From positions 1-55,703 of the IMG/VR virus record IMGVR_UViG_3300050014_000104: a stretch of 55,703 nucleotides of DNA. The stretch is one strand, 5' to 3'. The translations under genes were made by a program, and so were the position numbers. Under the pieces are notes generated by a model. The model was not told the origin of the DNA. It ran no database searches and saw only the letters and a list, made by a program, of their open reading frames with translations. Origin of the DNA: a virus (Duplodnaviria > Caudoviricetes). Positions 1 to 55,703 of the stretch are shown here, in pieces (within the stretch, counting starts at the first letter, position 1; every line of letters starts with the position of its first letter).

Positions 1-628
1 TACGCTTAAGGATTATGAACTCCACATGAATCTTGCTAAGGGGAATGTTTTCCTTCTTGCTATAGACCGCCTTGTAGAGGATAAGCTGGCTTGTCTTGGT
101 GAAGTCCTCTTTCGCATTGGCATCCCACTCACGAGTGGCAGTCTTGATGTCAATAATGTGGATGTCACCCGAGAGTTTCTCTTTGATTACAAGGTCGAGG
201 CGGGCGTCCAAGTTGACGTTGTTGACGATGGGCGAGATGAATTTGACTTCGATGCCGATTAGCTCGTATTTGTCTCGGGAGAAGCGAAGTTTGATATTGG
301 CGGGGTCAATGAACTCGGCGATGATGCCTTTACCATCTTCGACAAACTCGTTGAACTCTGCTTCGGTATGCTTGATGCCTTTCATCGTTACCAGTTGCTT
401 GAACTTGGCGGTGAATGGAGTTATCAAATCCATTTTGTAAGCAGCTTCTTCCGAGGTATTGTAATAGGAGACGAGGAAGGATTGAAGTGCTTCGTGGATG
501 GCGGTTCCGAAGGACATATGGATACTATCCTCGAATACTTTTTCTTTCAGGATGTAATCCCTATAAAATTGGTGAGGGCATAACCACCATTTGGAGAACT
601 GGGTGTAGGATACAGTTTTCTTTCTCAT
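1..628 (-). CDS. PD-(D/E)XK (RecB/AddB-like) nuclease, truncated by the window edge
   Basis: Not in the ORF track. Manual translation from ATG 628: MRKKTVSYTQFSKWWLCPHQF...FGTAIHEA...E...ARLDLV...IIDIKT...QLILY, which gives SYSQ/CP, GTxxH, D-DxK and QxxxY motifs. Confidence 0.85.
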   Translation of the reverse strand, partial: MRKKTVSYTQFSKWWLCPHQFYRDYILKEKVFEDSIHMSFGTAIHEALQSFLVSYYNTSEEAAYKMDLITPFTAKFKQLVTMKGIKHTEAEFNEFVEDGKGIIAEFIDPANIKLRFSRDKYELIGIEVKFISPIVNNVNLDARLDLVIKEKLSGDIHIIDIKTATREWDANAKEDFTKTSQLILYKAVYSKKENIPLSKIHVEFIILKR

Positions 629-637
629 TGTTGCGTG

Positions 638-666
638 ATATTATCAGAATTTCCTCTGTCGGTCAA
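638..666 (-). promoter_or_regulatory. sigma70-like promoter for the PD-(D/E)XK nuclease
   Basis: TTGACC-17-TAATAT with TG extension; ATG 9 nt downstream of the -10 box. Confidence 0.55.
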
Positions 667-1637
667 CTTTTTATAGTCCATCCTTTGAGATGCGACTTTC
701 TTCTACCAAGCATTTCTCTTGCTGCGCCGTCATTTAGATTGTGTGCTTTGATTAACTCTCGGAGAGTTCCTTGAAAGCGTTCGCCCGTCTTAAAGTTTGA
801 GAAATGATGGATTGTATCCATACGATTATTGGCTTTGGTATTTTGTTTGAAGGCAATCGCATATAGTGTATCAACGTTTGGAGAATGTTGGAGTTTCCCT
901 TTCCCGATAAATATCCACCCCCACGCCATTTTCCGTTTTCCGCTCACCAAACGATGGATTGTAGTTCGTTGCGGTTTGGTTATGTTATTAGATGCGATAA
1001 ACTCTGGAAGAGTGCCCACAAATGTTCCTTGGGCGGGATGATAGAAGGAATAGATTTCTCTGGAATTGTTTATTCGGTCGTGATACACGTAAGCAATATC
1101 CTCGGGTAGCTCGCACGGATATTTTCCAATGTATATCCACCCGTGGGATTTGTCCAATTCTCCTGTCTGTAGCCGATAAGCTATACCCTTACGCAGACCA
1201 AATCGCCCACCAAACTCAAACATCCCACCCGTGAAATATCCGTAGGTTGGATTGTAAAACACGTATTGACCAGAATAATAAGGATGATTTTCTCCACGAC
1301 ATGCATCTCCTATTTTCTGTTTGGCAATATCGGTATGCCTGTAACCACGGCACGAGCCAGCAATTTGGAGAATGTTGTATTCGGGGTGAAGTGTGTCAAA
1401 GTAATATTGCTCTCGTATGATACATTGAGCGGGGAGGCACTCTTCTACGACCTCAAATCTAAAATTCTGTTCCCCATATTTGTTCCACGAATATTGAAGA
1501 TGTTGATTAAAATGTTTATTCACTCGTAGTTTTGTACGATGTGACCACCATCGTTTCTTAAACCCCAATGTTGCGGTAGAGCCAATGTAGCATTTGTTAT
1601 TTGCTGAGTTGATTATTTTGTAAACACCTGTGTTCAT
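663..1637 (-). CDS. GIY-YIG homing endonuclease
   Basis: GVYKIIN...CYIGS...R.WSH...HLQYSWNKYG...E...YN, followed by repeated DNA-binding modules; TATTTATA lies just upstream of ATG 1637. Confidence 0.9.
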   Translation of the reverse strand: MNTGVYKIINSANNKCYIGSTATLGFKKRWWSHRTKLRVNKHFNQHLQYSWNKYGEQNFRFEVVEECLPAQCIIREQYYFDTLHPEYNILQIAGSCRGYRHTDIAKQKIGDACRGENHPYYSGQYVFYNPTYGYFTGGMFEFGGRFGLRKGIAYRLQTGELDKSHGWIYIGKYPCELPEDIAYVYHDRINNSREIYSFYHPAQGTFVGTLPEFIASNNITKPQRTTIHRLVSGKRKMAWGWIFIGKGKLQHSPNVDTLYAIAFKQNTKANNRMDTIHHFSNFKTGERFQGTLRELIKAHNLNDGAAREMLGRRKSHLKGWTIKS

Positions 1638-1767
1638 GCTTATAAATAGCACTCACGATTTCCAAAATACCATAAATATGGACATATCCACCATTCATTA
1701 TATTCTATCATAATGAATAATCAATGTCTATTTATTTTCAGATACCACAGTAATATCGAATATTCCC

Positions 1768-1795
1768 TTGACATCCTGTTTGTGGGGTGTATAAT
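1768..1795 (+). promoter_or_regulatory. sigma70 consensus promoter
   Basis: TTGACA(1768)-16-TATAAT(1790); ATG at 1807. Confidence 0.8.
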
Positions 1796-1806
1796 ACGAC
1801 TCAATT

Positions 1807-2229
1807 ATGAACAAAAGTAAAATAAACAAAATCGCCGCTAAAACGCTCAAAGATGGTATTGAACGGCGGAAGAAATTGAGAAATTGTCCTAAATTCGGAG
1901 ACCATCTCACAAGTTATGAACCAGTTGGTGACACTCCGATAATCACCATAGACCTGTTATCTGCTGCGGAGGACGCTTATAAAGCCCTCCGAGAACTGGG
2001 GCAGCACGGAAATAACATCTCTAGCATAAGAAATTACATTGATGCCTTGGAGAAAGAACTTGACAAGTCTAAACGGATGAGAGGCAACAGGCCATTAACC
2101 AAGAAAATAAACGGATGGAGCGAGGAGGAGTTGACATGGCGTGAATACAATGCCGCTCCACCTGCCAGACTCAATAACGACGGGACTGTTGACCCGCCAC
2201 AACAAACAGAAGCAGGCAAGCTAGAATAA
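1807..2229 (+). CDS. hypothetical protein (GWSE..W.EYNAAPP motif)
   Basis: ORF directly after the promoter; C-terminal motif shared with the next gene. Confidence 0.7.
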   Translation: MNKSKINKIAAKTLKDGIERRKKLRNCPKFGDHLTSYEPVGDTPIITIDLLSAAEDAYKALRELGQHGNNISSIRNYIDALEKELDKSKRMRGNRPLTKKINGWSEEELTWREYNAAPPARLNNDGTVDPPQQTEAGKLE

Positions 2230-2233
2230 TCCC

Positions 2234-2674
2234 ATGCGAAAACAACTTACTAAATCCTATTCCGCATCAAGTTTACAAGATGAAGCGAGAGAATTATGCT
2301 ATGCCATTGAAGAATTGCCTGCATCAGAACAACAGACGAAAATATCCCTAATGGCTTCTAATCTGAATACTAAGATAGGACAACTTGAATTGGAATTCTC
2401 CGGATGCAAAAAGGAAAACGAAAAGTTGCTCGGTGAACTGGAAGCTGCCAATCAGCATGTGAAAATTATAAATCAGCGTAATTCAGACCGATTCAGAGAC
2501 CTGTTCAGAGACCGTCCGACCCCACCGCCGGAATGTCATAACGCATTCGTGGGACTGCCATCTTATGGGTGGAGTGAATCGGCATGGCAGGAATATAATG
2601 CCGCTCCACCACGTCCACTCGCTCGACCAAAGAGCAATCCGCCAACGAGTGATGCTTTGGGGTGGGTTGATTAA
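2234..2674 (+). CDS. hypothetical coiled-coil protein
   Basis: Operon spacing; shares motifs with 1807-2229 and 12887-13228. Confidence 0.7.
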   Translation: MRKQLTKSYSASSLQDEARELCYAIEELPASEQQTKISLMASNLNTKIGQLELEFSGCKKENEKLLGELEAANQHVKIINQRNSDRFRDLFRDRPTPPPECHNAFVGLPSYGWSESAWQEYNAAPPRPLARPKSNPPTSDALGWVD

Positions 2675-2699
2675 ATTTTGTACGAAAGAAACGCCCATT

Positions 2700-2828
2700 A
2701 TGAAGTTGAATTTCGTCAAAAGAACCCGATACGTTGCCCAAAAGTGGGGCATGTTCATTGAAACCGGAGACTACTGGGTGGCGATATGCCTTTGCATCGG
2801 CAAAACAGAATTTTGCGTAGTTTGGTGA
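2700..2828 (+). CDS. small hypothetical protein
   Basis: MKLNFVKR... fills the gap in a + strand run. Confidence 0.4.
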   Translation: MKLNFVKRTRYVAQKWGMFIETGDYWVAICLCIGKTEFCVVW

Positions 2829-2861
2829 GGAGTCCTGCTACAAAGTCAGAAGATTAACAAT

Positions 2862-3053
2862 ATGAGTGCCAAACTGAATCGCTATCGTATTTGGGAAATA
2901 CATAATGAGACGGGGCACAAGGAGTTTTATATCAACCTTGCTGCGGGCGATGACGAAGAAGCAAATAAAAGATTAAGAGAACTTCAAGAATGTTGTAATA
3001 AGCACAATGATAATGTTACACTTCAAATGAAAAAACGGAAAAATAAACTATGA
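2862..3053 (+). CDS. hypothetical protein
   Basis: ATGA overlap with the next gene. Confidence 0.6.
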   Translation: MSAKLNRYRIWEIHNETGHKEFYINLAAGDDEEANKRLRELQECCNKHNDNVTLQMKKRKNKL

Positions 3054-3310
3054 AAGAGATTTCTGAAATGGAAAATGACGGTTGGGAGCTAATCGTAATA
3101 AGACAACATAAGCAAGACCCATTCAAGTATCCACTCAATGAAATAAAATGTAAATCCTATTTAGAGGAAATACTATGTGATTGTGAAATCGGAATGGCAA
3201 TTGGAGAAAATTGGCACGGTGGAATGACACGAGAAGAATGGAAAACTCGAAAGGAATACATTGAGAAAGTATTGGGGGAGTTGCTCTATCTACCAAACCA
3301 GATTGAATAA
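3050..3310 (+). CDS. hypothetical protein
   Basis: Coupled to its neighbours. Confidence 0.6.
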   Translation: MKEISEMENDGWELIVIRQHKQDPFKYPLNEIKCKSYLEEILCDCEIGMAIGENWHGGMTREEWKTRKEYIEKVLGELLYLPNQIE

Positions 3311-3312
3311 AT

Positions 3313-3930
3313 ATGGACAGAAAAATAAAGTTCAGAGTGTGGGATAATACTGACCATCATTGGCAAATAGATGACTACGAGTTGTTGTTTTGTCAAGAAC
3401 AAGGAGATTTCACATATCATCAGGAGAAGTTGGGAAAGTATCATGATTACACCATTCCGCAATTTACCGGCATAAAAGACCGTAATTGTACTGATATTTA
3501 CGAGGGTGATATAGTTAAAATTGACCTTCTTAATGATAAAGTCAAAACTCTAACAGAACTCGTCGTGTGGGGAGAGTATGGGGACGACGAATATGTTGAC
3601 TCATTAGAATGTTGGATGATTGGCGGGTATCCACTGAGTTCCGTAGCACACGCATGGGGACTGAGATATAACGGGTTAGAAACGAAGGCGGGTAGCTTAG
3701 AAGTTTTCGGAAACATTTTCGATATGATTACATTAGACGGAATGACGGTGCTTGTTAAGCAAATTGTTAAGGATGGCAATGTCGTGTGCTTAGAATGTAT
3801 AAAGTGTGGAGATAAGGCATTATTTTTTGAAGGCGATATACCATATCTTTACAATAAAAAATATCTGAAAGGATGTCCTGTTTGTAGCGGTTCATATAAA
3901 GTTCACGGCCATTTCATGGAGGATATATGA
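3313..3930 (+). CDS. YopX-family protein with C-terminal Zn ribbon
   Basis: MDRKIKFRVWD...QFTGIKDRN..DIYEGDIV...EVFGNIF; CxxC...CPVC tail. Confidence 0.85.
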   Translation: MDRKIKFRVWDNTDHHWQIDDYELLFCQEQGDFTYHQEKLGKYHDYTIPQFTGIKDRNCTDIYEGDIVKIDLLNDKVKTLTELVVWGEYGDDEYVDSLECWMIGGYPLSSVAHAWGLRYNGLETKAGSLEVFGNIFDMITLDGMTVLVKQIVKDGNVVCLECIKCGDKALFFEGDIPYLYNKKYLKGCPVCSGSYKVHGHFMEDI

Positions 3931-4106
3931 CCGAACAAAATACCAACTACGAATTGATAGGTCATCGTGGCGAGCAGGTTCTTGATACGGGCTTATTTGA
4001 CATATGGATTAAATGGTTTTTTGATAATGAAGAAACATACACACAAATGGATACGAACGGGAAAGGCGAGGTACACTTACCCATTACTGCTTCGAGAAAA
4101 ATGTAG
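3927..4106 (+). CDS. small hypothetical protein (59 aa)
   Basis: ATGA-coupled to YopX; below the ORF-track length cut-off. Confidence 0.35.
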   Translation: MTEQNTNYELIGHRGEQVLDTGLFDIWIKWFFDNEETYTQMDTNGKGEVHLPITASRKM

Positions 4107-4284
4107 TTGTGGGGAAGTCCGGTGGGTTGACGGAGACGGGATACCAATGACAAAAAAGACATTCCCCGTCGAGCGTCGTAGATTGGAAGAAAAATATCCA
4201 CAATATTTTGATAAAGCAGTTTCCAATTTCAAACGGGGAATAGTTTCTCCTCCAATTAACCTCGCCCCATTCAAAAATTCAAAT

Positions 4285-4803
4285 ATGACATTTACACTAA
4301 TAGAACCAGTATCGTTATCAGATTATATCCCCATAATAAAGGATGTATATTTTGACAATATAAGTAGCCAACGATGTTTTGCGGCGACATGTGCTACATA
4401 TGTTGGTCTGATAGAAAATGAAGAAATATCGGGCGTGTGGCAACAGAGGATTGCATATTCAGGAGACCATTATCATAGGGTTCCTGTTGGAATAACGGGA
4501 TGGTACTCGCATCCTCCATTTGATTTGCCACGAATTTGGCTCGGGTGGTTTGGCATAAGAAAAGAATTTCAAAGGAAAAAATATGGTTCGTTGCTCTTGA
4601 TGGATACGATAGATGCCATAAAGTCCGATGTTGTCGGCATTGATGAGTTGTTTGTATTTACTGATACTGGTGCGGGGTTCTATCAAAAATGTGGGTTTGA
4701 GAAACTTGGAAGCATAGGAGAATTATGCAAGAAGAAGTACCCCGGAATTGACACGGATACTGGTTTCAATTTGAATGAAATCGTTTTGATGAAGAAAATA
4801 TGA
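4285..4803 (+). CDS. GNAT-family acetyltransferase (start may be upstream, frame open from 3967)
   Basis: WLGWFGIRKEFQRKKYGSLLL (motif A) and AGFYQKCGF (motif B). Confidence 0.8.
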   Translation: MTFTLIEPVSLSDYIPIIKDVYFDNISSQRCFAATCATYVGLIENEEISGVWQQRIAYSGDHYHRVPVGITGWYSHPPFDLPRIWLGWFGIRKEFQRKKYGSLLLMDTIDAIKSDVVGIDELFVFTDTGAGFYQKCGFEKLGSIGELCKKKYPGIDTDTGFNLNEIVLMKKI

Positions 4804-5510
4804 AAGCAATAATCCTCTCATTCCTACTGGCGGCTTCAAGTCTTTTTGCAGCCGATGGCGTGTTTTATGTGGACAGGCCAGTTAACTCTCATCTGATTGC
4901 TCAAAGTGGTGCAACAACGACCAACCATTTTATCGGTGGAAGCACCACAATGGTTGGGGGAGCCACTCTGACAGAACTCTGTCCGTCTGAAAAGACGACA
5001 ATCTACCTCGGTGGAGGTCCGGTCATCGAGGCGGATGCTGGCTCGGTGCTCTCTATCAATACGTTCGACCAAGAAGTGAAGAACCTAACGAATTCGCCTT
5101 CGCTTGCGGCGTTTGGGAGTCACAACATTAGCCTCACACTCACAAAGGGGAATTTCTCCGTCACCTACAAAGCCCAAGATGAAAATTCGACTTGTGCGAT
5201 AAGTACACCTTTGGCGTTGTATCAGATGAATGTAGGAAAGTTCTTTTTCCAAGTTAGTGACGCAAAGAGCCTCGTGTACGTCTTGGATGGGATGATGACT
5301 GTTCATGGGGATAAGAATAGGGTTGACTCTGCCAAGAAAGGCAGCAAGGCCATCACTGGCCAAATAGATACCGAAGTTGCCACGACAACCCGCCCAATCA
5401 ATCCCACAGAGAGTAACACTATCGCCACGCAGACCAGAGATTTAGCGTCGGCAACTATTCAATTCATTGTGATTGACGGGCGGGTACGGGGTATTAGAAT
5501 GGCTCCGTAA
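4800..5510 (+). CDS. secreted protein with FecR-like beta domain
   Basis: Signal peptide MKAIILSFLLAASSLFA; L.LTKG...ISTPLA...G.F...VYVLDG pattern resembles FecR. Confidence 0.55.
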   Translation: MKAIILSFLLAASSLFAADGVFYVDRPVNSHLIAQSGATTTNHFIGGSTTMVGGATLTELCPSEKTTIYLGGGPVIEADAGSVLSINTFDQEVKNLTNSPSLAAFGSHNISLTLTKGNFSVTYKAQDENSTCAISTPLALYQMNVGKFFFQVSDAKSLVYVLDGMMTVHGDKNRVDSAKKGSKAITGQIDTEVATTTRPINPTESNTIATQTRDLASATIQFIVIDGRVRGIRMAP

Positions 5511-6029
5511 CTATTCTTTGTTTTCGATATAGAACTCCGTGCCGTCAGGTCTTCGGACGACGATTCGGGTCCAATCCAACTCGCATTGGACTTCCGAAAT
5601 GTTCCCGGTGTCGGACCAATCCAAAGACGTAGCCTTTACTTCCTTGAATTGGCAATCGGGGGCACACCACGTTTCCACAACGTCTCCTACTGGCCCCAAC
5701 TCGTCAATTTGAAGGTTGAATATTCCTGCCCCGAGACATCGGAACAAGACGTATTGGGGGACAATGGATTCATAAATACGCATCTTGATTGTATGCCAGT
5801 GTCGTTTTCCCTGCCATCGTGTAAACCCGGGCCTATCAATGTATTTGATGAGGAATGGTTCGATTAGGTGTTCTTTTGTTTTGGAGCCGTACATATGCAC
5901 CAGAAACCGATTTCGGGTCTTGGGTTCAAATGCAGTGTAGAACATGTTCTTTTCGATGGGGACTGAATGTCCTTTCGGGACGCCCCCACCTTCGGCGGGT
6001 GTAACTTTTTCTGTAGATGTTTTTGTCAT
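5511..6029 (-). CDS. tail-tube (gp19-like) paralog
   Basis: FYTAFEPKTRNRF...RP...LGPVGDVVETW...LDWS matches tail-tube motifs of large myophages (recalled similarity). Confidence 0.6.
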   Translation of the reverse strand: MTKTSTEKVTPAEGGGVPKGHSVPIEKNMFYTAFEPKTRNRFLVHMYGSKTKEHLIEPFLIKYIDRPGFTRWQGKRHWHTIKMRIYESIVPQYVLFRCLGAGIFNLQIDELGPVGDVVETWCAPDCQFKEVKATSLDWSDTGNISEVQCELDWTRIVVRRPDGTEFYIENKE

Positions 6030-6088
6030 AGAGTGAAACTCCTTTCATATACATACTACCTTACCCAAATTTTTGGGATTAAAATAAG

Positions 6089-6117
6089 TTGCGACTTCGC
6101 TTGACGTATGTTATTCT
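6089..6117 (+). promoter_or_regulatory. sigma70-like promoter, leaderless
   Basis: TTGCGA-17-TATTCT with TGn extension; ATG at 6124. Confidence 0.55.
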
Positions 6118-6123
6118 TGGCAC

Positions 6124-6624
6124 ATGAATAGAAGGAATTTCCTCGGAAGTCTCGCCGTTCTGCCGTTCTTCGGCAGTCTTGTCAAAGCTGTTGGAGTCAC
6201 GCCCGAACCATTGCCAGAACCGCCTCTACCAACGCCTATTTCGCCTTGGGAAGGATGGGATAACTACCCTATTTTGACGGAGGAAGAAATCAAACAGTAC
6301 TGGGAACTGGTTAACACACCCTGTTTTCCTGCCCTTGGATTTGATGGGACTGTGAAAGGATTCGTAGTCAAGACGAGGAAGATGAAAATCGTTGTAACTC
6401 AACCAGTGATTGACCAAGCCCGCCGTGTGGGATACTTCCCCAATGAAATCAAGTACCGAGCGATTGAGGAAATTCGGAGGTCGGGAGTTACGCATGTTTA
6501 TGCTGTGTTTATCTGCAATTGTCCCATCTATGACCCTCAGACATTTACGGCATATTATGGGGCGATGTTTCGTGGGGCAACTGTACCGACGTGGTTCGCA
6601 CCCGCTGCCTATAAACGGGGATGA
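6124..6624 (+). CDS. Tat-signal protein with major-capsid-like segments
   Basis: MNRRNFL twin-arginine leader; KTRKMK and PIYDPQTF motifs. Confidence 0.55.
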   Translation: MNRRNFLGSLAVLPFFGSLVKAVGVTPEPLPEPPLPTPISPWEGWDNYPILTEEEIKQYWELVNTPCFPALGFDGTVKGFVVKTRKMKIVVTQPVIDQARRVGYFPNEIKYRAIEEIRRSGVTHVYAVFICNCPIYDPQTFTAYYGAMFRGATVPTWFAPAAYKRG

Positions 6625-6681
6625 GTTGGCGTTGTGGCAAATAAACCAATCGTTTTGTCGTCGTAGTCTATATTTATCAGT

Positions 6682-7281
6682 ATGACTACAGAAAACAAAA
6701 ATGTAAGAAACGTCCGCTCACTTAAGCGGGGAGAGCCATTCCACGACCTTAAAGTCGTTTCTATGTGTGAAAAGGATGCATATGGAAAGGTTTGCTATCT
6801 GTGCCAATGCAAGTGTGGAAACTTTAGGAAAGTCCGTCGTTCCTATCTGTTAAGCGGACGCACCAAATCATGTGGGTGTGGGAAGAAAATAGCGTCTTCC
6901 GAAACTGGAAAGCGTAGTATTCATTTTGCCATTGATGCGAATAAGCGGTTCGTTGGAGATTTGAGCGGAGCACTATGGAGCCGAGTGGTAAAGCAGGCAG
7001 AGATGCGAAATCTGGAAGTTGGGGTTACTCAACAACAGGCGTGGGATTTGTTTGTGAAACAAGATAAAAAATGTGCTTTGACGGGGTTGGAGTTGTTTCT
7101 TGACCCTCACCACTGTAATCGTCAGCGTGTAACGGCATCGCTTGACAGGATTGACTCGGGGGAGGGTTATGTGAAAGGAAACATTCAATGGGTGCATAAA
7201 GATGTAAACCTAATGAAAAATGGATTCTCGGAGCATCGTTTCAGAGAGATTTGCCGATTGGTGACAGAAAATGACACTTAA
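6682..7281 (+). CDS. HNH-like (His-Me finger) homing endonuclease
   Basis: CQCKCG...SCGC and KCALTG...SLDRIDS..GY..GNIQWVHKDVN. Confidence 0.85.
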   Translation: MTTENKNVRNVRSLKRGEPFHDLKVVSMCEKDAYGKVCYLCQCKCGNFRKVRRSYLLSGRTKSCGCGKKIASSETGKRSIHFAIDANKRFVGDLSGALWSRVVKQAEMRNLEVGVTQQQAWDLFVKQDKKCALTGLELFLDPHHCNRQRVTASLDRIDSGEGYVKGNIQWVHKDVNLMKNGFSEHRFREICRLVTENDT

Positions 7282-7633
7282 CCAACTAGATAGTTTAGAT
7301 GAACAGGAACTTGCACTGGCACTTGTTATAGTGAATGTCATAGCACCATTAGAAGTGCCCAAGATGACGTTTGAGCCTCGGCATTTAACATGGTTCAAGC
7401 ATGACATGCTTATAAAAAAGTTCCTTGAAGTTTTTCCGAGATTGAAGCCCGAGGGACATGCTACTTATGCTTCACTCATGCAGAAACTCGGAGTTTGCAT
7501 CGAAATCAAACATAACCCAAATGAATCCCCAAGAGCAGAAAACACTGGAAGTAATCAATGCCCACCGACAGCGAGTATTCAACCTGATGTCTCGCCTGTC
7601 ACAGGAAGTAATGAGCAGGGGAAACAGCCATGA
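7271..7633 (+). CDS. hypothetical protein
   Basis: Coupled ORF; the 3' third overlaps the next gene. Confidence 0.55.
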   Translation: MTLNQLDSLDEQELALALVIVNVIAPLEVPKMTFEPRHLTWFKHDMLIKKFLEVFPRLKPEGHATYASLMQKLGVCIEIKHNPNESPRAENTGSNQCPPTASIQPDVSPVTGSNEQGKQP

Positions 7634-7991
7634 TGAATCCAAACTCGGACCCGAAGAGCTACCACACTACGTCGCAACCATTGACGAGTTCAAGGAACAC
7701 CCTTACGGGAGTGACGGTTACAATAAGGCCAAGGAATCGCTTGGTCCCGCAGTGGTTCATCATTACAAGCACAACCGACACCATCCCGAGCACTTCGGCG
7801 GCGACATCGGGAAGATGAACCTGATTGACCTTCTGGAAATGCTTGCTGACTGGAAAGCAGCTACGCAAAATCATCCCGAACAGCCGGGAAACATGGCGAA
7901 ATCAATTTCGTTGGCGGTGGACAAATATAAAATCTCGCCAGACCTATCCCGAATCCTTTACAATACCGCCATAGACTTTGGAATGATATGA
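7521..7991 (+). CDS. DUF5662-like HD-type protein
   Basis: H...HDESK...HHYKHNRHHPEH...EMLADW. Confidence 0.75.
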   Translation: MNPQEQKTLEVINAHRQRVFNLMSRLSQEVMSRGNSHDESKLGPEELPHYVATIDEFKEHPYGSDGYNKAKESLGPAVVHHYKHNRHHPEHFGGDIGKMNLIDLLEMLADWKAATQNHPEQPGNMAKSISLAVDKYKISPDLSRILYNTAIDFGMI

Positions 7992-8200
7992 ACGAGAAGG
8001 AGTTCTACAAGTGGTTGGATGTTGATAGCAATACGGTTTTGCTGAGTCAGAAGGAATCTTTTCATGATGCCAATGGCAATTACGAGAGAACATGGGTGAT
8101 TGATAACAAGGGCACCAGACATAAGATTGTAGAAGTAAAGATGGGCACTGCCATCGAGTTTCATGTATGTCAGACCCCCAAGTCGTTTGACACAGAATGA
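7988..8200 (+). CDS. hypothetical protein
   Basis: ATGA overlap with the upstream gene. Confidence 0.55.
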   Translation: MNEKEFYKWLDVDSNTVLLSQKESFHDANGNYERTWVIDNKGTRHKIVEVKMGTAIEFHVCQTPKSFDTE

Positions 8201-8204
8201 GAAT

Positions 8205-8423
8205 ATGAGAGATATACCAAACAACCATATTATTGTTGGTGAGCCTCGCCGATGTATTTGTGGGCTTTATGGAAATAAATCTATCGTATGCTCCGACGTA
8301 ATTGTAGCGTTGGATGGGCTGATGGAGTTTATTGGGGATTATGGATTGCAAAGTCCGTCTCTTGTAAAAAATGTTGAGATGGTTAACGAAGTTGTTCGTC
8401 CTCTAATTCAAGATTGCGATTAA
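8205..8423 (+). CDS. hypothetical protein
   Basis: Operon spacing. Confidence 0.5.
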   Translation: MRDIPNNHIIVGEPRRCICGLYGNKSIVCSDVIVALDGLMEFIGDYGLQSPSLVKNVEMVNEVVRPLIQDCD

Positions 8424-8424
8424 C

Positions 8425-8658
8425 ATGAAAGCTATAGAATTTCCAGAGGCGAATGCCATCTTCGCCAAAAATCAAGATGCCTATTTGCAGCTTCCTGCAT
8501 ACAAGGCACCAGATGGGATTGTAACATCGTGTTACCAATTAACATGGAAAGAACGGCTGCAAGTACTCTTCGGAGCTAAGGTGTTTCTTAGCCTGATGAC
8601 GTTCAACAAACCTTTGCAGCCCCAGAAATTATATGTATCCCGCCGTTTCCAGAAGTAA
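8425..8658 (+). CDS. conserved phage hypothetical protein
   Basis: FPEAN..FAKNQ..Y..LPA...SCYQLTWKERL...FNKPLQP. Confidence 0.7.
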   Translation: MKAIEFPEANAIFAKNQDAYLQLPAYKAPDGIVTSCYQLTWKERLQVLFGAKVFLSLMTFNKPLQPQKLYVSRRFQK

Positions 8659-9355
8659 ATATCAATCGAAAACATTTGACGGTCGGACTGTTTGGTATAA
8701 ACCCTGCCCCTCCTGTGGGTCTGAACAACAATACTCCACGTTACGAGCAATATCGTGGGCGACGACTCATGAGAAGGTTTGTTATGGTTGTAAAAATACG
8801 GGGAAGAATAACCCGTTTTTTGGAAAATCTCACTCCGAGGAACATAAGAGACTCCTATCAGAATCTCAATCAACTTGCTCATATAGATACAAACGTGTAG
8901 GGCACAATCCTCCAAAAACTACTATTATTTGTAAGCGTTGCCATACTCCGTTTGATGTGACGGATTATCTGAAAAATAGGCGAAAGTATTGCTGTTATAA
9001 ATGTGCTTTGGAGGATTCATTCGGTTTCTCAGACGGTCATAAAACCAATCCTGAGATTCGGGTTGAAACAATCCTTGTTGAGTTGGGAGAGGACTATCAG
9101 TATGGGTATGCGGTGGATGGTAAAATTTATGATTTCTATCTGCCGCAAAGGAAGTTGCTTTTGGAAGTGGATGGAACTTACTGGCACGCCAAAGATTTGG
9201 AATTCAATGAAATGGATGAAACTCAGAGAGCGGTATGGAGGAATGACTTAAAAAAAGTTGATATTGCTCACCGCAACGGATACAATCTTGTCCGAATATG
9301 GGAAGATGAAATCACGAAAGAAAAGGTAATAAATTGTACCAGAATGTTTTTATAA
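8633..9355 (+). CDS. Zn-finger plus Vsr/DUF559-like endonuclease (putative homing)
   Basis: CxxC clusters, NPFFGKSHS (NUMOD3-like) and YDFY...LEVDGTYWH...RIWE. Confidence 0.8.
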   Translation: MYPAVSRSKYQSKTFDGRTVWYKPCPSCGSEQQYSTLRAISWATTHEKVCYGCKNTGKNNPFFGKSHSEEHKRLLSESQSTCSYRYKRVGHNPPKTTIICKRCHTPFDVTDYLKNRRKYCCYKCALEDSFGFSDGHKTNPEIRVETILVELGEDYQYGYAVDGKIYDFYLPQRKLLLEVDGTYWHAKDLEFNEMDETQRAVWRNDLKKVDIAHRNGYNLVRIWEDEITKEKVINCTRMFL

Positions 9356-10716
9356 ATAAGAAGGAAGGGACGGTGTACCTTTGGGATGATGAAAAAGGAA
9401 TGACGACGTTCCCCTATCGTCGTTATGCCTACCGCCGTGCCCAAGGTGGAAAGTACAAATCATTGTACGGCGATGAATTGGACATGGTAACGGCGTTTGA
9501 TGACCGTGACCCCACTCTGTTTGAGTCTGATGTGGCTCCTGAGATGCGAGTTCTCATTGACCAATATGAGAATAGCGACGACCCCTCCACGGGGCATAAA
9601 GTAGTCGTCATTGACATTGAGGTTAGTTCCGAGGGTGGATTCCCCGACATTCTCAAGGCCGATAAGACCATTACGGCCATTGCCTTTTTCGACCAAGCGG
9701 CAAACAAATACTATTCGTTCGTCCTTGACCCCGAATCAAAGATTTCAGGTAGTGTTACCCCTGAATTGGAGACTCGCTCTTACAAGTGCGAGGATACCCT
9801 TCTTCACGAGTTCCTGACTAAATGGGAAGAGATTCAGCCTTCTATTGTCACAGGATGGAACACTAACAACTTCGATATTCCCTACATCTACAATCGTGTT
9901 CGTGCAGTTCTTGGAAAGCAGGCAAGCTATCGCCTGTCTCCGATTGGTATTGCATATCAAAACAAGTTCAATCATCGTATGGTGGTCGCCGGTGTTGCAA
10001 TGCTGGATTACATGGAACTCTACAAGAAGTTCGTAGGTGTGATGAAGCCGTCATGGTCTTTGGCTAATGTAGCGAAGGATGAAGAATTGAAGGTTCAGAA
10101 GATTACTTACAAAGGCAGTCTGACAAACCTATACAAAACAGACATTCATCGCTATGCCGAATACAACCTAGTGGACGTAAAGGTGGTTGTTGAACTGGAC
10201 AAGAAGTACGATTTCATCCATCTTGCCCAAGCTGTTTGTCACAAGGGGCATGTTCCCTATGAATGGTTCCAGATGTCAAGCCGTTTCATTGATGGCGCTA
10301 TCCTGATGTACCTTCGCCGCAATGGTAAGGTAGCTCCCAACAAGCCCATTGGTGGTCGGGAAGAGTATGAGGAAATGCAACAAGGCGATGATGATGGCTT
10401 TACGGGTGCTTTCGTCAAAGAGCCAATCAGTGGCCTATACGACTGGATTTGCTCCGCAGATATTACGTCCCTGTATCCGTCTGTCATTATGACGCTGAAT
10501 ATCTCCCCCGAGACAAAGCTTGGGAAGATTGAAGGATGGAATATGATGTCATTCCAGCGGGGAGAAATTCCTGTAGTCCGAGTCAATGAGCGTGGGTATT
10601 CTGCCGCAGACTTCACGAAGATGATTGCCAACTATACGTGGTCTATTAGTGCCAACGGAGTTGTTTATTCACAACCACATAGGAAAATCATAGGTAAAGT
10701 TCTAACGAAAGGTTAG
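9334..10716 (+). CDS. family B DNA polymerase, N-terminal fragment (exonuclease plus motif A)
   Basis: ExoI DIEV, ExoII GWN...FDIPY, ExoIII YNLVD, motif A DITSLYPS; TTG start, TAG stop. Confidence 0.95.
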   Translation: MYQNVFINKKEGTVYLWDDEKGMTTFPYRRYAYRRAQGGKYKSLYGDELDMVTAFDDRDPTLFESDVAPEMRVLIDQYENSDDPSTGHKVVVIDIEVSSEGGFPDILKADKTITAIAFFDQAANKYYSFVLDPESKISGSVTPELETRSYKCEDTLLHEFLTKWEEIQPSIVTGWNTNNFDIPYIYNRVRAVLGKQASYRLSPIGIAYQNKFNHRMVVAGVAMLDYMELYKKFVGVMKPSWSLANVAKDEELKVQKITYKGSLTNLYKTDIHRYAEYNLVDVKVVVELDKKYDFIHLAQAVCHKGHVPYEWFQMSSRFIDGAILMYLRRNGKVAPNKPIGGREEYEEMQQGDDDGFTGAFVKEPISGLYDWICSADITSLYPSVIMTLNISPETKLGKIEGWNMMSFQRGEIPVVRVNERGYSAADFTKMIANYTWSISANGVVYSQPHRKIIGKVLTKG

Positions 10717-10717
10717 T

Positions 10718-10927
10718 ATGGAATACATTGTAAATAGTTGGTATGATGATTATTATAGAGACGCCTATAAAAGCTATAGTAAAGATGAACTCATTGGGTT
10801 CATAATCAAACTTCAATGGATGCATAACAATCATGTCCAAGAAAAATGTCTTCTAAAAACTATGATGAGAGCCGAGGGAGAAAGATTGGTTTCAGTCGCC
10901 GATAGATTTGATATTCAACACAAATAG
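10718..10927 (+). CDS. small hypothetical protein between the polymerase halves
   Basis: AT-rich 69-aa ORF starting 1 nt after the stop of the N-fragment. Confidence 0.55.
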   Translation: MEYIVNSWYDDYYRDAYKSYSKDELIGFIIKLQWMHNNHVQEKCLLKTMMRAEGERLVSVADRFDIQHK

Positions 10928-10976
10928 TCCGTTGGAATGTCTTTTGTGTTGATATGTATTAGTAGAAAGGTATTCT

Positions 10977-11582
10977 ATGAAAAAAGGCGAAAGCAAATAT
11001 GTAGGAAAATATCAACAAGGAGAAGAGATTGGACTGTGGACTGTAATAAGCAAAATCCCGTTTCCAGACTATGAAACATTCAAATGCTATTGTGTGAAAG
11101 TGAAATGTAAGTGTGGAAACGAGCAAGTTGTACCATGCCATAGATTTGAATACAAACATAGTAATGGATGCCAACACTGTAAAATAGCTGGTACTGGAAG
11201 TTACTTATGGAGGGGGGTTGGGGAAATATCTGGAAGATTGTTGTCCCAAATCAAAAACAGTGCGAAAGTTAGAAAGATAGAACATGACGTGAGCGGAGAT
11301 TATTTGTGGGAACTCTTTCTAAAACAAGGACGAAAATGTGCCTTAACAGGAGAAGAGTTGGTATTTGATAGTAGTCATTTTGACAAGAACACGGCATCAT
11401 TAGATAGAATAGATAGTTCAAAGGGTTACGTTGAGGGTAACGTTATGTGGGTTCATAAACACATCAATCTAATGAAACACGTATTTGATTTAGACTACTT
11501 CGTGGATTTATGCGGAAAGATTTATGGACGAAGAAAAAAAATACAAAATAGAGATTTCTGGAAAGCAGATGGAACTTACTAA
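10977..11582 (+). CDS. HNH-like homing endonuclease interrupting the polymerase locus
   Basis: KCALTG...ASLDRIDSSKGYVEGNVMWVHKHIN; paralog of 6682-7281. Confidence 0.88.
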   Translation: MKKGESKYVGKYQQGEEIGLWTVISKIPFPDYETFKCYCVKVKCKCGNEQVVPCHRFEYKHSNGCQHCKIAGTGSYLWRGVGEISGRLLSQIKNSAKVRKIEHDVSGDYLWELFLKQGRKCALTGEELVFDSSHFDKNTASLDRIDSSKGYVEGNVMWVHKHINLMKHVFDLDYFVDLCGKIYGRRKKIQNRDFWKADGTY

Positions 11583-12885
11583 AAAAGAGTTTGATGCTTT
11601 ATTAGAAAAAAATGGATGGAAGGTTGATGCCGATGGAAACATCTATGAAGAAGAGGGAAGAGGCGTGGTTCCCACGATACTTGATATATGGTTTCGTGAG
11701 AGGGTAGAGTATCGCAAGCTTCAAAAGAAGTTCTCCGACGAAGGGGACAAGGTTCAGTCGGAGTTCTACAAACGCCGTCAGTTGAGGCAGAAGATTTTCT
11801 TGAACTCGGTGTATGGAACGTTGGGTCTTCCAATCTTCCGCTTCTATGACCGAGACAACGCCGAAGCCGTGACCATCTCGGGTCAAGAGATTATTCGCTC
11901 GGCTGAGAAGTTGGTTAATGACATGTATTTCACGAAGTTCAAGGAAGCTAACGTCAATCCTCCGACGCAGGACTTCGTAGTGTATATTGATACTGATTCG
12001 TTGTACATGTCGGCATTGCCTGTCGGCAAACTTGCTGGCGTGAATCCCGAAGGCATGACCAAGTTTACCATTGATTGGGTGACGCAAGTAGCGAGCAAAA
12101 TCAATCAGTTCTACGAGTACATGGTGCCTAAGATATTCAATGTGGCACCCAATTACAACCGTATTAGAATCGTTCCCGATGTAGTAGCCAAGAAGGCTCT
12201 CTGGGTGGTTAAGAAGCGTTACGCCATGCTCAAGGTGTTTGACATGGAGTCAATGAAGCCTGTTAAGACTAAGGATGGTAAAGAGGGCAAGCTTGAAGTC
12301 AAAGGCATTGACGTGGTTCGCTCTAGCTTCCCCACAGCATTCCGTAAGTTCGCTTCGGATGCGTTGGACTCTTTGCTCCGTGGTATTCCTCAGAAAGAAC
12401 TGGACGAGCGCATTATGGTGTTTGAGGAAGGTATAGAGAAATGTTCTGTATTCGACCTTGCTAAGACGAGTTCTGTCAGGTTCATCTCTCGCAACGGCGA
12501 AGATAATTACAATCCATCCACTCGCAAACTGTTCCAGTTTATTAACAAGTCCCCCGCTCAAGTGCGTGCGGCCTTGGCCTACAACGACCTCTTGAAGGTG
12601 TGGAAGCTGGACCGACAGTTCGAGAAGATTACCCACAGTGAGAAAATCAAGTGGTGCTATCTTCTTCCTAATGACTTCTATGTGGAAGCCTTGGCGATGA
12701 AGGGTGATGATACTGACCCCGATGAAATTCTCAATTTTATTGAGGCTCATATTGACCGTAACAAGATGTATGAGCGGGAATTGAAAAGCAAACTCGGAGA
12801 CATTTATGAGGCTATTGGTTGGAGATACCCCAATCGTGGTTCTCAATTAGCATCAGAAACATTCAACTTTGAGGAACAATGGTAA
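11524..12885 (+). CDS. family B DNA polymerase, C-terminal fragment
   Basis: Motif B KIFLNSVYG, motif C YIDTDS, KKRY and KGIDVVRSS. Confidence 0.95.
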   Translation: MDEEKKYKIEISGKQMELTKKEFDALLEKNGWKVDADGNIYEEEGRGVVPTILDIWFRERVEYRKLQKKFSDEGDKVQSEFYKRRQLRQKIFLNSVYGTLGLPIFRFYDRDNAEAVTISGQEIIRSAEKLVNDMYFTKFKEANVNPPTQDFVVYIDTDSLYMSALPVGKLAGVNPEGMTKFTIDWVTQVASKINQFYEYMVPKIFNVAPNYNRIRIVPDVVAKKALWVVKKRYAMLKVFDMESMKPVKTKDGKEGKLEVKGIDVVRSSFPTAFRKFASDALDSLLRGIPQKELDERIMVFEEGIEKCSVFDLAKTSSVRFISRNGEDNYNPSTRKLFQFINKSPAQVRAALAYNDLLKVWKLDRQFEKITHSEKIKWCYLLPNDFYVEALAMKGDDTDPDEILNFIEAHIDRNKMYERELKSKLGDIYEAIGWRYPNRGSQLASETFNFEEQW

Positions 12886-12886
12886 T

Positions 12887-13228
12887 ATGAACGACACCAG
12901 CTATCCTAAAGGACCAGTAAACATTAGCAAGCATCCGCTATTAAAGCGGGCATATGAATTGTGTCGGGAGATAGACACCCTTCCTGCCTCGGTGGAACAA
13001 ACGTTCGTTGTTACGAAGGCGTCACAGTTGCTTAATTTCTTACAATGCTATTTCGAAGAAAAGGGATTCCCGCCTCCACCCGCCCCCGAACTGTGTAAAC
13101 ACAACGTTCCGATAGATGACATTTGTGATGAATGTTCTAAAGAAATGGGACTCAGCAGTTGCGAACAGTGTGGGGAGATTGCATGGGATGGCCGTATTTG
13201 TCATGCTTGTGGCATGAAAGAGATTTGA
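12887..13228 (+). CDS. Cys-rich hypothetical protein
   Basis: LPAS..QT module plus several CxxC motifs. Confidence 0.65.
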   Translation: MNDTSYPKGPVNISKHPLLKRAYELCREIDTLPASVEQTFVVTKASQLLNFLQCYFEEKGFPPPPAPELCKHNVPIDDICDECSKEMGLSSCEQCGEIAWDGRICHACGMKEI

Positions 13229-13279
13229 GATATAATAAATAGACAAAGATAGACAAAAAGAGTAAACTACACGCATAAC

Positions 13280-14023
13280 ATGAAAAAGGAAGTTTTGGAA
13301 ACATTCATTCGGCGCTACACCTTGGGTGGGGAGATTAACAAGGTCAAGTGGAAATACACCGCTGCCGATAAGACACTGCATACACGAGCAGCCGCCGATA
13401 ATCGTAGTTTCGTGGCCGACGTAATCATGAAGGATTTCACGGACTTTGGCCCTAGCGATTTGATTGTATGTATTGGTGACACCGAGAAGATTAAGGGCAT
13501 GATGTCTCCATTCGGTGATGACCTGAATCTGGCCATCAATCAGCAAGGAGACCGCATTCTGGGTTTTACGGTGTCAGACGCAGATTGTGAAAGCTATTGC
13601 ACCGCTGCCGACCCAACGTCTATTGACCCTGTAGCAAAGAACCTTCAAGATGTGCCTGAATATCATGTTGTCGTCTCCCTCACGGAAGATTTCCTTGAGA
13701 AGTTTTTGAAGGCCCGCAGTGCCTTGAAGGATGTTGATTCTTTCTCGGTAGGCATGAACAAAAAAGGGCTGTTTGAAGTGGTTATCGGATATGCCACATC
13801 CAACTCCAATCGTATTCGCATAGTCCCTACCACCGACCCCGTTAAGAACAAGCTGGACGTGGCTTTAGCATTTCCCGTGAAAAACATCGCCGAGGTATTC
13901 AAAGCCAACGCCGATATTCCAAACGGAACAATGTCCATCAACAGTGCTGGTATCACGAAGTTGGATTTCACCAGTGACAAATACACTTGCACTTACTACC
14001 AATTCGCAAACAAGAAAGCATAA
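13280..14023 (+). CDS. putative sliding clamp (gp45-like)
   Basis: 247 aa, two-repeat alpha/beta pattern ending in YYQ, between the polymerase and the clamp loader. Confidence 0.65.
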   Translation: MKKEVLETFIRRYTLGGEINKVKWKYTAADKTLHTRAAADNRSFVADVIMKDFTDFGPSDLIVCIGDTEKIKGMMSPFGDDLNLAINQQGDRILGFTVSDADCESYCTAADPTSIDPVAKNLQDVPEYHVVVSLTEDFLEKFLKARSALKDVDSFSVGMNKKGLFEVVIGYATSNSNRIRIVPTTDPVKNKLDVALAFPVKNIAEVFKANADIPNGTMSINSAGITKLDFTSDKYTCTYYQFANKKA

Positions 14024-14027
14024 ACAT

Positions 14028-14360
14028 ATGATTGAATTCACCAAGAGTTACAAGACAGCGGATGGCGAGGTATTCGCCACCATTGAAGAGGCCAAGCGCC
14101 ATGAGTTGGTTATTGCCCTTAAGAAGATTAACATCCCGCAGGGAGCCAACGTCTCAATGGATGACGTGGCAACGTTGGTGCTGACCGCACAGGACGAAAT
14201 CATTGACATTCTCACGATGTCCCCGAACAGCAAGCCCAAGGCTCGTAAGCTTCACGGCGGCACCAAGGTTCGTGGCAAGAAGACTGTTGTGACAGACGCC
14301 ACGACTTCGGTTACTTCGACCAGCAACGTTCCCCTTAGCGACGGTTCTCCTGACGTATAA
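14028..14360 (+). CDS. hypothetical protein
   Basis: YKTADGEVFATIEEAKRHE motif. Confidence 0.65.
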   Translation: MIEFTKSYKTADGEVFATIEEAKRHELVIALKKINIPQGANVSMDDVATLVLTAQDEIIDILTMSPNSKPKARKLHGGTKVRGKKTVVTDATTSVTSTSNVPLSDGSPDV

Positions 14361-14361
14361 T

Positions 14362-14532
14362 ATGTTGACGTTTGTAAATCATCCTCCTATCTTAGATAGG
14401 TTGAGAGGCATCATCGAAATATGGGATGATGATAAGCAAGCCTATGAAGGCCATACGTTTGAGTTCATAGATTCATTGCATGACATGATTCATGAACAAG
14501 GAAAGTTTGAACCTGCCGATTACACTAAGTAA
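14362..14532 (+). CDS. small hypothetical protein (56 aa)
   Basis: Exactly fills the gap: MLTFVNHPPILDRL... Confidence 0.45.
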   Translation: MLTFVNHPPILDRLRGIIEIWDDDKQAYEGHTFEFIDSLHDMIHEQGKFEPADYTK

Positions 14533-14536
14533 ACCT

Positions 14537-15499
14537 ATGTTTGACCCCGCCACATTCTTTGAAATGGAAACCCGTCCAAAGGTGCCCGACCACAGCCTTT
14601 GGGTAGAGAGGTATCGCCCACAGTCCCTAGAGGATTTTGTGGGCAGTGCCTCTGTCCGGGAGACGTTGAAAATCTGGTTGGAGCAGAAGGACATTCCTCA
14701 CTTGCTCTTTTTCAGTTGGCCCGGGACTGGCAAGACTTCTCTCGGGAAGATGCTGGTCAATCTGATTCCGTGCGATAGTCTTACCATCAACGCCTCGGAC
14801 GAAAATAAGGTGGATGACATTCGCAACAAGGTGCAGGACTTCTGCGTCACAATGGGAGTTCGTCCTCTCAAAATAATGTTCTTGGACGAAGCAGACCGTC
14901 TTACTCCCGATGCCCAAGGCGTCCTCCGCAATCTGATGGAGACGTACTCGCACTCGACTCGGTTTATTCTGACGTGCAATTATCAGGAGAAAATCACCCC
15001 CGCCATCAAGTCCCGTTGCCAAAGCTTCGAAATTAAGCCTCCTTCTAAGCCTGACATCATGGCTCATCTTGTCAAGATTCTTGATAATGAGAAGGTGACA
15101 TACGAAAAGAAGGACGTGGCATTTATTGTAGCGAGCTATTATCCCGACATGCGGAAGATGATTAACTTCATGCAGCAATCGTCTCTCACGAAGACATTGA
15201 AGATTGCGAAGGCTAATACGGCTGACCAAGACTTCCGTGAAAAGCTTCTGGAACTGCTCAAGCAGCCCAAGAAGGCTGGCATCTTTGACGATGTTCGCCA
15301 ACTGGTTGCTGATGCTCAGTTCTCGAACTATGAAGAGGTTTATAAGTATCTCTTCGACCATGTGAATGATTATGCGGGTTCGAAAGCGCCCGAGGTTATC
15401 ATTCATCTTGCTGAGGCCGTGTATCAATCTGCTCTTGTCTTTGAGCGAGAGATTACATTTGTGGCAGCAATGCACCGAATTCTCAACGTTCTCAAGTAA
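14537..15499 (+). CDS. clamp-loader small subunit (RFC/gp44-like AAA+)
   Basis: WVERYRP, PGTGKT, INASD, LDEAD and SRC motifs. Confidence 0.95.
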   Translation: MFDPATFFEMETRPKVPDHSLWVERYRPQSLEDFVGSASVRETLKIWLEQKDIPHLLFFSWPGTGKTSLGKMLVNLIPCDSLTINASDENKVDDIRNKVQDFCVTMGVRPLKIMFLDEADRLTPDAQGVLRNLMETYSHSTRFILTCNYQEKITPAIKSRCQSFEIKPPSKPDIMAHLVKILDNEKVTYEKKDVAFIVASYYPDMRKMINFMQQSSLTKTLKIAKANTADQDFREKLLELLKQPKKAGIFDDVRQLVADAQFSNYEEVYKYLFDHVNDYAGSKAPEVIIHLAEAVYQSALVFEREITFVAAMHRILNVLK

Positions 15500-15726
15500 T
15501 GAAACGGGCAATCAAAAAACTATTTGGAAGAGAAGAGTCCATTAGGTGGGAAGACCCCAAGCTGAATAAACCTCTATCTCTGTTCAGAGGAAATAAGAGA
15601 GTGTCTGATTTGGACGAAGCAACCCATCTGTCCGATGATGACTATCTTCTGATGGTGGATACGAGCGAAAAAAAGAGTGTCAAAGTCAAACTCGGAGCAC
15701 TCAAAGAGTACTTCCGATGGCATTGA
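15499..15726 (+). CDS. hypothetical protein
   Basis: TAATG coupling to the clamp loader. Confidence 0.55.
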   Translation: MKRAIKKLFGREESIRWEDPKLNKPLSLFRGNKRVSDLDEATHLSDDDYLLMVDTSEKKSVKVKLGALKEYFRWH

Positions 15727-15738
15727 CTTTATAAAAAG

Positions 15739-15766
15739 TTGACTCCCCAGTAAGGAGTGATAGAAT
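15739..15766 (+). promoter_or_regulatory. sigma70-like promoter
   Basis: TTGACT-16-TAGAAT with TGn extension; ATG at 15776. Confidence 0.7.
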
Positions 15767-15775
15767 TAGCATAAT

Positions 15776-16024
15776 ATGAAAACACTGGAAGAAAAAAAAG
15801 CCATCTTAACTGAAACCGTCAGAGTGTTCGGCCAGCAAGAATGGTTTCGTGATGCCACTGTCTATGACAAGTATCCTAACACGGGAGAACCCACTTTGGA
15901 GTTCAAGGTGAATTACGTCCCTATCCTTGGCCCCGTCCGAAAGGCGGTAATGGACTTTGCTATGAAGTGCAACTTGGTTGAACGTTTCCTTATCGTTGAC
16001 AAAGACGGCAAGCGAGTTGAATAA
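15776..16024 (+). CDS. hypothetical protein
   Basis: ORF directly after the promoter. Confidence 0.7.
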   Translation: MKTLEEKKAILTETVRVFGQQEWFRDATVYDKYPNTGEPTLEFKVNYVPILGPVRKAVMDFAMKCNLVERFLIVDKDGKRVE

Positions 16025-16635
16025 TGACTGCCATGAAGCGTAAGCGTAAGGTCACTCCGAGTGACGTGTCTGTTTCCATCGCCCCGACCAGCGGTGGATT
16101 GTTGAAGGACACACGCTGTTATCTTATTGGTCACATGCAATACGCCAATGGTAGAGGTTGGCGGGATGTTGTCAAGGAAACTTTCAAGGAGACTGGTATC
16201 AAGTTCTACGACCCTTACCACAAGCCATTTGTACATGACATTCCCGAGGACGAGGCTTCCCGTGCGGATATGCTTCATTGGATGGAGACTGAGCAGTATG
16301 ACCTCGCTGCCCAGCGCATGAAGGAAGTGCGTGGATACGACCTGCGTCTCTGTGACATTTGCGATTGGTTCATTGCTGTAATCAAGCCCTCGGTAGCTTC
16401 GTGGGGTTCTGCCGAAGAAATCACCACGGTCATTCGTGAGAAGAAACCCCTATTCCTTATCATTGACGACCCCCGTGGGAAGCATTCTTGCCCTTTATGG
16501 TTGATGGGAGTTCTCCCGCATAAATATATTTATGATACACTTGAGGAAGCAATACAAACGATTAAGTACATAGATGCGGGGGTTGTTCGTATGTCGTCGG
16601 ATAGGTGGAAATTATTAAAACCCGAACTTCGGTAA
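16024..16635 (+). CDS. nucleoside 2-deoxyribosyltransferase-like protein
   Basis: YLIGHM...WR...YDP...DL...CD...SWGSAEE...KKP. Confidence 0.7.
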   Translation: MTAMKRKRKVTPSDVSVSIAPTSGGLLKDTRCYLIGHMQYANGRGWRDVVKETFKETGIKFYDPYHKPFVHDIPEDEASRADMLHWMETEQYDLAAQRMKEVRGYDLRLCDICDWFIAVIKPSVASWGSAEEITTVIREKKPLFLIIDDPRGKHSCPLWLMGVLPHKYIYDTLEEAIQTIKYIDAGVVRMSSDRWKLLKPELR

Positions 16636-16674
16636 TTCTGTCATTTTTATTATTCCGCCGTGCTATTTATATGC

Positions 16675-17409
16675 ATGAGGATATACAAAAAACAATATGT
16701 AGATATTTCTGGGAAAACATATAATCGTTTAACTGCTATTTGCTATGTTAAGACTCTTGATGGTAGAGCAATATGGAAGTTTAAGTGCCAATGTGGCACC
16801 GAGAAAGAAATAGACGCCAAGTCGGTTAGAACTGGAAACACTAAAAGTTGTGGGTGTGCCAAGTTAGTGCGTGGTCCTAATCAGAGTTTAACTGGGCAGA
16901 GATTTGGGTATCTAACTGTAATTGAGTGCGATGGCAAAGGGTCTAGGAGTGATTATAGATGGAAATGTAAATGTGATTGTGGCAATCATACCATCGTTGA
17001 TACTGCTCCGCTCAAGTATGGGCACATAAAAAGTTGTGGATGCCTTATGCGGGAGACCGTAATAAGGTTGAATAAACAAAGGTCAGGACCAAATCATCCG
17101 CTGTGGAATCCTAACATAACGCAAAAACAGCGAGAATTGCGACGAGTGGAGAGGAAATGGTCAAGCCCACGTCTAAATAGGTGGAGAAACAAGGTATATG
17201 CCCGAGACCATTATACGTGCCAGAAGTGTAATGACGCAAGAGGCGGCAATCTTAATGCCCATCATATATGCTCATGGGCATATTATCCGAGGTTGAGGTA
17301 CATATCATCTAATGGGATTACGTTATGTCGTGAATGCCACAAAGGTTTTCACAACAAGTTTGGAAGAATAAAAAACACAAGAAAACAACTAACGGAGTTT
17401 TTGGTATGA
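16675..17409 (+). CDS. HNH homing endonuclease
   Basis: Two CxCG...SCGC repeats, then RD.YTCQKC...AHHI...NGITLCRECH. Confidence 0.9.
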   Translation: MRIYKKQYVDISGKTYNRLTAICYVKTLDGRAIWKFKCQCGTEKEIDAKSVRTGNTKSCGCAKLVRGPNQSLTGQRFGYLTVIECDGKGSRSDYRWKCKCDCGNHTIVDTAPLKYGHIKSCGCLMRETVIRLNKQRSGPNHPLWNPNITQKQRELRRVERKWSSPRLNRWRNKVYARDHYTCQKCNDARGGNLNAHHICSWAYYPRLRYISSNGITLCRECHKGFHNKFGRIKNTRKQLTEFLV

Positions 17410-17516
17410 AGTACAAAAGAGCAAAATCATGTATTCGGACACATTCTCGGATGATTCGTACTAAACACGGGACGAGAAGTGTAACTGTCAGATGTCATTC
17501 TCGGAAGCATAAATAA
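17406..17516 (+). CDS. small, very basic peptide (36 aa)
   Basis: ATGA-coupled; R/K/H-rich with HSR repeats. Confidence 0.4.
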   Translation: MKYKRAKSCIRTHSRMIRTKHGTRSVTVRCHSRKHK

Positions 17517-17517
17517 T

Positions 17518-17925
17518 ATGCGGTCTGAGTTGATTTATTTGGCGTGTCCGTACAGTCATAAAGAGCGATACGTGCGGGTTGCCCGGTGGATTGCCGCTAA
17601 TCAAGTTGCTGCGAAGTTGATGATAGCCAAGCAGTACGTCTTTAGCCCCATCAGTCATACTCACCCGATTGAAGAGGCCAGCGAGGGAAAGCTACCGATG
17701 GGGTGGGACTTCTGGGAGGGGTTTGACCGCCAGTACCTATCCTTCTGCAAGAAGGTTATAGTCCTCCGTATCCCGGGATGGGAGCAGTCCAAGGGAGTTC
17801 AAGCGGAAATCAAGATAGGAACTGAAATGGGAATCCCCGTGGAATATATGGATTGGGACATGCCGGTGAAGTATGAGGACATCCTTGAACTCTGCAAGCT
17901 TCAAGATACTCTAAAAAGAACGTAA
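17518..17925 (+). CDS. DUF1937 / NDT-fold protein
   Basis: IYLACPYSH...FSPISHTH...GWEQSKGVQAE. Confidence 0.8.
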   Translation: MRSELIYLACPYSHKERYVRVARWIAANQVAAKLMIAKQYVFSPISHTHPIEEASEGKLPMGWDFWEGFDRQYLSFCKKVIVLRIPGWEQSKGVQAEIKIGTEMGIPVEYMDWDMPVKYEDILELCKLQDTLKRT

Positions 17926-17965
17926 GCCCTCTACAATCAGAAATCACTCAAAAAGGTTGTTCTTT

Positions 17966-17997
17966 CGCCGACTGCCGTTTGTCGGCGTTTTCTTTTT
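17966..17997 (+). terminator. intrinsic terminator
   Basis: CGCCGAC/GTCGGCG stem followed by TTTTCTTTTT. Confidence 0.75.
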
Positions 17998-18020
17998 AGG
18001 CAGGATAGTTATTGGTAGTT

Positions 18021-19118
18021 ATGAGCAATAGATTGGTTCCAGCAGTAATAACCGTGGTCCCTAAAATTCCCCTTAAGGGTGTGTATTACATTGGGCAGTA
18101 CGGCACAAGTGGCTATGCCTCAGCCGCCAAGGGATATTTGTATCATTATTTCACAAATGGTATCCCGCTTACGTGGGAACCCCTTTACTTCGATAATTCC
18201 CGCCTCAGTGACGACAACCTTTATGATATTGTCGTCAAGTCTCTCATTAACAAACCTATCGCCCAACATGATTTGGTTATCATGCACTGCACCCCCGACC
18301 TGTGGCCAAAGTTCTGGCTTGATAAACCTAAGATGCTTGAGGGTAAAATTGTGAATGGATATTGCACTTGGGAAACTGACCGTCTTCCCAAGTCATGGGT
18401 TAAGTATATGAATGGCTACGTGAATGAAGTGTGGTGTCCATCCACTTACAATGAGAAAGCGTTTCGTGAATCGGGCGTAGTGAAACCAATTCGAGTGGTT
18501 CCCCATATTTTCCTTCCTCAGCCACTCCCCGACTCAGATAGTGTTAAACTCGTGGACATGAGAAATGGGGATAAAGTAGAAAAAGATGGCCGTTACACGT
18601 TTTATACTATTGGTGAAATGAATGCTCGTAAAGGAATTGAAGACACCATTCAAGCTTTCTGTGAAGGGTTCACGCCGTCCGACCCCGTGCGACTTATTCT
18701 CAAAGTTCATTATCGTAGTTATGCGATGGAAAACAAGAAAAAGTGTGAGGACATGTTGGTAGCTGAAATCAAAAATCATCCGTCTCATCCCCCAATCGTT
18801 TGTTTGCTGGAACCTATGTCTCCGAATGAGATACTAGCCCTTCATTCAATTGGTGATTGTTATCTTGGGTTGACAAAGGCCGAGGGATTTGGGCTGACTA
18901 TTTTTGATGCTTACAACTACGGGAAGAAAATCATTGCTACTGGATATAGTGGTCATATTGACTTCCTTGGAAAAAACTATCCCGGACTTGTGCGCTATAA
19001 GTTAGGTCCAGTGAAAGGAATGACTGCGTTCTCTCCTAATTACACTGACGAACAGTCGTGGGCGTATCCCGACCTTGACCATGCTATTGATTTAATGAGG
19101 AAGGTAGTAAACCTATGA
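18021..19118 (+). CDS. glycosyltransferase (GT4-like, GT-B)
   Basis: SGY...WET..LP...RKG...EGFGL...IATGYSG. Confidence 0.9.
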   Translation: MSNRLVPAVITVVPKIPLKGVYYIGQYGTSGYASAAKGYLYHYFTNGIPLTWEPLYFDNSRLSDDNLYDIVVKSLINKPIAQHDLVIMHCTPDLWPKFWLDKPKMLEGKIVNGYCTWETDRLPKSWVKYMNGYVNEVWCPSTYNEKAFRESGVVKPIRVVPHIFLPQPLPDSDSVKLVDMRNGDKVEKDGRYTFYTIGEMNARKGIEDTIQAFCEGFTPSDPVRLILKVHYRSYAMENKKKCEDMLVAEIKNHPSHPPIVCLLEPMSPNEILALHSIGDCYLGLTKAEGFGLTIFDAYNYGKKIIATGYSGHIDFLGKNYPGLVRYKLGPVKGMTAFSPNYTDEQSWAYPDLDHAIDLMRKVVNL

Positions 19119-19816
19119 AAACTATCACCTGTAATGGGTACTCATTTCTTATTGATGAGACGGGGCTTGGATACTATTGGTTAGATATGGAAAAAGGCAC
19201 TTGGGAACCTTGGACGTTTCGTCTGTTTGATAGGTTCTTGCATAAAGATACGATTTACATAGACCTTGGCGCTTGGATGGGAATGACGGTTTTATACGCA
19301 TCGAAGTTATGTGATAGGTGTTATGCATTTGAGCCAGACCCCGTAGCATACGGAATTTTACGTGTGAATATTGATGCAAATAATGCTGGGAATATAAAGA
19401 CATTCAACGAGGCGATTGCTAACCATGATGGAACATTGTCTCTTGGAAATGAGCATCATTCTTTGGGAAACGCTGTAACCCGTATAGGAACGGATGTGGA
19501 TTCGTTTCAGGTATCATGTCGGACTCTCGAAACTTTCTTTATCCAAGAAAAAATTGATGGCCCATCGTTTATCAAGATGGATGTTGAGGGTTCCGAGGAA
19601 GTTATACTAAAGGACATGGGATTTTTTGAAAGACACAAGCCGATTCTATATCTTAGTACTCATACTCCGTGGTTCAAAAATCAAGATGAAGGTGTAGAGA
19701 CAATTGCCCGAGTGCGGTCTTTATACAAGTACTGTCTTCATAATGATATGTGGGAGATAGAAGTAAAACGGGGTGCGATGGGATATGGTGGCTTAATTTT
19801 TACGGACAATTTATGA
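19115..19816 (+). CDS. FkbM-family methyltransferase
   Basis: IDLGAWMG...AFEP...FIKMDVEGSE. Confidence 0.9.
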   Translation: MKTITCNGYSFLIDETGLGYYWLDMEKGTWEPWTFRLFDRFLHKDTIYIDLGAWMGMTVLYASKLCDRCYAFEPDPVAYGILRVNIDANNAGNIKTFNEAIANHDGTLSLGNEHHSLGNAVTRIGTDVDSFQVSCRTLETFFIQEKIDGPSFIKMDVEGSEEVILKDMGFFERHKPILYLSTHTPWFKNQDEGVETIARVRSLYKYCLHNDMWEIEVKRGAMGYGGLIFTDNL

Positions 19817-20814
19817 AATGTTGTTACTTAGGATGTCATAGCATACTCGAATACGACGAGTTGAAAATGTTTACCCAAATAGAGGGGTTGGAATGGTTTT
19901 CAACTGGTCGGTATTACGACCCTTCCGTGAAGGCAACTGACCGCCCCGCTTTATCTTTCCCCGTGGATAAGAAGCACTACACTGCTTGGATTATGGCCAA
20001 GGGTAAGTGGAATACACCCGCATTCCTTGACCGTTTCGATGTTCTTTACTTTATGCATCGCCCAGAGGACGTGTTTGACAATTGGGATATGCTTAAAAAT
20101 CGCAAGATTGTATGGCGTACCATTGGGCAGAACACTTTTGACATTGAGTTGAAGCTACAACAGTTGAGGAAAGAGAATCCGAACTTGAAGATTGTTCGAT
20201 ATTCTCCCGGCGAGCGCCGACATAAAAACTATGCGGGGGAGGATGCCCTTATTCGATTTAGTAAAGACTCGGCTTCCTATGGCCCGTGGAACGGTAACAT
20301 CAATAAGGTGCTCACGGTTGCTCAAAGTATGAAGTCCCGTGGGGATGCCTGTGGATGGCCCATCTTCTCCAAGCTGACTGAACGTCTGCCCTGCCAGCTT
20401 GTGGGACACGCCAATTCGGACGCTGGTGATTTGTGGATAGGTCGTGACCTTCCCTACGAAGAGCTACTCAAGACATACTGTGACCACAGAGCGTATTTAT
20501 ACACGGGCACCAAGCCAGCATCATATTGCTTGAACTTCATTGAAGCATGGATGACAGGCATTCCCGTTGTCGCTTTGGGTCCGTCTCTTGCTAACGGTCC
20601 AGAAGACCTATATGAAGTCAGCCAGTTGATTACGTATGGAAAAGATGGCTATTGGGCCGATTATGAGGACGACCTTGTGCGGGTCTTGAGTCTTCTTCTT
20701 GAAGATGAATCTCTTGCCAAGAAGATTGGGGAAGCGGGGCGAGCACGAGCGACTGAGATATTTGATGAGACAGTAATCAAGCCTCAATGGGCTGAGTTTT
20801 TTAAGACACTATGA
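19813..20814 (+). CDS. glycosyltransferase (GT-B)
   Basis: FIEAWMTGIPVV...G.DG...IGEAGRARA.EIF. Confidence 0.85.
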   Translation: MKCCYLGCHSILEYDELKMFTQIEGLEWFSTGRYYDPSVKATDRPALSFPVDKKHYTAWIMAKGKWNTPAFLDRFDVLYFMHRPEDVFDNWDMLKNRKIVWRTIGQNTFDIELKLQQLRKENPNLKIVRYSPGERRHKNYAGEDALIRFSKDSASYGPWNGNINKVLTVAQSMKSRGDACGWPIFSKLTERLPCQLVGHANSDAGDLWIGRDLPYEELLKTYCDHRAYLYTGTKPASYCLNFIEAWMTGIPVVALGPSLANGPEDLYEVSQLITYGKDGYWADYEDDLVRVLSLLLEDESLAKKIGEAGRARATEIFDETVIKPQWAEFFKTL

Positions 20815-21398
20815 ATAAACCAACGTTCGCCAATGATAAGTGGTTTCAATCCAAGTTTGGACCTTTTCTATCCGAAAGGTACAACACTCAGAAACTAGCT
20901 TTGGCAGTCCTTAATCAATTGACGGATACTCCATTCATATTGGAGACGGGGTGCATTCGACTTCCCGATGATTGGGGGGCGGGAATGTCAACCCTTGTTT
21001 TCGGGGAGTATGTGGCTCACCACGGCGGCAAGATTACTACAGTGGACAATTCCGAAGTCAACATGGGAGTTTGTCAGGAAGTGACGAAAGATTATGCCCA
21101 ATACATTACATATGTGGTCTCGGACTCATTGATATATCTCCCTACTGTTACAGAGAAGATAGACCTCTTGTATCTCGACTCTTACGATTGCCCGCCCGAG
21201 GGTGATGCTACCGCAGCACAGGAGCATAATCTCAAGGAGTTCAAATACTGTGAGCGTAACTTGAACGATAGAGCAGTTATCATGATTGATGATGTTGGAT
21301 TCCCGAATGGTGGGAAGGGTGCCAAGACCCATGAGTATTTGATTGAACAAGGTTACTTATTACTATTCATGCATCAACAATCTGTGTGGCTGAAATGA
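20811..21398 (+). CDS. class I SAM methyltransferase (Methyltransf_24-like)
   Basis: ILETG...TVD...DS...IDLLYLDS...IDD. Confidence 0.8.
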   Translation: MNKPTFANDKWFQSKFGPFLSERYNTQKLALAVLNQLTDTPFILETGCIRLPDDWGAGMSTLVFGEYVAHHGGKITTVDNSEVNMGVCQEVTKDYAQYITYVVSDSLIYLPTVTEKIDLLYLDSYDCPPEGDATAAQEHNLKEFKYCERNLNDRAVIMIDDVGFPNGGKGAKTHEYLIEQGYLLLFMHQQSVWLK

Positions 21399-22417
21399 AC
21401 GTTCTTGTAGATTATCATCACAATGCCCTGCTCACTTCTTTATACAAGTTATTTGTAGAGAGGCTTGGGTGGAACCTGTACATTCCGATGGGAATGGAAT
21501 GGTATGAGCGAGATTATTGGGGGATTGAGGATGGGACGAAAACACAATTCCATTATGAGTTGGCAAAGCAGTACTTACTATCCCCGACAATACCTGATTT
21601 TACGATAAAGACTCCCGAACAATCAAAACTTGATTACGCTTATCTGTCTGACGTTGATGCGGGATTGAAATTCGACATTGTTATTGCATCTGCTCCATGT
21701 AGATTTCCACCGTTCGAGAAGTTTGTCAGCGATTTTGGAATGAGGTCCAAACTCATCTTTCAGGCGGGAAACAATTTTTCTCATAATTCTCCATCTCTAG
21801 TGACCGTAAGAAACCTGCTTACTTCGGCCACGGGGCCGCTTCATTATATGACTCAAGCACCAAACAAAATCTTCTACCATCAAGAGTTTGATTTGGGTAT
21901 ATTTCGACCAGAGGCAGGTTGTACGGTCAATACACTTACGAACTTTCAACATTTAATGTGTAAGCCCGACTTGTTTCATGGGTTGGAAGTTACTATGCCA
22001 GAGTGGAGGTTCCGTTCGTTTGGAACTGGAAATCGTGAGTCATCATTGAATTCAATTGCTATCTTGGCAGCGTGGATGCGTAAGTCTGGATTTGTGTGGC
22101 ATGTCAAGACACTCGACGAAGGTTATGGGCATACTATTCACAATGCGTTTGCGTGCGGTAAGCCGCTTGTTACAGATACCAGTTATATGACAGTGTATCA
22201 TCAAGGATGGATACCTAATACGTGTATGGCCTTATACACTCCTGAGACCATCATAGACATCAAAGGAATGGCTCAAGATGACATTAGGAAGGAACTTCTT
22301 CGACGGGCAGATAACTATGAACACTATTCGAAGAAGGTGTATGAGAAGTTCAAGGAGGTAGTGGATTTTGATAAGGAGTTTGTGGAAATCGAGACATTCT
22401 TAGAAAGGCTTATCTAA
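21395..22417 (+). CDS. putative glycosyltransferase (GT-B)
   Basis: DEGYGHTIHNAFACGKPLV resembles the ExxG....EA..G.P signature. Confidence 0.65.
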   Translation: MNVLVDYHHNALLTSLYKLFVERLGWNLYIPMGMEWYERDYWGIEDGTKTQFHYELAKQYLLSPTIPDFTIKTPEQSKLDYAYLSDVDAGLKFDIVIASAPCRFPPFEKFVSDFGMRSKLIFQAGNNFSHNSPSLVTVRNLLTSATGPLHYMTQAPNKIFYHQEFDLGIFRPEAGCTVNTLTNFQHLMCKPDLFHGLEVTMPEWRFRSFGTGNRESSLNSIAILAAWMRKSGFVWHVKTLDEGYGHTIHNAFACGKPLVTDTSYMTVYHQGWIPNTCMALYTPETIIDIKGMAQDDIRKELLRRADNYEHYSKKVYEKFKEVVDFDKEFVEIETFLERLI

Positions 22418-23154
22418 TGGAAATTACATATTTTAGTTTGTATGGGGAACGATGTTCGGGAACCAACTTTGTCCGAAAACTCGTGTTTGATAACTTTGAT
22501 TTGACCTTTTGTCGCCAACCCAACATAGGAATGGCGGGATGGAAGCACTTTTTTGGAACCCCTGAAAATGTGGAAGCGATGCAGAAGGCCAAAGAGTGGT
22601 GTGTGGCAATCGCAATCGTTCGGAACCCCATTGATTTTTTTGTCTCTTTCTACAAGAACCCCCATCACCAGACTACCGAACGAACGAAAGACTTTGAGAC
22701 CTTTCTCACGTCTGAGTTTTACTTGGTAAAATCGAATACACAAATAGAGTTGCCGGAAGACCACAACCTGAATGATTTGACAAAGCGATACAAAAACCTT
22801 TTTGAACTTCGGTCTGTGAAGTTGAAATACCTCCATTCGGTGATGCCAGCCATTACGCCAAACTATGTTCTGGTCAGATTGGAGGACTTGATGGCTAACC
22901 CCGAGAAGATTCTGGAAGAGTGGCAGATGAAGTTTAACCTTCATCGTGTGTCCGACCATTACATTGTAGAGAAGAAGAGAGTCCTTCCACAGGCCAAGCA
23001 GTGGTTTCGGTTCGAGTTGTCGGAGACGGCCCCGGTGGAAAGCTATACGGTTGATGACCCTCATATCAAAGACATTATTCGTGCCAATCTTGACTTCGAG
23101 GCAGAAGCCTTAGTTGGGTATGACAAGGAAAGTATATTGAAACGGCTTGTATGA
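22417..23154 (+). CDS. sulfotransferase-like protein
   Basis: GERCSGTNF (5'-PSB loop-like), VRNP...S and RLEDL..P. Confidence 0.65.
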   Translation: MEITYFSLYGERCSGTNFVRKLVFDNFDLTFCRQPNIGMAGWKHFFGTPENVEAMQKAKEWCVAIAIVRNPIDFFVSFYKNPHHQTTERTKDFETFLTSEFYLVKSNTQIELPEDHNLNDLTKRYKNLFELRSVKLKYLHSVMPAITPNYVLVRLEDLMANPEKILEEWQMKFNLHRVSDHYIVEKKRVLPQAKQWFRFELSETAPVESYTVDDPHIKDIIRANLDFEAEALVGYDKESILKRLV

Positions 23155-23819
23155 TTAAGTTCTGGCACAGAGTAAAGCTTAGGGACGGAACCTATACCGA
23201 TGGGGCCAAGGACATCGAAGCTTCGTTGGGCGACCATCTTTTCAATGATTTGGACTTCAAGGATAAGTCGGTTTTGGACGTTGGTTGTTGGGATGGTGCC
23301 TATTCCTTTTTGGCCGAACAGCGAGGGGCATCCCGGGTGGTGTCTTTTGACCGACCATCCTGCCGGTGGGGCGGGACTGGGGGGTACGAGTTCCTTCACG
23401 AGCATTTTAATAGCAAAGCGGAGTTTAAGGATGGCAATATCTATCAACTCCCATTTCAATCAAAAGAATTTGATATTGTTCTCTGTTATGGGGTGTTGTA
23501 TCACATGAGCGACCCGCTCATGGCACTCCAAAAACTGTTTCCTGTTGCCAAGACCACCATTGCGTTTGAGGGATTGTTCTCAACTCAATTACTTCCAAGC
23601 CTCGAATTGCGAACGCCAATCATCTTAAAAAATGCTCGTGACTCTAGTGTAATTTATGTGCCATCACAGTCATTCATGGAGATTACGGCAGGATACCAAG
23701 GGTTCAAACTGAGGAAGGTTACTACATTGGTTAGGAGGGTTGGTAGGATGGCAATGATTTTTGACAGGGTGTCAGAACCCATATTTCAGTTCCCAAATAA
23801 GGTCTTTCCGAGCGATTGA
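23151..23819 (+). CDS. class I SAM methyltransferase (DUF1698/CmoB-like)
   Basis: VLDVGCWDG..SF.AE.RGA...FDIVLCYGVLYH..DP. Confidence 0.85.
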   Translation: MIKFWHRVKLRDGTYTDGAKDIEASLGDHLFNDLDFKDKSVLDVGCWDGAYSFLAEQRGASRVVSFDRPSCRWGGTGGYEFLHEHFNSKAEFKDGNIYQLPFQSKEFDIVLCYGVLYHMSDPLMALQKLFPVAKTTIAFEGLFSTQLLPSLELRTPIILKNARDSSVIYVPSQSFMEITAGYQGFKLRKVTTLVRRVGRMAMIFDRVSEPIFQFPNKVFPSD

Positions 23820-23847
23820 TTTGCGGGTTAGGCTCATATTTATATCC

Positions 23848-24627
23848 ATGAGCAATAGCCCCGTCAAAGAAAATTCCTTCGATGCTGCCCCCGGAGGGTC
23901 GGCAGGAGCCTTAACGTACCAAGCCCCGTACGGAACCCCCGCTTCGCCAGATGTTTCCCAGAACCCCGGTGCCTTTGATAGTAATCATCGAAATACGGCG
24001 GATAACCAGCCTCAACATGGTTCAATGAAGAAGGATTTGAACCAGCTTTATGCTAACCCACGAACTGCTCCTACTCCTGATGAAGTAATCAGTGGTATCA
24101 AATTTGAGATGGGCCAGCAGATTAAGAAGGACAAGGCTGAGGCCAAGCGCATGGTTCTGACCAATCTTAAGAAAGACCCCAAGTTTTACAGCAGTCTCAA
24201 ACAACTCAACATCACCGATAAGGATATGGTGGACAATATGACAGAAAATACACACCCCAATGCAGGTATAGACACCCAAGTCTATCTCAAACTACAGGAA
24301 CTCAAGAAGTTCAAAACCACCGATTACATCGGATTGAGACTTATGCGAGAGCAATTGACAAGCAGCCTCATTCGACTGGCCAACTCAGGAAAGATTTTCT
24401 TTGATGGCACAACGGCCACTTTCAAGCCGCTCAATGAGTCGAGGCATCCAAATGACTCTGCTGAAAGACCAAAGGTAACTCCTAACATCGAAGAGACCAA
24501 GAAAATCTTCGCTGATATGGCAAGGGGTCATGATAAGAAATATGTTGTAAATTCCGGTATTTGTGACGTAATGAAGGAAATGTGGAAAGCGAAAAATGCT
24601 CGAAGTGCGTGGCGAACTGGCCAATAA
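23848..24627 (+). CDS. hypothetical protein, putative virion/head component
   Basis: TATTTAT 5 nt upstream; GIKFEM...AK..VL.NLKKDPKFYS module. Confidence 0.6.
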   Translation: MSNSPVKENSFDAAPGGSAGALTYQAPYGTPASPDVSQNPGAFDSNHRNTADNQPQHGSMKKDLNQLYANPRTAPTPDEVISGIKFEMGQQIKKDKAEAKRMVLTNLKKDPKFYSSLKQLNITDKDMVDNMTENTHPNAGIDTQVYLKLQELKKFKTTDYIGLRLMREQLTSSLIRLANSGKIFFDGTTATFKPLNESRHPNDSAERPKVTPNIEETKKIFADMARGHDKKYVVNSGICDVMKEMWKAKNARSAWRTGQ

Positions 24628-24628
24628 C

Positions 24629-24892
24629 ATGAAAATGATGATTGATGGCAAGGAGTATGAGGCGTGTATTACTAGCCCATACGAAAACCCAAATAACCCG
24701 AAGTACGTACTTGTAAATGGATACTTAACTCCGGTGGATACTCTTGGGCCGCATCGTCCTTTACCGGTCGAAGAGAACGTTGAAAAGTCTGCGGATGGGA
24801 AGTATAACTTGGCCCTCGTCAATCGAAGCACTAAAGCTATAAAGACAAAACCAATAGTGCCGAGACTCATTTCTCTTCGATACCAAAGGTAA
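24629..24892 (+). CDS. hypothetical protein
   Basis: Operon spacing. Confidence 0.6.
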   Translation: MKMMIDGKEYEACITSPYENPNNPKYVLVNGYLTPVDTLGPHRPLPVEENVEKSADGKYNLALVNRSTKAIKTKPIVPRLISLRYQR

Positions 24893-24895
24893 CAA

Positions 24896-25432
24896 ATGCC
24901 AGCAGCAGCGTCCATACCTCCGTCCCTAACCGATGTGCCGAGTGGCTTTGGCGCACAATCCTCGGGGAATGTTGCTTTCAATGATGAGTACTTCTTCGTG
25001 AAGTATAAGGGTTGGAGACGCTTTCCGCTTGTAACTCCTTCACATTTTCAGTTCGGGTTCCCAAATCCATCGAATAATGGAAACATCTACACTGATAATC
25101 AGTATTTCTATCTCGTTGTCAATCATAAGTGGAAGAAGTTACCCATTTTTGTCATAAAACCGCTTCGACCAGTCATGGGAGATGTTCCCATGATAAACAT
25201 TCGGGAAACAAAACTGACCACTTTCCCTCGGGGTACTGATAATTATGGTAGATGGGGTATGCTTTCCTTCAATGCCGAATATTTCTGCATATGGGGGCAA
25301 GGAAAATGGCATAGGATTCCAGTTGCTCGTTTGCCAAGTCAGAGTTGGGGGCGTGGGGTGGCAATATCATCGCCAGATTCATTTCCTCCGACCGCCGAGA
25401 TAACAATGACGGCTACCGTTATTCAAATATGA
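24896..25432 (+). CDS. fibre-associated repeat protein
   Basis: Three repeats of G.....YF....W.R.P. Confidence 0.55.
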   Translation: MPAAASIPPSLTDVPSGFGAQSSGNVAFNDEYFFVKYKGWRRFPLVTPSHFQFGFPNPSNNGNIYTDNQYFYLVVNHKWKKLPIFVIKPLRPVMGDVPMINIRETKLTTFPRGTDNYGRWGMLSFNAEYFCIWGQGKWHRIPVARLPSQSWGRGVAISSPDSFPPTAEITMTATVIQI

Positions 25433-28020
25433 ACCCGCTGTACGAAAAAGCAAAAGATTTAATCCTTATCAGACGCACGTCTGACAATAAGGAGTTCGAA
25501 GAGTATCCTCTGATTGTACAGCCGCAGTCTGTCTTGATGACGGACCCTACAAACGACATTGTTATGTTCAACGTTTGTGGGCTGTCAGTTGCATTTGCGA
25601 GGTCAGCCTCGTACTCCGAGAGTGGTTCATATGCTCACACCGCCTTATTCTCTTTCCAGAATGCAACGTCGTCATGGGCATGGTTTGCACTAAGTTCTTC
25701 TTTCGCAAACGGCGCATCGTACACGGTGAGTTCTTCCAATGCAATTAGTGCTTCGTGGGCTGATACGGCATCGTTTGCGCTTGAAGCCTCTGCGGCTTAC
25801 TCTGCTGCCTTTGCCAGTGATGCCGTGAGCGCCTCTTACGCTTTCAGCGCCTCCTACGCCGAATCAGCATCCTACGGAACCAATTTCTATGCACCACGAG
25901 TCACGTCTTCGTACGTGTCGGTTTCAGTTGCCATTCAAACAAACCAACTGACTGCTTCCAATATCCTTGTTCGAGGGATAGCGTTAGGAACGGCAAGCTA
26001 TGCTCTCAATGCTAATAGTGCAGTAAATTCAGCATTTGCTACAACTGCTGGTATCGCAACTTTCGCAGTCAGCGCCTCCACGGCCTTCTCAGCAACCAGT
26101 TCCATTAGTGCAAGTCACGCAAACGTAGCTGACGTTGTAAGCGGCACAGTAACGAACGCAATCTATGCTCAGACTGCCTCATATGCTTATACGTCATCTT
26201 ACGAGATGGAAGTTGAAATCTCGTCATCGTGGGCATCGGCTTCGTTGAGTTCTTCGGCAGCGTTGTATGCCGTATCAGCGAGCGAAGCGGGCTTTGCCTT
26301 GTTGGCATCGTCGTCATTGGGGACTCGGGGGTTGAATGTGGTTAACCTTCCGCCGATGCCAAACGGTGATATTCAATTTGGTGTTGGTGACAGTACTCCG
26401 GCAGTTTACGATACAATTATGTCTATCGGAGCAAGCGGCACGGCAAGTGAGGGTCAGACACACATGCTTGTTCATTTGCCCGAAAACAACAAGATTTATG
26501 GTGCTGGCTGGTACGGAAGCGTCTATGTCTTTAATGACCCGGATAATGACTTTACGAATGTAAACTCGTGCAGTTTGATTGCTGGAAATTTCGCATCCCA
26601 GATGGTATATGCATCGGGGTCTCTTTACGTCATCAACGGAAGCAGTGTCGGTCCTGCCACAGGTAGTATCACGAGAGTCAACATTAACAACATTACTAGC
26701 CAAAGCGTTGTTGTTCAAGGTCTTCCCGGTGGTACGGCATTGATTCCGCTTGTAACTGATGGAAATTTTCTTCTTACGCAAGGTAACGGTCTCATTTACA
26801 AGTGGGATTTGAGTGGTAGTTTGATTCAGTCAACGCCATGTATTTCCGCATCAGTTACCGTTGCCGTAAGCCACGGCGGCATTATTTCTACTGACAAGCA
26901 ATGGGCGTACTTCTCGACTACGGCTGGAATCATAACTAAGGTCAAGGTTTCTGATGTTACGAACTACACTTGTTCTCGTCATGAACAAACGAATTTCCCC
27001 GGTGGTCCATTCAATGCGTCTGTAACGGATGATATGTGCTATTTGAATGGATATGTTTACACATCCGTAGAGTCGAATGGAAACGTAATCAGGATGGATG
27101 CCAATACGTTGGAGTTTGTGGCATATCCAGCAGCATTCAACTCGTATGGAATGTTCACTGATGGAGTGCATCTATATGCACTTATGGGGAGTGAGATTTG
27201 GGTCTATCTCAACGGAGATATAGATTCTGGTCCTATCCGGTTTGGAATTGTGGGAGCGGCGAATGAGCTTGCTATAACGAACGGTGGCCGAGTTGTTTAT
27301 AGTAATTGGACCACTCTCGACATCTATAGATATTTCCTGCCAATCACACAGCTTGGAATCAATAAGCAGCCGTCTTATACGTTAGATATTGCGGGCGGCA
27401 TAGTTGCAACTACCATTACATCCCCAACAATAAGTGCGAGCAACAACATCACAACTCTTAACGAGACGTTCACGGGAACGCTTACGATGGGTGGAGCGGC
27501 TCTTATCTATGGCGGTAGCAGCGGAAAAATTCGTATTGACACGGGGTCGGTTAGAGCACCTACAATTAGTAGTTCTGCGGCTCTGTTGGGTCGAGTAACC
27601 AATACCCGATTTTCACAATCATTTGCTGCCGCAGCGTCAATGAGCTATACACAATCGCTTGGAACCATTTCACAAGACGGTATGTATCGGCTTACGATAG
27701 CAAGCACGATTGGATTTTACAGCGGTGCTGCACTGGTTAATCAGCCGAAATGGAATTTCATTCATACGGACAGGTTTGGAGCCTATACCCTTCCCCCTTC
27801 AACTCCGCTGACCCCGACGACTCTAATCACCCCAGCGGGATATGATTATGCCTTTGCATTTGGGTCCGATTATATTTTTCAAGCGGTAGCTGGAAGCCCG
27901 ATTGCATATTATTACGGCACCAGTGGAAATCAAATGTCTTCTACCGATTGTTCGGCGTCGTTCTTTACGACCGTGACGGTGACTCAAATCATGAGTGGCT
28001 CGGTAACAGGCTCGATATAA
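25429..28020 (+). CDS. Ser/Ala-rich tail-fibre-like structural protein
   Basis: Many SASYA/SSSWA repeats, a beta-propeller-like central region, GINKQPSYTLDI motif. Confidence 0.65.
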   Translation: MNPLYEKAKDLILIRRTSDNKEFEEYPLIVQPQSVLMTDPTNDIVMFNVCGLSVAFARSASYSESGSYAHTALFSFQNATSSWAWFALSSSFANGASYTVSSSNAISASWADTASFALEASAAYSAAFASDAVSASYAFSASYAESASYGTNFYAPRVTSSYVSVSVAIQTNQLTASNILVRGIALGTASYALNANSAVNSAFATTAGIATFAVSASTAFSATSSISASHANVADVVSGTVTNAIYAQTASYAYTSSYEMEVEISSSWASASLSSSAALYAVSASEAGFALLASSSLGTRGLNVVNLPPMPNGDIQFGVGDSTPAVYDTIMSIGASGTASEGQTHMLVHLPENNKIYGAGWYGSVYVFNDPDNDFTNVNSCSLIAGNFASQMVYASGSLYVINGSSVGPATGSITRVNINNITSQSVVVQGLPGGTALIPLVTDGNFLLTQGNGLIYKWDLSGSLIQSTPCISASVTVAVSHGGIISTDKQWAYFSTTAGIITKVKVSDVTNYTCSRHEQTNFPGGPFNASVTDDMCYLNGYVYTSVESNGNVIRMDANTLEFVAYPAAFNSYGMFTDGVHLYALMGSEIWVYLNGDIDSGPIRFGIVGAANELAITNGGRVVYSNWTTLDIYRYFLPITQLGINKQPSYTLDIAGGIVATTITSPTISASNNITTLNETFTGTLTMGGAALIYGGSSGKIRIDTGSVRAPTISSSAALLGRVTNTRFSQSFAAAASMSYTQSLGTISQDGMYRLTIASTIGFYSGAALVNQPKWNFIHTDRFGAYTLPPSTPLTPTTLITPAGYDYAFAFGSDYIFQAVAGSPIAYYYGTSGNQMSSTDCSASFFTTVTVTQIMSGSVTGSI

Positions 28021-28024
28021 TAAG

Positions 28025-28053
28025 TTGACTCAAGTCAATAAACAAGTTACAAT
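28025..28053 (+). promoter_or_regulatory. sigma70-like promoter, leaderless
   Basis: TTGACT-17-TACAAT; ATG 6 nt downstream at 28060. Confidence 0.75.
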
Positions 28054-28059
28054 TCGCAT

Positions 28060-30198
28060 ATGAATCAAGTTCCACGTACCTTCTGTGTCACGCTTCGGGA
28101 AACTCCTAAGCGCAAAGAAGAAGCTCAGAAATATTTCGAACAACTCGGCATGAAGGTTGAGTTCTTCGAAGGTGTTCATGGGAAATCCTTTGGACTCAAG
28201 ACGACCATCCCCAATTACAGTACCATTCCCGGCAGAGAATACTTTATTCCACAAGGAGCCGTGGGATGTATCCTTTCCCATTTGATGTTGTGGAATATTC
28301 TTATTCGCCAGCCCGAGGAAGAGTTTTTGATTCTTGAAGACGATGCCATTCTCGAAGACGGATTTGCCGAGAAATTTGATAAGTTTACAAACGAACTCCC
28401 ACCTGATTGGCAGATGGTATTTTTAGGTTGGCAACCTGCTGGGCATGAGTTTACCAAGATGCCGAGCACTCATGTCACGGATAATATCGTTATCACTACT
28501 CCTGTCTGTACTCACGCTTACATGGTAAAGAAGTCAGCACTTAATACCCTTATCGAAACCAACCAACTTGCTTGGGATGCACTTGACCATCAGATTCTCA
28601 GGAGAAGTCTTCCCAAGATAAAGCACTATGCTTTTAGCCCGCCTATCGTAAAGCAAAGGTCCATCATCAATCTCAATTTGAAGACTGAGACGTGGCATTC
28701 GTTGTGTTATGATTGGGATATGTCCGAAGTACTTACTTCAAGCGGCAACGATTCCATCAGATTTGGAGCAGGCTGGCATCCGTTGGAAAAGAACGACTCG
28801 GGATATATGATTTGGAGTGATGGCCGTGGGGAGTTCATTTTTGAGGAACCTATTTATGATAAAATGGAAATAGAGTTCATTGCTGAGGGTGAGGTTGAGA
28901 AAAAGCTTAAGGTGATTTGTCCGGCCCAAGATGAACAAGTGTTTGACATAAAATACGGAGTTCAGACTCTTATGTTTCAACTTAAACAGTCTAAATCTGT
29001 AGTACTTGTTACAGATACATTCTCTCCGATAGACATCTACAAGACATCTGACTGCCGCCGTTTGGGTATTCGATTACTCAAGTCCATTAAGCTTACGGAC
29101 AGGGATGGGAAGGTCTCCGAAGTCAGCTTGTATTCAATGTACAGTCAAAAGAAGATTGAAGGCATCACGAAGCTGGAAGGGATGCGTCTTACGAGAGTCA
29201 AGTACAGCCATGACGATGGTAAAATCAATCTTCATGGCCAGACATCGTTTGACCATCATCGTTCGGGATGGGGTTATACCCTTGGGTTGCTTTCCCAATA
29301 TCACCGTGCAGATGCAACTGTGTTTGATGGGTGGTTGGAGAAGAATTTCTCGTGGCAACGGGAAGAGTACGCACAAATGCGGCTTATCCCATATCGTGAG
29401 CCGTGGGTTGGGGTATTCCACAATCCTCCCAATACGCCCCCGTGGTTTTCGGCGGATAGCTCGCCGAGTGCCATTATTGGCTGTAAGGAGTTTCAGGAAA
29501 GTCTTGGTATGTGCAAGGGACTATATGTCTTATCCAAATATTATGCCGACTTCTTGAAATGTTTTATTAGGACCATACCCATCGAGGTATTTTATCATCC
29601 TACGGAGATACCTGAGAAGAAGTTCGATTTCAACAAGTTTGTTGAGAATACAAATAAGAAAGTTGTCAATGTTGGTTGGTGGTTGAGAAAGCTGACTTCT
29701 ATTTACAACCTCGAAGTTGATGTGGGCATCTATCAGAAGATTCGATTAGTACCGCCAGCGGCATCGGTTCCTCTCCATATTATGGGAAGCTTGGTTCAGG
29801 TTGAATGTGCTTTTAACAAGAAAACACTAACCGACGAAATGACAAAAAGTGTCATTGACATTCGGCATATGCCCAATGAGGATTATGACGAGTTGCTTTC
29901 CAAGAACGTGGTGTTCCTCGACCTGTACGATGCTAGTGCAAATAACGCCATCATTGAGTGCATAGCTCGTGGAACTCCTGTCCTCGTGAATCCTCTGCCC
30001 GCTGTGGTGGAGTATCTCGGGGCAGATTATCCATTCTATTTTACCAACCTGCTCGATGCCTCCAAAAAGTTGAAAAATGTGGCACTTATTAAGGCTACAC
30101 ATGAATACCTGACTTCAAGTGGAATTTCCGAAAAGATTACGGGGGACTACTGTTTGAAGACCATCCGGGAAGGTGAAATCTGGAAATCTCTGTCATGA
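28060..30198 (+). CDS. multidomain glycosyltransferase (GT25 + beta domain + GT-B-like)
   Basis: GC.LSH..LW...LILEDD...THAY; central GWH..E...D.RRLG; C-terminal NNAIIECIARGTP. Confidence 0.85.
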   Translation: MNQVPRTFCVTLRETPKRKEEAQKYFEQLGMKVEFFEGVHGKSFGLKTTIPNYSTIPGREYFIPQGAVGCILSHLMLWNILIRQPEEEFLILEDDAILEDGFAEKFDKFTNELPPDWQMVFLGWQPAGHEFTKMPSTHVTDNIVITTPVCTHAYMVKKSALNTLIETNQLAWDALDHQILRRSLPKIKHYAFSPPIVKQRSIINLNLKTETWHSLCYDWDMSEVLTSSGNDSIRFGAGWHPLEKNDSGYMIWSDGRGEFIFEEPIYDKMEIEFIAEGEVEKKLKVICPAQDEQVFDIKYGVQTLMFQLKQSKSVVLVTDTFSPIDIYKTSDCRRLGIRLLKSIKLTDRDGKVSEVSLYSMYSQKKIEGITKLEGMRLTRVKYSHDDGKINLHGQTSFDHHRSGWGYTLGLLSQYHRADATVFDGWLEKNFSWQREEYAQMRLIPYREPWVGVFHNPPNTPPWFSADSSPSAIIGCKEFQESLGMCKGLYVLSKYYADFLKCFIRTIPIEVFYHPTEIPEKKFDFNKFVENTNKKVVNVGWWLRKLTSIYNLEVDVGIYQKIRLVPPAASVPLHIMGSLVQVECAFNKKTLTDEMTKSVIDIRHMPNEDYDELLSKNVVFLDLYDASANNAIIECIARGTPVLVNPLPAVVEYLGADYPFYFTNLLDASKKLKNVALIKATHEYLTSSGISEKITGDYCLKTIREGEIWKSLS

Positions 30199-30953
30199 TA
30201 CCGAAACGCATACACTTCATCTATGGTCTAAGTGAAAACTTTGCAGACATCCCGTTTGCTTATGTGCATTATCTCGCAATCCGCTCGGCAAAAGTGGTGA
30301 ACCCAGACTGTGAAGTTGTCATTCATTATTACTACGCCCCACAGAATGAATGGTGGGAGCGGAGCAAGCAGTTTGCAACGTTCGTTAAGTTTGCGTCCCC
30401 CCCGCCCGATACTATTCATGGAAAGGTAGTCCAGCATAATGCTCATAAAGCTGACTTATTAAGGGTTGAAATCCTATTGGCCGAGGGCGGAATCTATTTG
30501 GATATAGATACACTATGCATCAAGCCCTTCGCTCCACTTATGGACAAGCCGTATGTGATGGGAGTAGAGATATGGGAAGGGCAGATTACGGGATTGTGTA
30601 ATGCGGTAATATTCAGCGAAGCGGGGAATGAGTTTCTCAGAATGTGGTATAATGAATTCTCTGATTTTAGGCCAGACCATTGGAACTTCATGGCGTGTGT
30701 AAAGCCTTTCCATTTGTGCAGAAAATATCCAAAATTGATTTGGATTGAGCCGTCCGAATCTTTCTTTCGTCTTACGTGGTCTGATAAAGACCTTGACACT
30801 GCCCATAAAGAGGTCATTCCCTATACGAGGTCGTATTCCATGCATCTATGGGAATCGGCGTCCTACAAGAGATACTTAAAGCAAATAACGGAAGATGATG
30901 TTTTACACCGGGATTCAACTTTCAATCTGCTCGCTCGGAAGATACTCGTATGA
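30195..30953 (+). CDS. GT32-like DxD glycosyltransferase
   Basis: MIPKRIHF...KAD.LR...GGIYLDID...HLW. Confidence 0.9.
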   Translation: MIPKRIHFIYGLSENFADIPFAYVHYLAIRSAKVVNPDCEVVIHYYYAPQNEWWERSKQFATFVKFASPPPDTIHGKVVQHNAHKADLLRVEILLAEGGIYLDIDTLCIKPFAPLMDKPYVMGVEIWEGQITGLCNAVIFSEAGNEFLRMWYNEFSDFRPDHWNFMACVKPFHLCRKYPKLIWIEPSESFFRLTWSDKDLDTAHKEVIPYTRSYSMHLWESASYKRYLKQITEDDVLHRDSTFNLLARKILV

Positions 30954-31600
30954 AGCATGTTCTAAACGAGTATTTTGACCGTATCTATTGTGTGACAGTG
31001 CATTCATTTCATGATAGGCATGAACTGTCCAAGAAACAGTTGGGGGGGATTGATTTCGAGTGGATAGTAAGCCCCCCGCCCGAGGTTTTTCATCCCAAAC
31101 CTCCGATTAGTCTGTCTGAAATCTCTTGCATAATGGGGCAGATGTTATGTTTATGGAACGCCAAACTTCATGGATACAAGCGGGTAGCAATATGGGCCGA
31201 TGACGGGGTGATGACTGCAACCGAAGAAGAAATACGAACGTTTTTGTACTCTGTTCCACAGAACTGGGATTGCCTATACATGGGTAATGCCGACTGGACG
31301 GATACCTTCTGGAAACCTATTCTGGTTCCCCACACCGAGGGCATCAACAAAGTTTTGAATGCCAACGGCAACGCCTTTATGGGGGTTCAATCACATGTGT
31401 TTGATGCGTTGATTAGAATGGGAATGCAAATGGATAGAGCCGTTGATTTCAAATATGCCAATATTCTCGGTAGAGGAAACTCGTATGGGCCATCAAAAAG
31501 ATACTTTTGTGAGACCATTTCCATCCCTCACGAGAAGGTTCGACATTTGGTCCCTAATTTAGATAAGTACATCCCCTCCCACATTTCTCATACGGTATAA
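30950..31600 (+). CDS. GT25-like glycosyltransferase (divergent)
   Basis: FDRIYC...WADD...PQNWDCLYMG. Confidence 0.65.
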   Translation: MKHVLNEYFDRIYCVTVHSFHDRHELSKKQLGGIDFEWIVSPPPEVFHPKPPISLSEISCIMGQMLCLWNAKLHGYKRVAIWADDGVMTATEEEIRTFLYSVPQNWDCLYMGNADWTDTFWKPILVPHTEGINKVLNANGNAFMGVQSHVFDALIRMGMQMDRAVDFKYANILGRGNSYGPSKRYFCETISIPHEKVRHLVPNLDKYIPSHISHTV

Positions 31601-31642
31601 ATAGGTAGGCATTTCCCTCCCGGAAGCGATATTTATACACAT

Positions 31643-33220
31643 ATGAATGACTACAAGGACCATATCCGACGTTCGTTGGGGCTGACGGAGGCTCAATTTA
31701 TTCCAGCATCTCAATTAGCCAATGCGGCACGCAAGGAGCGTGGAGAGCATCCTCAACTATCTGCGGATGATGCCGAACTCATAGCCAAGCAACATCTTGA
31801 CAAGGGAGAGACGAAAGAACAGCTTTCTCCTACGGCTAGACCTACTCCTATCATTGCATTAGGCATTCGAGGAAGTTCTAGTGGTGGATTGCCATCGGGT
31901 GTTGACCAAGGACGGCAAGACATTAGTCCAAGCAAGGTCGGTGGGTACGACCGAGTAACCCCCCAGAATTTGAATAGCAAATTGGTTGACAAAACGCCAT
32001 CCAACCCAGACATCAAACAAGCAACCGCCCCTATCATCAACAACCCCCAAACCAAAGAAACAGTCACCCATCCACACCAGATTCAAGTTACGGCTCATGA
32101 AATGCCACAGGCTGCAACTGGTGCATCTACGGATAGCGACCCAACTCTTAAGTTGAAATCGGCAGTTCCAAAGGGAATTGATATTGACATTTCTGACAGA
32201 GGCGGTGCGGAATCTGATGAAGAAGTCAAAAACGAGGATAACAATACCGCTATGATACCATCTACTTCCCTATCTGAAACATTTGAGCGCAACAAGCAAT
32301 TGATGCGTGAAAAGCTTGGTTTGGCTAAGGAGTGTGCTACTTGTGGCTGCGGAGACCCCACCAAGGTTCATGACGAAGAAGAGGATGAAGGTCTCGATGA
32401 AGACAAGAAGCCTCGTGTTTGTTTCCATTGCAAGAAGCCCCATCCCTGCGACTGCGACAAAAAGGATGAGGATGATGCCAAGCTTCAACGCAATAACCCT
32501 GCGGAATACCGAAAGAAGTTTGGGATGAAAATTGACAAGCGAAGTGACGTGGACGAAATGGTTGAATGCTTGGGTTGCCATAACACGTTTAATTACAGGC
32601 TAGTCGTTGAGACTTCGATGGGAGCAGTCAAATGCCCAGCCTGTGACGCAATTCTTAACCAAGAAGGTATCGTGTTGGCAGAGGGTAAGCACAAGGCAGG
32701 TTGCCAGTGCGGCTTTTGTAAGAATATGGGTAGCTTCGGCAAGAAGAAAAAGGAAGTTGACGAAGGTGAAGATGAAGATAACCACGGCGACAATCCTGAG
32801 TTCAAAGAAAAACATGACAAGCAATGGCGTAAGGACCGTTCTGCTTCCAAGGCAGGTGATGACGTACGTGCAGAGTTTGATAAGGATAAGAAGGACAAGA
32901 TGGACGAACAGCAACGGCTTGACGAGAGCTATACGGTTCCATTCCAACGTATGCGTAGTCTCGCTGGCGTCGGCAACATGATTCTTACGTCCAACGGCCT
33001 CATGGAAAACAAGAACGACCCCGGGGCCAGTAAGCCATTCAACACGAATTGGAAGATGGATAAGGAAAAGGCGGGTTTTGTCAAGATTGACGAGGAAAAG
33101 CTTAACAAAGTCAAGGCTTCGCTGGAACGCAAGTCCAAGCGGGGTACTCTTTCCGACAAAGAACTTGACCTTGCCAAGAAGCTTACCGAAGTCTTGAAGA
33201 GACGCCAATCCAAGGCATAA
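31643..33220 (+). CDS. charged low-complexity protein with Cys clusters, putative internal head protein
   Basis: TATTTAT upstream; E.GEHP...IAKQHL module; many LxE motifs. Confidence 0.55.
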   Translation: MNDYKDHIRRSLGLTEAQFIPASQLANAARKERGEHPQLSADDAELIAKQHLDKGETKEQLSPTARPTPIIALGIRGSSSGGLPSGVDQGRQDISPSKVGGYDRVTPQNLNSKLVDKTPSNPDIKQATAPIINNPQTKETVTHPHQIQVTAHEMPQAATGASTDSDPTLKLKSAVPKGIDIDISDRGGAESDEEVKNEDNNTAMIPSTSLSETFERNKQLMREKLGLAKECATCGCGDPTKVHDEEEDEGLDEDKKPRVCFHCKKPHPCDCDKKDEDDAKLQRNNPAEYRKKFGMKIDKRSDVDEMVECLGCHNTFNYRLVVETSMGAVKCPACDAILNQEGIVLAEGKHKAGCQCGFCKNMGSFGKKKKEVDEGEDEDNHGDNPEFKEKHDKQWRKDRSASKAGDDVRAEFDKDKKDKMDEQQRLDESYTVPFQRMRSLAGVGNMILTSNGLMENKNDPGASKPFNTNWKMDKEKAGFVKIDEEKLNKVKASLERKSKRGTLSDKELDLAKKLTEVLKRRQSKA

Positions 33221-33221
33221 T

Positions 33222-33704
33222 ATGGATGAGACGGGAAGCGGAAAGAATCTCACGACGCCTGAGTTCAAGAAGAAACTCGCTTCTTTGTTTGCGTACTTAA
33301 CGGAACACCTTCAACTTCAAGCTTCACCGTCTTCGTTGAAACTTATCAACAGCAAACGAAACTCAGATAACCCGTTTGGTCTTACTGGTCATTATGACCA
33401 TACAACTAAGCAAATTACTCTCTATATCACTGACCGGCATGATACGGATATTTTACGTTCATTCGCTCATGAAGTCATTCATCATTGGCAGAATGAACGT
33501 GGAGTGCTCCATCCCGAAAATAAAGGTGTGGCAGTTCAAGATAATAATGATGCCGCTCCTCATTACGCACAAAACAATCCGTGGCTCCGAAAGAGAGAAA
33601 TGGAAGCATATCTCTTTGGCAACATTCTCTTCCGAGATTGGCAAGACGAACAGAGAATGGGACCGCCTCCCCAACAGCCTTTCTTGCCTCAACCGTACGA
33701 TTAA
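33222..33704 (+). CDS. HExxH metallopeptidase-like protein
   Basis: DILRSFAHEVIHHWQ...E.EA. Confidence 0.7.
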   Translation: MDETGSGKNLTTPEFKKKLASLFAYLTEHLQLQASPSSLKLINSKRNSDNPFGLTGHYDHTTKQITLYITDRHDTDILRSFAHEVIHHWQNERGVLHPENKGVAVQDNNDAAPHYAQNNPWLRKREMEAYLFGNILFRDWQDEQRMGPPPQQPFLPQPYD

Positions 33705-33707
33705 CCT

Positions 33708-34121
33708 ATGGCCGAAGAATTCCCAACACTCCCCGGTTTTGATAACTTGCTCCAACAGCGCATAGCTCAAAAGAGTGCCCCACTACCCCCTCCGGGCACG
33801 GCTGACCCTTATAACCTGATGCTTCAACGTAAGAAGGGCGAAATCAAAGAGATTGACCCAGCTACTATACAGAAGTGGCCCGAGGAAGACGTGAAGGAAC
33901 TGGAAGACTATTGCAAGCGGAATGGTATTGTGGGGTTTGCCTCTCGGATGAACCCTAAACTTGCTTTGATACAGTTAAAGCGTCAAGTGGGTGATTATAG
34001 CGGGGTTGCCTTGGAAGACCGTGTTCCCGAGGGATATGAGAAGGTTGGCACCCCTAACAAGTATGGGCCGAGTTACCCTTATTCTGCTGCTGTAGCAAAA
34101 AAACAGATTCTACATGGGTAA
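33708..34121 (+). CDS. hypothetical protein
   Basis: Operon spacing. Confidence 0.65.
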   Translation: MAEEFPTLPGFDNLLQQRIAQKSAPLPPPGTADPYNLMLQRKKGEIKEIDPATIQKWPEEDVKELEDYCKRNGIVGFASRMNPKLALIQLKRQVGDYSGVALEDRVPEGYEKVGTPNKYGPSYPYSAAVAKKQILHG

Positions 34122-34189
34122 GTAGATATTTATAAACATCATGAATTTACGAACCCGGAACAATTGAATTGATACCGTAAGGAAACAAT

Positions 34190-35392
34190 ATGAAAATGAA
34201 GAAATCCCAACTTAAGGAAGCTGTCAAGACAGTTGTCCGTGCATGTCTGAATGAACGTTGTGGCGGCGGTAAGGCCAGTCGGATGTTTAAGCATGTCGAG
34301 GACTCCGAAAAGGAGCAGGGCAAATCCGCTAAGGTCGCCAAGAAGATTGCGGGTGCCACAGTCAATAAGAAACTCAAAGAGGGTTCTGTACAAGTTGGGG
34401 CCAACGTCATGGCCGACGAGGTATCAACGGATGAGGGGATGGGGGCCGATAGCAAGCAGACTGCGATTGAAGATGTCATCAAGTTTGTTATTCAACGTGC
34501 TCCTGCCATTGCTCATGACGCTCATAAGATTGCCAAAGTTGCTGCTGAATTATTTGCACACCAGTCTGGTTGGGGAGCGCCCGACCCAGAGCATCTATTG
34601 CCGATTGTTCAGAAGCACATGACCAGTGGTTCATCGGACCAGCAAGCCGAATGTGGCGGAATGGAAGAAGCTGGTCTGACCAGTGAGACCGGTGGAGAAG
34701 GCTATGATGAAAAGGAAGAAATCATGCTTATCAAGGTAATGGCTCTCATTGCTCAGAAGCTTGAAGCTATGCACGCTGGTCAGCCCGGGGCAGAAGAAGT
34801 GCCAACGGCGATTGGGGGAAATGGTGAGGAAGACCCCTCGGCCCCTCCGTTTGGCGGCGAAGAAGAGCCAGAAGAACCATCCGAAGAGCCATCAGCCCCT
34901 CCGTTTGGCGGCGGCGAAGAAGAGCCAGAAGAACCATCCGAACCAGAGGACGAGAAGCCTGAGAAGTCTGAAAAGCCCGAGAAGTCCGAAAAGCCTGAGA
35001 AGAAAAAGAAGGAGCCTCCCATCAAGGAAGTCTCTGCCAAGACTCAGACTCAAGGCTACAGAGTGGCTCCGAATCCGTCCACATTGACCCAGAGGACGGA
35101 TGATGAAAAACTCAAGCCCCGAGACCCACGCCTCACGGAGACAAGCCTCACCAAGGCTGGGAAAAAAGCCGTATCTTACAAGACTCAGGGAGCATCGTAC
35201 AAGGTTGCTCCAAATCCTTCCTGCCGAGTTAAGAACGACGACAAAGACCGCCGAGAGCCGGGAGACCCCGAATTGACTGAGACCGCCAAGGTCAAAGAGA
35301 ACCACAAGGTTCAAGTTCGCTCGTTTAAGGATGTCAACGACATGGATAACGACCCGAACAATGTGAGAGACCCAGAAGTCCCACAGGCATAA
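34190..35392 (+). CDS. acidic repeat protein, putative prohead core/internal protein
   Basis: MKKSQLKEAVK N-terminus, EEEPEE and EKPEKS repeats, LxE motifs. Confidence 0.6.
   Translation: MKMKKSQLKEAVKTVVRACLNERCGGGKASRMFKHVEDSEKEQGKSAKVAKKIAGATVNKKLKEGSVQVGANVMADEVSTDEGMGADSKQTAIEDVIKFVIQRAPAIAHDAHKIAKVAAELFAHQSGWGAPDPEHLLPIVQKHMTSGSSDQQAECGGMEEAGLTSETGGEGYDEKEEIMLIKVMALIAQKLEAMHAGQPGAEEVPTAIGGNGEEDPSAPPFGGEEEPEEPSEEPSAPPFGGGEEEPEEPSEPEDEKPEKSEKPEKSEKPEKKKKEPPIKEVSAKTQTQGYRVAPNPSTLTQRTDDEKLKPRDPRLTETSLTKAGKKAVSYKTQGASYKVAPNPSCRVKNDDKDRREPGDPELTETAKVKENHKVQVRSFKDVNDMDNDPNNVRDPEVPQA
34835..35001 (+). repeat. in-frame tandem repeats
   Basis: Two ~51-54-nt copies (PSAPPFGG(G)EEEPEEPSE) followed by EKPEKS repeats. 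Confidence 0.85.
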
Positions 35393-35481
35393 GCGATTAA
35401 AATAAGTTGCTAAAAATACGATTTTACGCCATACTACTTGGCGTGATAATGTGTTATACAATACACACACAAAGGAAAACA

Positions 35482-35784
35482 ATGAGTACTATATTCTACG
35501 TCAGAGACAAAACCGTCAATCCTCCCAAGGAACAGATGTTCAAGTCATATCCCCAATTGGTCCAATATCTGGACCAAATGTGCCAGCGGGCCTATAAGCA
35601 AACCAAGGTTCAACGCACACAACTCCTCGAAGAACTTGGAAATGGGACTGATGACTACAATTCAACCCTATTCGTCCGTTCAATGCAAGAGCAATTTGAA
35701 ATTGGTGTCATTCGAGATGGTCGCAGAATGCAATGTGATGTCACCACAATGGTCGCATTTCAAAAACCAGAATACGGGGACTAA
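35482..35784 (+). CDS. hypothetical protein
   Basis: AAGGA upstream of the ATG. Confidence 0.65.
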   Translation: MSTIFYVRDKTVNPPKEQMFKSYPQLVQYLDQMCQRAYKQTKVQRTQLLEELGNGTDDYNSTLFVRSMQEQFEIGVIRDGRRMQCDVTTMVAFQKPEYGD

Positions 35785-35800
35785 GCATCCCTAAATAGTT

Positions 35801-37426
35801 ATGTTGGACATCTCTTGGAGTCCCCCTTATACCGTTAGAGAGGGATTCGCTACTAAATGGCGAAGGGAGTGGTGTATCCCGAAAGAGATGCTTGGAGGAT
35901 TCTTTGGGTTCTGGAAAGCTAATCGTTTCAAGATGTTAGCTGAGGGCTTCACTGTCACCAAGAGTGAAAAGACAGGCAAATGGTATCTAACTGAGACAAA
36001 GCCTACAGTAGCTCTCTTCAAGATTTTCAAGGACAAGCCTCCTAAGCCCGAGGACAAGTTTGCCCTGCCCTCCTACGCTATCAAAGACCCAAGCGGACTT
36101 CGTGTATGGCAGGTTGATGCTGCTGGAAAGTTATGTGCTGCCGTCAATCATTGGGGTGCCGCCATAGATGGCTCGGATACGGGCACTGGCAAGACCTATA
36201 CGGCGTGTGCTGTGGCTCGGGAGCTAGATTTGAACCTCTGCATTGTCTGCCCCAAGGCGGTCATCAAGCCGTGGACCAAGGTCATTAAGAATCATTTCAA
36301 GATGGGGTCCAAACTGGTAGGGATTATCAACTATGAGAAACTTAGCCGTGGACGCAAAGATTCACCTATTGCTTCCTATATTCTTCATCGCCACAAAAAG
36401 AGACCGACTTTTGAATGGAAAATACCTAAAAGGACTCTCATCGTTTGGGACGAGTCTCAAAAGCTTAAGAACTGGAAGACCAAAAACTCCAAGACCTGTC
36501 AAGCGGCCATTAAGGCTGGGTTCCCAATGCTATTTTGCTCGGCGACGAATGCTACGAATCCACTCGAAATGCGGGCTGTGGGTCTGGCCCTCAAGATTTA
36601 CGAGGGTAGTCAATCCTACTATTCATGGGCTTACGAAAACGGGGTTTATAAGGGTAACTGGGGACTTGAGTTTAACAACGACCCTAAGATACTAAAGGTA
36701 CTCCACCATCAAATTTTCAACCAGCGGGGCGTCCGACTTCGCCGTGATGAAATTCCCAATTTTCCTCAGTGCGAAATCATTCCAGAAGTGTATAACATGG
36801 AAGAGGAAGACGCACTCAAGATTAACGAGGTCTATACGGATATGGAACGAGAGTTGGCTAAGTTGGCCAAGGCGTCTAAGTACGATGCTATGGCCGAGGC
36901 GGTAGCTCAACTCCGTATGCGTCAGAAAGTCGAGTTGATAAAGGTGCCCCTCTTTGTGGATATGGCCGAAGAAGCCGTTGAAGAAGGCATGTCCGTGGTA
37001 ATCTTTGTCAATTTTACTGACACGCTTAACGCTATCGCTGCACGCATCAAGACTACTTGTATATTCGACGGTAAGACTGCCGACAATGTTCGGGATAGAA
37101 ACGTCGAATTGTTCCAAGAGGACAAAGAAAGAGTTATTTTAGTTAACATCCAATCTGGCGGTGCTGGATTGAGTTTACATGATTTGAACGGCAAGTTTCC
37201 TCGCATGAGTATCGTTTCTCCTACTTGGTCGCCAGTACTTATAAGACAGGCACTAGGACGTATTTGGAGAGACGATGCCAAAACTAAGTGTGTCCAGCGT
37301 ATTGTGTGTGTTGCCAATACCGTTGAGGAAGATGTCTGCCGCAATGTGCAACAGAAACTAAACAATCTGGACATGCTTAACGACGGAGATTTGGCGTACT
37401 CTAAAAATTACTCTGTGGATTTATGA
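35801..37426 (+). CDS. SF2 (SNF2/DEAD-like) helicase
   Basis: TGTGKT, CPK, DESQ, SAT, GGAGLSL and QALGRIWR motifs. Confidence 0.9.
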   Translation: MLDISWSPPYTVREGFATKWRREWCIPKEMLGGFFGFWKANRFKMLAEGFTVTKSEKTGKWYLTETKPTVALFKIFKDKPPKPEDKFALPSYAIKDPSGLRVWQVDAAGKLCAAVNHWGAAIDGSDTGTGKTYTACAVARELDLNLCIVCPKAVIKPWTKVIKNHFKMGSKLVGIINYEKLSRGRKDSPIASYILHRHKKRPTFEWKIPKRTLIVWDESQKLKNWKTKNSKTCQAAIKAGFPMLFCSATNATNPLEMRAVGLALKIYEGSQSYYSWAYENGVYKGNWGLEFNNDPKILKVLHHQIFNQRGVRLRRDEIPNFPQCEIIPEVYNMEEEDALKINEVYTDMERELAKLAKASKYDAMAEAVAQLRMRQKVELIKVPLFVDMAEEAVEEGMSVVIFVNFTDTLNAIAARIKTTCIFDGKTADNVRDRNVELFQEDKERVILVNIQSGGAGLSLHDLNGKFPRMSIVSPTWSPVLIRQALGRIWRDDAKTKCVQRIVCVANTVEEDVCRNVQQKLNNLDMLNDGDLAYSKNYSVDL

Positions 37427-38079
37427 AGGTAGTAGGAATATACAAGATAGTTAATCGAGTCAACGGAAAGTACTATGTGGGGTCTTCCAATAACATATGG
37501 AAGAGGGTGGAGTATCAACATAAAAAACAATTACGAGACGGAAATCATTGGAATACCCATCTCCAAAGTGCGTGGAATCAATATGGTGAGTTATCGTTTG
37601 ATTTTATTGTCGTAGAAAGTTTTCAGTCCCCAAAATCCTATGTAAAGATGTGGGAAGAGGAACAGAAATGGCTGGATGTAGCAAAAAAAGAACAGGATAA
37701 ATGCTATAACAAATCCTTTATTGCTGGCGGGGTAGATTTTACGCCCGAGGTAAGACATAAAATGAGTATTGCGTCAAAGCAATGGATAAAACAAAATGGG
37801 CATCCGTTATTAGGAACTCACCCGAGCCTCCAAACATTAAAACGGTTATCAATATCTCATCTCGGGAAAAAATTGTCGGAGTCGGCAAAGAAAAAAATAA
37901 GTGGAATTAACTCGGTGGCTCATCGTTTAGAAGTTAAAGAAGCAAAACGAAAATGGTGGAATGAATTACGAAACGACCCATTAAAATATGAGTTGTTTTG
38001 TAAATCCCGTGGACAGAAATCTGCTGTAGCCAGAAAAAGGAAACGATATGGAAAGAACTATGAAATCATCAGCGACTAA
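37423..38079 (+). CDS. GIY-YIG homing endonuclease
   Basis: GIYKIVNRVNGKYYVGSS...HLQSAWN.YG...EQ...YN. Confidence 0.9.
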   Translation: MKVVGIYKIVNRVNGKYYVGSSNNIWKRVEYQHKKQLRDGNHWNTHLQSAWNQYGELSFDFIVVESFQSPKSYVKMWEEEQKWLDVAKKEQDKCYNKSFIAGGVDFTPEVRHKMSIASKQWIKQNGHPLLGTHPSLQTLKRLSISHLGKKLSESAKKKISGINSVAHRLEVKEAKRKWWNELRNDPLKYELFCKSRGQKSAVARKRKRYGKNYEIISD

Positions 38080-38404
38080 GACAATAGTGGTGCAAATGAC
38101 CGCTGACAATGTGCAAGAGTTTGACATTGATACTGGCGTGTTTGACGACCCCTTTATGGAGGCTGCAACCCGTGCTGTCGAGAAGACTAAGACTCAAAGA
38201 CATGGTATTATACGTGCTGTGACAAACTGTTGGGAGAAGAGCAACCCTAAGAAATCGGCCATGTATAATTCCTATTGGATACTTGTCAATGCAGCCTGCT
38301 ATGGAAAGGCGGAACAATTGCGTGAGAAATTCAAGGCACAAACCGACTGCGACTTAGCGAAGGAACCTCAGTGTGGAAGAAAACCCGCCAAACGTAAGTC
38401 CTAA
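38048..38404 (+). CDS. hypothetical protein
   Basis: ORF overlapping the end of the endonuclease. Confidence 0.6.
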   Translation: MERTMKSSATKTIVVQMTADNVQEFDIDTGVFDDPFMEAATRAVEKTKTQRHGIIRAVTNCWEKSNPKKSAMYNSYWILVNAACYGKAEQLREKFKAQTDCDLAKEPQCGRKPAKRKS

Positions 38405-39110
38405 TTCTGGCTCTCTGTCGGATATTAACCTACATACAGCCACAGGCGATGAACGCCTGATGGGAGTGTTGTACAAAAAGATTGAAGACCTCGCCAAAGA
38501 GGTTCACGAACTCAAGACTCAGAAAATCATTGACGAGACTCAAATACCTCCCGAGTTATTAGAGCAAAATGGAATGCTTCCTCCCGACCCCACGACAGTT
38601 AAGAGAGGGCGTGGGTTCCGTCCCCTTCTTCGTTCTGAGATTGAAGCGGCCATCAAGGTGTCGCCCTTCTGTTCCGACCAAGCCAAGTATTTGGGTGTTG
38701 CTGTTAGCACTTATCGAAAGTATGCGAAACCTCTTGGATTATGGACTCCACAACCTCACCATAAAGGGTGCAAGAAAACGCCGTGGGGAGCCGAAAAAGG
38801 GAAGTATCCTTTATCCCGAATTCTCAAAGGAGAGTTTAATGGAAACAAACTGGTATCGGATTGGATGGTAAAGAAGAAAGTGCTTAAGGCAGGGGCTACT
38901 GAGGCATGTACCATCTGCGGATACAACAAAAAGCATTTGATAAACGGACGAGTCCCCCTCCTGTTGGACCATATGAATGGAGACCGCTATGATTTCAAGG
39001 CTGAGAACATACGCCTGCTATGCTGGAACTGTACTGTAGAGTGTGGGCGGGGGTATTTACGTCGTGGTATTCGTTTCTTTGACCCCGATTGGCGTACTGA
39101 TGGCAAGTAA
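38373..39110 (+). CDS. HTH plus HNH protein (start uncertain, possibly 38460)
   Basis: AKYLGV..STY HTH; CTICG...LDHMNGD...ENIRLLCWNC. Confidence 0.75.
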   Translation: MEENPPNVSPNSGSLSDINLHTATGDERLMGVLYKKIEDLAKEVHELKTQKIIDETQIPPELLEQNGMLPPDPTTVKRGRGFRPLLRSEIEAAIKVSPFCSDQAKYLGVAVSTYRKYAKPLGLWTPQPHHKGCKKTPWGAEKGKYPLSRILKGEFNGNKLVSDWMVKKKVLKAGATEACTICGYNKKHLINGRVPLLLDHMNGDRYDFKAENIRLLCWNCTVECGRGYLRRGIRFFDPDWRTDGK

Positions 39111-39112
39111 GG

Positions 39113-39595
39113 ATGATATTTATGGGTACTACTATGTTCAACCCAGTCCATATTTTGAATCAGATGGGCGTCATCACTTCTTTCTCTGTCGCAAAGAAGG
39201 TATCGGAAGATGATATACACAAATTCTTCTCTAAGGGAAAGAAGTCTGGAAAGTCAACAGAAGAACTTAATAACATCTTGAGAGATAGAGTCCTTGGTGA
39301 AATCGAAGAAGCGGTGACGCATCGTAAAATTCCCGGGCTTCTGTCCCCCGAAGAACTGGCGAAGGAGATGGGCGTGCAACAGAAAGTCATCAACAATATG
39401 CCAGAGATGAATAGGTTAATTATGATTGTGGGCCATAAGTTAGCCGAAAAGAAATATGATAAGATGTCGCTCTGTTATTTCATCAATAGTCTAGTGAACC
39501 TTTTGGGATTGACGGAACAAGATTTTGAAAAATTTCATCGGCAGAATAATGGAGACGATGATGGGGATGATGACGATACCTTTAAGGACGCATAA
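39113..39595 (+). CDS. hypothetical protein
   Basis: ORF with acidic tail. Confidence 0.65.
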   Translation: MIFMGTTMFNPVHILNQMGVITSFSVAKKVSEDDIHKFFSKGKKSGKSTEELNNILRDRVLGEIEEAVTHRKIPGLLSPEELAKEMGVQQKVINNMPEMNRLIMIVGHKLAEKKYDKMSLCYFINSLVNLLGLTEQDFEKFHRQNNGDDDGDDDDTFKDA

Positions 39596-39695
39596 GAAAT
39601 GAGTTATAAAAAGTTACACGTATTTCCCAAATAAAATTGCATTTTAGAAATTTCATTGATATTTATTCTTGGTATTACTGGATAAATTGTATCAT

Positions 39696-40460
39696 ATGAA
39701 ATCTATCGTAAAACAACTGAATTTATCAGATGAAGAGTTTAAGACAAAACTTAATTGCCTTTATGAAGGTGGTCAGTCACAACCTCAACTCGCAAAAACT
39801 TTTGGGTGCCATCTTGGCACAATAGAAGTTTATTTCAAAAAGTTTGGACTCATAACAAGGACGAGAAGTGAAAGTGCAAGAGTGGCAAAAGAAAGATGCA
39901 TTGTTTTGGTTGAACAAGAGAAAGAAATTTTGGATGGACTATTGTTATCGGATATGCATATAGAGAAGGGGATATTTCAGGGGCGACTCACTTTCGGAGT
40001 ATTGCATAAAGAATTTGCCAATTCAATAAGAGAGAATTTGAAAAATGCTATGTGGGGGAATCTTTATCCTTATAAACCAAAGAATTCTCCCAATATGAAT
40101 TTTTTCTGTAAATCGGTATTTAGCATTCAAATGTTTGATTTACATAACGTGTGGTATAGAAAAAAAACAAAAGTCGTACCTCTAGAATTAACCGCAATTT
40201 CTCCACTAACTTTGTATTGGTGGTATTTGGGAGATGGGTATGTTTGTAAAGATAGAATTCAGATAGCATTGTGTACGGATGCCTTCACAAAATCCGAGAA
40301 TGAAAGATTGTGCTCTATCCTTAATCAAACATACAATTTGAATTTGAGAGTAGATGCAAGAAACAGGATTTCCGCATATGGTAAGGATAATATACAACAA
40401 TTTCTCAGAGTCATTGGGGAGCCAAAAGTAAAATGTTATGAATACAAATGGAGAGTATAA
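39696..40460 (+). CDS. LAGLIDADG homing endonuclease
   Basis: ILDGLLLSD and LYWWYLGDG...LCTDAFT; AT-rich. Confidence 0.85.
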   Translation: MKSIVKQLNLSDEEFKTKLNCLYEGGQSQPQLAKTFGCHLGTIEVYFKKFGLITRTRSESARVAKERCIVLVEQEKEILDGLLLSDMHIEKGIFQGRLTFGVLHKEFANSIRENLKNAMWGNLYPYKPKNSPNMNFFCKSVFSIQMFDLHNVWYRKKTKVVPLELTAISPLTLYWWYLGDGYVCKDRIQIALCTDAFTKSENERLCSILNQTYNLNLRVDARNRISAYGKDNIQQFLRVIGEPKVKCYEYKWRV

Positions 40461-40464
40461 TGTT

Positions 40465-41613
40465 ATGAAAATATTAAGTATAGATGATGCAAAAAAACAC
40501 ATTGGCAGCAATCCGGTTGTCATTGTAACCGGAGTATCGGGGCAGGACGGTAGTTTTATGGCAGATTATTTACTTGCAAACACTAATTATGTCATCTTTG
40601 GCGGTGCCCGCCGATTAAGTGTATCCAACCACGAGAACGTTGCTCACTTGGATAATGACTCTCGGTTTCATCTTATCAATTTCGACCTGACGGATGCCCA
40701 CTCTATCTCACAGGTCATTAGCCAGTTACAACCAAACTACTTCATCAATTTCGCCGCTCAATCCTTCGTAAAGTCCTCTTGGGACTTCCCTGCCCAGACA
40801 TGGGATACGAATACCACTTCTATGATTCATATCCTTGAAGCAATCCGACTCCATTGCCCGGAATGCCGTTTTTATAACGCTGGTAGCTCAGAAGAGTTTG
40901 GTGACGTTGCCTATTCGCCACAAGACGAGAAACACCCTTTGCGCCCTCGTAGCCCATATGGTGCGTCAAAAGCTGCTGCAAGGCAATTGGTGAAGGTTTA
41001 CAGGGAGTCCTATGACCTGTATGCAATCCAAGGATGGCTTTTTAACCATGAGGGAACCCGTCGAGGAGAAGAGTTCGTAACGAGAAAGATTACGAAAAAT
41101 GCTGCCCGTATCATGAAAGAGTTGGACAATGGGGAGTCTGTGACCTCACTTGAACTTGGGAACCTTGATGCCAAGCGTGATTGGACAGACGCCGAGGATT
41201 GCGTTGACGCTGTATGGCGTATGCTCAATCAAGACAGGTGGAACATTCTATGGCTTCCGACTAATCCTTCCACTATCAAGTGGACGAGTGACCGAAAGAC
41301 CCTTTCGAAATACGTGCGGGAGTACGTTGTCTCTTCGGGTGAAAATCATTCTGTAAGAGAATTCGTTGATGAAGCATTCCGTCATGTTGGAATAGATGGG
41401 AAATGGGTCGGTACTGGCGTTGACGAAAAGTTCTTCTGGAACAACCAAATCATCGTACAGATAAACCCCGCATTCTATCGTCCTGCCGAAGTTGATATAT
41501 TACTTGGAAACCCCAAGTGTATTCAGACCGAATTGGGATGGAAGGCCAAGACCACGTTCAAGGAACTTGTGGAGAAGATGGTCAAAAAAGACATTGAACT
41601 GGTGTCGAAATAA
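40465..41613 (+). CDS. gmd: GDP-mannose 4,6-dehydratase
   Basis: TGVSGQDGS, AAQSFV, SSEEFG, PRSPYGASK, LFNHE, FVTRKI, LGNLDAKRDW, YRPAEV. Confidence 0.95.
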   Translation: MKILSIDDAKKHIGSNPVVIVTGVSGQDGSFMADYLLANTNYVIFGGARRLSVSNHENVAHLDNDSRFHLINFDLTDAHSISQVISQLQPNYFINFAAQSFVKSSWDFPAQTWDTNTTSMIHILEAIRLHCPECRFYNAGSSEEFGDVAYSPQDEKHPLRPRSPYGASKAAARQLVKVYRESYDLYAIQGWLFNHEGTRRGEEFVTRKITKNAARIMKELDNGESVTSLELGNLDAKRDWTDAEDCVDAVWRMLNQDRWNILWLPTNPSTIKWTSDRKTLSKYVREYVVSSGENHSVREFVDEAFRHVGIDGKWVGTGVDEKFFWNNQIIVQINPAFYRPAEVDILLGNPKCIQTELGWKAKTTFKELVEKMVKKDIELVSK

Positions 41614-41641
41614 AAAAGACCCCCGCATCTGCGGGGGGTTT
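41613..41641. terminator. probable bidirectional terminator between convergent genes
   Basis: AAAAAG-ACCCCCGCA-tc-TGCGGGGG-GTTT hairpin. Confidence 0.75.
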
Positions 41642-41648
41642 GATATTC

Positions 41649-42281
41649 TTACTTGTCTTGGGCAACCAAGAACTGCTTCCAGTCTTGGTGACGAGCCTTG
41701 CGAATCGTGTGAGACACCAAGATAGCCTTGGGCTGTGTAGGCTTGAAGAGCAACGTCAATCCGGCTTCTCTGTTTAACTTGTTGCCTTTCTTGTTGTTGA
41801 TTTCCTTCGTGGTCAACACCGTATTGTCATACGTGTCCGTACCACCACGAGAGAGAGGCAGAACGTGGTCAATCGTGGCCACTTCGTACTCCAAGTCATT
41901 GCCCGTGTAAGGGTCCACACCATTGTCACGGATGAACAAGCCTTCCTTCGTGGGCTTACCCTTGAATTTCTTCTCGGGGATTTTGGCATAGTTCTTCGTG
42001 ATGACAACCGTGGGTACACGGATGTGCATATGAGTGGAATGAATGCTCAAGTCCCAAGGGCGAACCGGAAGTTTCATCCACTCTTCCCAATTGACTGGGT
42101 TCACATACTCGTGTTTGTCGAAGTTGGGTGTGCCGTCTTCGTTGGTCTCGTACACGATGTCCATAGCGACGATGACACCCGTCATCAAGTCACAGATGGA
42201 CTTTGATACCAACTCCACACCGACAGGCTTCCACAGCTTGTTCAGTTTGAGCACTATTGCTTTGTGTGCGATGTCTCTCAT
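41649..42281 (-). CDS. HNH endonuclease (McrA-like)
   Basis: RD....YTG...TIDHVLPLSRGG...N.V.....N..KGN. Confidence 0.85.
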   Translation of the reverse strand: MRDIAHKAIVLKLNKLWKPVGVELVSKSICDLMTGVIVAMDIVYETNEDGTPNFDKHEYVNPVNWEEWMKLPVRPWDLSIHSTHMHIRVPTVVITKNYAKIPEKKFKGKPTKEGLFIRDNGVDPYTGNDLEYEVATIDHVLPLSRGGTDTYDNTVLTTKEINNKKGNKLNREAGLTLLFKPTQPKAILVSHTIRKARHQDWKQFLVAQDK

Positions 42282-42293
42282 AATGTTATGTCT

Positions 42294-42321
42294 AATCTAC
42301 CATGTTTCCTTGACTTGTCAA
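42294..42321 (-). promoter_or_regulatory. sigma70-like promoter
   Basis: TTGACA-16-TAGATT with TGn extension. Confidence 0.65.
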
Positions 42322-42376
42322 GGCCAACTTTATAAAAAGTGACCTGACCGAGAGAGTCGCCTTCTATAAGTATGGA

Positions 42377-43225
42377 CTACAAATCCAAGTAACTACCGAT
42401 TTTCAGTTCTTTTCCATTCCAAACCCCATAGTGCATATTGCCATGAACGTCGAGGCAAATGTTGTGTGACAGGTCTGGGTTATCCAGAGAAGTCAAGTAC
42501 GGCTTGAATAAGTCGTACGGACGATAAACAACCTTCCCGTCCTCGTTGAGGGGGTCGTGGTCTAAGATGCACCACTTGACGCCCTGTGCTTGCGGGGTAT
42601 GCCCCACAATCTGATTGATGCCCCGGAGAGGGAAAAACTCCCGCTCGAAGTCGCACCATGTAATCCCACCAACTCGCTGCTGCCCCCAACGGGCACGTCC
42701 AGCGTTAAAGACCCAAGACCCTTTGCTGTTGGCTCCATCTTGGAAACCTTTACGAATCTCATGGTCAAGGTATCCCGTCAGTTCGGCAATGAACTTCGGG
42801 CGGTCCTTACGGAACTTCTTGATGTTGTCGGGCACGTTGAGTTTATGCAACCCACCGTGACTGAGCAGCCATCGGCCATCCAGAAAATGAAACCACTTCA
42901 ACTTGTCCCACAGCTTCGGGTCAATGCTGTCATGGACAATGAAATACTTCCACTGTGCATATCCACTGCACTGAAACGTGCGATAAGGATATGCATAATG
43001 TACATCGTGATTTCCGAACAAGTGAATGCGATTTGGTTTGGCAACCGAGCCAGAAAGCCAGCAGCATGTCTCCCGAAACATTTCGGGTGTATCTGAAAAA
43101 TCATCGAAGTAATCGCCCAAGAAGATTATCTCGTCCGCTCCCACCGAAGCAATTATCTTCTCAGCCCTTTCCCATTTGAGATGGATGTCGGGTATAATCA
43201 GTGTAATCTTGTTTGTATTGCTCAT
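42377..43225 (-). CDS. calcineurin-like metallophosphoesterase
   Basis: DIH, GDYFD, GNHD, SHGG and GHT motifs. Confidence 0.9.
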   Translation of the reverse strand: MSNTNKITLIIPDIHLKWERAEKIIASVGADEIIFLGDYFDDFSDTPEMFRETCCWLSGSVAKPNRIHLFGNHDVHYAYPYRTFQCSGYAQWKYFIVHDSIDPKLWDKLKWFHFLDGRWLLSHGGLHKLNVPDNIKKFRKDRPKFIAELTGYLDHEIRKGFQDGANSKGSWVFNAGRARWGQQRVGGITWCDFEREFFPLRGINQIVGHTPQAQGVKWCILDHDPLNEDGKVVYRPYDLFKPYLTSLDNPDLSHNICLDVHGNMHYGVWNGKELKIGSYLDL

Positions 43226-44006
43226 AGGTTTTCAATTTTCGTTCCAAATATACCACGGAATTGCCATAAAGTAAAGAGCAAAGTTTCATTGCTTTTTTGC
43301 CACTTGTTCTTGCTCGCCATATGTTATGGTCCTCAGAAAGTGTGAGGTTTAGGGACAATGATGATTTTACATAGTCAATGAACCCTTGTATCACCGATTT
43401 GCTTCCACACAATCCGACCTCCAAACTTTTGTATGGATATTGACTATTGACACATACATGCCCGTCTCCATCTACCACGCCACGCCAAAAATGTCGTTGA
43501 AGATGTTTTGGTATGGAGGGCGGAACTGCTGTCAAACTTTTCCTCTCGGTGATGTTATGCATTGATAAGTCCTCACACATTTTTTGACATCGTATTGCTA
43601 ATCTTGCTGTGGGGAAAGGTCCGCCAAATCCCCCTGATATGACTATTTGGTATTTGTTATTCCCTCTGATGGATTTTATAAACTTATCCAAATGTGGTTT
43701 ATCGGACTCTTTGAGTGCAATAATGATGTCTTTACCTCTGCTTATGCATCCATCTGCAAGAATGAACCCTAACCAGTACGCCTTTTCCTCGGTGTCTATT
43801 CGCTCAAAAAATCGCTCGTGGAATGTATAGCGTTTGCTGGTCTGTTGAGTGGTTCTGGTAGGCAATCCGTGGCGACGAACTATGTTGAGTACGGTAGCGA
43901 AATGTACTCCTGTTTGTTTGGATACTCCTATGGAGGATATGCCCTCCGTGTAGAGTTTGACAATTTGGTTTTCTACCTCTGCGGGGGTCTGATTGTATGT
44001 TCTCAT
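43161..44006 (-). CDS. LAGLIDADG homing endonuclease
   Basis: YWLGFILADG and FWRGVVDGDG...YLERK. Confidence 0.9.
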   Translation of the reverse strand: MRTYNQTPAEVENQIVKLYTEGISSIGVSKQTGVHFATVLNIVRRHGLPTRTTQQTSKRYTFHERFFERIDTEEKAYWLGFILADGCISRGKDIIIALKESDKPHLDKFIKSIRGNNKYQIVISGGFGGPFPTARLAIRCQKMCEDLSMHNITERKSLTAVPPSIPKHLQRHFWRGVVDGDGHVCVNSQYPYKSLEVGLCGSKSVIQGFIDYVKSSLSLNLTLSEDHNIWRARTSGKKAMKLCSLLYGNSVVYLERKLKTYEQYKQDYTDYTRHPSQMGKG

Positions 44007-44060
44007 TGATAATAAATATCAATGAGTCCCCGAAATCATCAACATATCTGCCTAAATAAA

Positions 44061-44993
44061 TTAGGATGATGCAAACTGATTTCTCCATTTTAGTTTTCCT
44101 CTTTCGGATTGTTTCTTTCGGTTCTCGTCTTTGGACCAGTACATTTGGCTCTGCATTTGAAACCAATCGTTGTTGGCTCTCCCCCGTGCAGAGTTGGTTT
44201 TTATCATATTGCAAATGTGGGAGTTTCCGAGTGATAATGCTTTTGAAGTAGAGTGATATGTTTGATTGCACAGGAAACAATGACATTCCCATATTCTTCC
44301 ATACCACTTTTTAGAACATTTACCAGTCCACCGAAGGACTTCCCGCTTCTCATTCTTGTCGCCTGTCCAATCATGGGTTCTGGTACATGTCATGGAGCAA
44401 GAAGTTGTACTTCCAGCAAGAATATACTCTAATTTCTTTATACATTTAGACCCGCAGATGAGGCAAGTGCAATTATAGAATGACTTCCTTCTTTTATTTG
44501 TATAGGCATACGAGTCAATGCGAAGGTTGTTAATGCTTCGACCTATCATTTTACGATGGCGAATGTCAGCATACATTTTTTTGCGACATCCACAACTTCT
44601 GGTATTACCAGATGTAAGACCTGTTCCACCACAGCGGAATATTTTGAACGTGCCATCGTCGTGGTCACAGCGGCATTCGTATTGATATTGATGATGTTTG
44701 TTTATTCCCATCTGTTTGATTACAGTAATGACATTGGTCGCATCTTCAAACCGATAAACCTTTCCAGTAATATCAACAATGTGGGAAGCACCTGTGGCTT
44801 TATGACTACATTTTAGGCATTGAGTGACGTGACCACTGGCAATGTTATGTCCATTACCAATGAATTTCTTCTTACACTTCTTACAGAGAACTAAAAACTT
44901 TCTACGTTCATATTTGTTTGATTTTATTTCTCGGAGTATTTCAATATGTTCAAAGGAGTGACCAATAAGATTGTTAATTCCAATACTTTTCAT
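44061..44993 (-). CDS. Cys-rich repeat protein related to HNH-endonuclease N-terminal modules
   Basis: About four C.C..C...L.SG...SC units; no clear catalytic HNH. Confidence 0.6.
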   Translation of the reverse strand: MKSIGINNLIGHSFEHIEILREIKSNKYERRKFLVLCKKCKKKFIGNGHNIASGHVTQCLKCSHKATGASHIVDITGKVYRFEDATNVITVIKQMGINKHHQYQYECRCDHDDGTFKIFRCGGTGLTSGNTRSCGCRKKMYADIRHRKMIGRSINNLRIDSYAYTNKRRKSFYNCTCLICGSKCIKKLEYILAGSTTSCSMTCTRTHDWTGDKNEKREVLRWTGKCSKKWYGRIWECHCFLCNQTYHSTSKALSLGNSHICNMIKTNSARGRANNDWFQMQSQMYWSKDENRKKQSERGKLKWRNQFASS

Positions 44994-44994
44994 A

Positions 44995-45915
44995 TCAATA
45001 ATCAAGCACCGACAGAGTGGGGTCAATGGAAGCCAATGGCATTGGATAGAATGTCTCTCCCGATTCATTTCCAACCACTAATTCCCGATGAATGCGAACC
45101 ACATGCACTTGGGTTACATTGTCAGAATATAGATTTACAAGTGCGAATGCGTGTTTCCAAGCATTCTTTGCTCCACCATTGCTATTATACTCGGCTTTGA
45201 GTTTGGTTAGGCACCCAATACAGTAAGCGGCACGGTCTTCCCAATAATTTCCATCGTATGTCTCCGCAAGGACTTTGTGCTGGTGTCCATAGATAACATT
45301 ATCAAAGTCCTTATACATCCGTTTGACTGAGGCATTGTTGAATCCATGCATCACAATCAATCCTCGTTCCTCTTTGGGTGCTTGAATAATATACATTGAA
45401 TCGGTCTCTCCACCCCAGTACGGAATGTATTGTATGTTCAACTCCTTCCACAATGACCATTTATGGAAGGCGAGATTTTGCGGGTTGTAGTCGGGGTCAT
45501 CAGCAAATTGCTCGAAGATGGGATTAGAGAAGAAGGTACGGGACCATTGGTCATGGTTTCCTTCAAGCTGGACTTTGATTGCCTCGGGGTATTTTTTAGC
45601 AAGGTAATTCCAAAACGCATACGCCATTTTCTTTTGGGCATACCACGATGCCTTGTACCATTTACCATCATTACTTTTGACATTTCCTTCTCGACCTATG
45701 GCTTTTGTCCAATGGGAGATGCAGTCCATTTCCATGAGGTCTCCGATATGGATGATGCCATCAAGTTTGATGTTCTTGGTGTATTGAAGCATCAAGGAGA
45801 TAGCTGCGGGGTGATGACAGAATTGAGGATTGAGATAACTTCCGTCATTACTGGGGGATTGAAAATGCGTATCAGGAATGATAAGCCACGTTTGGAGTTT
45901 TGTTACTTTTTTCAT
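44995..45915 (-). CDS. calcineurin-like metallophosphoesterase
   Basis: PDTH, GD..E.D, EGNHD, HG, GHQH and GCL motifs. Confidence 0.85.
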   Translation of the reverse strand: MKKVTKLQTWLIIPDTHFQSPSNDGSYLNPQFCHHPAAISLMLQYTKNIKLDGIIHIGDLMEMDCISHWTKAIGREGNVKSNDGKWYKASWYAQKKMAYAFWNYLAKKYPEAIKVQLEGNHDQWSRTFFSNPIFEQFADDPDYNPQNLAFHKWSLWKELNIQYIPYWGGETDSMYIIQAPKEERGLIVMHGFNNASVKRMYKDFDNVIYGHQHKVLAETYDGNYWEDRAAYCIGCLTKLKAEYNSNGGAKNAWKHAFALVNLYSDNVTQVHVVRIHRELVVGNESGETFYPMPLASIDPTLSVLDY

Positions 45916-45997
45916 AATCTACTATTATTGTTTGCCTCGGAGCGTCTCCAAGGACTTTGTTTATGATGGCACTATTTACCATTTTAGTCATACTACC

Positions 45998-46025
45998 ATT
46001 ATATCAAACCTACAACAGAAGTCAA
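45998..46025 (-). promoter_or_regulatory. sigma70-like promoter
   Basis: TTGACT-16-TATAAT with TGn extension; ATG 6 nt downstream at 45991. Confidence 0.75.
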
Positions 46026-46438
46026 TCCCCTTTTTCACCGAACTTATGAAAGTATCTCAACGGTCTCCACAAATGGTTATTAACCCAGAACCCCCATTTT
46101 CTGTATTGACGTGAGCATAGCAATAACGTCCAAGCACCTTCGGGCGGGATTTCAAGCCGATGCTGTTTGTCGCCTTTGGCATACCAAATGGATGGGGCTT
46201 TGATATGCCTACTGCCATTCGGGGTATGATTTGTATAACTACCCTTAAAGAGAAAGGATAGAAAGTCGCATCCGTGGTCATGAAAGTGGGGACCAACGTC
46301 AGAACTAATCCAGTGATGAATCCGAATTGAGTAACCAAAGAATAAGAATGTCCAACGGGTCAAGTAATGAGTTGACCCTTGATACATCTTTTCAGCCCAG
46401 CGAATCTGGAAGGGGCGAAATTTTCGGTATTCTTTCAT
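46022..46438 (-). CDS. cupin-like hypothetical protein
   Basis: YLTRW...IHH...D...HDH...G.Y...HR...WTL...R.WGF. Confidence 0.7.
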   Translation of the reverse strand: MKEYRKFRPFQIRWAEKMYQGSTHYLTRWTFLFFGYSIRIHHWISSDVGPHFHDHGCDFLSFLFKGSYTNHTPNGSRHIKAPSIWYAKGDKQHRLEIPPEGAWTLLLCSRQYRKWGFWVNNHLWRPLRYFHKFGEKGD

Positions 46439-46516
46439 ATTGTGTCGGTTATTGCTGACATTACCTATTGTCTGTTATTTCTGACGTTTCTCTCTACTGT
46501 CTGATATGTATGACAT

Positions 46517-47149
46517 ATGATTATTGAGAAAGAAATTGGAACTGGTACAGATTGTATCTATGTTTATTACAATCCGAATGACAAAAAACTTGCGTTGATG
46601 GAAAGCAAAGACCGATGGGAATGCAAGATAGGATTTTCTTCCACTGACCCAGTAAAGCGGATACAGAGTCAGGGGTATCAAACATCTATGGCAAGAGAGC
46701 CAGTCATTGGTCTGGTAATACGGACTACGAATGGTTACTATACTGAATCCTTCATTCATAAGCGTCTTTACAGTTATAGAGTCCCCTCAAAAGTAGGCGG
46801 TGACGAGTGGTTTCTCACGTCTCCCGCCGAAGTTGAATCAATTTTTGTTAATGACATTTTGCCAAATAAAAGTGGAGATACTTACTGCGAATATGAAATC
46901 TCAGATACCAATGACTTTGCTTCGGTGTTAAACTTGCATAGGAAAAAAGTAAATATGACAAATGAAAACCTTTGCAACAAAGTCAAGGTTAGTCGGGATA
47001 CGCTATGGAGACTTTTCCACGGACAGAAAACTGTGTGCCTTTCAACTGTATTCAAGGTGTTAAATGAATTGGATTTAGACATTACGTTAAAATCAAAACT
47101 TCCTGCTGACAAAATAAAGATTCATACATCGGCTCGTAAGGCACGTTAG
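46517..47149 (+). CDS. GIY-YIG (T5orf172-like) nuclease fused to an XRE HTH
   Basis: IYVY...KIGFS..DP..RI...E..IH...EWF; C-terminal HTH. Confidence 0.75.
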   Translation: MIIEKEIGTGTDCIYVYYNPNDKKLALMESKDRWECKIGFSSTDPVKRIQSQGYQTSMAREPVIGLVIRTTNGYYTESFIHKRLYSYRVPSKVGGDEWFLTSPAEVESIFVNDILPNKSGDTYCEYEISDTNDFASVLNLHRKKVNMTNENLCNKVKVSRDTLWRLFHGQKTVCLSTVFKVLNELDLDITLKSKLPADKIKIHTSARKAR

Positions 47150-47172
47150 CACTCATATATGAATCGTTAAAT

Positions 47173-47254
47173 TGGTCAGCGCAACGGGACTTGAACCACG
47201 TAAACCTCCACTATGTATTAGACAGTGGCGCTCTGCCAATTGAGCTATGCGCTG
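47173..47254 (-). tRNA. atypical tRNA-like gene (7-bp anticodon stem with AAU, or 11-nt loop containing CUA)
   Basis: CAGCGCA/TGCGCTG-A-CCA acceptor, GCTC/GAGC D arm, CCACTGT-CTAATAC-ATAGTGG, bulged T stem with TTCAAGT loop. Confidence 0.7.
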
Positions 47255-47256
47255 GT

Positions 47257-47362
47257 TGGTCAACGAGGTAGGAATCGAACCTACGGCCCCGTGCATGTGT
47301 AGCACCACAGAATTCACTGTGCGGATTATTAGTCCGGCGCTCTTCCACTGAGCTACTCGTTG
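47257..47362 (-). tRNA. atypical tRNA (anticodon AAU) with a 31-nt insertion
   Basis: CAACGAG/CTCGTTG-A-CCA; CCGGA-CTAATAA-TCCG[31 nt]G; GTAGG-TTCGATT-CCTAC. Confidence 0.75.
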
Positions 47363-47364
47363 AT

Positions 47365-47444
47365 TGGCGGGGCACCGAGGACTCGAACCTCGAACCTTCA
47401 TTGCATTGCTGCAATGCTGCTCTATCCCATTGAGCTAATGCCCC
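47365..47444 (-). tRNA. tRNA-like gene with a non-canonical anticodon arm
   Basis: GGGGCAT/GTGCCCC-G-CCA with canonical D and T arms; the arm GCATTGCAGCAATGCAATG gives no 7-nt U33 loop. Confidence 0.7.
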
Positions 47445-47457
47445 AAATTTCATATCG

Positions 47458-47730
47458 TTATGCCAGTATCAATTCCTCTGCGTGAGCGGCGAGATACTGC
47501 CGTTGGGCCTCTTGCTTGGCACCCCTTAACTCTTCAATCATCTCCGTGGCCCGTGCCCGCATCTTAAGCAAGTTGTACTGCATCCCACCAGCGTAGCCCT
47601 TGGCTCTCTGGGTCTCCTTGATGTCGGCCTTCGTCTCACGAATCTGCTGGCTGAGTGCTTTGTAAGTAGCCTTCCAGTTGGAACGATAAGCTAAATACGT
47701 TTCTTTGCTATTGAATGTGTATGTTGTCAT
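47458..47730 (-). CDS. helical phage hypothetical protein
   Basis: F.SKE.YL..R..WK..YK.LS..IR..K; A-rich leader. Confidence 0.7.
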   Translation of the reverse strand: MTTYTFNSKETYLAYRSNWKATYKALSQQIRETKADIKETQRAKGYAGGMQYNLLKMRARATEMIEELRGAKQEAQRQYLAAHAEELILA

Positions 47731-47794
47731 ATGTTTTCGTTTCTTTTTTGTTATTTTTTCGTTTCTTTTACCTTCCCGATGATATTTATTTCAT

Positions 47795-47944
47795 ATGGGA
47801 AGAAAATCATTAAATAGGACACCCGATGAACAACGAACAACCATCAACGAGCGTAGAATGCGATATTACTGGAAACACCGCAAACAGGAGCGAGCCAATG
47901 CTCTCAAGCGATATTATAGAAAAAAAGACGTGTGCCAAATGTAA
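47795..47944 (+). CDS. small basic MGRK-family peptide overlapping an endonuclease
   Basis: MGRKSLNRTPDEQRTTINERRMRYYWKH...; TATTTAT 5 nt upstream; paralog at 55214-55438. Confidence 0.65.
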   Translation: MGRKSLNRTPDEQRTTINERRMRYYWKHRKQERANALKRYYRKKDVCQM

Positions 47945-48464
47945 ATTGGATTTGCCGTTGGAAATGTTTAGCATACGCAATAGAAATAATAGTACGTTGA
48001 ATTGTTATTGTAAGTTATGCCAACCTGTGATTGCTCATAATTGGCGGATAAATAATTTGGGTAAAGTGAAGTGTCGGGAGAAATTATATCGCCGAGATAA
48101 TAAGGATAAAATCCAACGGCAGCAGAAAGAATATATGACACGGTGGATTGCCAGATTAAACTCTCGATTCGGCAGATGGAAAAAGAGTGCCCATCGGCGA
48201 GGAATTTCATTTGATTTAACTTTGGTGCAATTGGAAACAATGCCATTGTTATGTCATTATACTGGAAATGTATTGACGTTGGAAAGTAACAGACGGAATA
48301 CAGTTTCGTTGGATAGATTGGATTCTTCGCAGGGGTACACCATAACCAATGTAGTTTATTGCTGTTCGTTTGTAAATCTAATGAAGCATGAATTATCATA
48401 TAGTGATTTTGTTAATTCTTGTAAAGCAATTGTCGGTCATTATGAAAAATGTCATAAGAGTTGA
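47826..48464 (+). CDS. HNH-like homing endonuclease
   Basis: KTCAKC...YCKLC; CHYTG...SLDRLDSSQGY...NVVYCCSFVNLMK. Confidence 0.85.
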   Translation: MNNEQPSTSVECDITGNTANRSEPMLSSDIIEKKTCAKCKLDLPLEMFSIRNRNNSTLNCYCKLCQPVIAHNWRINNLGKVKCREKLYRRDNKDKIQRQQKEYMTRWIARLNSRFGRWKKSAHRRGISFDLTLVQLETMPLLCHYTGNVLTLESNRRNTVSLDRLDSSQGYTITNVVYCCSFVNLMKHELSYSDFVNSCKAIVGHYEKCHKS

Positions 48465-48844
48465 AAGTGTTTTGTTATATGTTTTATATCATTTTTCATA
48501 GCAGGGCCAAGGCCCAAAGCTGTAATGGTGGGTTCGCCACCGAAAAAGTTAGGACAACCTGAATCGGTCACTAAGTACGTGGAGATGCCCGCAGCCTCGG
48601 CTTCTTCTTTAGCACGAAGAAGGTGATGGAGGTTTTTGGCTTCGAGGCAAACTTTGGTGCCGGGGTGAGTGGGATACTCGGCGTGATACTCCTTTTGAAG
48701 GTCGGAGTTAGCATTAAGAAATGCACCGAGATAAGCATGGCCAGCTTGAGAGGCAATCTTGCCTGTGTCCATGCCAAGGTCCATACGCACGATGGAGTAC
48801 AAACGGAGAGTGGAGTCGGAAACCTATGTGAAAGTATTATTCAT
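48452..48844 (-). CDS. pth2: peptidyl-tRNA hydrolase type 2 with an in-frame TAG at codon 7
   Basis: VRMDLGM.TGKIASQAGHA...KVCL...V.DSG...T.T.LGLGP...ITKHFQLL; ATG 48844 is coupled to the upstream stop; TAG at 48824-48826. Confidence 0.85.
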
Positions 48845-49202
48845 TTGGGTGCTTCTCTTTCCAATGAAGTTTGTTGTGACAATTGGAACACATCACGTCA
48901 CACTTGTTTATCTCTTTAAGAAGACGGGGTATGCTCCATCCACGCAGAACGGCAAGCGAGACCTCTATGTCTTTTTGAGATGGGTCTCTATGATGGAATA
49001 GCAAACAAGAAATGTGAGATTCTCCGCAGGGGCAAACGAGTTTGGATTTATAATCCGACATCCACTGTTTAATCTGAATAAGGCGTTTTGCCTTATTCTG
49101 TAAGTTGATGGCAATGAGGCGAGTGCGATTTTTCAAGTAAAATCGGCGAGCACATTGTTTGGATTTTTTAAGACCTTCGGGAGTAGATTTATTGTACGGC
49201 AT
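48837..49202 (-). CDS. HNH endonuclease
   Basis: CPCGE....L.FHH.DP..K...E..KCDVMCSNCH..LH; TATTTAT 5 nt upstream. Confidence 0.85.
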   Translation of the reverse strand: MPYNKSTPEGLKKSKQCARRFYLKNRTRLIAINLQNKAKRLIQIKQWMSDYKSKLVCPCGESHISCLLFHHRDPSQKDIEVSLAVLRGWSIPRLLKEINKCDVMCSNCHNKLHWKEKHPNE

Positions 49203-49260
49203 ATACAATAAATAGGGAGGAAGGGACATAAACCACGAAGATAGTTTAATATCCCGAGAT

Positions 49261-49337
49261 TGGCGCTCCATATCGGATTCGAACCGATACAGACAATGGG
49301 TTAGAGCCATCCGCTCTGGCCGTTGAGCTAATGGAGC
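49261..49337 (-). tRNA. amber-suppressor tRNA (anticodon CUA)
   Basis: GCTCCAT/ATGGAGC-G-CCA; GCTC/GAGC; GATGG-CTCTAAC-CCATT; ATCGG-TTCGAAT-CCGAT. Clean 77-nt cloverleaf. Confidence 0.9.
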
Positions 49338-49349
49338 GTGGAATGAAAC

Positions 49350-49388
49350 CTATGTCGGACTGTTGCCATTCATAAATGTATTATTCAT
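49350..49388 (-). CDS. leader peptide MNNTFMNGNSPT ending in TAG
   Basis: Starts 10 nt after the -10 box, ends 12 nt before the suppressor tRNA, and matches the pth2 5' end. Confidence 0.65.
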   Translation of the reverse strand: MNNTFMNGNSPT

Positions 49389-49398
49389 TATGCCTATA

Positions 49399-49426
49399 AC
49401 TATAACACAGGTTAGGGAAATGTCAA
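49399..49426 (-). promoter_or_regulatory. sigma70-like promoter for the leader-tRNA(CUA)-pth2 unit
   Basis: TTGACA-16-TATAGT with TGn extension. Confidence 0.75.
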
Positions 49427-49449
49427 ATACTTTCGCAAAAAATCTTTGC

Positions 49450-49809
49450 CTACTTGGCAAAGGGGTTGATAATGAGGGACTTGGCCTTCTTTTCCCAGCC
49501 TGCGTTATTCATCTCTTCCTCGGAAATGAGGTTGATGTTCTCGTGCAGAGTCATAAGCATCACGGTGACGCCCTTCTCCCGCAGTTTGGCTGCGTATGGG
49601 GCGAGAAGTTTGGAGAAGACGGGTGCCACTGCCATCTTTTGAATTGGGTTCTCCACGTCAATGTTGATGACGAGAATCGAGTTGGGCTTGATGTCATCAA
49701 TGTTGATGGTTGTCACCCTATCGGCGGGCAATTGCAACTCGCTCGGGGGTTCGGCGGTTGTGATAAGTGCGGGGTTAAGGGGCGGTTGTTGTTCTTGGGG
49801 TTGGGTCAT
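49450..49809 (-). CDS. hypothetical protein
   Basis: ORF in the minus-strand run. Confidence 0.65.
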   Translation of the reverse strand: MTQPQEQQPPLNPALITTAEPPSELQLPADRVTTINIDDIKPNSILVINIDVENPIQKMAVAPVFSKLLAPYAAKLREKGVTVMLMTLHENINLISEEEMNNAGWEKKAKSLIINPFAK

Positions 49810-49987
49810 TGGATTTGTCTTTCAGTTCAGGACACGAGCCGCTGGTATGGTTTGTCCACAGACCACACAAGGCACACCATTTATTGTGCCAGTTAATGTC
49901 CCCGAAGTTATCATTCCACTTCTTGGGGTTGTACCCCAGTGTAGGTCTCATACCCTTACCGGGGTTACGGAATTCTTTCTTAGCCAT
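49775..49987 (-). CDS. small Cys/His-containing protein
   Basis: WCALCG...H....CP. Confidence 0.5.
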   Translation of the reverse strand: MAKKEFRNPGKGMRPTLGYNPKKWNDNFGDINWHNKWCALCGLWTNHTSGSCPELKDKSNDPTPRTTTAP

Positions 49988-50282
49988 AGGTGCGTCTCCA
50001 TCGGGCATCATACAGCTTGGCGAGTACATCTCGGTGCCACGACATGCGACGAACGAGAGACTTCATCTTTCGATGCATACCCCATGCGGCAAAGAAGCCA
50101 TGAACTTCTTCTTTGGCGAGGGCAGTAAGCTGGGCGCTCATGCGGAGATACTCGCCCTCAACTTCGAGGATACGAGCATCAATTCCGCTGCAACACCGCT
50201 TTTCCTCAGCGAGGATAGCTTTCATGTAATCATTACCCGCCAGAAACGGCAGGTTAGCTACGTTGAAATGTGGGGCATTCAT
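49980..50282 (-). CDS. hypothetical protein
   Basis: ATGA coupling to the kinase gene. Confidence 0.55.
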   Translation of the reverse strand: MNAPHFNVANLPFLAGNDYMKAILAEEKRCCSGIDARILEVEGEYLRMSAQLTALAKEEVHGFFAAWGMHRKMKSLVRRMSWHRDVLAKLYDARWRRTYG

Positions 50283-50755
50283 ATTTTGTGTACGAAAACC
50301 ACTTCATCGAACTCGGGAACTTCGGGACGCTGATAGCGAGCCAGCATATCATCAATGACCTTTTCGGGCACATTGCGGCCACCCTCAGACCCACGCTTGG
50401 CGTTACGGCCCACGAGGACAGACTTCTCACACTCAAAGACTTCGGCAATCACCTTGGCCCCTCGGCCTCGGGCGATGTTGATAAAGTCCTTGCGGGCTTT
50501 ACGATACATATTGGTCGCATCGAAGATTACGCATTTTCCTTCGCCCAAAGCCTTCTTCATTTGGTCCTTGGCGAGGCAGAAAGCGGGGTACGATACCGTT
50601 TGGTCGTGGGAACCCTTTCCAAGAATACGGCGGTTATCGTCGGGGCAAACCCGTACAATGCGAGGGTCGCCCTCAGTGAGGACTTTGCCAAATGTGGTCT
50701 TTCCGCTGCCCGGAGCACCCACCAGTATCCAAACCACTAGCTGTTCTGTTTTCAT
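50279..50755 (-). CDS. AAA_33 / polynucleotide-kinase-like P-loop protein
   Basis: LVGAPGSGKTT...D..R...VIFDATN...R...RN..R...VP. Confidence 0.9.
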   Translation of the reverse strand: MKTEQLVVWILVGAPGSGKTTFGKVLTEGDPRIVRVCPDDNRRILGKGSHDQTVSYPAFCLAKDQMKKALGEGKCVIFDATNMYRKARKDFINIARGRGAKVIAEVFECEKSVLVGRNAKRGSEGGRNVPEKVIDDMLARYQRPEVPEFDEVVFVHKI

Positions 50756-50762
50756 CGTGGTC

Positions 50763-50791
50763 AATATAACCCACTACTTCGATTCTGTCAA
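50763..50791 (-). promoter_or_regulatory. sigma70-like promoter, leaderless
   Basis: TTGACA-17-TATATT; ATG 7 nt downstream. Confidence 0.65.
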
Positions 50792-51181
50792 CATTTTTCG
50801 GGCGCTCTCCAAGATGGAGAAGATATTTTGTCTCCCAATCGGGTTCAGGGTATGGATGTAGTACAGGGGAACAGGCACCTTGCGTTCTACGCATAGGTGA
50901 GCCAGCCATCGGGCACAATCCATGCCCGTCTTCTCTCGGAGAAGTTCATAACGAATGGTGCCGAACGACTCTGAATTTTCATCGTGAGCCGCCGAGTACT
51001 CGGCATAATGCTCGTCTGCCAAGTCGTGGTCAAACGAGACTGTAGTGGGAATACCTTTCTCCGTTATGGTCTCGGTGAATTCAGCATATGATTTTACTAC
51101 CACCCAAGCATACGGAGGGAGGTCGAGCCACTTGACATCGCTCGGTTTACGGTTGTCATCTAGGAATAAGTGATATGACAT
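50774..51181 (-). CDS. cyclic-phosphate-processing receiver-domain protein
   Basis: LFLDD.R.P...SFDHDL...TGMDCA.WL...HT.NP.G..NI. Confidence 0.8.
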   Translation of the reverse strand: MSYHLFLDDNRKPSDVKWLDLPPYAWVVVKSYAEFTETITEKGIPTTVSFDHDLADEHYAEYSAAHDENSESFGTIRYELLREKTGMDCARWLAHLCVERKVPVPLYYIHTLNPIGRQNIFSILESARKMLTESK

Positions 51182-51182
51182 G

Positions 51183-51596
51183 TTATTTCTTTTTCTTCTT
51201 CTCTTCGTCAAACAAAGGATTGAAGATGTTGCCAACTATGAGCATTTCACGGTGATACCCAATATCAATATTCATCTTGCAGTCAGGCATCTTTAATTCA
51301 AACTTTCCATTTGAAAAGACAACGGTGTAACCATATTCTCGGTGCCCATCTTTATCAAACACTAAGACATCTCCCTCGTAGATTTCTTTTCCTGATTTAT
51401 CCGCCGTACCTGTATATTGATGAATAATATAGTCCTTCTGATTGGACTCGGCGTAAGCACCCATATTATCATTGTGCATTACTTTACCATCCACCGACAG
51501 GCAAACCCACGGATGATACTCATATCCTTCTTGGGCAATTCTCAGAAAAGAATTAGAACGTTTAGACCAAATACGAAATTTGAGTTCTCTATTCAT
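51183..51596 (-). CDS. YopX-family protein
   Basis: MNRELKFRIW...QYTG..DK.GKEIYEGDV...VGNIF. Confidence 0.85.
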   Translation of the reverse strand: MNRELKFRIWSKRSNSFLRIAQEGYEYHPWVCLSVDGKVMHNDNMGAYAESNQKDYIIHQYTGTADKSGKEIYEGDVLVFDKDGHREYGYTVVFSNGKFELKMPDCKMNIDIGYHREMLIVGNIFNPLFDEEKKKKK

Positions 51597-51597
51597 G

Positions 51598-52647
51598 TTA
51601 CTTTTTCTTACGCTCAATGTCGAACATAGGATTGAGGACTTTTCCTGACCAGACTTTCTTGAGTACTCCGCTCGTAAATCCTTCTTGCGGACGAACAACT
51701 ACGCCCTCGGCGGGGAAGCCATTTGGATACTTTTGCTCGCTGGCGAATTTCACCAACTCTTCAATGTTGAACCCAAACGCTGTACCCTCACCAATGGTAG
51801 TAACCATTGTGAGACAGTGGTCTTTGCAGAATTGAGTAAGCTTCTCGTAGTTCAAGTAGCCCCGAGTTTTGATGTCGAAGAGATTGAAAACGTGTAGTTC
51901 CAACTCCGTTAGGCCAAGATGATTGTCTTGGATGCCGGGACCGCAGACCTCGCCTTGAATGGCCATAGCTTGGTTAGGGAATGCTGCCTTAATGACGTTC
52001 GCAAGGTCATATTTGCGAGCCATACGCCAGAATCCATTACCCTCGCTTTCTTTCAGGTGAATGCGTCGGCTGCAAACACCAAACTCGTCTGCATTGACGA
52101 AGAAGGTGCCAGAGCAGCCATCATCTTTACGAGTGATGTAGTACGGGCGTCCCCACAATTCCTCAAGGGCAGTAGGATAAGTACGCAGATTGTCCTCGTC
52201 GGTCATGATAAGGAACCCGGGGAGCATACCGACAGCTTGACCAGCCAACTCGGCCGGGATAGGTTTTTCGTAATGGATAACGCTAAGTTTATCGGTGACA
52301 TCTTCACCTTCATTTACCAAGTAGAAATATGGACCATCTGGCAACAAATCAGTGCAAGGTTTTCGTGAAACTTTATCGCCGAGAATGCTCAGAGGAAAGC
52401 AGATTCCCGCACTTTCCTCTCCCCTCAACCGAATTGGTTTAATCCTAAAGTGTTTGTTTCGCAGAAATTCAAACTCAGGAGTTTCAGGAACTACCGAATC
52501 TATGCAGATATAAACACATAAATCCCCCGCCTTGAATTCTCCTTTTTTGACGACGACGTTCCACCCCAATACCTTTGCGATTTCAAGTGCGTCCGCATTA
52601 TTATGCGGAAGAATTTCTCGTATTTTTTGTACTGTTGCTTCTTTCAT
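51598..52647 (-). CDS. RNA ligase (DRB0094/Rnl5-like)
   Basis: N-terminal OB-like NADALE...GW.VVVKKGEF; motif I KDDGCS, QGEVCGPGIQ.N, F.LFD, EGVV.R. Confidence 0.9.
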   Translation of the reverse strand: MKEATVQKIREILPHNNADALEIAKVLGWNVVVKKGEFKAGDLCVYICIDSVVPETPEFEFLRNKHFRIKPIRLRGEESAGICFPLSILGDKVSRKPCTDLLPDGPYFYLVNEGEDVTDKLSVIHYEKPIPAELAGQAVGMLPGFLIMTDEDNLRTYPTALEELWGRPYYITRKDDGCSGTFFVNADEFGVCSRRIHLKESEGNGFWRMARKYDLANVIKAAFPNQAMAIQGEVCGPGIQDNHLGLTELELHVFNLFDIKTRGYLNYEKLTQFCKDHCLTMVTTIGEGTAFGFNIEELVKFASEQKYPNGFPAEGVVVRPQEGFTSGVLKKVWSGKVLNPMFDIERKKK

Positions 52648-53465
52648 AATTTACAGCCCAATCTATGTTGTTCGGAGGAACTATAACCTAACCATGTCAT
52701 TTTGTCAAGTCCAAGATTCCGCAGTTTTTTGTATATGCCGTGATTGAATCCCAATTTTTCTTTTTTGTAATTGCCAAATGCCATTCCAGTAAATTCTTTG
52801 AATTTATTTATTATTGTTGGGCACGAGACACCATATTCCTCAGAAATATCTCGGATGGTTAGAAGTGGAAACTCATGAATTTTTTTTATGATTTCTTCTA
52901 CTGGAATTTCTCGGAAACTTGGATTTTCCTTTCCTGTCCACCGAATTTTATGCATTTCTTTGAGTTTATTGGAAATTGATGGCGTCATTACTTCTTCATA
53001 TTTTTTCCCCCGCCGTGCTACAGATAATTTTTTCTTGGTGATGGATGTATGATGTTGTCCGAAGAAATGATGAAGTTCTCCGAACTTGCCTTCGGTAGGA
53101 TTTGGTGGGGGTGGATGAGTCTGAAAATATTTTTTCAGAGTTTCGCTTATGCGTCGTTTGTATTCCTCCGACCGAATTCCATTTTCTCCCCCCTCGGTGA
53201 GGTTGTATCCGACTGACTGGTCCATAGAGTTGTAATACTTAATCCAATGCTTTTCTCGCTCTCCACTTTCGGATACATTGCATATTTCTACAGTTTCTAT
53301 CGTAAAGTTTTTCTCTCCGTATTTGTTGATAGCAGCGTATAAGTGGCGTCGGTCATGCCATTTTGCTTCGTTGAGATGTTTCCGCCATCGTTTTGCGATG
53401 GTTGAGCTTGTCTTACCAATATAAATTTTGCCGTTTGTTTGGTTGGTTATTTTGTAGATTAACAT
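52644..53465 (-). CDS. GIY-YIG homing endonuclease
   Basis: IYKITNQTNGKIYIGKT...R...H...AINKYG..NF...E..WI...GYN...GG. Confidence 0.9.
   Translation of the reverse strand: MLIYKITNQTNGKIYIGKTSSTIAKRWRKHLNEAKWHDRRHLYAAINKYGEKNFTIETVEICNVSESGEREKHWIKYYNSMDQSVGYNLTEGGENGIRSEEYKRRISETLKKYFQTHPPPPNPTEGKFGELHHFFGQHHTSITKKKLSVARRGKKYEEVMTPSISNKLKEMHKIRWTGKENPSFREIPVEEIIKKIHEFPLLTIRDISEEYGVSCPTIINKFKEFTGMAFGNYKKEKLGFNHGIYKKLRNLGLDKMTWLGYSSSEQHRLGCKL
52680..52708 (-). promoter_or_regulatory. sigma70-like promoter for the RNA ligase, inside the endonuclease 3' end
   Basis: TTGACA-17-TATAGT. Confidence 0.7.
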
Positions 53466-53528
53466 AATACCCTCGTAGATAAATAGTGTTGATTCGCAAG
53501 AAACGTCAATATTCCTCTTTATAATAAG

Positions 53529-53557
53529 TTGACCCTTTTCGCATGGTCTGTTATGCT
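53529..53557 (+). promoter_or_regulatory. sigma70-like promoter
   Basis: TTGACC-17-TATGCT with TGn extension; ATG at 53567. Confidence 0.65.
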
Positions 53558-53566
53558 GTGCGAACG

Positions 53567-54442
53567 ATGGGAGACATAGCGGATGACATAATCGGATGGA
53601 TGGAGGATGCCCTCGATGATTGCAACGGGTTGTATGATGACTTGTGGGCAGATGAATTTTATCCGAAGAGGGTGAAGAAAATACCTACATGTAGGTATTG
53701 TGGAAAGTCTCCGCTCCGCTGGCGGCAGATAAACGATAAATGGGTGCTCCACGAAATGGATGGCCATTACCATGATTGTCCTCAGCATCCATTGCCGCTC
53801 AACGTATTGAAGGACATATTGGCTCAACAGAAAAAGAAACATATGAGTGAATGGGACGATTTCAGAGACACGGTACAAGCACCTTTAGCATACGATGCAG
53901 CTAAGGGCAAGGCCGTGATACAACAACTACTACCAATTCCTTCGTGGGACGAACAGTTTATGCATGATGTCTATTGGTGGGCACGTCGGTCCAAAGACCC
54001 GAGGACAAAGATTGGTGCTTTGCTGGTGGATTGGGATAGCAAAGTTCCATTTGCTCACTCCTACAATAGTTTCGCCCGTAAGGTTGAAGACCTCGACCCC
54101 AAGCGATGGGAGAGACCTGAGAAGTATGAATGGGTAGTTCATGCCGAAGAGAATACTGTGCTTAACTGTGGTCGGCGAGGTTATTGTTCCAAGGGGGCAG
54201 TAATGTACACTCAAGGCGTGCCTTGTACCCGCTGTGCTGACGCTTGCGTGCAAGGCGGCATTGTAGAGGTTGTAGTCCATAAGCAATGGCAGGAATACGA
54301 GAAGAAGTTTGCTTGGGACAAATGGATTGATTCGGCAAAGCGCACCGAACAAAAGTTCAAAGAAGTCGGCATTAAGATAAGAGTTTTCGATGGCGTTCTT
54401 GGAATGCAAGGAGTCCTCGACGGTAAAGTAATCAGTATATGA
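53567..54442 (+). CDS. dCMP deaminase with an N-terminal Zn-ribbon extension
   Basis: RSKDP.TKIGA...HAEEN...PCTRC; N-terminal CRYCG...H.C. Confidence 0.88.
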   Translation: MGDIADDIIGWMEDALDDCNGLYDDLWADEFYPKRVKKIPTCRYCGKSPLRWRQINDKWVLHEMDGHYHDCPQHPLPLNVLKDILAQQKKKHMSEWDDFRDTVQAPLAYDAAKGKAVIQQLLPIPSWDEQFMHDVYWWARRSKDPRTKIGALLVDWDSKVPFAHSYNSFARKVEDLDPKRWERPEKYEWVVHAEENTVLNCGRRGYCSKGAVMYTQGVPCTRCADACVQGGIVEVVVHKQWQEYEKKFAWDKWIDSAKRTEQKFKEVGIKIRVFDGVLGMQGVLDGKVISI

Positions 54443-54741
54443 GAATGAAAATATCAAAGTCCAAGCCTCTTTCACGGAAAAGACTGTTATCTCTAATAGA
54501 TAATGAATTGCACGAATTAAGAGCCGTGGCTGAATCGTTATCCGAGAAAATTGGAGATGGGGAGAGAAGGTTTGTATTCAAAACTATGGTCCCAACATCA
54601 ACTGATGGTTCTGTAATAGCAAATATTCGTAACAATCTATCACACATTAGATGTTGTATCAATTCTATTGCGTGTGGGACAGATAATAGACGGATTCTCG
54701 ACAGTCCACCAGCAATAACGGGGACGAAGACCCGCCAGTAA
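54439..54741 (+). CDS. hypothetical protein
   Basis: ATGA-coupled; the 3' end overlaps a convergent endonuclease. Confidence 0.45.
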   Translation: MRMKISKSKPLSRKRLLSLIDNELHELRAVAESLSEKIGDGERRFVFKTMVPTSTDGSVIANIRNNLSHIRCCINSIACGTDNRRILDSPPAITGTKTRQ

Positions 54742-55398
54742 ATAATATGGGTTAACCCCCGTTTTCTTTCGGAAATCAAACTGCGTGCCCGTGAAATACT
54801 CATTGGTATGGCAATTGAAAAATTTGTGAATGGTGGGAGTTCTTTGAGCTATGCTTTGTCTCTCTCGTTGTTCTGTGGTAAACACTTGTCTTTTGCGTGC
54901 CTCTTTGATTTTCTGTATGGTGTCTCGGCGGTGGTGTTTACCGAACATTACGTTTCGTGACCCTTTGTGAGACCCCGACATTTTTTCTTTGGTTTCATTG
55001 GTGTGTAATCTTCCCCGCATAGGGGCAACAGCATCGTAAGATATGTTATAGGAAGAATTTGGGCAGGATTTACATATGTCTAAATAAGACTGCTCTATAG
55101 TTAGAAGGCGTGCGGGTTCCGCTACCTCTACAATTATAAATTGAAATGCATCTTCTCCATACTTATTCCACGCATTTTGTAGATGTGAGTTCTCATGGCG
55201 GTTTCCATCCAGTCTATTGTAGTGGATTTGCCATCGGCGGTATAATTGGTCCGAACTGCCCACATAATACTTCCCGTTTACCGTGTTGACTATTTTGTAT
55301 ATGCCGCTTGTTTCGCCAGTATCTTGCCCGTGCTTTTTTCCGCTCTCGGGGAGCGTGCTTCCAGTAAGACCGCATTCGGTATTTTCGGTTGAGTTCAT
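54640..55398 (-). CDS. GIY-YIG homing endonuclease with NUMOD3 repeats (start uncertain)
   Basis: GIYKIVNTVNGKYYVGSS...HLQNAWNKYG...YN...HTNETKEKMS...MFGKHH. Confidence 0.9.
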   Translation of the reverse strand: MNSTENTECGLTGSTLPESGKKHGQDTGETSGIYKIVNTVNGKYYVGSSDQLYRRWQIHYNRLDGNRHENSHLQNAWNKYGEDAFQFIIVEVAEPARLLTIEQSYLDICKSCPNSSYNISYDAVAPMRGRLHTNETKEKMSGSHKGSRNVMFGKHHRRDTIQKIKEARKRQVFTTEQRERQSIAQRTPTIHKFFNCHTNEYFTGTQFDFRKKTGVNPYYLLAGLRPRYCWWTVENPSIICPTRNRIDTTSNV

Positions 55399-55438
55399 TC
55401 CATTCTTCCTTGGTTCTATCCAGTTTTTTTCTTCCCAT
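55214..55438 (-). CDS. small basic MGRK-family peptide overlapping an endonuclease
   Basis: MGRKKLDRTKEEWNELNRKYRMRSYWKH...; paralog of 47795-47944. Confidence 0.6.
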   Translation of the reverse strand: MGRKKLDRTKEEWNELNRKYRMRSYWKHAPRERKKARARYWRNKRHIQNSQHGKREVLCGQFGPIIPPMANPLQ

Positions 55439-55497
55439 AATATTTATCCTTACAAAAGACCTTACAAGAATAAATAGCAATTCACGAGTCAAAACGC

Positions 55498-55525
55498 TTG
55501 ACATTTTACAGGAATATGGTAAAAT
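55498..55525 (+). promoter_or_regulatory. sigma70-like promoter
   Basis: TTGACA-16-TAAAAT with TGn extension. Confidence 0.75.
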
Positions 55526-55552
55526 GTTGTCTCAAACTGAAATACAAACTAT

Positions 55553-55703
55553 ATGTCAAAAATAACCATCGAACAGGTAGAAGCAACGTTGTTAGAACGC
55601 AAGATAGACCCTCCAAAGGTAGCCGAAATAATCAAGGATTTGGAGCAAGCCCTCGAAGAAGAGAAGGCTGACCGAGAAGCCAACAAGGTTCCGAAGGCGA
55701 AGT
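55553..55703 (+). CDS. hypothetical protein, truncated by the window edge
   Basis: MSKITIEQVEATLLERKIDPPKVAEII..., open to the end of the window. Confidence 0.65.
   Translation, partial: MSKITIEQVEATLLERKIDPPKVAEIIKDLEQALEEEKADREANKVPKAK

What the first reader, a model, noticed from the sequence alone, without database searches (positions are those of the whole stretch)
47257..47362. tRNA with a 31-nt double-hairpin insertion in the anticodon stem
Seen: removing 47291-47321 restores a perfect 75-nt cloverleaf (CCGGA/TCCGG stem, CU-AAU-AA loop). The insert folds into two clean hairpins, CACAG-TGAATT-CTGTG and GTGC-TACACAT-GCAC, so the RNA carries three anticodon-like arms at a multiway junction between positions 42 and 43. 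Established: protein-spliced tRNA introns are usually at 37/38, bacterial ones are self-splicing and much longer, and A34 AAU anticodons are very rare in bacteria. Inference: it could be a new small intron processed by the nearby kinase and ligase, or a multi-loop decoy for anticodon nucleases.
Basis: partly seen in the sequence, partly recalled or inferred. Interest (0 to 1): 0.8.

Follow-up and report, generated by a model that had tools for sequence, protein, structure and literature searches.

The report
Phage tRNA with conserved double-hairpin insert
A large phage carries a transfer RNA gene whose anticodon stem is interrupted by two small, evolutionarily maintained hairpins, an arrangement not described for natural tRNAs, and whether the extra piece is kept or cut out is still open.

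Summary
On the minus strand, 47257-47362 is a tRNA gene with encoded CCA. Rfam's tRNA model scores it 57.2 bits; default ARAGORN misses it. Removing 47291-47321 restores a canonical class I cloverleaf with anticodon AAU. The 31 nt fold into two hairpins and make a four-way junction between nucleotides 42 and 43.

It is not a decaying pseudogene. The one homolog found (L003 4989-5091) has the insert at the same place. Of 18 differences in 103 nt, 12 form six compensatory pairs, three of them in hairpin 1, and no pair is broken. Its anticodon is CCU.

The window is a fragment of a T4-like jumbo phage. The tRNA lies in a cluster in which every member has a remodelled anticodon arm, inside a conserved RNA-repair island: RNA ligase, kinase, cREC, phosphoesterases, PTH2 and an amber suppressor tRNA.

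I found no bulge-helix-bulge motif, ribozyme, group I core or splicing endonuclease, and no RNA evidence. Best reading (about 0.5): a retained, phage-specific extra double arm. An intron sealed by the island's enzymes stays possible (about 0.2). The closest precedent is the 'enigmatic introns' of Lak megaphage tRNAs. I class it as a new variant of a known kind, on the evidence of two sequences.

The parts
47257..47362 (-). tRNA-B: the whole gene including encoded CCA (47257-47259); 103 nt + CCA
   Evidence: RF00005 57.2 bits; sequence
47322..47362 (-). 5' part: acceptor 5' strand, D arm, anticodon stem-loop up to G42
47328..47330 (-). anticodon AAU in loop CUAAUAA (47326-47332)
   Evidence: ARAGORN intron mode also names aat
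47291..47321 (-). 31-nt insert between nucleotides 42 and 43
   Evidence: same site and length in L003 5030-5060
47306..47321 (-). hairpin 1: 5-bp stem, loop UGAAUU
   Evidence: 3 of 5 pairs changed on both sides in L003, loop unchanged
47291..47305 (-). hairpin 2: 4-bp stem, loop UACACAU
   Evidence: stem invariant in L003, one loop change
47260..47290 (-). 3' part: G43, variable loop GGGCC, T arm, acceptor 3' strand, discriminator A
47365..47444 (-). tRNA-C, 3 nt upstream of tRNA-B: tRNA-like RNA with a 7-bp stem capped by the tetraloop GCAA in place of an anticodon loop
   Evidence: L003 4908-4983 differs at 4 columns of 77
47173..47254 (-). tRNA-A, downstream neighbour: 7-bp anticodon stem, loop CUAAUAC (anticodon AAU), bulged T stem
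   Evidence: 7-bp stem kept in L003 5097-5175
47458..47730 (-). 90-aa ORF of no known family directly upstream of the tRNA cluster
   Evidence: no family; 81% identical in L003
46517..47149 (+). T5orf172-domain protein, convergent on the cluster; possible homing-type endonuclease
48452..48802 (-). peptidyl-tRNA hydrolase PTH2
49261..49337 (-). amber suppressor tRNA (anticodon CUA), canonical cloverleaf
49399..49426 (-). promoter-like site TTGACA-16-TATAGT (11 of 12, TG) upstream of the suppressor tRNA
   Evidence: consensus match only
50279..50764 (-). polynucleotide kinase-like P-loop kinase
   Evidence: AAA_33 7.9e-25; phrog_505; Pnkp kinase region
50774..51235 (-). cREC_REC (cyclic-phosphate processing receiver) domain protein
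51598..52647 (-). ATP-dependent RNA ligase, DRB0094 family
   Evidence: TIGR02306 159.3 bits, cut-off 151.15; Pfam RNA_ligase + PHA02142 OB fold
42377..43225 (-). calcineurin-like phosphoesterase (possible end-healing enzyme)
44995..45915 (-). second calcineurin-like phosphoesterase, weak match
   Evidence: 21.3 bits against cut-off 21.5

Best explanation
tRNA-B is a live phage tRNA gene under structural selection. Its anticodon stem is opened between nucleotides 42 and 43 by a 31-nt module of two hairpins with no linker bases. The top pair C27-G43, the anticodon stem, hairpin 1 and hairpin 2 therefore meet in a perfect four-way junction. I think the module stays in the RNA as a phage-specific double extra arm. 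It leaves the body two nucleotides from where class II tRNAs carry their long arm, and the class I core, the 7-nt anticodon loop and the CCA end stay intact. Its likely job is to act as a handle or a shield on the anticodon arm. It could be bound by a protein of the surrounding RNA-repair and translation island. Alternatively it could hinder host nucleases that cut tRNA anticodon arms or variable loops, while the RNA still works as a tRNA or as a tRNA mimic. Shown: the gene, the fold, its conservation with compensatory changes, the conserved gene context, and the fast turnover of the anticodon arm among relatives. Inferred: retention of the module, its partner, and whether the RNA decodes.
For: (1) The tRNA call and cloverleaf hold. 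Each tRNA of the cluster ends in CCA followed by 2-3 nt and then the next tRNA, which is the layout of a processed polycistronic tRNA transcript. (2) The homolog L003 4989-5091 has the same length and no gaps. Of 18 differences in 103 nt, 12 make 6 compensatory pairs (acceptor 1, anticodon stem 2, hairpin 1 3). There are 0 one-sided changes and 0 broken pairs among 30 pairs. Only 6 of 500 shuffles reach this, and slid controls give 0. (3) The hairpin 1 stem changed at 6 of 10 bases, while its loop UGAAUU changed at 0 of 6. Hairpin 2 changed at 1 of 15. Fourfold sites of the neighbouring gene differ at 7 of 27. The module therefore has sequence-specific parts, more than an intron that is only thrown away would need. 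(4) The neighbours show the same theme in forms that splicing cannot explain. tRNA-A has two extra base pairs in the anticodon stem in both phages, including G.U pairs, with 4 compensatory pairs. tRNA-C has a GCAA-capped stem in both. L003 also has a 6-bp-stem tRNA. (5) There is no bulge-helix-bulge motif (direct reading), no Rfam intron or ribozyme family, and no splicing endonuclease among 40 ORFs scanned. (6) The same island (ligase, cREC_REC, kinase, suppressor tRNA, PTH2, 90-aa ORF, tRNA cluster, phosphoesterase) occurs in both phages. (7) Engineered tRNAs with hairpin aptamers on the variable arm can stay active in translation (PMC7590224, passages). (8) ATT is the commonest Ile codon in 32 long ORFs that I picked from the 74: 321 ATT, 195 ATC, 144 ATA. 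An AAU anticodon would read it by Watson-Crick pairing.
Against: There are no RNA data. The four runs laid were contigs, and none crosses the insert in an RNA library. The family has only two members, so hairpin 2 has no covariation at all, and one shared ancestor could explain much of the likeness. With about 26% neutral divergence, 12 of 13 conserved inserted-loop bases is not significant by itself (my estimate is about 0.1). Exact restoration of a textbook cloverleaf on removal is what an intron predicts. Close relatives seem to lack the insert. A DNA contig of run X3 aligns across tRNA-B with 28 bases missing; the 23 listed all lie in 47293-47333. A contig of run X4 replaces 168 nt here by 139 other letters. 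A cross-bar of two hairpins is larger than any natural extra arm and may not fit the ribosome. Neighbours with 7-bp stems or a tetraloop argue that at least part of the cluster does not decode. No binding partner was identified.
Confidence: 0.5

Rival explanations
1. The insert is a small intron of a new kind. An unidentified endonuclease cuts both crossover points of the four-way junction. The kinase and phosphoesterase heal the ends. The DRB0094-type ligase seals the resulting nick in the anticodon stem, giving a 75-nt tRNA-Ile(AAU).
For: Removal of one block restores a perfect class I cloverleaf in both phages. A kinase, cREC_REC, two phosphoesterases and an RNA ligase lie within 5 kb in both phages. 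Relatives seem to lack the insert. In a sample of 68 long viral tRNAs, 23 allow a one-block excision that restores a cloverleaf, at varied positions including stems, and Lak megaphage tRNAs are reported to hold unexplained introns (PMC6784885, passages). From recall, not from a call: DRB0094-type and Rnl2-type ligases prefer nicks in duplex RNA, which is what excision from a stem would leave.
Against: There is no endonuclease candidate, no bulge-helix-bulge motif, and no ribozyme or group I match (and direct reading). Only one of the four tRNA-like genes in the window has such a block. The neighbours' odd arms cannot be mended by excision. The ligase family is widespread (1754 homologs at E up to 1e-20), and none of the 7 further ligase-bearing viral records searched has a tRNA hit longer than 89 nt. 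There are no spliced reads.
Confidence: 0.2
2. The double arm is an identity element. It recruits an aminoacyl-tRNA synthetase or another charging factor independently of the anticodon, as the long arm does for SerRS. The anticodon can then be swapped freely (AAU, CCU), and the phage re-reads chosen codons.
For: The anticodon differs at two of three bases between homologs whose bodies are nearly identical. In run X3 the neighbouring tRNA-A differs only at anticodon positions 34 and 36 within the part covered (47219 T>G, 47217 A>T). SerRS uses the long arm and not the anticodon, and allo-tRNAs with long arms carry many anticodons (PMC7609411 passages; PMC5389517 abstract only).
Against: The arm is not where class II arms sit, and the acceptor/T branch is the canonical 7/5. 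The discriminator is A, not the G73 that the review names for serylation. The 4-69 pair changes together with the anticodon (C-G with AAU, A-U with CCU), which fits ordinary identity switching instead. There is no charging data.
Confidence: 0.1
3. The hairpins work at the DNA level, or as a transcription signal, for example a protein-binding palindrome, a homing-endonuclease site or an attenuator, inside a tRNA gene that tolerates them.
For: Homing-type endonuclease genes are dense here, including a T5orf172 gene 24 nt from the cluster. Compensatory changes without G.U pairs in tRNA-B would also keep a DNA hairpin.
Against: For a duplex palindrome bound by a dimer, the stems should be conserved and the centre free; here it is the reverse. 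No T run follows the hairpins, and the terminator scan lists nothing there. The motif is not repeated in the window. The neighbouring tRNA-A stem uses G.U pairs, which points to selection at the RNA level in this cluster.
Confidence: 0.05
4. It is a decaying pseudogene or a neutral insertion.
For: The anticodon AAU is unusual, default ARAGORN does not call the gene, and the family is tiny.
Against: Two phages differ at 26% of fourfold sites in the neighbouring gene (7 of 27). Between them, all 12 stem substitutions are paired and none breaks a helix. The D and T arms and the tertiary bases are intact.
Confidence: 0.03

Closest known systems
'Enigmatic introns' of Lak megaphage tRNAs (Devoto et al. 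2019, PMC6784885; passages read; supplements not seen)
   Same: Both are phage tRNA genes longer than expected, with an extra block that bacterial tRNA finders do not model. In both, the block is conserved where present and absent in some relatives, and no splicing mechanism is known.
   Different: The Lak blocks were predicted with eukaryote settings as anticodon-loop introns, and one may itself encode a tRNA. Here the block is in the 3' strand of the anticodon stem, is 31 nt, forms two hairpins with covariation, and lies in a T4-like phage with an RNA-repair island. Their sequences are in supplements that I could not open, so I could not compare them.
Class II tRNAs (Leu, Ser, Tyr, Sec) and allo-tRNAs with long variable arms (PMC7609411 passages; PMC5389517 abstract)
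   Same: Both have an extra helical arm leaving the body near the junction of the anticodon stem and variable region, compatible with an L-shaped tRNA.
   Different: A class II arm is a single hairpin inside the variable region. Here two hairpins precede G43, and a complete 5-nt class I variable loop follows them. The acceptor/T branch is 7/5, not 8/4 or 9/3.
Archaeal tRNA introns at non-canonical positions, cut at bulge-helix-bulge motifs (PMC4090602, abstract only)
   Same: Both are short blocks that can sit in stems and whose removal restores the cloverleaf.
   Different: There is no bulge-helix-bulge motif at either border in either phage (direct reading). The context is a bacterial-type phage with encoded CCA. 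No splicing endonuclease was found.
Phage tRNAs that counter tRNA-cutting defences (PARIS, retron effectors, Septu, OLD: PMC11464382, PMC11555353, PMC13096335, PMC12445682; listings and abstracts only) and T4 Pnkp/Rnl1 tRNA repair (recalled)
   Same: Both involve phage tRNA genes next to or working with RNA repair, with changes centred on the anticodon arm or variable loop, the parts those nucleases cut.
   Different: The known cases are point changes in otherwise canonical tRNAs. None has inserted hairpins, 7-bp anticodon stems or a tetraloop. No defence system or cleavage was tested here.
Engineered aptamer-tagged tRNAs (PMC7590224, passages)
   Same: Both carry hairpins grafted near the variable arm as protein handles, with translation sometimes retained.
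   Different: Those are man-made on allo-tRNA chassis with one hairpin on the arm tip. This one is natural, has two hairpins, and sits in the anticodon stem.
YrlA / Y RNA-like tRNA mimics (Rfam RF02553)
   Same: Both are tRNA-like modules encoded beside RNA repair genes.
   Different: The only match is weak and below threshold (27 bits against 69), and it runs across the border of two adjacent tRNAs. I reject it as an artefact. The same happens in L080.

Membership tests
tRNA (Rfam RF00005) | Score at or above the family's gathering score | tested here: met
   57.2 bits against 29, model positions 1-71 of 71; the L003 homolog scores 48.7 bits
tRNA (Rfam RF00005) | Four cloverleaf helices, kept across relatives | tested here: met
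   21 cloverleaf pairs are paired in both sequences, 3 with compensatory change
tRNA (Rfam RF00005) | Conserved tertiary bases, 7-nt anticodon loop with U33 and purine 37, CCA end | tested here: met
   Direct reading: U8, A14, G15/C48, G18 G19, U54 U55 C56, A58; loop CUAAUAA; CCA at 47257-47259
tRNA (Rfam RF00005) | Expression, aminoacylation, decoding | not testable with these tools
   No RNA contig covers the insert
Class II (long variable arm) tRNA | One extra hairpin inside the variable region, between positions 44/45 and 48 | tested here: not met
   Two hairpins lie before G43, and an intact 5-nt variable loop (GGGCC, or GGGUC in L003) follows. cmscan places the block in the variable region only at the cost of a C.C mismatch at 27-43.
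Protein-spliced tRNA intron (archaeal/eukaryal type) | Bulge-helix-bulge motif at the two cut sites | tested here: not met
   I compared the four 4-nt words ending 0-3 nt before each border. None is complementary in the window or in L003 (direct reading).
Protein-spliced tRNA intron (archaeal/eukaryal type) | Splicing endonuclease available | tested here: inconclusive
   None appears among 40 window ORFs scanned in Pfam, but the contig is about 16% of the genome and the host is unknown
Protein-spliced tRNA intron (archaeal/eukaryal type) | Spliced product exists | not testable with these tools
   Only contigs were available; none is informative
Group I intron in a bacterial or phage tRNA | Catalytic core of about 200 nt or more in the anticodon loop | tested here: not met
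   The block is 31 nt in the stem, and RF00028 does not match at E up to 1. The same search does find a group I intron in L033.
Small self-cleaving ribozymes (hammerhead, twister, pistol, hatchet, HDV-like) | Match to a family model | tested here: not met
   No such family matches at E up to 1 in 46900-49600
tRNA pseudogene | Substitutions that ignore base pairing | tested here: not met
   0 of 30 pairs broken, 6 compensatory
Anticodon-nuclease decoy or nuclease-resistant phage tRNA | Cleavage or protection by a defence nuclease | not testable with these tools
   Only context is available: the RNA-repair island

The most novel reading that the evidence does not exclude
This would be a protein-dependent tRNA splicing pathway in a bacterial virus. 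The two-hairpin block is a stem-located intron. Its four-way junction is resolved by an unknown phage or host endonuclease, and the nicked anticodon stem is then healed and sealed by the adjacent kinase, phosphoesterase and DRB0094-type RNA ligase. It would be a bacterial-world counterpart of heal-and-seal tRNA splicing. The varied one-block inserts seen in other large-phage tRNAs would then be members of the same hidden intron world.
Probability: 0.18. Interest if true: 0.9.

Novelty: new variant of a known kind. Interest (0 to 1): 0.68.

Why it matters
The review I read (PMC7609411) states that the anticodon stem is consistently 5 bp. Its exceptions are 6-bp stems and small breaks in some pyrrolysine tRNAs; it describes no natural tRNA with hairpins set into that stem.

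Here such an arrangement is kept by compensatory evolution, in a phage that groups several tRNA-like genes with rebuilt anticodon arms next to a full RNA end-healing and sealing kit, a peptidyl-tRNA hydrolase and an amber suppressor.

If the block is retained, it shows how much extra RNA a tRNA body can carry. It would also point to a new layer of the phage-host conflict over tRNA cleavage, and it offers a natural design for tagged tRNAs. If it is cut out, it is a new splicing route in bacteria.

Either outcome can be tested with one cloned 320-bp cluster. My pattern scan also suggests that long, insert-bearing tRNAs are common and unclassified in viral metagenomes: 68 candidates from a single D-arm motif.

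Tried and rejected
More homologs. Exact-pattern scans of viral contigs for the anticodon arm plus T loop gave 0. The hairpin 2 motif gave only the L003 contig. One pattern was mis-designed and did not match my own sequence, so that scan was wasted. Two metagenome-contig scans (hairpin-loop pattern, tRNA-C pattern) gave 0 and 0. The same two patterns in genome contigs gave 0 and 0. The 90-aa neighbour as query found only the L003 contig. The phage collection by blastn found nothing.

A ligase alignment found 10 viral loci. In the 7 new records, 3 have tRNA hits, and none is longer than 89 nt. A covariance model of the two sequences, run over 131 sources (1.32 Mb), scored only its own two sequences above 65 bits.

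RNA evidence. In the one RNA run laid (X23), contigs cover tRNA-C and the upstream ORF of a relative but not tRNA-B. This is no evidence either way.

Repeated element. The two hairpin sequences occur once each in the window; one 3-mismatch hit is at chance level.

TadA-like editing of A34. The nearby deaminase (53543-54442) matches dCMP/dCTP deaminase models, not a tRNA deaminase.

Rejected hits and models. The YrlA hit is an artefact. The ARAGORN intron model has a G.G mismatch.

Amber read-through fusion of cREC and kinase. The two ORFs are in frame across a TAG, but in L003 a Dam gene separates them, so I do not press it.

Literature. Six searches found no description of a natural tRNA with hairpins in the anticodon stem or of phage tRNA(AAU). 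The library lacks most subscription journals.

Full report
WHAT THE WINDOW IS. The window is a whole IMG/VR virus record of 55,703 bases, judged about 16% complete. Its genes point to a large T4-like phage. They include a split family B DNA polymerase, a clamp-loader ATPase, glycosyltransferases, a SNF2-type helicase, and many GIY-YIG, HNH and LAGLIDADG endonuclease genes. No record of the phage collection resembles 46000-50000 at the DNA level.

THE OBSERVATION. ARAGORN finds three tRNA genes on the minus strand and skips the one in question. Rfam's tRNA model finds four, among them 47260-47362(-) at 57.2 bits (gathering score 29).

Read on the minus strand, the RNA is a complete class I tRNA. 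It has acceptor CAACGAG/CUCGUUG, D arm GCUC-AGUGGAA-GAGC, anticodon stem CCGGA, loop CUAAUAA, UCCG, then 31 extra bases, then G, variable loop GGGCC, T arm GUAGG-UUCGAUU-CCUAC, discriminator A and an encoded CCA.

The 31 bases (47291-47321) are two hairpins placed end to end with no spare base: CACAG-UGAAUU-CUGUG and GUGC-UACACAU-GCAC. The pair C27-G43, the anticodon stem and the two hairpins therefore form a perfect four-way junction.

My scan for a single block whose removal restores a 5-bp stem, a 7-nt loop with U33 and a purine at 37, and a 4- or 5-nt variable loop gives 42/43 for a 31-nt block. It also gives an equivalent 32-nt solution that leaves a 4-nt variable loop.

The fold energy of the whole RNA is moderately better than shuffles (z -2.16, 3 of 200). 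The insert alone is not unusual (z -1.52, 19 of 200), although 90% of its ensemble is the two-hairpin fold. The window alone would not prove anything.

THE HOMOLOG. A search with the nearby RNA ligase found three viral loci. One of them, L003 (ligase 78% identical over the part present), carries four Rfam tRNA hits, including a 103-nt one at 4989-5091.

The two 103-nt sequences align without a gap and differ at 18 places. Twelve of these are six compensatory pairs: one in the acceptor stem, two in the anticodon stem and three of the five pairs of hairpin 1. No pair of 30 is broken or changed on one side only. Only 6 of 500 shuffles reach these values, and sliding the partners by 1-3 columns gives no compensatory pair. 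The other six differences are in loops: three in the anticodon loop, one in the hairpin 2 loop, one in the variable loop and one in the T loop.

The L003 insert folds into the same two hairpins, with z -3.42 (1 of 200).

As a yardstick, the neighbouring 90-aa gene is 81% identical in protein and differs at 7 of 27 fourfold sites. The stem of hairpin 1 changed at 6 of 10 bases, while its loop changed at 0 of 6. Hairpin 2 changed at 1 of 15, so it shows conservation but no covariation.

The caveat is that the evidence is one pair of sequences.

THE ANTICODON MOVES. The L003 copy has the loop UUCCUAA, so its anticodon is CCU, not AAU. The 4-69 acceptor pair changes with it: C-G with AAU, A-U with CCU. 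From recall, C4-G69 is among the reported E. coli isoleucine identity elements and A20 among the arginine ones; no call tested this.

Thirteen of the 18 differences fall in one 28-nt stretch, the anticodon arm plus hairpin 1. That is denser than the fourfold sites.

Contigs of public runs add to this picture (contigs only). A 283-nt DNA contig of run X3 aligns over 47185-47455 with 14 substitutions and 28 missing bases. The 23 missing bases that the table lists all lie between 47293 and 47333, so that relative's tRNA-B lacks most or all of the block. In the same contig tRNA-A differs at 47219 (T>G) and 47217 (A>T), which are anticodon positions 34 and 36.

A 1643-nt DNA contig of run X4 matches both flanks (12 differences in 377 nt and 30 in 390 nt). 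It replaces 168 nt covering tRNA-A and most of tRNA-B with 139 other letters.

The anticodon-arm region therefore behaves as a fast-changing cassette in a conserved frame. A T5orf172-domain gene sits 24 nt from the cluster. T4's SegB, a homing endonuclease inside the T4 tRNA cluster, is a known precedent for such exchange (PMC2330249, abstract only).

THE NEIGHBOURS. All members of the cluster have odd anticodon arms.

- tRNA-C (47365-47444) has a 7-bp stem capped by GCAA where the anticodon loop should be. The L003 copy differs at 4 of 77 columns, and one of these leaves a T-stem mismatch.
- tRNA-A (47173-47254) has a 7-bp anticodon stem, the loop CUAAUAC (AAU again) and a bulged T stem. Its L003 counterpart (5097-5175, below Rfam's threshold) keeps the 7-bp stem with an 8-nt loop. 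It shows four compensatory pairs and G.U pairs.
- L003 has one more tRNA with a 6-bp stem.

Each tRNA ends in CCA and is followed after 2-3 nt by the next one. This is the layout of a transcript cut by the usual tRNA processing enzymes.

Extra base pairs and a tetraloop cannot be cured by cutting something out. The common theme is rebuilt anticodon arms, not introns.

THE ISLAND. On the same strand lie the following genes:

- an RNA ligase of the DRB0094 family (51598-52647; TIGR02306, 159.3 bits, over its cut-off);
- a YopX protein and a cREC_REC cyclic-phosphate-processing domain protein;
- a polynucleotide-kinase-like P-loop kinase (50279-50764);
- an amber suppressor tRNA (49261-49337) behind a strong promoter-like site;
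- peptidyl-tRNA hydrolase PTH2;
- the tRNA cluster;
- further on, two calcineurin-like phosphoesterases.

L003 has ligase, cREC_REC, kinase, suppressor tRNA, PTH2, the 90-aa ORF, the cluster and a phosphoesterase in the same order. This is a complete kit for healing and sealing broken RNA, set beside the tRNAs.

INTRON OR NOT. Three things favour an intron: the exact restoration of a cloverleaf, the apparent absence of the block in relatives, and the repair kit.

Against it, I looked for a bulge-helix-bulge motif by comparing the four 4-nt words just upstream of each border and found no complementarity in either phage. No intron or ribozyme family of Rfam matches at E up to 1. None of the 40 ORFs scanned is a splicing endonuclease or RtcB, though 84% of the genome is unseen. 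Only one of the four tRNA-like genes in the window has a block. The ligase family is common (1754 homologs at E up to 1e-20), and none of the 7 further ligase-bearing viral records has a tRNA hit longer than 89 nt.

The pattern of conserved loops on a freely covarying stem also suggests an RNA part that does something. With so little divergence this is only a hint.

The block leaves the body two nucleotides from where class II arms emerge, and all class I tertiary partners are intact. An L-shaped tRNA with a cross-bar is therefore sterically conceivable. Engineered tRNAs with hairpins on the variable arm can still translate (PMC7590224).

I therefore put retention as a phage-specific double arm, acting as handle or shield, at about 0.5. 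A new kind of intron is at about 0.2, an anticodon-independent identity arm at about 0.1, a DNA-level signal at about 0.05 and a pseudogene at about 0.03. Whether the RNA decodes is open. ATT is the commonest Ile codon in 32 long ORFs (321 against 195 ATC and 144 ATA), which an AAU anticodon would read by Watson-Crick pairing. The non-decoding neighbour tRNA-C warns that the cluster may consist of mimics.

HOW UNUSUAL. A scan of viral contigs for one common D-arm word followed 40-70 nt later by a T loop gave 105 stretches, of which 80 were listed. From the stored loci and the window, 68 distinct sequences have at least 6 of 7 acceptor pairs and 4 of 5 T-stem pairs, with lengths of 86-116 nt. 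In 23 of the 68, one block can be removed to give a canonical arm, at positions from 28/29 to 43/44. Chance would give about three by my estimate.

Long, insert-bearing tRNAs are thus frequent in viral metagenomes, and Rfam reports them only as long tRNA hits.

The covariance model built from the two sequences scores them at 128 bits and nothing else above 65 bits in 131 sources. The next best hits are 88-89-nt tRNAs with anticodon UAU. The model aligns their single extra hairpin to hairpin 2, before an intact AGGUC variable loop. A 95-nt RNA in L011 has three small hairpins and no proper anticodon loop. These are similar designs, not shown to be relatives.

In print, I found only the Lak megaphage report of unexplained tRNA introns (PMC6784885). 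A review states that the anticodon stem is consistently 5 bp, with 6-bp exceptions and small breaks in some pyrrolysine tRNAs (PMC7609411). Six literature searches found nothing closer. The library lacks most subscription journals, and supplements were closed.

VERDICT. I class it as a new variant of a known kind (non-canonical, insert-bearing phage tRNAs). The interest is high for tRNA and phage-defence specialists, limited by a two-sequence family and no RNA data.

Noticed in passing
window 47365-47444 (-); L003 4908-4983: This tRNA-like gene has a 7-bp stem capped by the GNRA-type tetraloop GCAA in place of the anticodon loop, so it cannot decode. It is the best conserved member of the cluster (4 differing columns of 77). 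DNA contigs of relatives cover it, and so does one contig from an RNA library.
   Followed up: partly
window 47173-47254 (-); L003 5097-5175: This tRNA has a 7-bp anticodon stem kept in both phages, with anticodon AAU in the window and an 8-nt loop in L003. In a contig of run X3 only anticodon positions 34 and 36 differ (47219 T>G, 47217 A>T) within the part of this tRNA that the contig covers.
   Followed up: partly
window 49261-49337 (-), promoter-like 49399-49426 (-): A canonical amber suppressor tRNA (CUA) sits behind an 11-of-12 sigma-70-like site. TAG ends only 2 of the 32 long ORFs I examined. Reading TAG as Q lengthens few ORFs in this fragment.
   Followed up: partly
window 50279-51268 (-): The cREC_REC ORF ends in TAG in frame with the kinase ORF, so amber suppression would fuse them. 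In L003 a Dam methylase gene lies between the two, so this may be chance.
   Followed up: partly
window 9334-12885 (+): The family B DNA polymerase is in two ORFs (9334-10716 and 11524-12885) with a 201-aa ORF between them. This looks like a split or invaded gene.
   Followed up: no
window 42377-45915 (-): Two calcineurin-like phosphoesterase ORFs are separated by a LAGLIDADG-like ORF and an HNH-like ORF. This may be one gene family invaded by homing endonucleases.
   Followed up: no
L041 7683-7798, L051 1885-1995, L066 2337-2447, L073 6320-6431, L080 649-759 and 769-885, L110, L113, L117: These tRNAs of large phage contigs (up to 415 kb) are 111-117 nt long. They carry 39-44-nt blocks in the anticodon arm that share sequence words (such as GUUCCUA) although they sit in different tRNAs. 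This looks like a recurring insert family with no Rfam model.
   Followed up: partly
L033 4675-4763, L035 3355-3442, L067, L097, L087, L100: These are 88-89-nt tRNAs with anticodon UAU and one extra hairpin (loop CAGAUAA) placed before an intact AGGUC variable loop. This is the same junction as in the finding.
   Followed up: partly
L033 4959-5150: A group I intron (RF00028, 68 bits) lies among the tRNA genes of this viral contig.
   Followed up: no
L011 1415-1509 (-): This 95-nt tRNA-like gene has an intact acceptor, D and T arms. Between them are three small hairpins, and there is no 7-nt anticodon loop.
   Followed up: partly

What the first reader, a model, noticed from the sequence alone, without database searches (positions are those of the whole stretch)
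48452..49426. Amber-gated pth2 controlled by a neighbouring amber-suppressor tRNA
Seen: the pth2 frame does not start at the TTG in the ORF track. It extends to ATG 48844, which overlaps the upstream stop (ATGAATAA), and reads ATG AAT AAT ACT TTC ACA TAG GTT TCC GAC... (MNNTFT*VSDSTLRLYSIVRMD). A canonical tRNA(CUA) lies about 420 nt upstream on the same strand, with only an HNH gene between them. The same ATGAATAATAC...ACA-TAG-GTTTC cassette recurs in front of that tRNA, which argues against a sequencing error. Established: Pth2 recycles dropped-off peptidyl-tRNA; short minigenes such as lambda bar cause drop-off; RF2 is autoregulated through an internal stop. Inference: Pth2 is made only when the suppressor out-competes RF1 at UAG. 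This would be a local stop-codon switch in a genome that is otherwise not recoded, with MNNTFT* as the OFF-state minigene.
Basis: partly seen in the sequence, partly recalled or inferred. Interest (0 to 1): 0.92.

Follow-up and report, generated by a model that had tools for sequence, protein, structure and literature searches.

The report
Amber-gated phage Pth2 with suppressor tRNA
A phage gene for a tRNA-recycling enzyme (Pth2) can only be translated by reading through a UAG stop codon near its start, and the phage carries the matching stop-reading tRNA right beside it; the same arrangement recurs in dozens of related phages, so it looks like a built-in translational switch, not an error.

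Summary
The pth2 frame runs from ATG 48844 through TAG 48826-48824 into a full PTH2 domain. A canonical tRNA(CUA) lies upstream at 49337-49261, and the leader/TAG cassette recurs before it. Of 82 distinct related loci with enough upstream sequence, 77 have an in-frame TAG (never TAA or TGA) 6-22 codons before the conserved Pth2 N-terminus. The context is fixed: ACR-TAG-GTT. The codons between TAG and the supposed TTG start evolve as coding sequence. That TTG is only a Leu codon (TTG in 14 of 85 loci; CTC in near-identical strains). In 75 of 77 loci no start codon lies between the TAG and that codon. A tRNA(CUA) lies upstream on the same strand in 49 of 55 loci. In 15 loci the tRNA gene sits inside the open frame, between two TAGs. 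Some relatives have CAG (Gln) at these positions. The window's genome is otherwise standard code. Two cultured jumbo phages show matching pairs: Phosso (TAG with tRNA-CUA) and Atu_ph07 (TGA with tRNA-UCA). Best reading: Pth2 synthesis depends on the suppressor. The biological purpose is inferred only. My literature searches found no report of this arrangement.

The parts
49444..49462 (-). Terminator-like hairpin followed by a T-run. It closes the upstream 119-aa gene, whose TAG stop lies inside the hairpin.
   Evidence: Consensus scan; sequence.
49399..49426 (-). Sigma-70-type promoter: TTGACA, 16 nt, TATAGT, preceded by TG. The -10 box ends 10 nt before the leader ATG, so the mRNA is near-leaderless.
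   Evidence: 11 of 12 matches. The same promoter is seen in relatives L083, L003, L005 and L006.
49350..49388 (-). Leader mini-ORF, ATG then MNNTFMNGNSPT then TAG. This is the distal amber gate, with motif ACATAGGTT. Beyond the TAG its frame stays open through the tRNA and the HNH gene for 170 codons.
   Evidence: Homologous leaders in L083 and L016.
49261..49337 (-). tRNA with anticodon CUA (amber suppressor), a 7-nt anticodon loop CUCUAAC, discriminator G and an encoded CCA.
   Evidence: In the family of 59 distinct tRNA(CUA) sequences, 19 of 20 stem pairs show compensatory changes.
48837..49232 (-). HNH homing endonuclease ORF, in the same frame as the leader and tRNA. It is absent from the closest relatives L083 and L003, so it is an insertion. 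Its TAA overlaps the pth2 ATG.
   Evidence: phrog_2255, 5.2e-21.
48824..48844 (-). pth2 start, ATG then MNNTFT then TAG. This is the proximal amber gate, with motif ACATAGGTT.
   Evidence: The same ATGAATAATACTTTCACGTAG follows an AGGAGG Shine-Dalgarno in L004. The TAG is kept in contigs from samples X3 and X4.
48452..48823 (-). Pth2 coding sequence after the gate (VSDSTLR LYSIVRMDLGM ... then stop). TTG 48802-48800 is an internal Leu codon, not the start.
   Evidence: Pfam PTH2, 1.8e-24. Solved archaeal Pth2 aligns from its residue 2 with TLRLYSIVR. Codon statistics. TTG becomes CTC in near-identical strains.

Best explanation
pth2 is a suppressor-dependent gene.

**Shown by sequence**
- A strong sigma-70-type promoter drives a near-leaderless leader ORF that ends at UAG just before a tRNA(CUA) gene.
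- After an inserted HNH gene, pth2 starts at ATG 48844 and meets a second UAG at codon 7.
- It then runs into a complete PTH2 domain with no usable start codon in between.

**Inferred**
- Without the phage tRNA(CUA), RF1 ends translation after 6 codons and no Pth2 is made.
- Once the tRNA has accumulated, it decodes UAG and Pth2 is made. The inserted residue is probably Gln. The ACR-UAG-GUU context has a purine at +4, which favours suppression.
- Pth2 output is therefore tied to suppressor activity, either as a delay timer or as a feed-forward link.
- Pth2 then recycles peptidyl-tRNAs during infection. This function is assigned by homology.
- In the window, the pth2 ATG is probably reached by translational coupling from the HNH ORF (ATGAATAA overlap).
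For: **Conserved gate.** 77 of 82 distinct related loci have TAG as the first in-frame upstream stop, 6-22 codons before the conserved N-terminus. It is never TAA or TGA.

**Fixed context.**
- Thr codon before the TAG in 58 of 77 loci. Its third base is G in 51, A in 23, C in 3 and T in 0.
- G at +4 in 70 of 77.
- Val codon after the TAG in 59 of 77.

**Motif is tied to this frame.** ACRTAGGT occurs 99 times in the 700 nt upstream of pth2, and 95 of those are in frame. Only 8 copies occur elsewhere in 288,815 bases on both strands.

**The segment after the TAG is translated.**
- Arg at -1 is kept in 33 of 33 loci, using CGT, AGG, CGG, CGA and AGA.
- Third codon positions vary most.
- A solved archaeal Pth2 aligns with this segment from its residue 2.

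**No alternative start.**
- 75 of 77 loci have no ATG, GTG or TTG between the TAG and the codon aligned with TTG 48802.
- That codon is TTG in only 14 of 85 loci.
- It reads CTC in contigs from samples X3 and X4.

**An ATG always leads in.** Among 62 loci with a TAG and an upstream tRNA(CUA):
- 47 have an in-frame ATG between the tRNA and the TAG;
- the other 15 all keep the tRNA in an open frame joined to an ATG upstream of it;
- none has neither.

**The tRNA partner.**
- A tRNA(CUA) lies upstream on the same strand in 49 of 55 loci with at least 700 nt of flank.
- 19 of its 20 stem pairs show compensatory changes.

**Sense alternates.** CAG (Gln) replaces TAG in P0049, P0029, P0110 and P0017 and in L078/L079.

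**Standard code elsewhere.** The window is not recoded outside this locus.

**Matching stop and anticodon in cultured phages.**
- Phosso: ATG AAG TAT TAG GTT, plus two tRNA(CUA) genes.
- Atu_ph07: ATG, five codons, then TGA, plus a tRNA(UCA) (the paper's passages).

**Context favours suppression.** A purine at +4 improves amber suppression (PMC6266110, passages read).
Against: - There is no expression, proteomic or ribosome data. The one RNA-library contig laid (X22) covers only a related tRNA in a different context.
- The tRNA's amino-acid identity is unknown. Acceptor stems and discriminator bases differ among loci.
- The window's ATG 48844 has only a weak Shine-Dalgarno-like stretch and no promoter of its own, so its use rests on coupling, which is inferred.
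- 11 of 77 loci, the window among them, do have TTG at the aligned codon, so some initiation there cannot be excluded.
- 6 of 55 loci have no tRNA(CUA) in the flank held.
- The loci are related to each other, so the counts are not independent events.
- The benefit of tying Pth2 to a suppressor is not explained by any result here.
Confidence: 0.8

Rival explanations
1. The TAG is a true stop of a regulatory upstream mini-ORF. Pth2 initiates downstream (TTG 48802 here, GTG or ATG elsewhere) by coupling or reinitiation, independently of the tRNA.
For: - The window has TTG at 48802, as do 11 of 77 loci.
- GTG sits at codon +4 in 40 of 85 loci and ATG at +10 in 84 of 85.
- Gene callers in public data chose such starts, giving proteins of 106-112 aa.
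Against: - The aligned codon is CTN, TTA or ATY in most loci, and CTC in near-identical strains.
- The 7 codons before it are under protein-level selection.
- Those codons align with the N-terminus of solved Pth2.
- Starting at +4 or +10 would delete the first conserved strand.
- GTG directly after the TAG is avoided: G is the third base of that codon in 1 of 77 loci.
- This reading does not explain why the stop is always TAG, or why a tRNA(CUA) travels with the gene.
Confidence: 0.08
2. ACRTAGGTT is a DNA- or RNA-level signal, such as a processing site, a homing or recombination site for a mobile tRNA cassette, or a promoter element. Its TAG is incidental.
For: - The motif is constrained beyond the amino-acid level: ACG or ACA but never ACT, and GTT in 61 of 77.
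- It flanks the tRNA as a direct repeat.
- Homing endonucleases are frequent at these loci.
Against: - 95 of 99 copies are in frame with pth2, and the motif is essentially absent elsewhere in the loci.
- It is not enriched in the window.
- There is no conserved RNA structure around it.
- Most loci have no endonuclease next to it.
- Relatives with CAG in place of TAG keep the same frame.
Confidence: 0.05
3. The suppressor serves broader recoding, with many TAG-containing genes or programmed C-terminal extensions. pth2 would be only one client among them.
For: - Phage suppressor tRNAs are known from TAG-recoded phages (bioRxiv 10.1101/2021.08.26.457843, passages read).
- Several window genes end in TAG (9 of 75 crude ORF calls).
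Against: - Reading TAG as sense gains no more coding than reading TGA as sense. In the window the coding fractions are 0.939 and 0.929, against 0.910 under the standard code. In 28 flanks the means are 0.91 and 0.94, against 0.84.
- No same-strand split gene was found other than at this locus.
- The one motif-like site, at 25312, lies upstream of the true ATG 25429.
- The in-frame TAG at 50776 lies between two separate genes, and the second has its own ATG.
Confidence: 0.05
4. The gene is a pseudogene, or the TAG is an assembly error.
For: None beyond the presence of a stop codon.
Against: - The TAG is conserved in 77 of 82 loci.
- It is unchanged in contigs from two other samples.
- The domain downstream is intact.
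Confidence: 0.01

Closest known systems
Stop-codon reassignment in phages (TAG read as Gln, 'code 15'; crAss-like, Lak and other gut phages), with phage suppressor tRNAs proposed to time late and lysis genes
   Same: A phage-encoded tRNA(CUA) reads in-frame TAG in phage genes within a standard-code host. The in-frame stop is proposed to act as a post-transcriptional gate (bioRxiv 10.1101/2021.08.26.457843, passages read).
   Different: - Here only one gene carries the TAGs, and the rest of the genome uses the standard code.
- There are 1-2 TAGs, placed at the extreme 5' end in a fixed ACR-TAG-GTT context.
- The tRNA is adjacent to the gated ORF, or nested inside it.
- The client gene is a translation-maintenance enzyme, not a structural or lysis gene.
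prfB (RF2) autoregulation through an early in-frame stop codon
   Same: An early in-frame stop in a translation-factor gene makes the gene's output depend on how the ribosome resolves that stop. (Recalled knowledge.)
   Different: prfB uses a +1 frameshift at UGA and senses its own product. Here the frame continues in phase 0 after the UAG, a dedicated tRNA does the decoding, and Pth2 is not known to act at the stop.
Lambda bar minigenes and host Pth
   Same: Both are very short ORFs of 2-7 codons ending in a stop, expressed from strong promoters and linked to peptidyl-tRNA hydrolase biology. Some relatives have ATG ACG TAG directly after a promoter. (The bar biology is recalled.)
   Different: bar minigenes are free-standing and are toxic to Pth-deficient hosts. 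Here the mini-ORF is in frame with pth2 and continues into it when the stop is suppressed. Drop-off or toxicity was not tested.
Phage suppressor tRNAs with no known client (XacN1 tRNA-CUA, Atu_ph07 tRNA-UCA)
   Same: These are standard-code phages that carry suppressor tRNAs. Their authors could not name target genes (PMC5852040; PMC6102473; passages read).
   Different: - In Atu_ph07 I find a TGA at codon 7 of the extended pth2 frame, matching its tRNA(UCA).
- XacN1's pth2 has an ordinary start, so its suppressors remain unexplained.
tRNA genes co-transcribed with protein genes (for example the E. coli tufB operon and phage tRNA clusters)
   Same: A tRNA and an mRNA come from one promoter. 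(Recalled knowledge.)
   Different: In 15 relatives the tRNA gene lies inside the open reading frame, in phase and between two TAGs, with the only ATG upstream of it. I know of no described case like this.

Membership tests
PTH2 peptidyl-tRNA hydrolase (Pfam PF01981) | Profile match above the curated cut-off, over the whole domain | tested here: met
   86.6 bits against a cut-off of 23. Residues 1-116 match profile positions 3-115 of 115.
PTH2 peptidyl-tRNA hydrolase (Pfam PF01981) | Sequence similarity to solved Pth2 structures, including the N-terminal strand | tested here: met
   1rzw at 8e-12, 1xty at 2.4e-10 and human Bit1 (1q7s) at 3e-8. The alignment starts at chain residue 2 and pairs with TLRLYSIVR.
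PTH2 peptidyl-tRNA hydrolase (Pfam PF01981) | Catalytic residues present | tested here: inconclusive
   K15, D80 and the GHA and DSGC motifs are invariant across 25 relatives. That these are the catalytic Lys and Asp is recalled from memory and was not checked against a structure here.
PTH2 peptidyl-tRNA hydrolase (Pfam PF01981) | Hydrolysis of peptidyl-tRNA | not testable with these tools
   This needs an enzyme assay.
Elongator amber-suppressor tRNA | Cloverleaf that scores as a tRNA | tested here: met
   Rfam RF00005, 58.7 bits against 29. Also called by ARAGORN.
Elongator amber-suppressor tRNA | Anticodon CUA in a 7-nt loop, kept across relatives | tested here: met
   Loop is CUCUAAC in the window and CUCUAAA in most of the 59 distinct relatives. 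The anticodon columns are invariant.
Elongator amber-suppressor tRNA | Stems maintained by compensatory changes, indicating a functional RNA | tested here: met
   19 of 20 predicted pairs show changes on both sides.
Elongator amber-suppressor tRNA | Aminoacylation, and which residue is inserted at UAG | not testable with these tools
   - Gln is suggested by CAG alternates.
- Discriminator bases (A, G or T) and acceptor stems vary among loci.
- The short variable arm argues against bacterial Tyr, Leu or Ser identity (those identity rules are recalled).
Genome-wide TAG reassignment (code 15 phage) | Many genes interrupted by in-frame TAG, with coding density restored when TAG is read as sense | tested here: not met
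   TAG-as-sense gives no gain specific to TAG, and no other split gene was found.
Pyrrolysine system (ARAGORN labels the tRNA 'Pyl') | PylRS and pylBCD genes, and the atypical tRNA-Pyl structure | not tested
   ARAGORN's label follows the anticodon only. The tRNA fits the general tRNA model well. None of the 25 ORFs I scanned was an aminoacyl-tRNA synthetase, but the whole genome was not scanned.
prfB-type programmed frameshift | Change of reading frame at the stop codon | tested here: not met
   The conserved Pth2 frame continues in phase 0 directly after the TAG.

The most novel reading that the evidence does not exclude
In the ancestral form of this module, a suppressor tRNA gene is nested in phase inside the very ORF that needs it. 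The layout is promoter, leaderless ATG, a few codons, UAG, tRNA(CUA), UAG, then pth2, and it is kept in 15 relatives.

Each transcript would then have two mutually exclusive fates:
- **Suppressor scarce:** the ribosome stops at the first UAG. The tRNA folds and is cut out, which leaves pth2 without a start codon.
- **Suppressor abundant:** ribosomes read through and travel across the tRNA sequence. This blocks tRNA maturation, and they go on through the second UAG to make Pth2.

The result would be a self-limiting suppressor homeostat coupled to Pth2 output, with a squared (two-gate) dependence on suppressor level.

The window would be a derivative of this form. An HNH gene has been inserted in the same frame, and pth2 is re-started by an overlapping ATG and a copy of the leader.

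The switch of stop codon and anticodon together in cultured jumbo phages (TAG with CUA in Phosso, TGA with UCA in Atu_ph07) suggests that the pairing itself is what selection maintains.
Probability: 0.3. Interest if true: 0.9.

Novelty: new variant of a known kind. Interest (0 to 1): 0.82.

Why it matters
- **A client for orphan suppressors.** It gives a concrete client gene for suppressor tRNAs in standard-code phages. The authors of two jumbo-phage genome papers left that question open.
- **Minimal recoding.** It shows recoding in its smallest form: one gene, one or two UAGs and one adjacent tRNA. This could be either a seed or a remnant of genome-wide recoding.
- **Annotation.** Public gene calls for this Pth2 clade start at different internal codons and are therefore N-terminally truncated (106-112 aa proteins; Phosso and Atu_ph07 CDS starting at Met11).
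- **A natural amber context.** The fixed ACR-UAG-GUU context may be useful for engineered amber suppression.
- **Genomic setting.** The module sits among RNA-repair genes (polynucleotide kinase, RNA ligase, phosphoesterases) and tRNAs. This points to a role in keeping translation running during infection.
- **Testability.** It can be tested directly in a cultured phage of a harmless host (Phosso on Sinorhizobium meliloti).

Tried and rejected
- **Nucleotide search of the phage collection** with the locus: no match.
- **Conserved RNA structure around the TAG** (33 loci in register): RNAalifold gave none, and single-sequence z-scores were unremarkable.
- **Motif as a general promoter or site:** not enriched in the window and rare outside the pth2 leader in the loci.
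- **Other amber-gated or TAG-split genes in the window**:
  - The site at 25312 is upstream of the real start, ATG 25429.
  - The site at 50776 separates two genes, and the second has its own ATG.
  - The site at 45080 lacks the motif.
- **Crude code test on 28 flanks:** no gain specific to TAG.
- **Distant phage Pth2 genes have ordinary starts,** so the gate is clade-specific. This holds for XacN1, phiM12, RsoM2USA, EBPR siphovirus 2, Kikimora, SCTP-2, Phabba and LR756511.
- **Relatives of the no-TAG clade** (P0011, 'MKNDN...'): sought in viral contigs to ask whether they lack the tRNA, but no close locus was found. L009, the only member held, has just 446 nt of flank.
- **Read laying:** only Logan contigs were available, not raw reads.
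  - The X22 RNA-library contig covers a related tRNA in another context and says nothing about expression.
  - Stretches without cover in X2-X4 say nothing.
- **Initiator-tRNA reading of UAG:** rejected. The tRNA has a G1:C72 pair and only two G:C pairs in the anticodon stem (the initiator features are recalled).
Full report
**1. The window and the observation**

The window is a complete record in itself: a 55,703-base phage contig with 44% G+C. The features below are all on the minus strand and were read directly:
- a hairpin-plus-T-run that closes the upstream gene (49462-49444);
- a sigma-70-type promoter, TTGACA-16-TATAGT with an upstream TG (49426-49399; 11 of 12 matches);
- ten bases later, a leader ORF: ATG 49388, then MNNTFMNGNSPT, then TAG 49352-49350;
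- twelve bases after that, a tRNA with anticodon CUA (49337-49261; ARAGORN; Rfam 58.7 bits against a gathering score of 29);
- an HNH endonuclease ORF (phrog_2255, 5e-21) ending at TAA 48839-48837;
- overlapping that stop (ATGAATAA), ATG 48844, then MNNTFT, then TAG 48826-48824;
- then GTT TCC GAC TCC ACT CTC CGT TTG(48802) and a full PTH2 domain (Pfam 1.8e-24) running to 48452.

**2. Does coding really extend upstream of the TTG?**

Yes, on four grounds.
- A solved archaeal Pth2 (1rzw) aligns from its second residue with TLRLYSIVR. The three residues before the TTG are therefore part of the fold's N-terminus.
- Public relatives carry the conserved N-terminal stretch (S/P/Q)DPTLRLY.
- I fetched 95 related loci, using peptide patterns from the C-terminal half of the protein, so the choice was blind to the N-terminus. 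With the window these collapse to 85 distinct sequences.
  - The codon aligned with the window's TTG is CTT in 28, CTC in 17, TTG in 14, TTA in 11 and CTG in 8, with 7 others. It is a Leu codon, not a start.
  - In the 33 loci in exact register, the Arg codon just before it is Arg in all 33, spelled CGT, AGG, CGG, CGA or AGA.
  - For every codon between the TAG and that Leu except the first (the Val codon next to the TAG), the third position varies most. This is protein-level selection.
- Contigs from two other samples (X3, X4) that are near-identical to the window read CTC at 48802-48800. Their other differences are synonymous or move toward the family consensus (S to P, S to A). They show no difference at 48824-48826. 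These are assembled contigs, not raw reads.

**3. The gate is conserved**

- Of 82 distinct loci with at least 75 nt upstream, 77 have TAG as the first in-frame upstream stop, 6-22 codons before that Leu. It is never TAA or TGA.
- Three of the five exceptions (L007, L021, L079) still have a TAG further upstream in the same frame. L009 has an ordinary ATG start. L042 is a short contig with neither.
- In 75 of the 77 there is no ATG, GTG or TTG between the TAG and the Leu codon.
  - The first canonical start is that Leu codon (TTG) in 11 loci.
  - In the other 64 it lies 2-10 codons into the conserved domain.
- The context is fixed at nucleotide level, giving ACR-TAG-GTT.
  - The preceding codon is Thr in 58 of 77. 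Its third base is G in 51, A in 23, C in 3 and T in 0.
  - The base after the TAG is G in 70 of 77.
  - The next two bases are T in 60 and 61 of 77.
- Many loci have a second, more distal TAG with the same context: Thr before in 41 of 64 and Val after in 41 of 64.
- ACRTAGGT occurs 99 times within 700 nt upstream of pth2, and 95 of those are in frame. It occurs only 8 times elsewhere in 288,815 bases on both strands.
- It is not enriched in the window.
- No conserved RNA structure surrounds it.
- The motif therefore acts as an in-frame codon context, not as a general DNA or RNA site.
- A purine at +4 is the classical context that favours amber suppression (PMC6266110, passages read).
- G is almost absent from the third position of the codon after the TAG (1 of 77). 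This fits avoidance of a GTG start that would bypass the gate.

**4. The tRNA partner**

- A tRNA(CUA) lies upstream on the same strand in 49 of 55 loci with at least 700 nt of flank. It is usually 25-300 nt away.
- The 59 distinct tRNA sequences keep the anticodon invariant. 19 of 20 stem pairs show compensatory changes. These are functional tRNAs.
- Among 62 loci with both a TAG and an upstream tRNA(CUA):
  - 47 have an in-frame ATG between the tRNA and the TAG;
  - the remaining 15 have none, and in all 15 the tRNA gene itself lies in an open frame (no TAA or TGA) joined to an ATG upstream of the tRNA, with a first TAG before the tRNA;
  - no locus lacks both.
- In the longest such cases the frame is open for 120-145 codons, while the other two frames hold 5-8 hard stops (L005, L016).
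- An ATG-initiated frame that runs through the TAG(s) is therefore under selection.
- In 26 of 75 loci the initiating ATG sits 4-10 nt after a TTGnnn-16..18-TAnnnT promoter, against 83 of 4,414 control ATGs. This implies leaderless or near-leaderless mRNAs.
- The shortest leaders are ATG ACG TAG and ATG TAG.

**5. Which residue is inserted?**

- Where relatives have a sense codon at the gate, it is CAG (Gln): P0049 and P0029 (two sites each), P0110 and P0017, and L078/L079 beside TAG-bearing near-identical loci.
- The tRNAs have short variable arms and varied acceptor stems and discriminator bases.
- Gln is my best guess. The identity rules behind it are recalled, not tested.

**6. Is the genome recoded elsewhere?**

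No.
- Reading TAG as sense raises crude coding density no more than reading TGA as sense does, both in the window and in 28 flanks.
- No other same-strand gene is split by a TAG.
- A scan for ATG-few-codons-TAG in front of long frames gave only false leads.

**7. Why two cassettes in the window?**

- The closest relatives (L083/L001 and L003, 84-86% identical Pth2) have no HNH gene.
- Their layout is promoter, leader, TAG, tRNA, TAG, pth2, all in one frame.
- L004 has an AGGAGG Shine-Dalgarno followed by ATGAATAATACTTTCACGTAG and pth2.
- The window combines the first arrangement's 5' part with an L004-like start, and has an HNH gene in between.
- That HNH gene stays in phase with the leader and tRNA for 170 codons, and its stop overlaps the pth2 ATG.

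**8. Reach beyond this clade**

- Eight more distant phage Pth2 genes have ordinary starts: XacN1, phiM12, RsoM2USA, EBPR siphovirus 2, Kikimora, SCTP-2, Phabba and LR756511.
- Two cultured jumbo phages do show the gate.
  - Phosso (host Sinorhizobium meliloti) has AGGAG, then ATG AAG TAT TAG GTT, 40 codons before the conserved core. Its annotated CDS starts at Met11. It has two tRNA(CUA) genes.
  - Atu_ph07 has ATG, five codons, then TGA in the same frame, and a tRNA(UCA).
    - ARAGORN found no tRNA(CUA) among the tRNA hits I scanned, but three Rfam tRNA hits were not typed, so I cannot say CUA is absent.
    - Its authors reported the UCA suppressor without naming a target (PMC6102473, passages read).
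- XacN1's authors could not find targets for its CUA suppressors (PMC5852040, passages read). XacN1's pth2 is not gated.
- Two contigs binned with Verrucomicrobiota MAGs carry the module. This is only a weak hint of the host.

**9. Mechanism**

*Shown by sequence:* the promoter, the ATG, the in-frame UAG(s) in a fixed context, the adjacent or nested tRNA(CUA), the intact Pth2 domain, and the absence of an alternative start.

*Inferred:*
- RF1 terminates at the UAG until the phage tRNA accumulates.
- After that, read-through yields Pth2. With two gates the dependence on suppressor level would be steeper.
- In the nested form, tRNA maturation and translation of the same transcript should exclude each other.

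*Purpose (inferred, and weakest).* The possibilities are:
- a delay timer;
- a feed-forward link that scales peptidyl-tRNA recycling to suppressor activity;
- a read-out of termination capacity.

The module lies beside a polynucleotide kinase (50279-50764), an RNA ligase (51598-52647), phosphoesterases and three more tRNAs. That is an RNA-repair and translation-maintenance neighbourhood.

**10. Novelty**

- Eight full-text searches were run, of which five asked for this arrangement or for phage Pth2, one for leaderless amber cases (58), one for Atu_ph07 (73) and one for suppression context (91). Passages from five papers were read. None reports an amber- or opal-gated pth2 or a tRNA nested in the ORF it serves.
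- I file it as a new variant of phage stop-codon recoding.

**11. Limits**

- There are no expression data.
- The loci are related to each other, so the counts are not independent events.
- Only the best 80 of 145 metagenome hits were kept.

Noticed in passing
window 47173-47444 (- strand): Three further tRNA-like genes are odd.
- Two have an AAU anticodon in a CUAAUA loop. One of these (47260-47362) carries an extra arm or insert of about 33 nt and is missed by ARAGORN but scores 57 bits in Rfam.
- One (47365-47444) has an 8-nt anticodon loop, called 'gcaa'. The 'gcaa' tRNA is also present in relative L001.
   Followed up: partly
window 50279-50764, 51598-52647, 42377-43225, 44995-45915 (- strand): An RNA-repair set lies next to the tRNA/pth2 region:
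- polynucleotide kinase (phrog_505);
- RNA ligase (PF09414 plus the PHA02142 OB domain);
- two calcineurin-like phosphoesterases.

This resembles a kit for healing and sealing cleaved tRNAs.
   Followed up: partly
window 41649-42281, 43161-44006, 46517-47149, 47826-48464, 48837-49232, 52644-53465, 54640-55398: Homing-endonuclease-type genes are unusually dense in about 14 kb:
- HNH, twice;
- LAGLIDADG-like;
- T5orf172;
- an endonuclease VII/HNH-like gene on the opposite strand directly after pth2;
- GIY-YIG, twice.

Relative L001 lacks at least the two that flank pth2.
   Followed up: partly
L097 (Agrobacterium phage Atu_ph07) 1105-1563; L108: The pth2 homolog is annotated from Met11. Its conserved frame extends upstream to ATG ATT GGC GAA CAC TTT TGA. 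The phage has a tRNA(UCA) about 230 kb away. This looks like an opal version of the same gate.
   Followed up: partly
L110 (Sinorhizobium phage Phosso) 269-763; L116, L112: The pth2 CDS is annotated from Met11. Upstream lies AGGAG, then ATG AAG TAT TAG GTT in frame. There are two tRNA(CUA) genes, one about 4.6 kb upstream on the same strand.
   Followed up: partly
L011, L086/L085: These loci carry two tandem tRNA(CUA) genes of different sequence upstream of the gated pth2.
   Followed up: no
window 50774-50776 (- strand): The 153-aa phrog_1479 ORF ends in TAG and is in frame with the polynucleotide kinase ORF, which starts 7 codons later. With a suppressor present, some fusion protein could form. 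The kinase has its own ATG, so this is probably chance.
   Followed up: partly
L036, about 406-477 nt upstream of pth2, opposite strand: ARAGORN calls a tRNA with anticodon UCA (labelled SeC) near the tRNA(CUA)/pth2 module.
   Followed up: no

What the first reader, a model, noticed from the sequence alone, without database searches (positions are those of the whole stretch)
49202..49426. Suppressor tRNA preceded by its own UAG-ending leader, with readthrough running across the tRNA
Seen: the promoter (49426-49399) is followed by the near-leaderless ORF MNNTFMNGNSPT-TAG (49388-49350), 12 nt of spacer, then the tRNA(CUA). Past the TAG the frame stays open through the whole tRNA and is in frame with the HNH gene, ending at 48837. 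Inference: when suppressor is abundant, ribosomes read through and unfold the pre-tRNA, blocking RNase P maturation. That would be negative autoregulation by a tRNA sensing its own decoding activity. Readthrough ribosomes would also terminate on the pth2 ATG, coupling the two gates. I know of no described example.
Basis: partly seen in the sequence, partly recalled or inferred. Interest (0 to 1): 0.88.

Follow-up and report, generated by a model that had tools for sequence, protein, structure and literature searches.

The report
Suppressor tRNA nested inside pth2 reading frame
In a group of giant environmental phages, an amber-suppressor tRNA gene sits inside the translated start of a peptidyl-tRNA hydrolase gene, so the enzyme can probably be made only once the tRNA encoded in the same transcript is working.

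Summary
On the minus strand lie a terminator, a strong sigma-70-type promoter, the ATG at 49388, the mini-ORF MNNTFMNGNSPT ending in TAG, a 12-nt spacer and tRNA(CUA). The frame stays open through the tRNA and an HNH ORF. Its TAA overlaps the ATG of pth2, which carries a second TAG at codon 7.

This is not chance. The same layout occurs in 24 of 58 related loci that have a tRNA(CUA) upstream of pth2. These form 20 distinct lineages. In 12 lineages ATG, TAG, tRNA (two tRNAs in one case), usually a second TAG, and pth2 form one continuous frame with no other ATG. In 6 of the other 8, the frame runs 101-232 codons and stops within 8 nt of the pth2 ATG. Non-suppressor tRNAs almost never show such a leader (1 of 190).

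I read the "leader" as the start of a translation path to Pth2 that is gated by the suppressor. The tRNA is nested inside that path. It does not explain the long open frames, and 31 related rows show no such leader. Nothing has been tested by experiment. Five literature searches found no description.

The parts
49444..49462 (-). Terminator-like hairpin plus T-run ending the upstream gene (49450-49809, stop TAG). It isolates the unit.
   Evidence: conserved in L002/L012
49399..49426 (-). Sigma-70-type promoter: TTGACA, 16 nt, TG-extended TATAGT. The -10 element ends 10 nt before the ATG.
   Evidence: 11 of 12 positions. The same layout occurs in the 19 representative lineages, with 7-12 nt from the -10 to the ATG and in L064.
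49350..49388 (-). Near-leaderless mini-ORF MNNTFMNGNSPT ending in the first gate codon, TAG (49352-49350), in the context ACA TAG GTT TC.
49338..49349 (-). 12-nt spacer between the TAG and tRNA position 1.
49261..49337 (-). tRNA with anticodon CUA (amber suppressor) and an encoded CCA. It lies in the same open frame as the mini-ORF.
48837..49349 (-). Readthrough frame: 170 sense codons plus TAA, with no stop codon inside, across the tRNA and the HNH ORF.
   Evidence: The other two frames hold 4 and 9 TAA/TGA codons in the same interval.
48837..49202 (-). HNH endonuclease ORF, nuclease half only. It is an insertion relative to the closest relatives L058 and L012.
   Evidence: PHROG 2255, E 7e-21, profile positions 80-174 of 211. 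No Pfam hit at E 0.01. Absent in L002/L012 and L058.
48837..48844 (-). Stop-start overlap ATGAATAA. The TAA of the readthrough/HNH frame lies inside the first codons of the pth2 frame.
   Evidence: -8
48824..48844 (-). Second mini-ORF MNNTFT ending in the second gate codon, TAG (48826-48824). The flanks match the leader: ATGAATAATAC and ACATAGGTTTC each occur exactly twice in the window.
48452..48823 (-). Peptidyl-tRNA hydrolase PTH2 domain, in frame behind the second TAG.
   Evidence: PF01981, E 1.8e-24; alignment A1

Best explanation
The mini-ORF is not a free-standing tRNA leader peptide. It is the start of a translation path that leads to the peptidyl-tRNA hydrolase Pth2, and the suppressor tRNA gene lies inside that path.

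One promoter makes one transcript that serves as both pre-tRNA and mRNA. Ribosomes start at the (near-)leaderless AUG and meet UAG-1 12 nt before the tRNA.

- Without charged tRNA(CUA), release factor ends translation there. The tRNA then folds and is cut out, which also severs the message.
- Once the suppressor has accumulated, ribosomes read UAG-1 and translate straight across the tRNA sequence, and in this window across the inserted HNH ORF. They stop on the TAA that overlaps the pth2 AUG, restart, read UAG-2 and make Pth2.

Pth2 output is therefore a steep function of suppressor activity, because one or two UAG codons must be read. A transcript that is being translated is not matured into tRNA, which gives feedback as a side effect.

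Shown: the sequence architecture, its conservation, the selection on the frame, and the covariation of stop codon with anticodon.
Inferred: the leaderless start, actual readthrough, competition with processing, and the biological reason for tying Pth2 to suppression.
For: 1. Recurrence. Of 92 pth2 loci analysed, 58 have a tRNA(CUA) within 900 nt upstream on the same strand. Of these, 24 rows carry promoter, ATG, 4-17 codons, TAG, a 12-58 nt spacer and the tRNA in the same frame. They form 20 lineages at 90% identity.

2. Fused lineages. In 12 lineages the ATG, TAG, tRNA and pth2 form one frame: L012, L013, L014, L058, L060, L061, L062, L064, L065, L068, L071, L082.
- L061 and L071 have only the single TAG. 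Eleven of the 12 have no ATG between the tRNA and the domain (L062 has one).
- L064 holds two tandem tRNA(CUA) genes inside the frame.
- Over the 11 fused representatives (600 codons), the leader frame has 0 TAA/TGA. The other two frames have 18 and 27.
- Distances from TAG-1 to pth2 differ (114-378 nt), yet all keep the frame.

3. Coupled lineages. In 8 lineages the frame stays open for 249-699 nt. It stops at -8, -4, -4, -4, +4 and +5 nt from the pth2 ATG in WIN (this window), L079, L091, L122, L018 and L133. In L026 it stops at +48 and in L067 at +267.

4. Control. 21 of 51 distinct tRNA(CUA) genes have such a promoter-proximal leader, against 1 of 190 other tRNAs.

5. The stops are read by the phage suppressor.
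- L019 has tRNA(UUA), and both of its gates are TAA in the homologous TTCACGTAA context.
- Atu_ph07 has a tRNA(UCA) (passage read in PMC6102473), and its pth2 carries an in-frame TGA at codon 7.
- Distant pth2 genes without a nearby suppressor tRNA(CUA/UUA/UCA) start normally (L028-L037; XacN1).

6. Shared TAG context. A Thr codon precedes the TAG in 18 of 19 leaders and 56 of 69 gates. G follows it in 18 of 19 and 60 of 69.

7. The leader equals the pth2 N-terminus. Two exact 11-mers are shared in the window. L059 uses ATGAATAATAC..TAG directly as the pth2 start.

8. Leaderless starts are used with this promoter type. Examples are a Lar protein in L004 (PF14354) and the AAA_33 kinase in the window, whose ATG lies 7 nt after its -10.
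Against: - There is no direct evidence of transcription start, translation or readthrough. The only RNA-library material consists of two short assembled contigs, which cannot show transcription.
- 31 of the 58 rows with a tRNA(CUA) next to pth2 show no such leader. In those I read closely, the tRNA follows the promoter directly (L016, L024, L025; L074), and L074 and L059 give pth2 its own ATG-x-TAG start. The nested form is therefore optional.
- In the window, L013 and L014, a TTG codon (Leu of RLY) could start pth2 independently.
- With 9-12 nt between the -10 and the ATG, most transcripts would carry a 2-5 nt 5' UTR rather than a terminal AUG.
- A folded tRNA could impede ribosomes.
- The lineages share ancestry, so the counts are not independent events. 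The quick pth2 tree is poorly resolved.
- Why Pth2 should depend on suppression is unknown.
Confidence: 0.6

Rival explanations
1. The mini-ORF exists to let the suppressor tRNA sense its own activity. Readthrough ribosomes unfold the precursor and block RNase P, giving negative autoregulation. Effects on pth2 are secondary.
For: The leader is specific to suppressor tRNAs (21 of 51 against 1 of 190). It ends in the cognate stop 12-58 nt before the tRNA. The frame is open through the tRNA in all 20 lineages.
Against: The open frame never simply ends after the tRNA. It reaches pth2 or its ATG in 18 of 20 lineages, over as many as 232 codons. 31 related rows with a tRNA(CUA), as well as Atu_ph07 and Phosso, show no such leader. 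The leader is homologous to the pth2 N-terminus.
Confidence: 0.15
2. The layout is an evolutionary relic without function. A mobile tRNA (with or without an HNH gene) was inserted into the TAG-interrupted 5' end of pth2 and duplicated a few bases. pth2 is translated from its own start, and the upstream mini-ORF and the open frame are leftovers.
For: Two exact 11-nt repeats flank the tRNA-HNH segment. HNH genes adjoin these tRNAs in L014 and L059. The position of the tRNA relative to the mini-ORF varies (L074 and L019). In the window pth2 has its own ATG.
Against: 20 lineages with different leader, spacer, tRNA and insert lengths all keep the frame and have no TAA/TGA. Eleven of the 12 fused lineages have no ATG after the tRNA, and two have only one TAG. 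Inserts of 300-700 nt stay open in exactly the leader frame, while the other frames hold 3-13 TAA/TGA codons each.
Confidence: 0.1
3. The tRNA acts like an intron. RNase P and a 3' nuclease excise it, a phage RNA ligase joins the flanks, and the spliced message encodes leader plus Pth2.
For: RNA-repair-type genes lie nearby: an AAA_33 kinase and a cREC_REC domain protein at 50279-51235. A T4-like RNA ligase lies about 2 kb upstream of pth2 in Atu_ph07. tRNA length is a multiple of 3 in 7 of the 11 fused representatives.
Against: Exact excision would keep the frame in only 7 of 19 representatives, about the one-third expected by chance. tRNA lengths are 74-78 nt. The unprocessed frame is open in all of them. 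No ligation junction has been seen.
Confidence: 0.05

Closest known systems
prfB (release factor 2) autoregulation by an early in-frame stop codon (recalled from general knowledge, not from a call)
   Same: A stop codon a few codons into the ORF is decoded according to the activity of a translation factor that the same locus produces. Expression therefore reports decoding capacity.
   Different: Here the event is in-frame suppression by a tRNA, not a +1 frameshift. The factor is an RNA whose gene lies inside the ORF. The protein made (Pth2) is not the sensor. High activity turns expression on rather than off.
Leader-peptide sensors of tRNA status: trp/his attenuators (recalled) and leaderless polycysteine short ORFs of mycobacteria (10.1101/834739; only the search listing and the start of the abstract were seen)
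   Same: A short, first-in-transcript ORF, sometimes leaderless, whose translation depends on the supply of one particular tRNA and controls downstream genes.
   Different: No terminator/antiterminator lies between the leader and the downstream genes. The sensed codon is a stop. The sensed tRNA is encoded immediately downstream and is itself translated through.
Stop-codon recoding in phages as a timing device, including the 'code change module' next to the lysis genes of Jade phages (Borges et al., 10.1101/2021.08.26.457843; passages read)
   Same: A phage suppressor tRNA sits next to genes that contain its cognate in-frame stop. The proposal is that suppressor expression switches those genes on.
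   Different: This window is not recoded as a whole. TAG=Q merges few ORFs, and TAG ends 6 of 71 ORFs. The only target found in the 55.7-kb window is pth2, 1-2 stops lie at its very start, and the tRNA gene lies inside the ORF.
tmRNA, and tRNA-mRNA co-transcripts such as the tufB operon (recalled)
   Same: One RNA combines a tRNA(-like) part with a translated part.
   Different: In those cases the tRNA part is not translated. No tmRNA is found in the window. Here the ribosome path runs through the tRNA sequence.

Membership tests
tRNA (Rfam RF00005) | Covariance-model score above the gathering threshold, and a cloverleaf with an anticodon loop | tested here: met
   58.7 bits against 29. ARAGORN calls 49261-49337, anticodon CUA, with encoded CCA.
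Amber suppressor tRNA | Anticodon CUA, and cognate in-frame stops in a conserved gene that change when the anticodon changes | tested here: met
   CUA pairs with TAG in the tRNA(CUA) loci. UUA pairs with two TAA gates in L019. UCA pairs with a TGA gate in Atu_ph07.
Amber suppressor tRNA | Demonstrated decoding of UAG, and the identity of the inserted amino acid | not testable with these tools
   This needs charging and suppression assays or peptide mass spectrometry. The residue at the gates is not conserved in relatives that lack a stop.
Peptidyl-tRNA hydrolase PTH2 (PF01981) | Full-length domain match | tested here: met
   E 1.8e-24, profile positions 3-115 of 115
HNH endonuclease (PHROG 2255 / 3106) | Match to the HNH nuclease core | tested here: met
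   E 7e-21, but only profile positions 80-174 of 211, so the family's N-terminal part is missing. No Pfam hit at E 0.01.
Leader-peptide transcription attenuator (trp/his type) | An intrinsic terminator, with an alternative antiterminator, between the leader ORF and the regulated genes | tested here: not met
   The only minus-strand terminator-like sites in 46000-51500 are 49462-49444, which lies upstream of the promoter, and 51448-51431. The fold of the leader region is not better than shuffles (z -0.59).
prfB-type programmed recoding | A +1 frameshift site with an internal SD-like stimulator at the early stop | tested here: not met
   The downstream ORF is in the zero frame. Reading TAG through gives the continuous frame.
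Code-15 (TAG to Gln) recoded phage | Many genes interrupted by in-frame TAG, and ORFs that merge under TAG=Q | tested here: not met
   The ORF map is nearly unchanged under TAG=Q. Stop use is TAA 42, TGA 23 and TAG 6 in 71 ORFs.
Leaderless mRNA | Transcription start at, or within a few nt of, the A of the AUG | not testable with these tools
   Only predicted. The distance from the -10 to the ATG is 7-12 nt in the 19 representatives. The same layout precedes a Lar gene and the kinase gene in the window.
Translational coupling by stop-start overlap | The stop of the upstream frame overlaps, or lies within a few nt of, the downstream start | tested here: met
   ATGAATAA in the window. Offsets are -4, -4, -4, +4 and +5 nt in L079, L091, L122, L018 and L133.

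The most novel reading that the evidence does not exclude
This is a self-referential genetic switch. A suppressor tRNA gene is nested, in frame, inside the coding sequence that only it can decode. One transcript chooses between becoming the tRNA and being translated into Pth2. That gives a built-in delay and threshold (tRNA first, enzyme later) together with feedback on tRNA output. The tRNA sequence itself is translated into protein. In some lineages whole arrays of tRNA-like minihelices lie in the same translated frame, which hints that ribosome transit controls the processing of several RNAs at once.
Probability: 0.5. Interest if true: 0.92.

Novelty: categorically new. Interest (0 to 1): 0.85.

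Why it matters
It would be, to my knowledge, the first natural case of a tRNA gene lying inside, and being translated as part of, an ORF that needs that tRNA. Five literature searches found none.

It gives a concrete, conserved target for suppressor tRNAs in phages that do not otherwise recode their genes. The authors of the XacN1 paper could not identify targets for that phage's two tRNA(CUA) genes (passage read). The Atu_ph07 paper names no specific target (passage read).

It shows that the GenBank pth2 coding sequences of Atu_ph07 and Phosso start at an internal ATG. They miss an N-terminal part that lies behind an in-frame TGA or TAG.

It is also a compact natural design for a delay or threshold switch based on stop-codon suppression. 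It can be tested directly with reporters and is of interest for synthetic biology.

Finally, it links suppression to peptidyl-tRNA recycling, a connection that nobody has explained.

Tried and rejected
- **Similarity to cultured phages.** Megablast of 46000-52000 against cultured phages found no match. blastn of the leader plus tRNA found only a 31-nt tRNA-Leu match.
- **RNA data.** Two metatranscriptome runs each gave one short assembled contig. The X22 contig (155 nt) covers 49257-49362, that is the tRNA, the spacer and the last 13 nt of the leader, and then diverges on both sides. The X23 contig covers 48677-48826. Contigs cannot show transcription, ends or strand, and DNA carry-over is possible. 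I do not count this as evidence.
- **Global TAG recoding.** Rejected.
- **Shine-Dalgarno argument.** I tried to argue that HNH and pth2 need coupling because they lack a Shine-Dalgarno sequence. This is uninformative, because only 16 of 71 ORFs have an SD-like motif.
- **Leader RNA structure.** The fold is not better than shuffles.
- **More targets through the motif ACRTAGGTTTC.** In the 279-kb and 250-kb relatives there is one extra match each, at the level of the reversed-pattern control. Neither lies at an ORF start.
- **A third gate.** The TAG between the cREC_REC and kinase ORFs is not conserved as a fusion in relatives.
- **tRNA excision and ligation.** This would keep the frame in only 7 of 19 representatives.
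- **pth2 tree.** Only the quick tree finished, and 34 of 68 inner branches are unresolved. It cannot give the number or order of origins.
- **One failed call.** One search failed on wrong coordinates. It was corrected through.
- **Supplements.** Supplementary tRNA tables of the XacN1 and Atu_ph07 papers could not be seen.

Full report
**What is in the window**

The window is an IMG/VR virus contig of 55.7 kb, estimated to be 16% complete. Its relatives are contigs of 250-354 kb, so this is a giant ("jumbo") phage.

On the minus strand, a terminator-like hairpin (49462-49444) ends the upstream gene. A strong sigma-70-type promoter follows: TTGACA, 16 nt, TG-extended TATAGT, at 49426-49399. Ten nt after the -10 element stands the ATG at 49388. 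Its frame reads MNNTFMNGNSPT and stops at TAG 49352-49350. Twelve nt further on begins a tRNA with anticodon CUA at 49337-49261 (ARAGORN; Rfam 58.7 bits).

With TAG read through, the frame is open through the tRNA and through an HNH endonuclease ORF, down to TAA 48839-48837 (PHROG 2255, E 7e-21). That TAA lies inside ATGAATAA. The ATG of this octamer (48844) opens MNNTFT-TAG(48826-48824) followed by a full PTH2 domain (PF01981, E 1.8e-24).

**The leader resembles the start of pth2**

ATGAATAATAC and ACATAGGTTTC each occur exactly twice in the window. One copy of each lies at the leader and the other at the 5' end of pth2. In the relative L059 the same ATGAATAATAC..TAG is simply the start of pth2, behind a Shine-Dalgarno sequence.

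**Relatives**

A protein-profile scan with pth2 gave 26 viral loci and 80 metagenome loci. I analysed 92 rows: the window, L012-L027, L058-L131 and L133. I dropped L132 and L134-L137 because the pth2 N-terminus is cut off at the locus edge. L028-L037 were looked at only.

Nearly all rows with at least 37% identity carry an in-frame stop just before the conserved RLYA(I/L)V motif. The distant L028-L037 and XacN1 start normally and have no suppressor tRNA(CUA/UUA/UCA) nearby.

The stop codon co-varies with the anticodon:
- TAG with CUA wherever a tRNA(CUA) is found.
- Two TAA gates in the homologous TTCACGTAA context with tRNA(UUA) in L019.
- An in-frame TGA at codon 7 of pth2 in Agrobacterium phage Atu_ph07, whose only suppressor is tRNA(UCA) (passage read in PMC6102473).
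- MKY-TAG in Sinorhizobium phage Phosso, which has two tRNA(CUA) genes.

**The leader is conserved and the frame through the tRNA is under selection**

Of the 92 rows, 58 have a tRNA(CUA) within 900 nt upstream on the same strand. Twenty-four of these 58 show promoter, 7-12 nt, ATG, 4-17 codons, TAG, 12-58 nt, and the tRNA in the same frame. They form 20 lineages at 90% identity: 19, plus L064.

*Fused lineages.* In 12 lineages the frame continues directly into pth2.
- L061 and L071 have only the one TAG. Eleven of the 12 have no ATG between the tRNA and the domain; L062 has one.
- L064 has two tandem tRNA(CUA) genes inside the frame.
- For the 11 fused representatives, the interval from TAG-1 to the domain (114-378 nt, 600 codons in all) holds 0 TAA/TGA in the leader frame. 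The other two frames hold 18 and 27.

*Coupled lineages.* In the other 8 lineages, inserts follow the tRNA: an HNH gene in the window, arrays of tRNA-like minihelices in five others.
- The frame stays open for 249-699 nt.
- It stops at -8, -4, -4, -4, +4 and +5 nt from the pth2 ATG in six of them. The remaining two stop at +48 and +267 nt.
- In L018 and L026 the other two frames hold 7 and 13, and 6 and 13, TAA/TGA codons over the same stretch.

*Control.* Among distinct tRNA-plus-upstream sequences in all loci held, 21 of 51 tRNA(CUA) genes have such a promoter-proximal leader. Only 1 of 190 other tRNAs does, and none when TAA or TGA is used as the test stop.

*Context of the TAG.* A Thr codon precedes the TAG in 18 of 19 leaders and 56 of 69 gates. 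G follows it in 18 of 19 and 60 of 69.

**Counter-examples**

Thirty-one of the 58 rows have no such leader. Three of these have under 105 nt of upstream sequence available. In those I read closely, the tRNA follows the promoter directly (L016, L024 and L025; L074), and in L074 pth2 then has its own ATG-x-TAG start. In L059 an HNH ORF runs into the tRNA, and pth2 again has its own ATG-x-TAG start.

In three further rows (L023, L105, L107) a long upstream gene ends in TAG 7-48 nt before the tRNA. Its readthrough frame is open through the tRNA and ends at -4 nt (L023) and +2 nt (L105) from the pth2 ATG.

The suppressor tRNAs of Atu_ph07 and Phosso have no leader. In L074 and L019 the tRNA lies upstream of the promoter-proximal mini-ORF rather than behind it. 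The nested form is therefore one arrangement of a more general module: a suppressor tRNA plus a stop-gated pth2.

**Interpretation**

The data fit a translation path that starts at a (near-)leaderless AUG, needs UAG suppression, crosses the tRNA gene and delivers ribosomes to pth2.

Leaderless starts with this promoter layout are supported by two examples. One is a Lar-family gene in L004. The other is the AAA_33 kinase gene in the window, whose ATG lies 7 nt after its -10.

Because excision of the tRNA would cut the message, each transcript can yield either the tRNA or Pth2. Early in infection termination at UAG-1 would favour tRNA. Later, readthrough would favour Pth2 and lower tRNA maturation. 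It does not explain why the open frame always reaches pth2, nor why many sister tRNAs lack the leader.

The alternative that the tRNA is excised and the flanks are ligated would keep the frame in only 7 of 19 representatives. A relic without function is hard to reconcile with 20 lineages that keep the frame despite differing lengths.

**What is not shown**

The transcription start, translation, readthrough, the inserted amino acid, competition with processing, and the reason for tying Pth2 to suppression are all unshown. Public RNA data gave only two short assembled contigs, which cannot show transcription. The quick pth2 tree is poorly resolved, so independent origins cannot be counted.

**Literature**

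Five full-text searches and passages read in four papers gave no description of a stop-gated pth2 or of a tRNA nested in an ORF.
- The XacN1 authors state that they could not find targets for that phage's suppressor tRNAs.
- Borges et al. propose suppressor-timed expression of recoded lysis genes and describe a "code change module" next to them. That is the closest published idea.
- Supplementary files could not be seen.

Noticed in passing
L018 (=L003) 1953-2460; L026 (=L006/L011); L091; L122; L133: Between the tRNA(CUA) and pth2 lie 2-4 tRNA-like elements per locus. Each has a 7-bp acceptor stem, a T-arm with a GTTCRANYC loop and an NCCA end. Some are only 55-60 nt long and lack a D-arm; others are 130-190 nt. 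ARAGORN and Rfam do not call them. All lie inside the same open frame that starts at the leader.
   Followed up: partly
L038 2420-2540 (Atu_ph07, MF403008) and L039 2385-2550 (Phosso, PV764938): The GenBank pth2 coding sequences start at an internal ATG. The homologous ORF begins further upstream, as MIGEHF-TGA-... in Atu_ph07 and MKY-TAG-... in Phosso. It sits behind SD-like sequences and carries an in-frame stop that matches the phage's suppressor tRNA.
   Followed up: partly
window 47173-47444 (-): This is a cluster of three tRNAs. ARAGORN reads one as having a four-base anticodon (gcaa), and the same call occurs in the relative L002. One match of 103 nt (47260-47362) is found only by Rfam and may carry an intron. 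One is called tRNA-Ile(AAU).
   Followed up: no
window 47826-48464 (+): An endonuclease VII/HNH-like ORF (PHROG 1035, E 5e-22) lies on the opposite strand just downstream of pth2. No such ORF-sized gap lies between pth2 and the next tRNA in L002. It is a second likely homing-endonuclease insertion in this module.
   Followed up: partly
window 50279-51235 (-): RNA-repair-type genes lie next to the module: a cREC_REC (cyclic-phosphate processing receiver) domain ORF that ends in TAG, followed in frame by an AAA_33 kinase. The kinase's own promoter lies inside the end of the upstream ORF, and its ATG lies 7 nt after the -10 (a leaderless layout). The in-frame TAG junction is not conserved as a fusion in relatives.
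   Followed up: partly
L014 1716-2319 and L059 300-540: A full-length HNH endonuclease ORF runs directly into a tRNA(CUA) gene; the tRNA starts inside the open frame of the HNH gene. L014 then has a second tRNA(CUA) with the leader.
   Followed up: no
L078 (metagenome contig, 1177 nt): The promoter is followed directly by what translates like the 3' half of the tRNA (T-arm plus acceptor) and then by pth2. No leader, no TAG and no tRNA call are present. It looks like a deletion derivative of the nested form.
   Followed up: no
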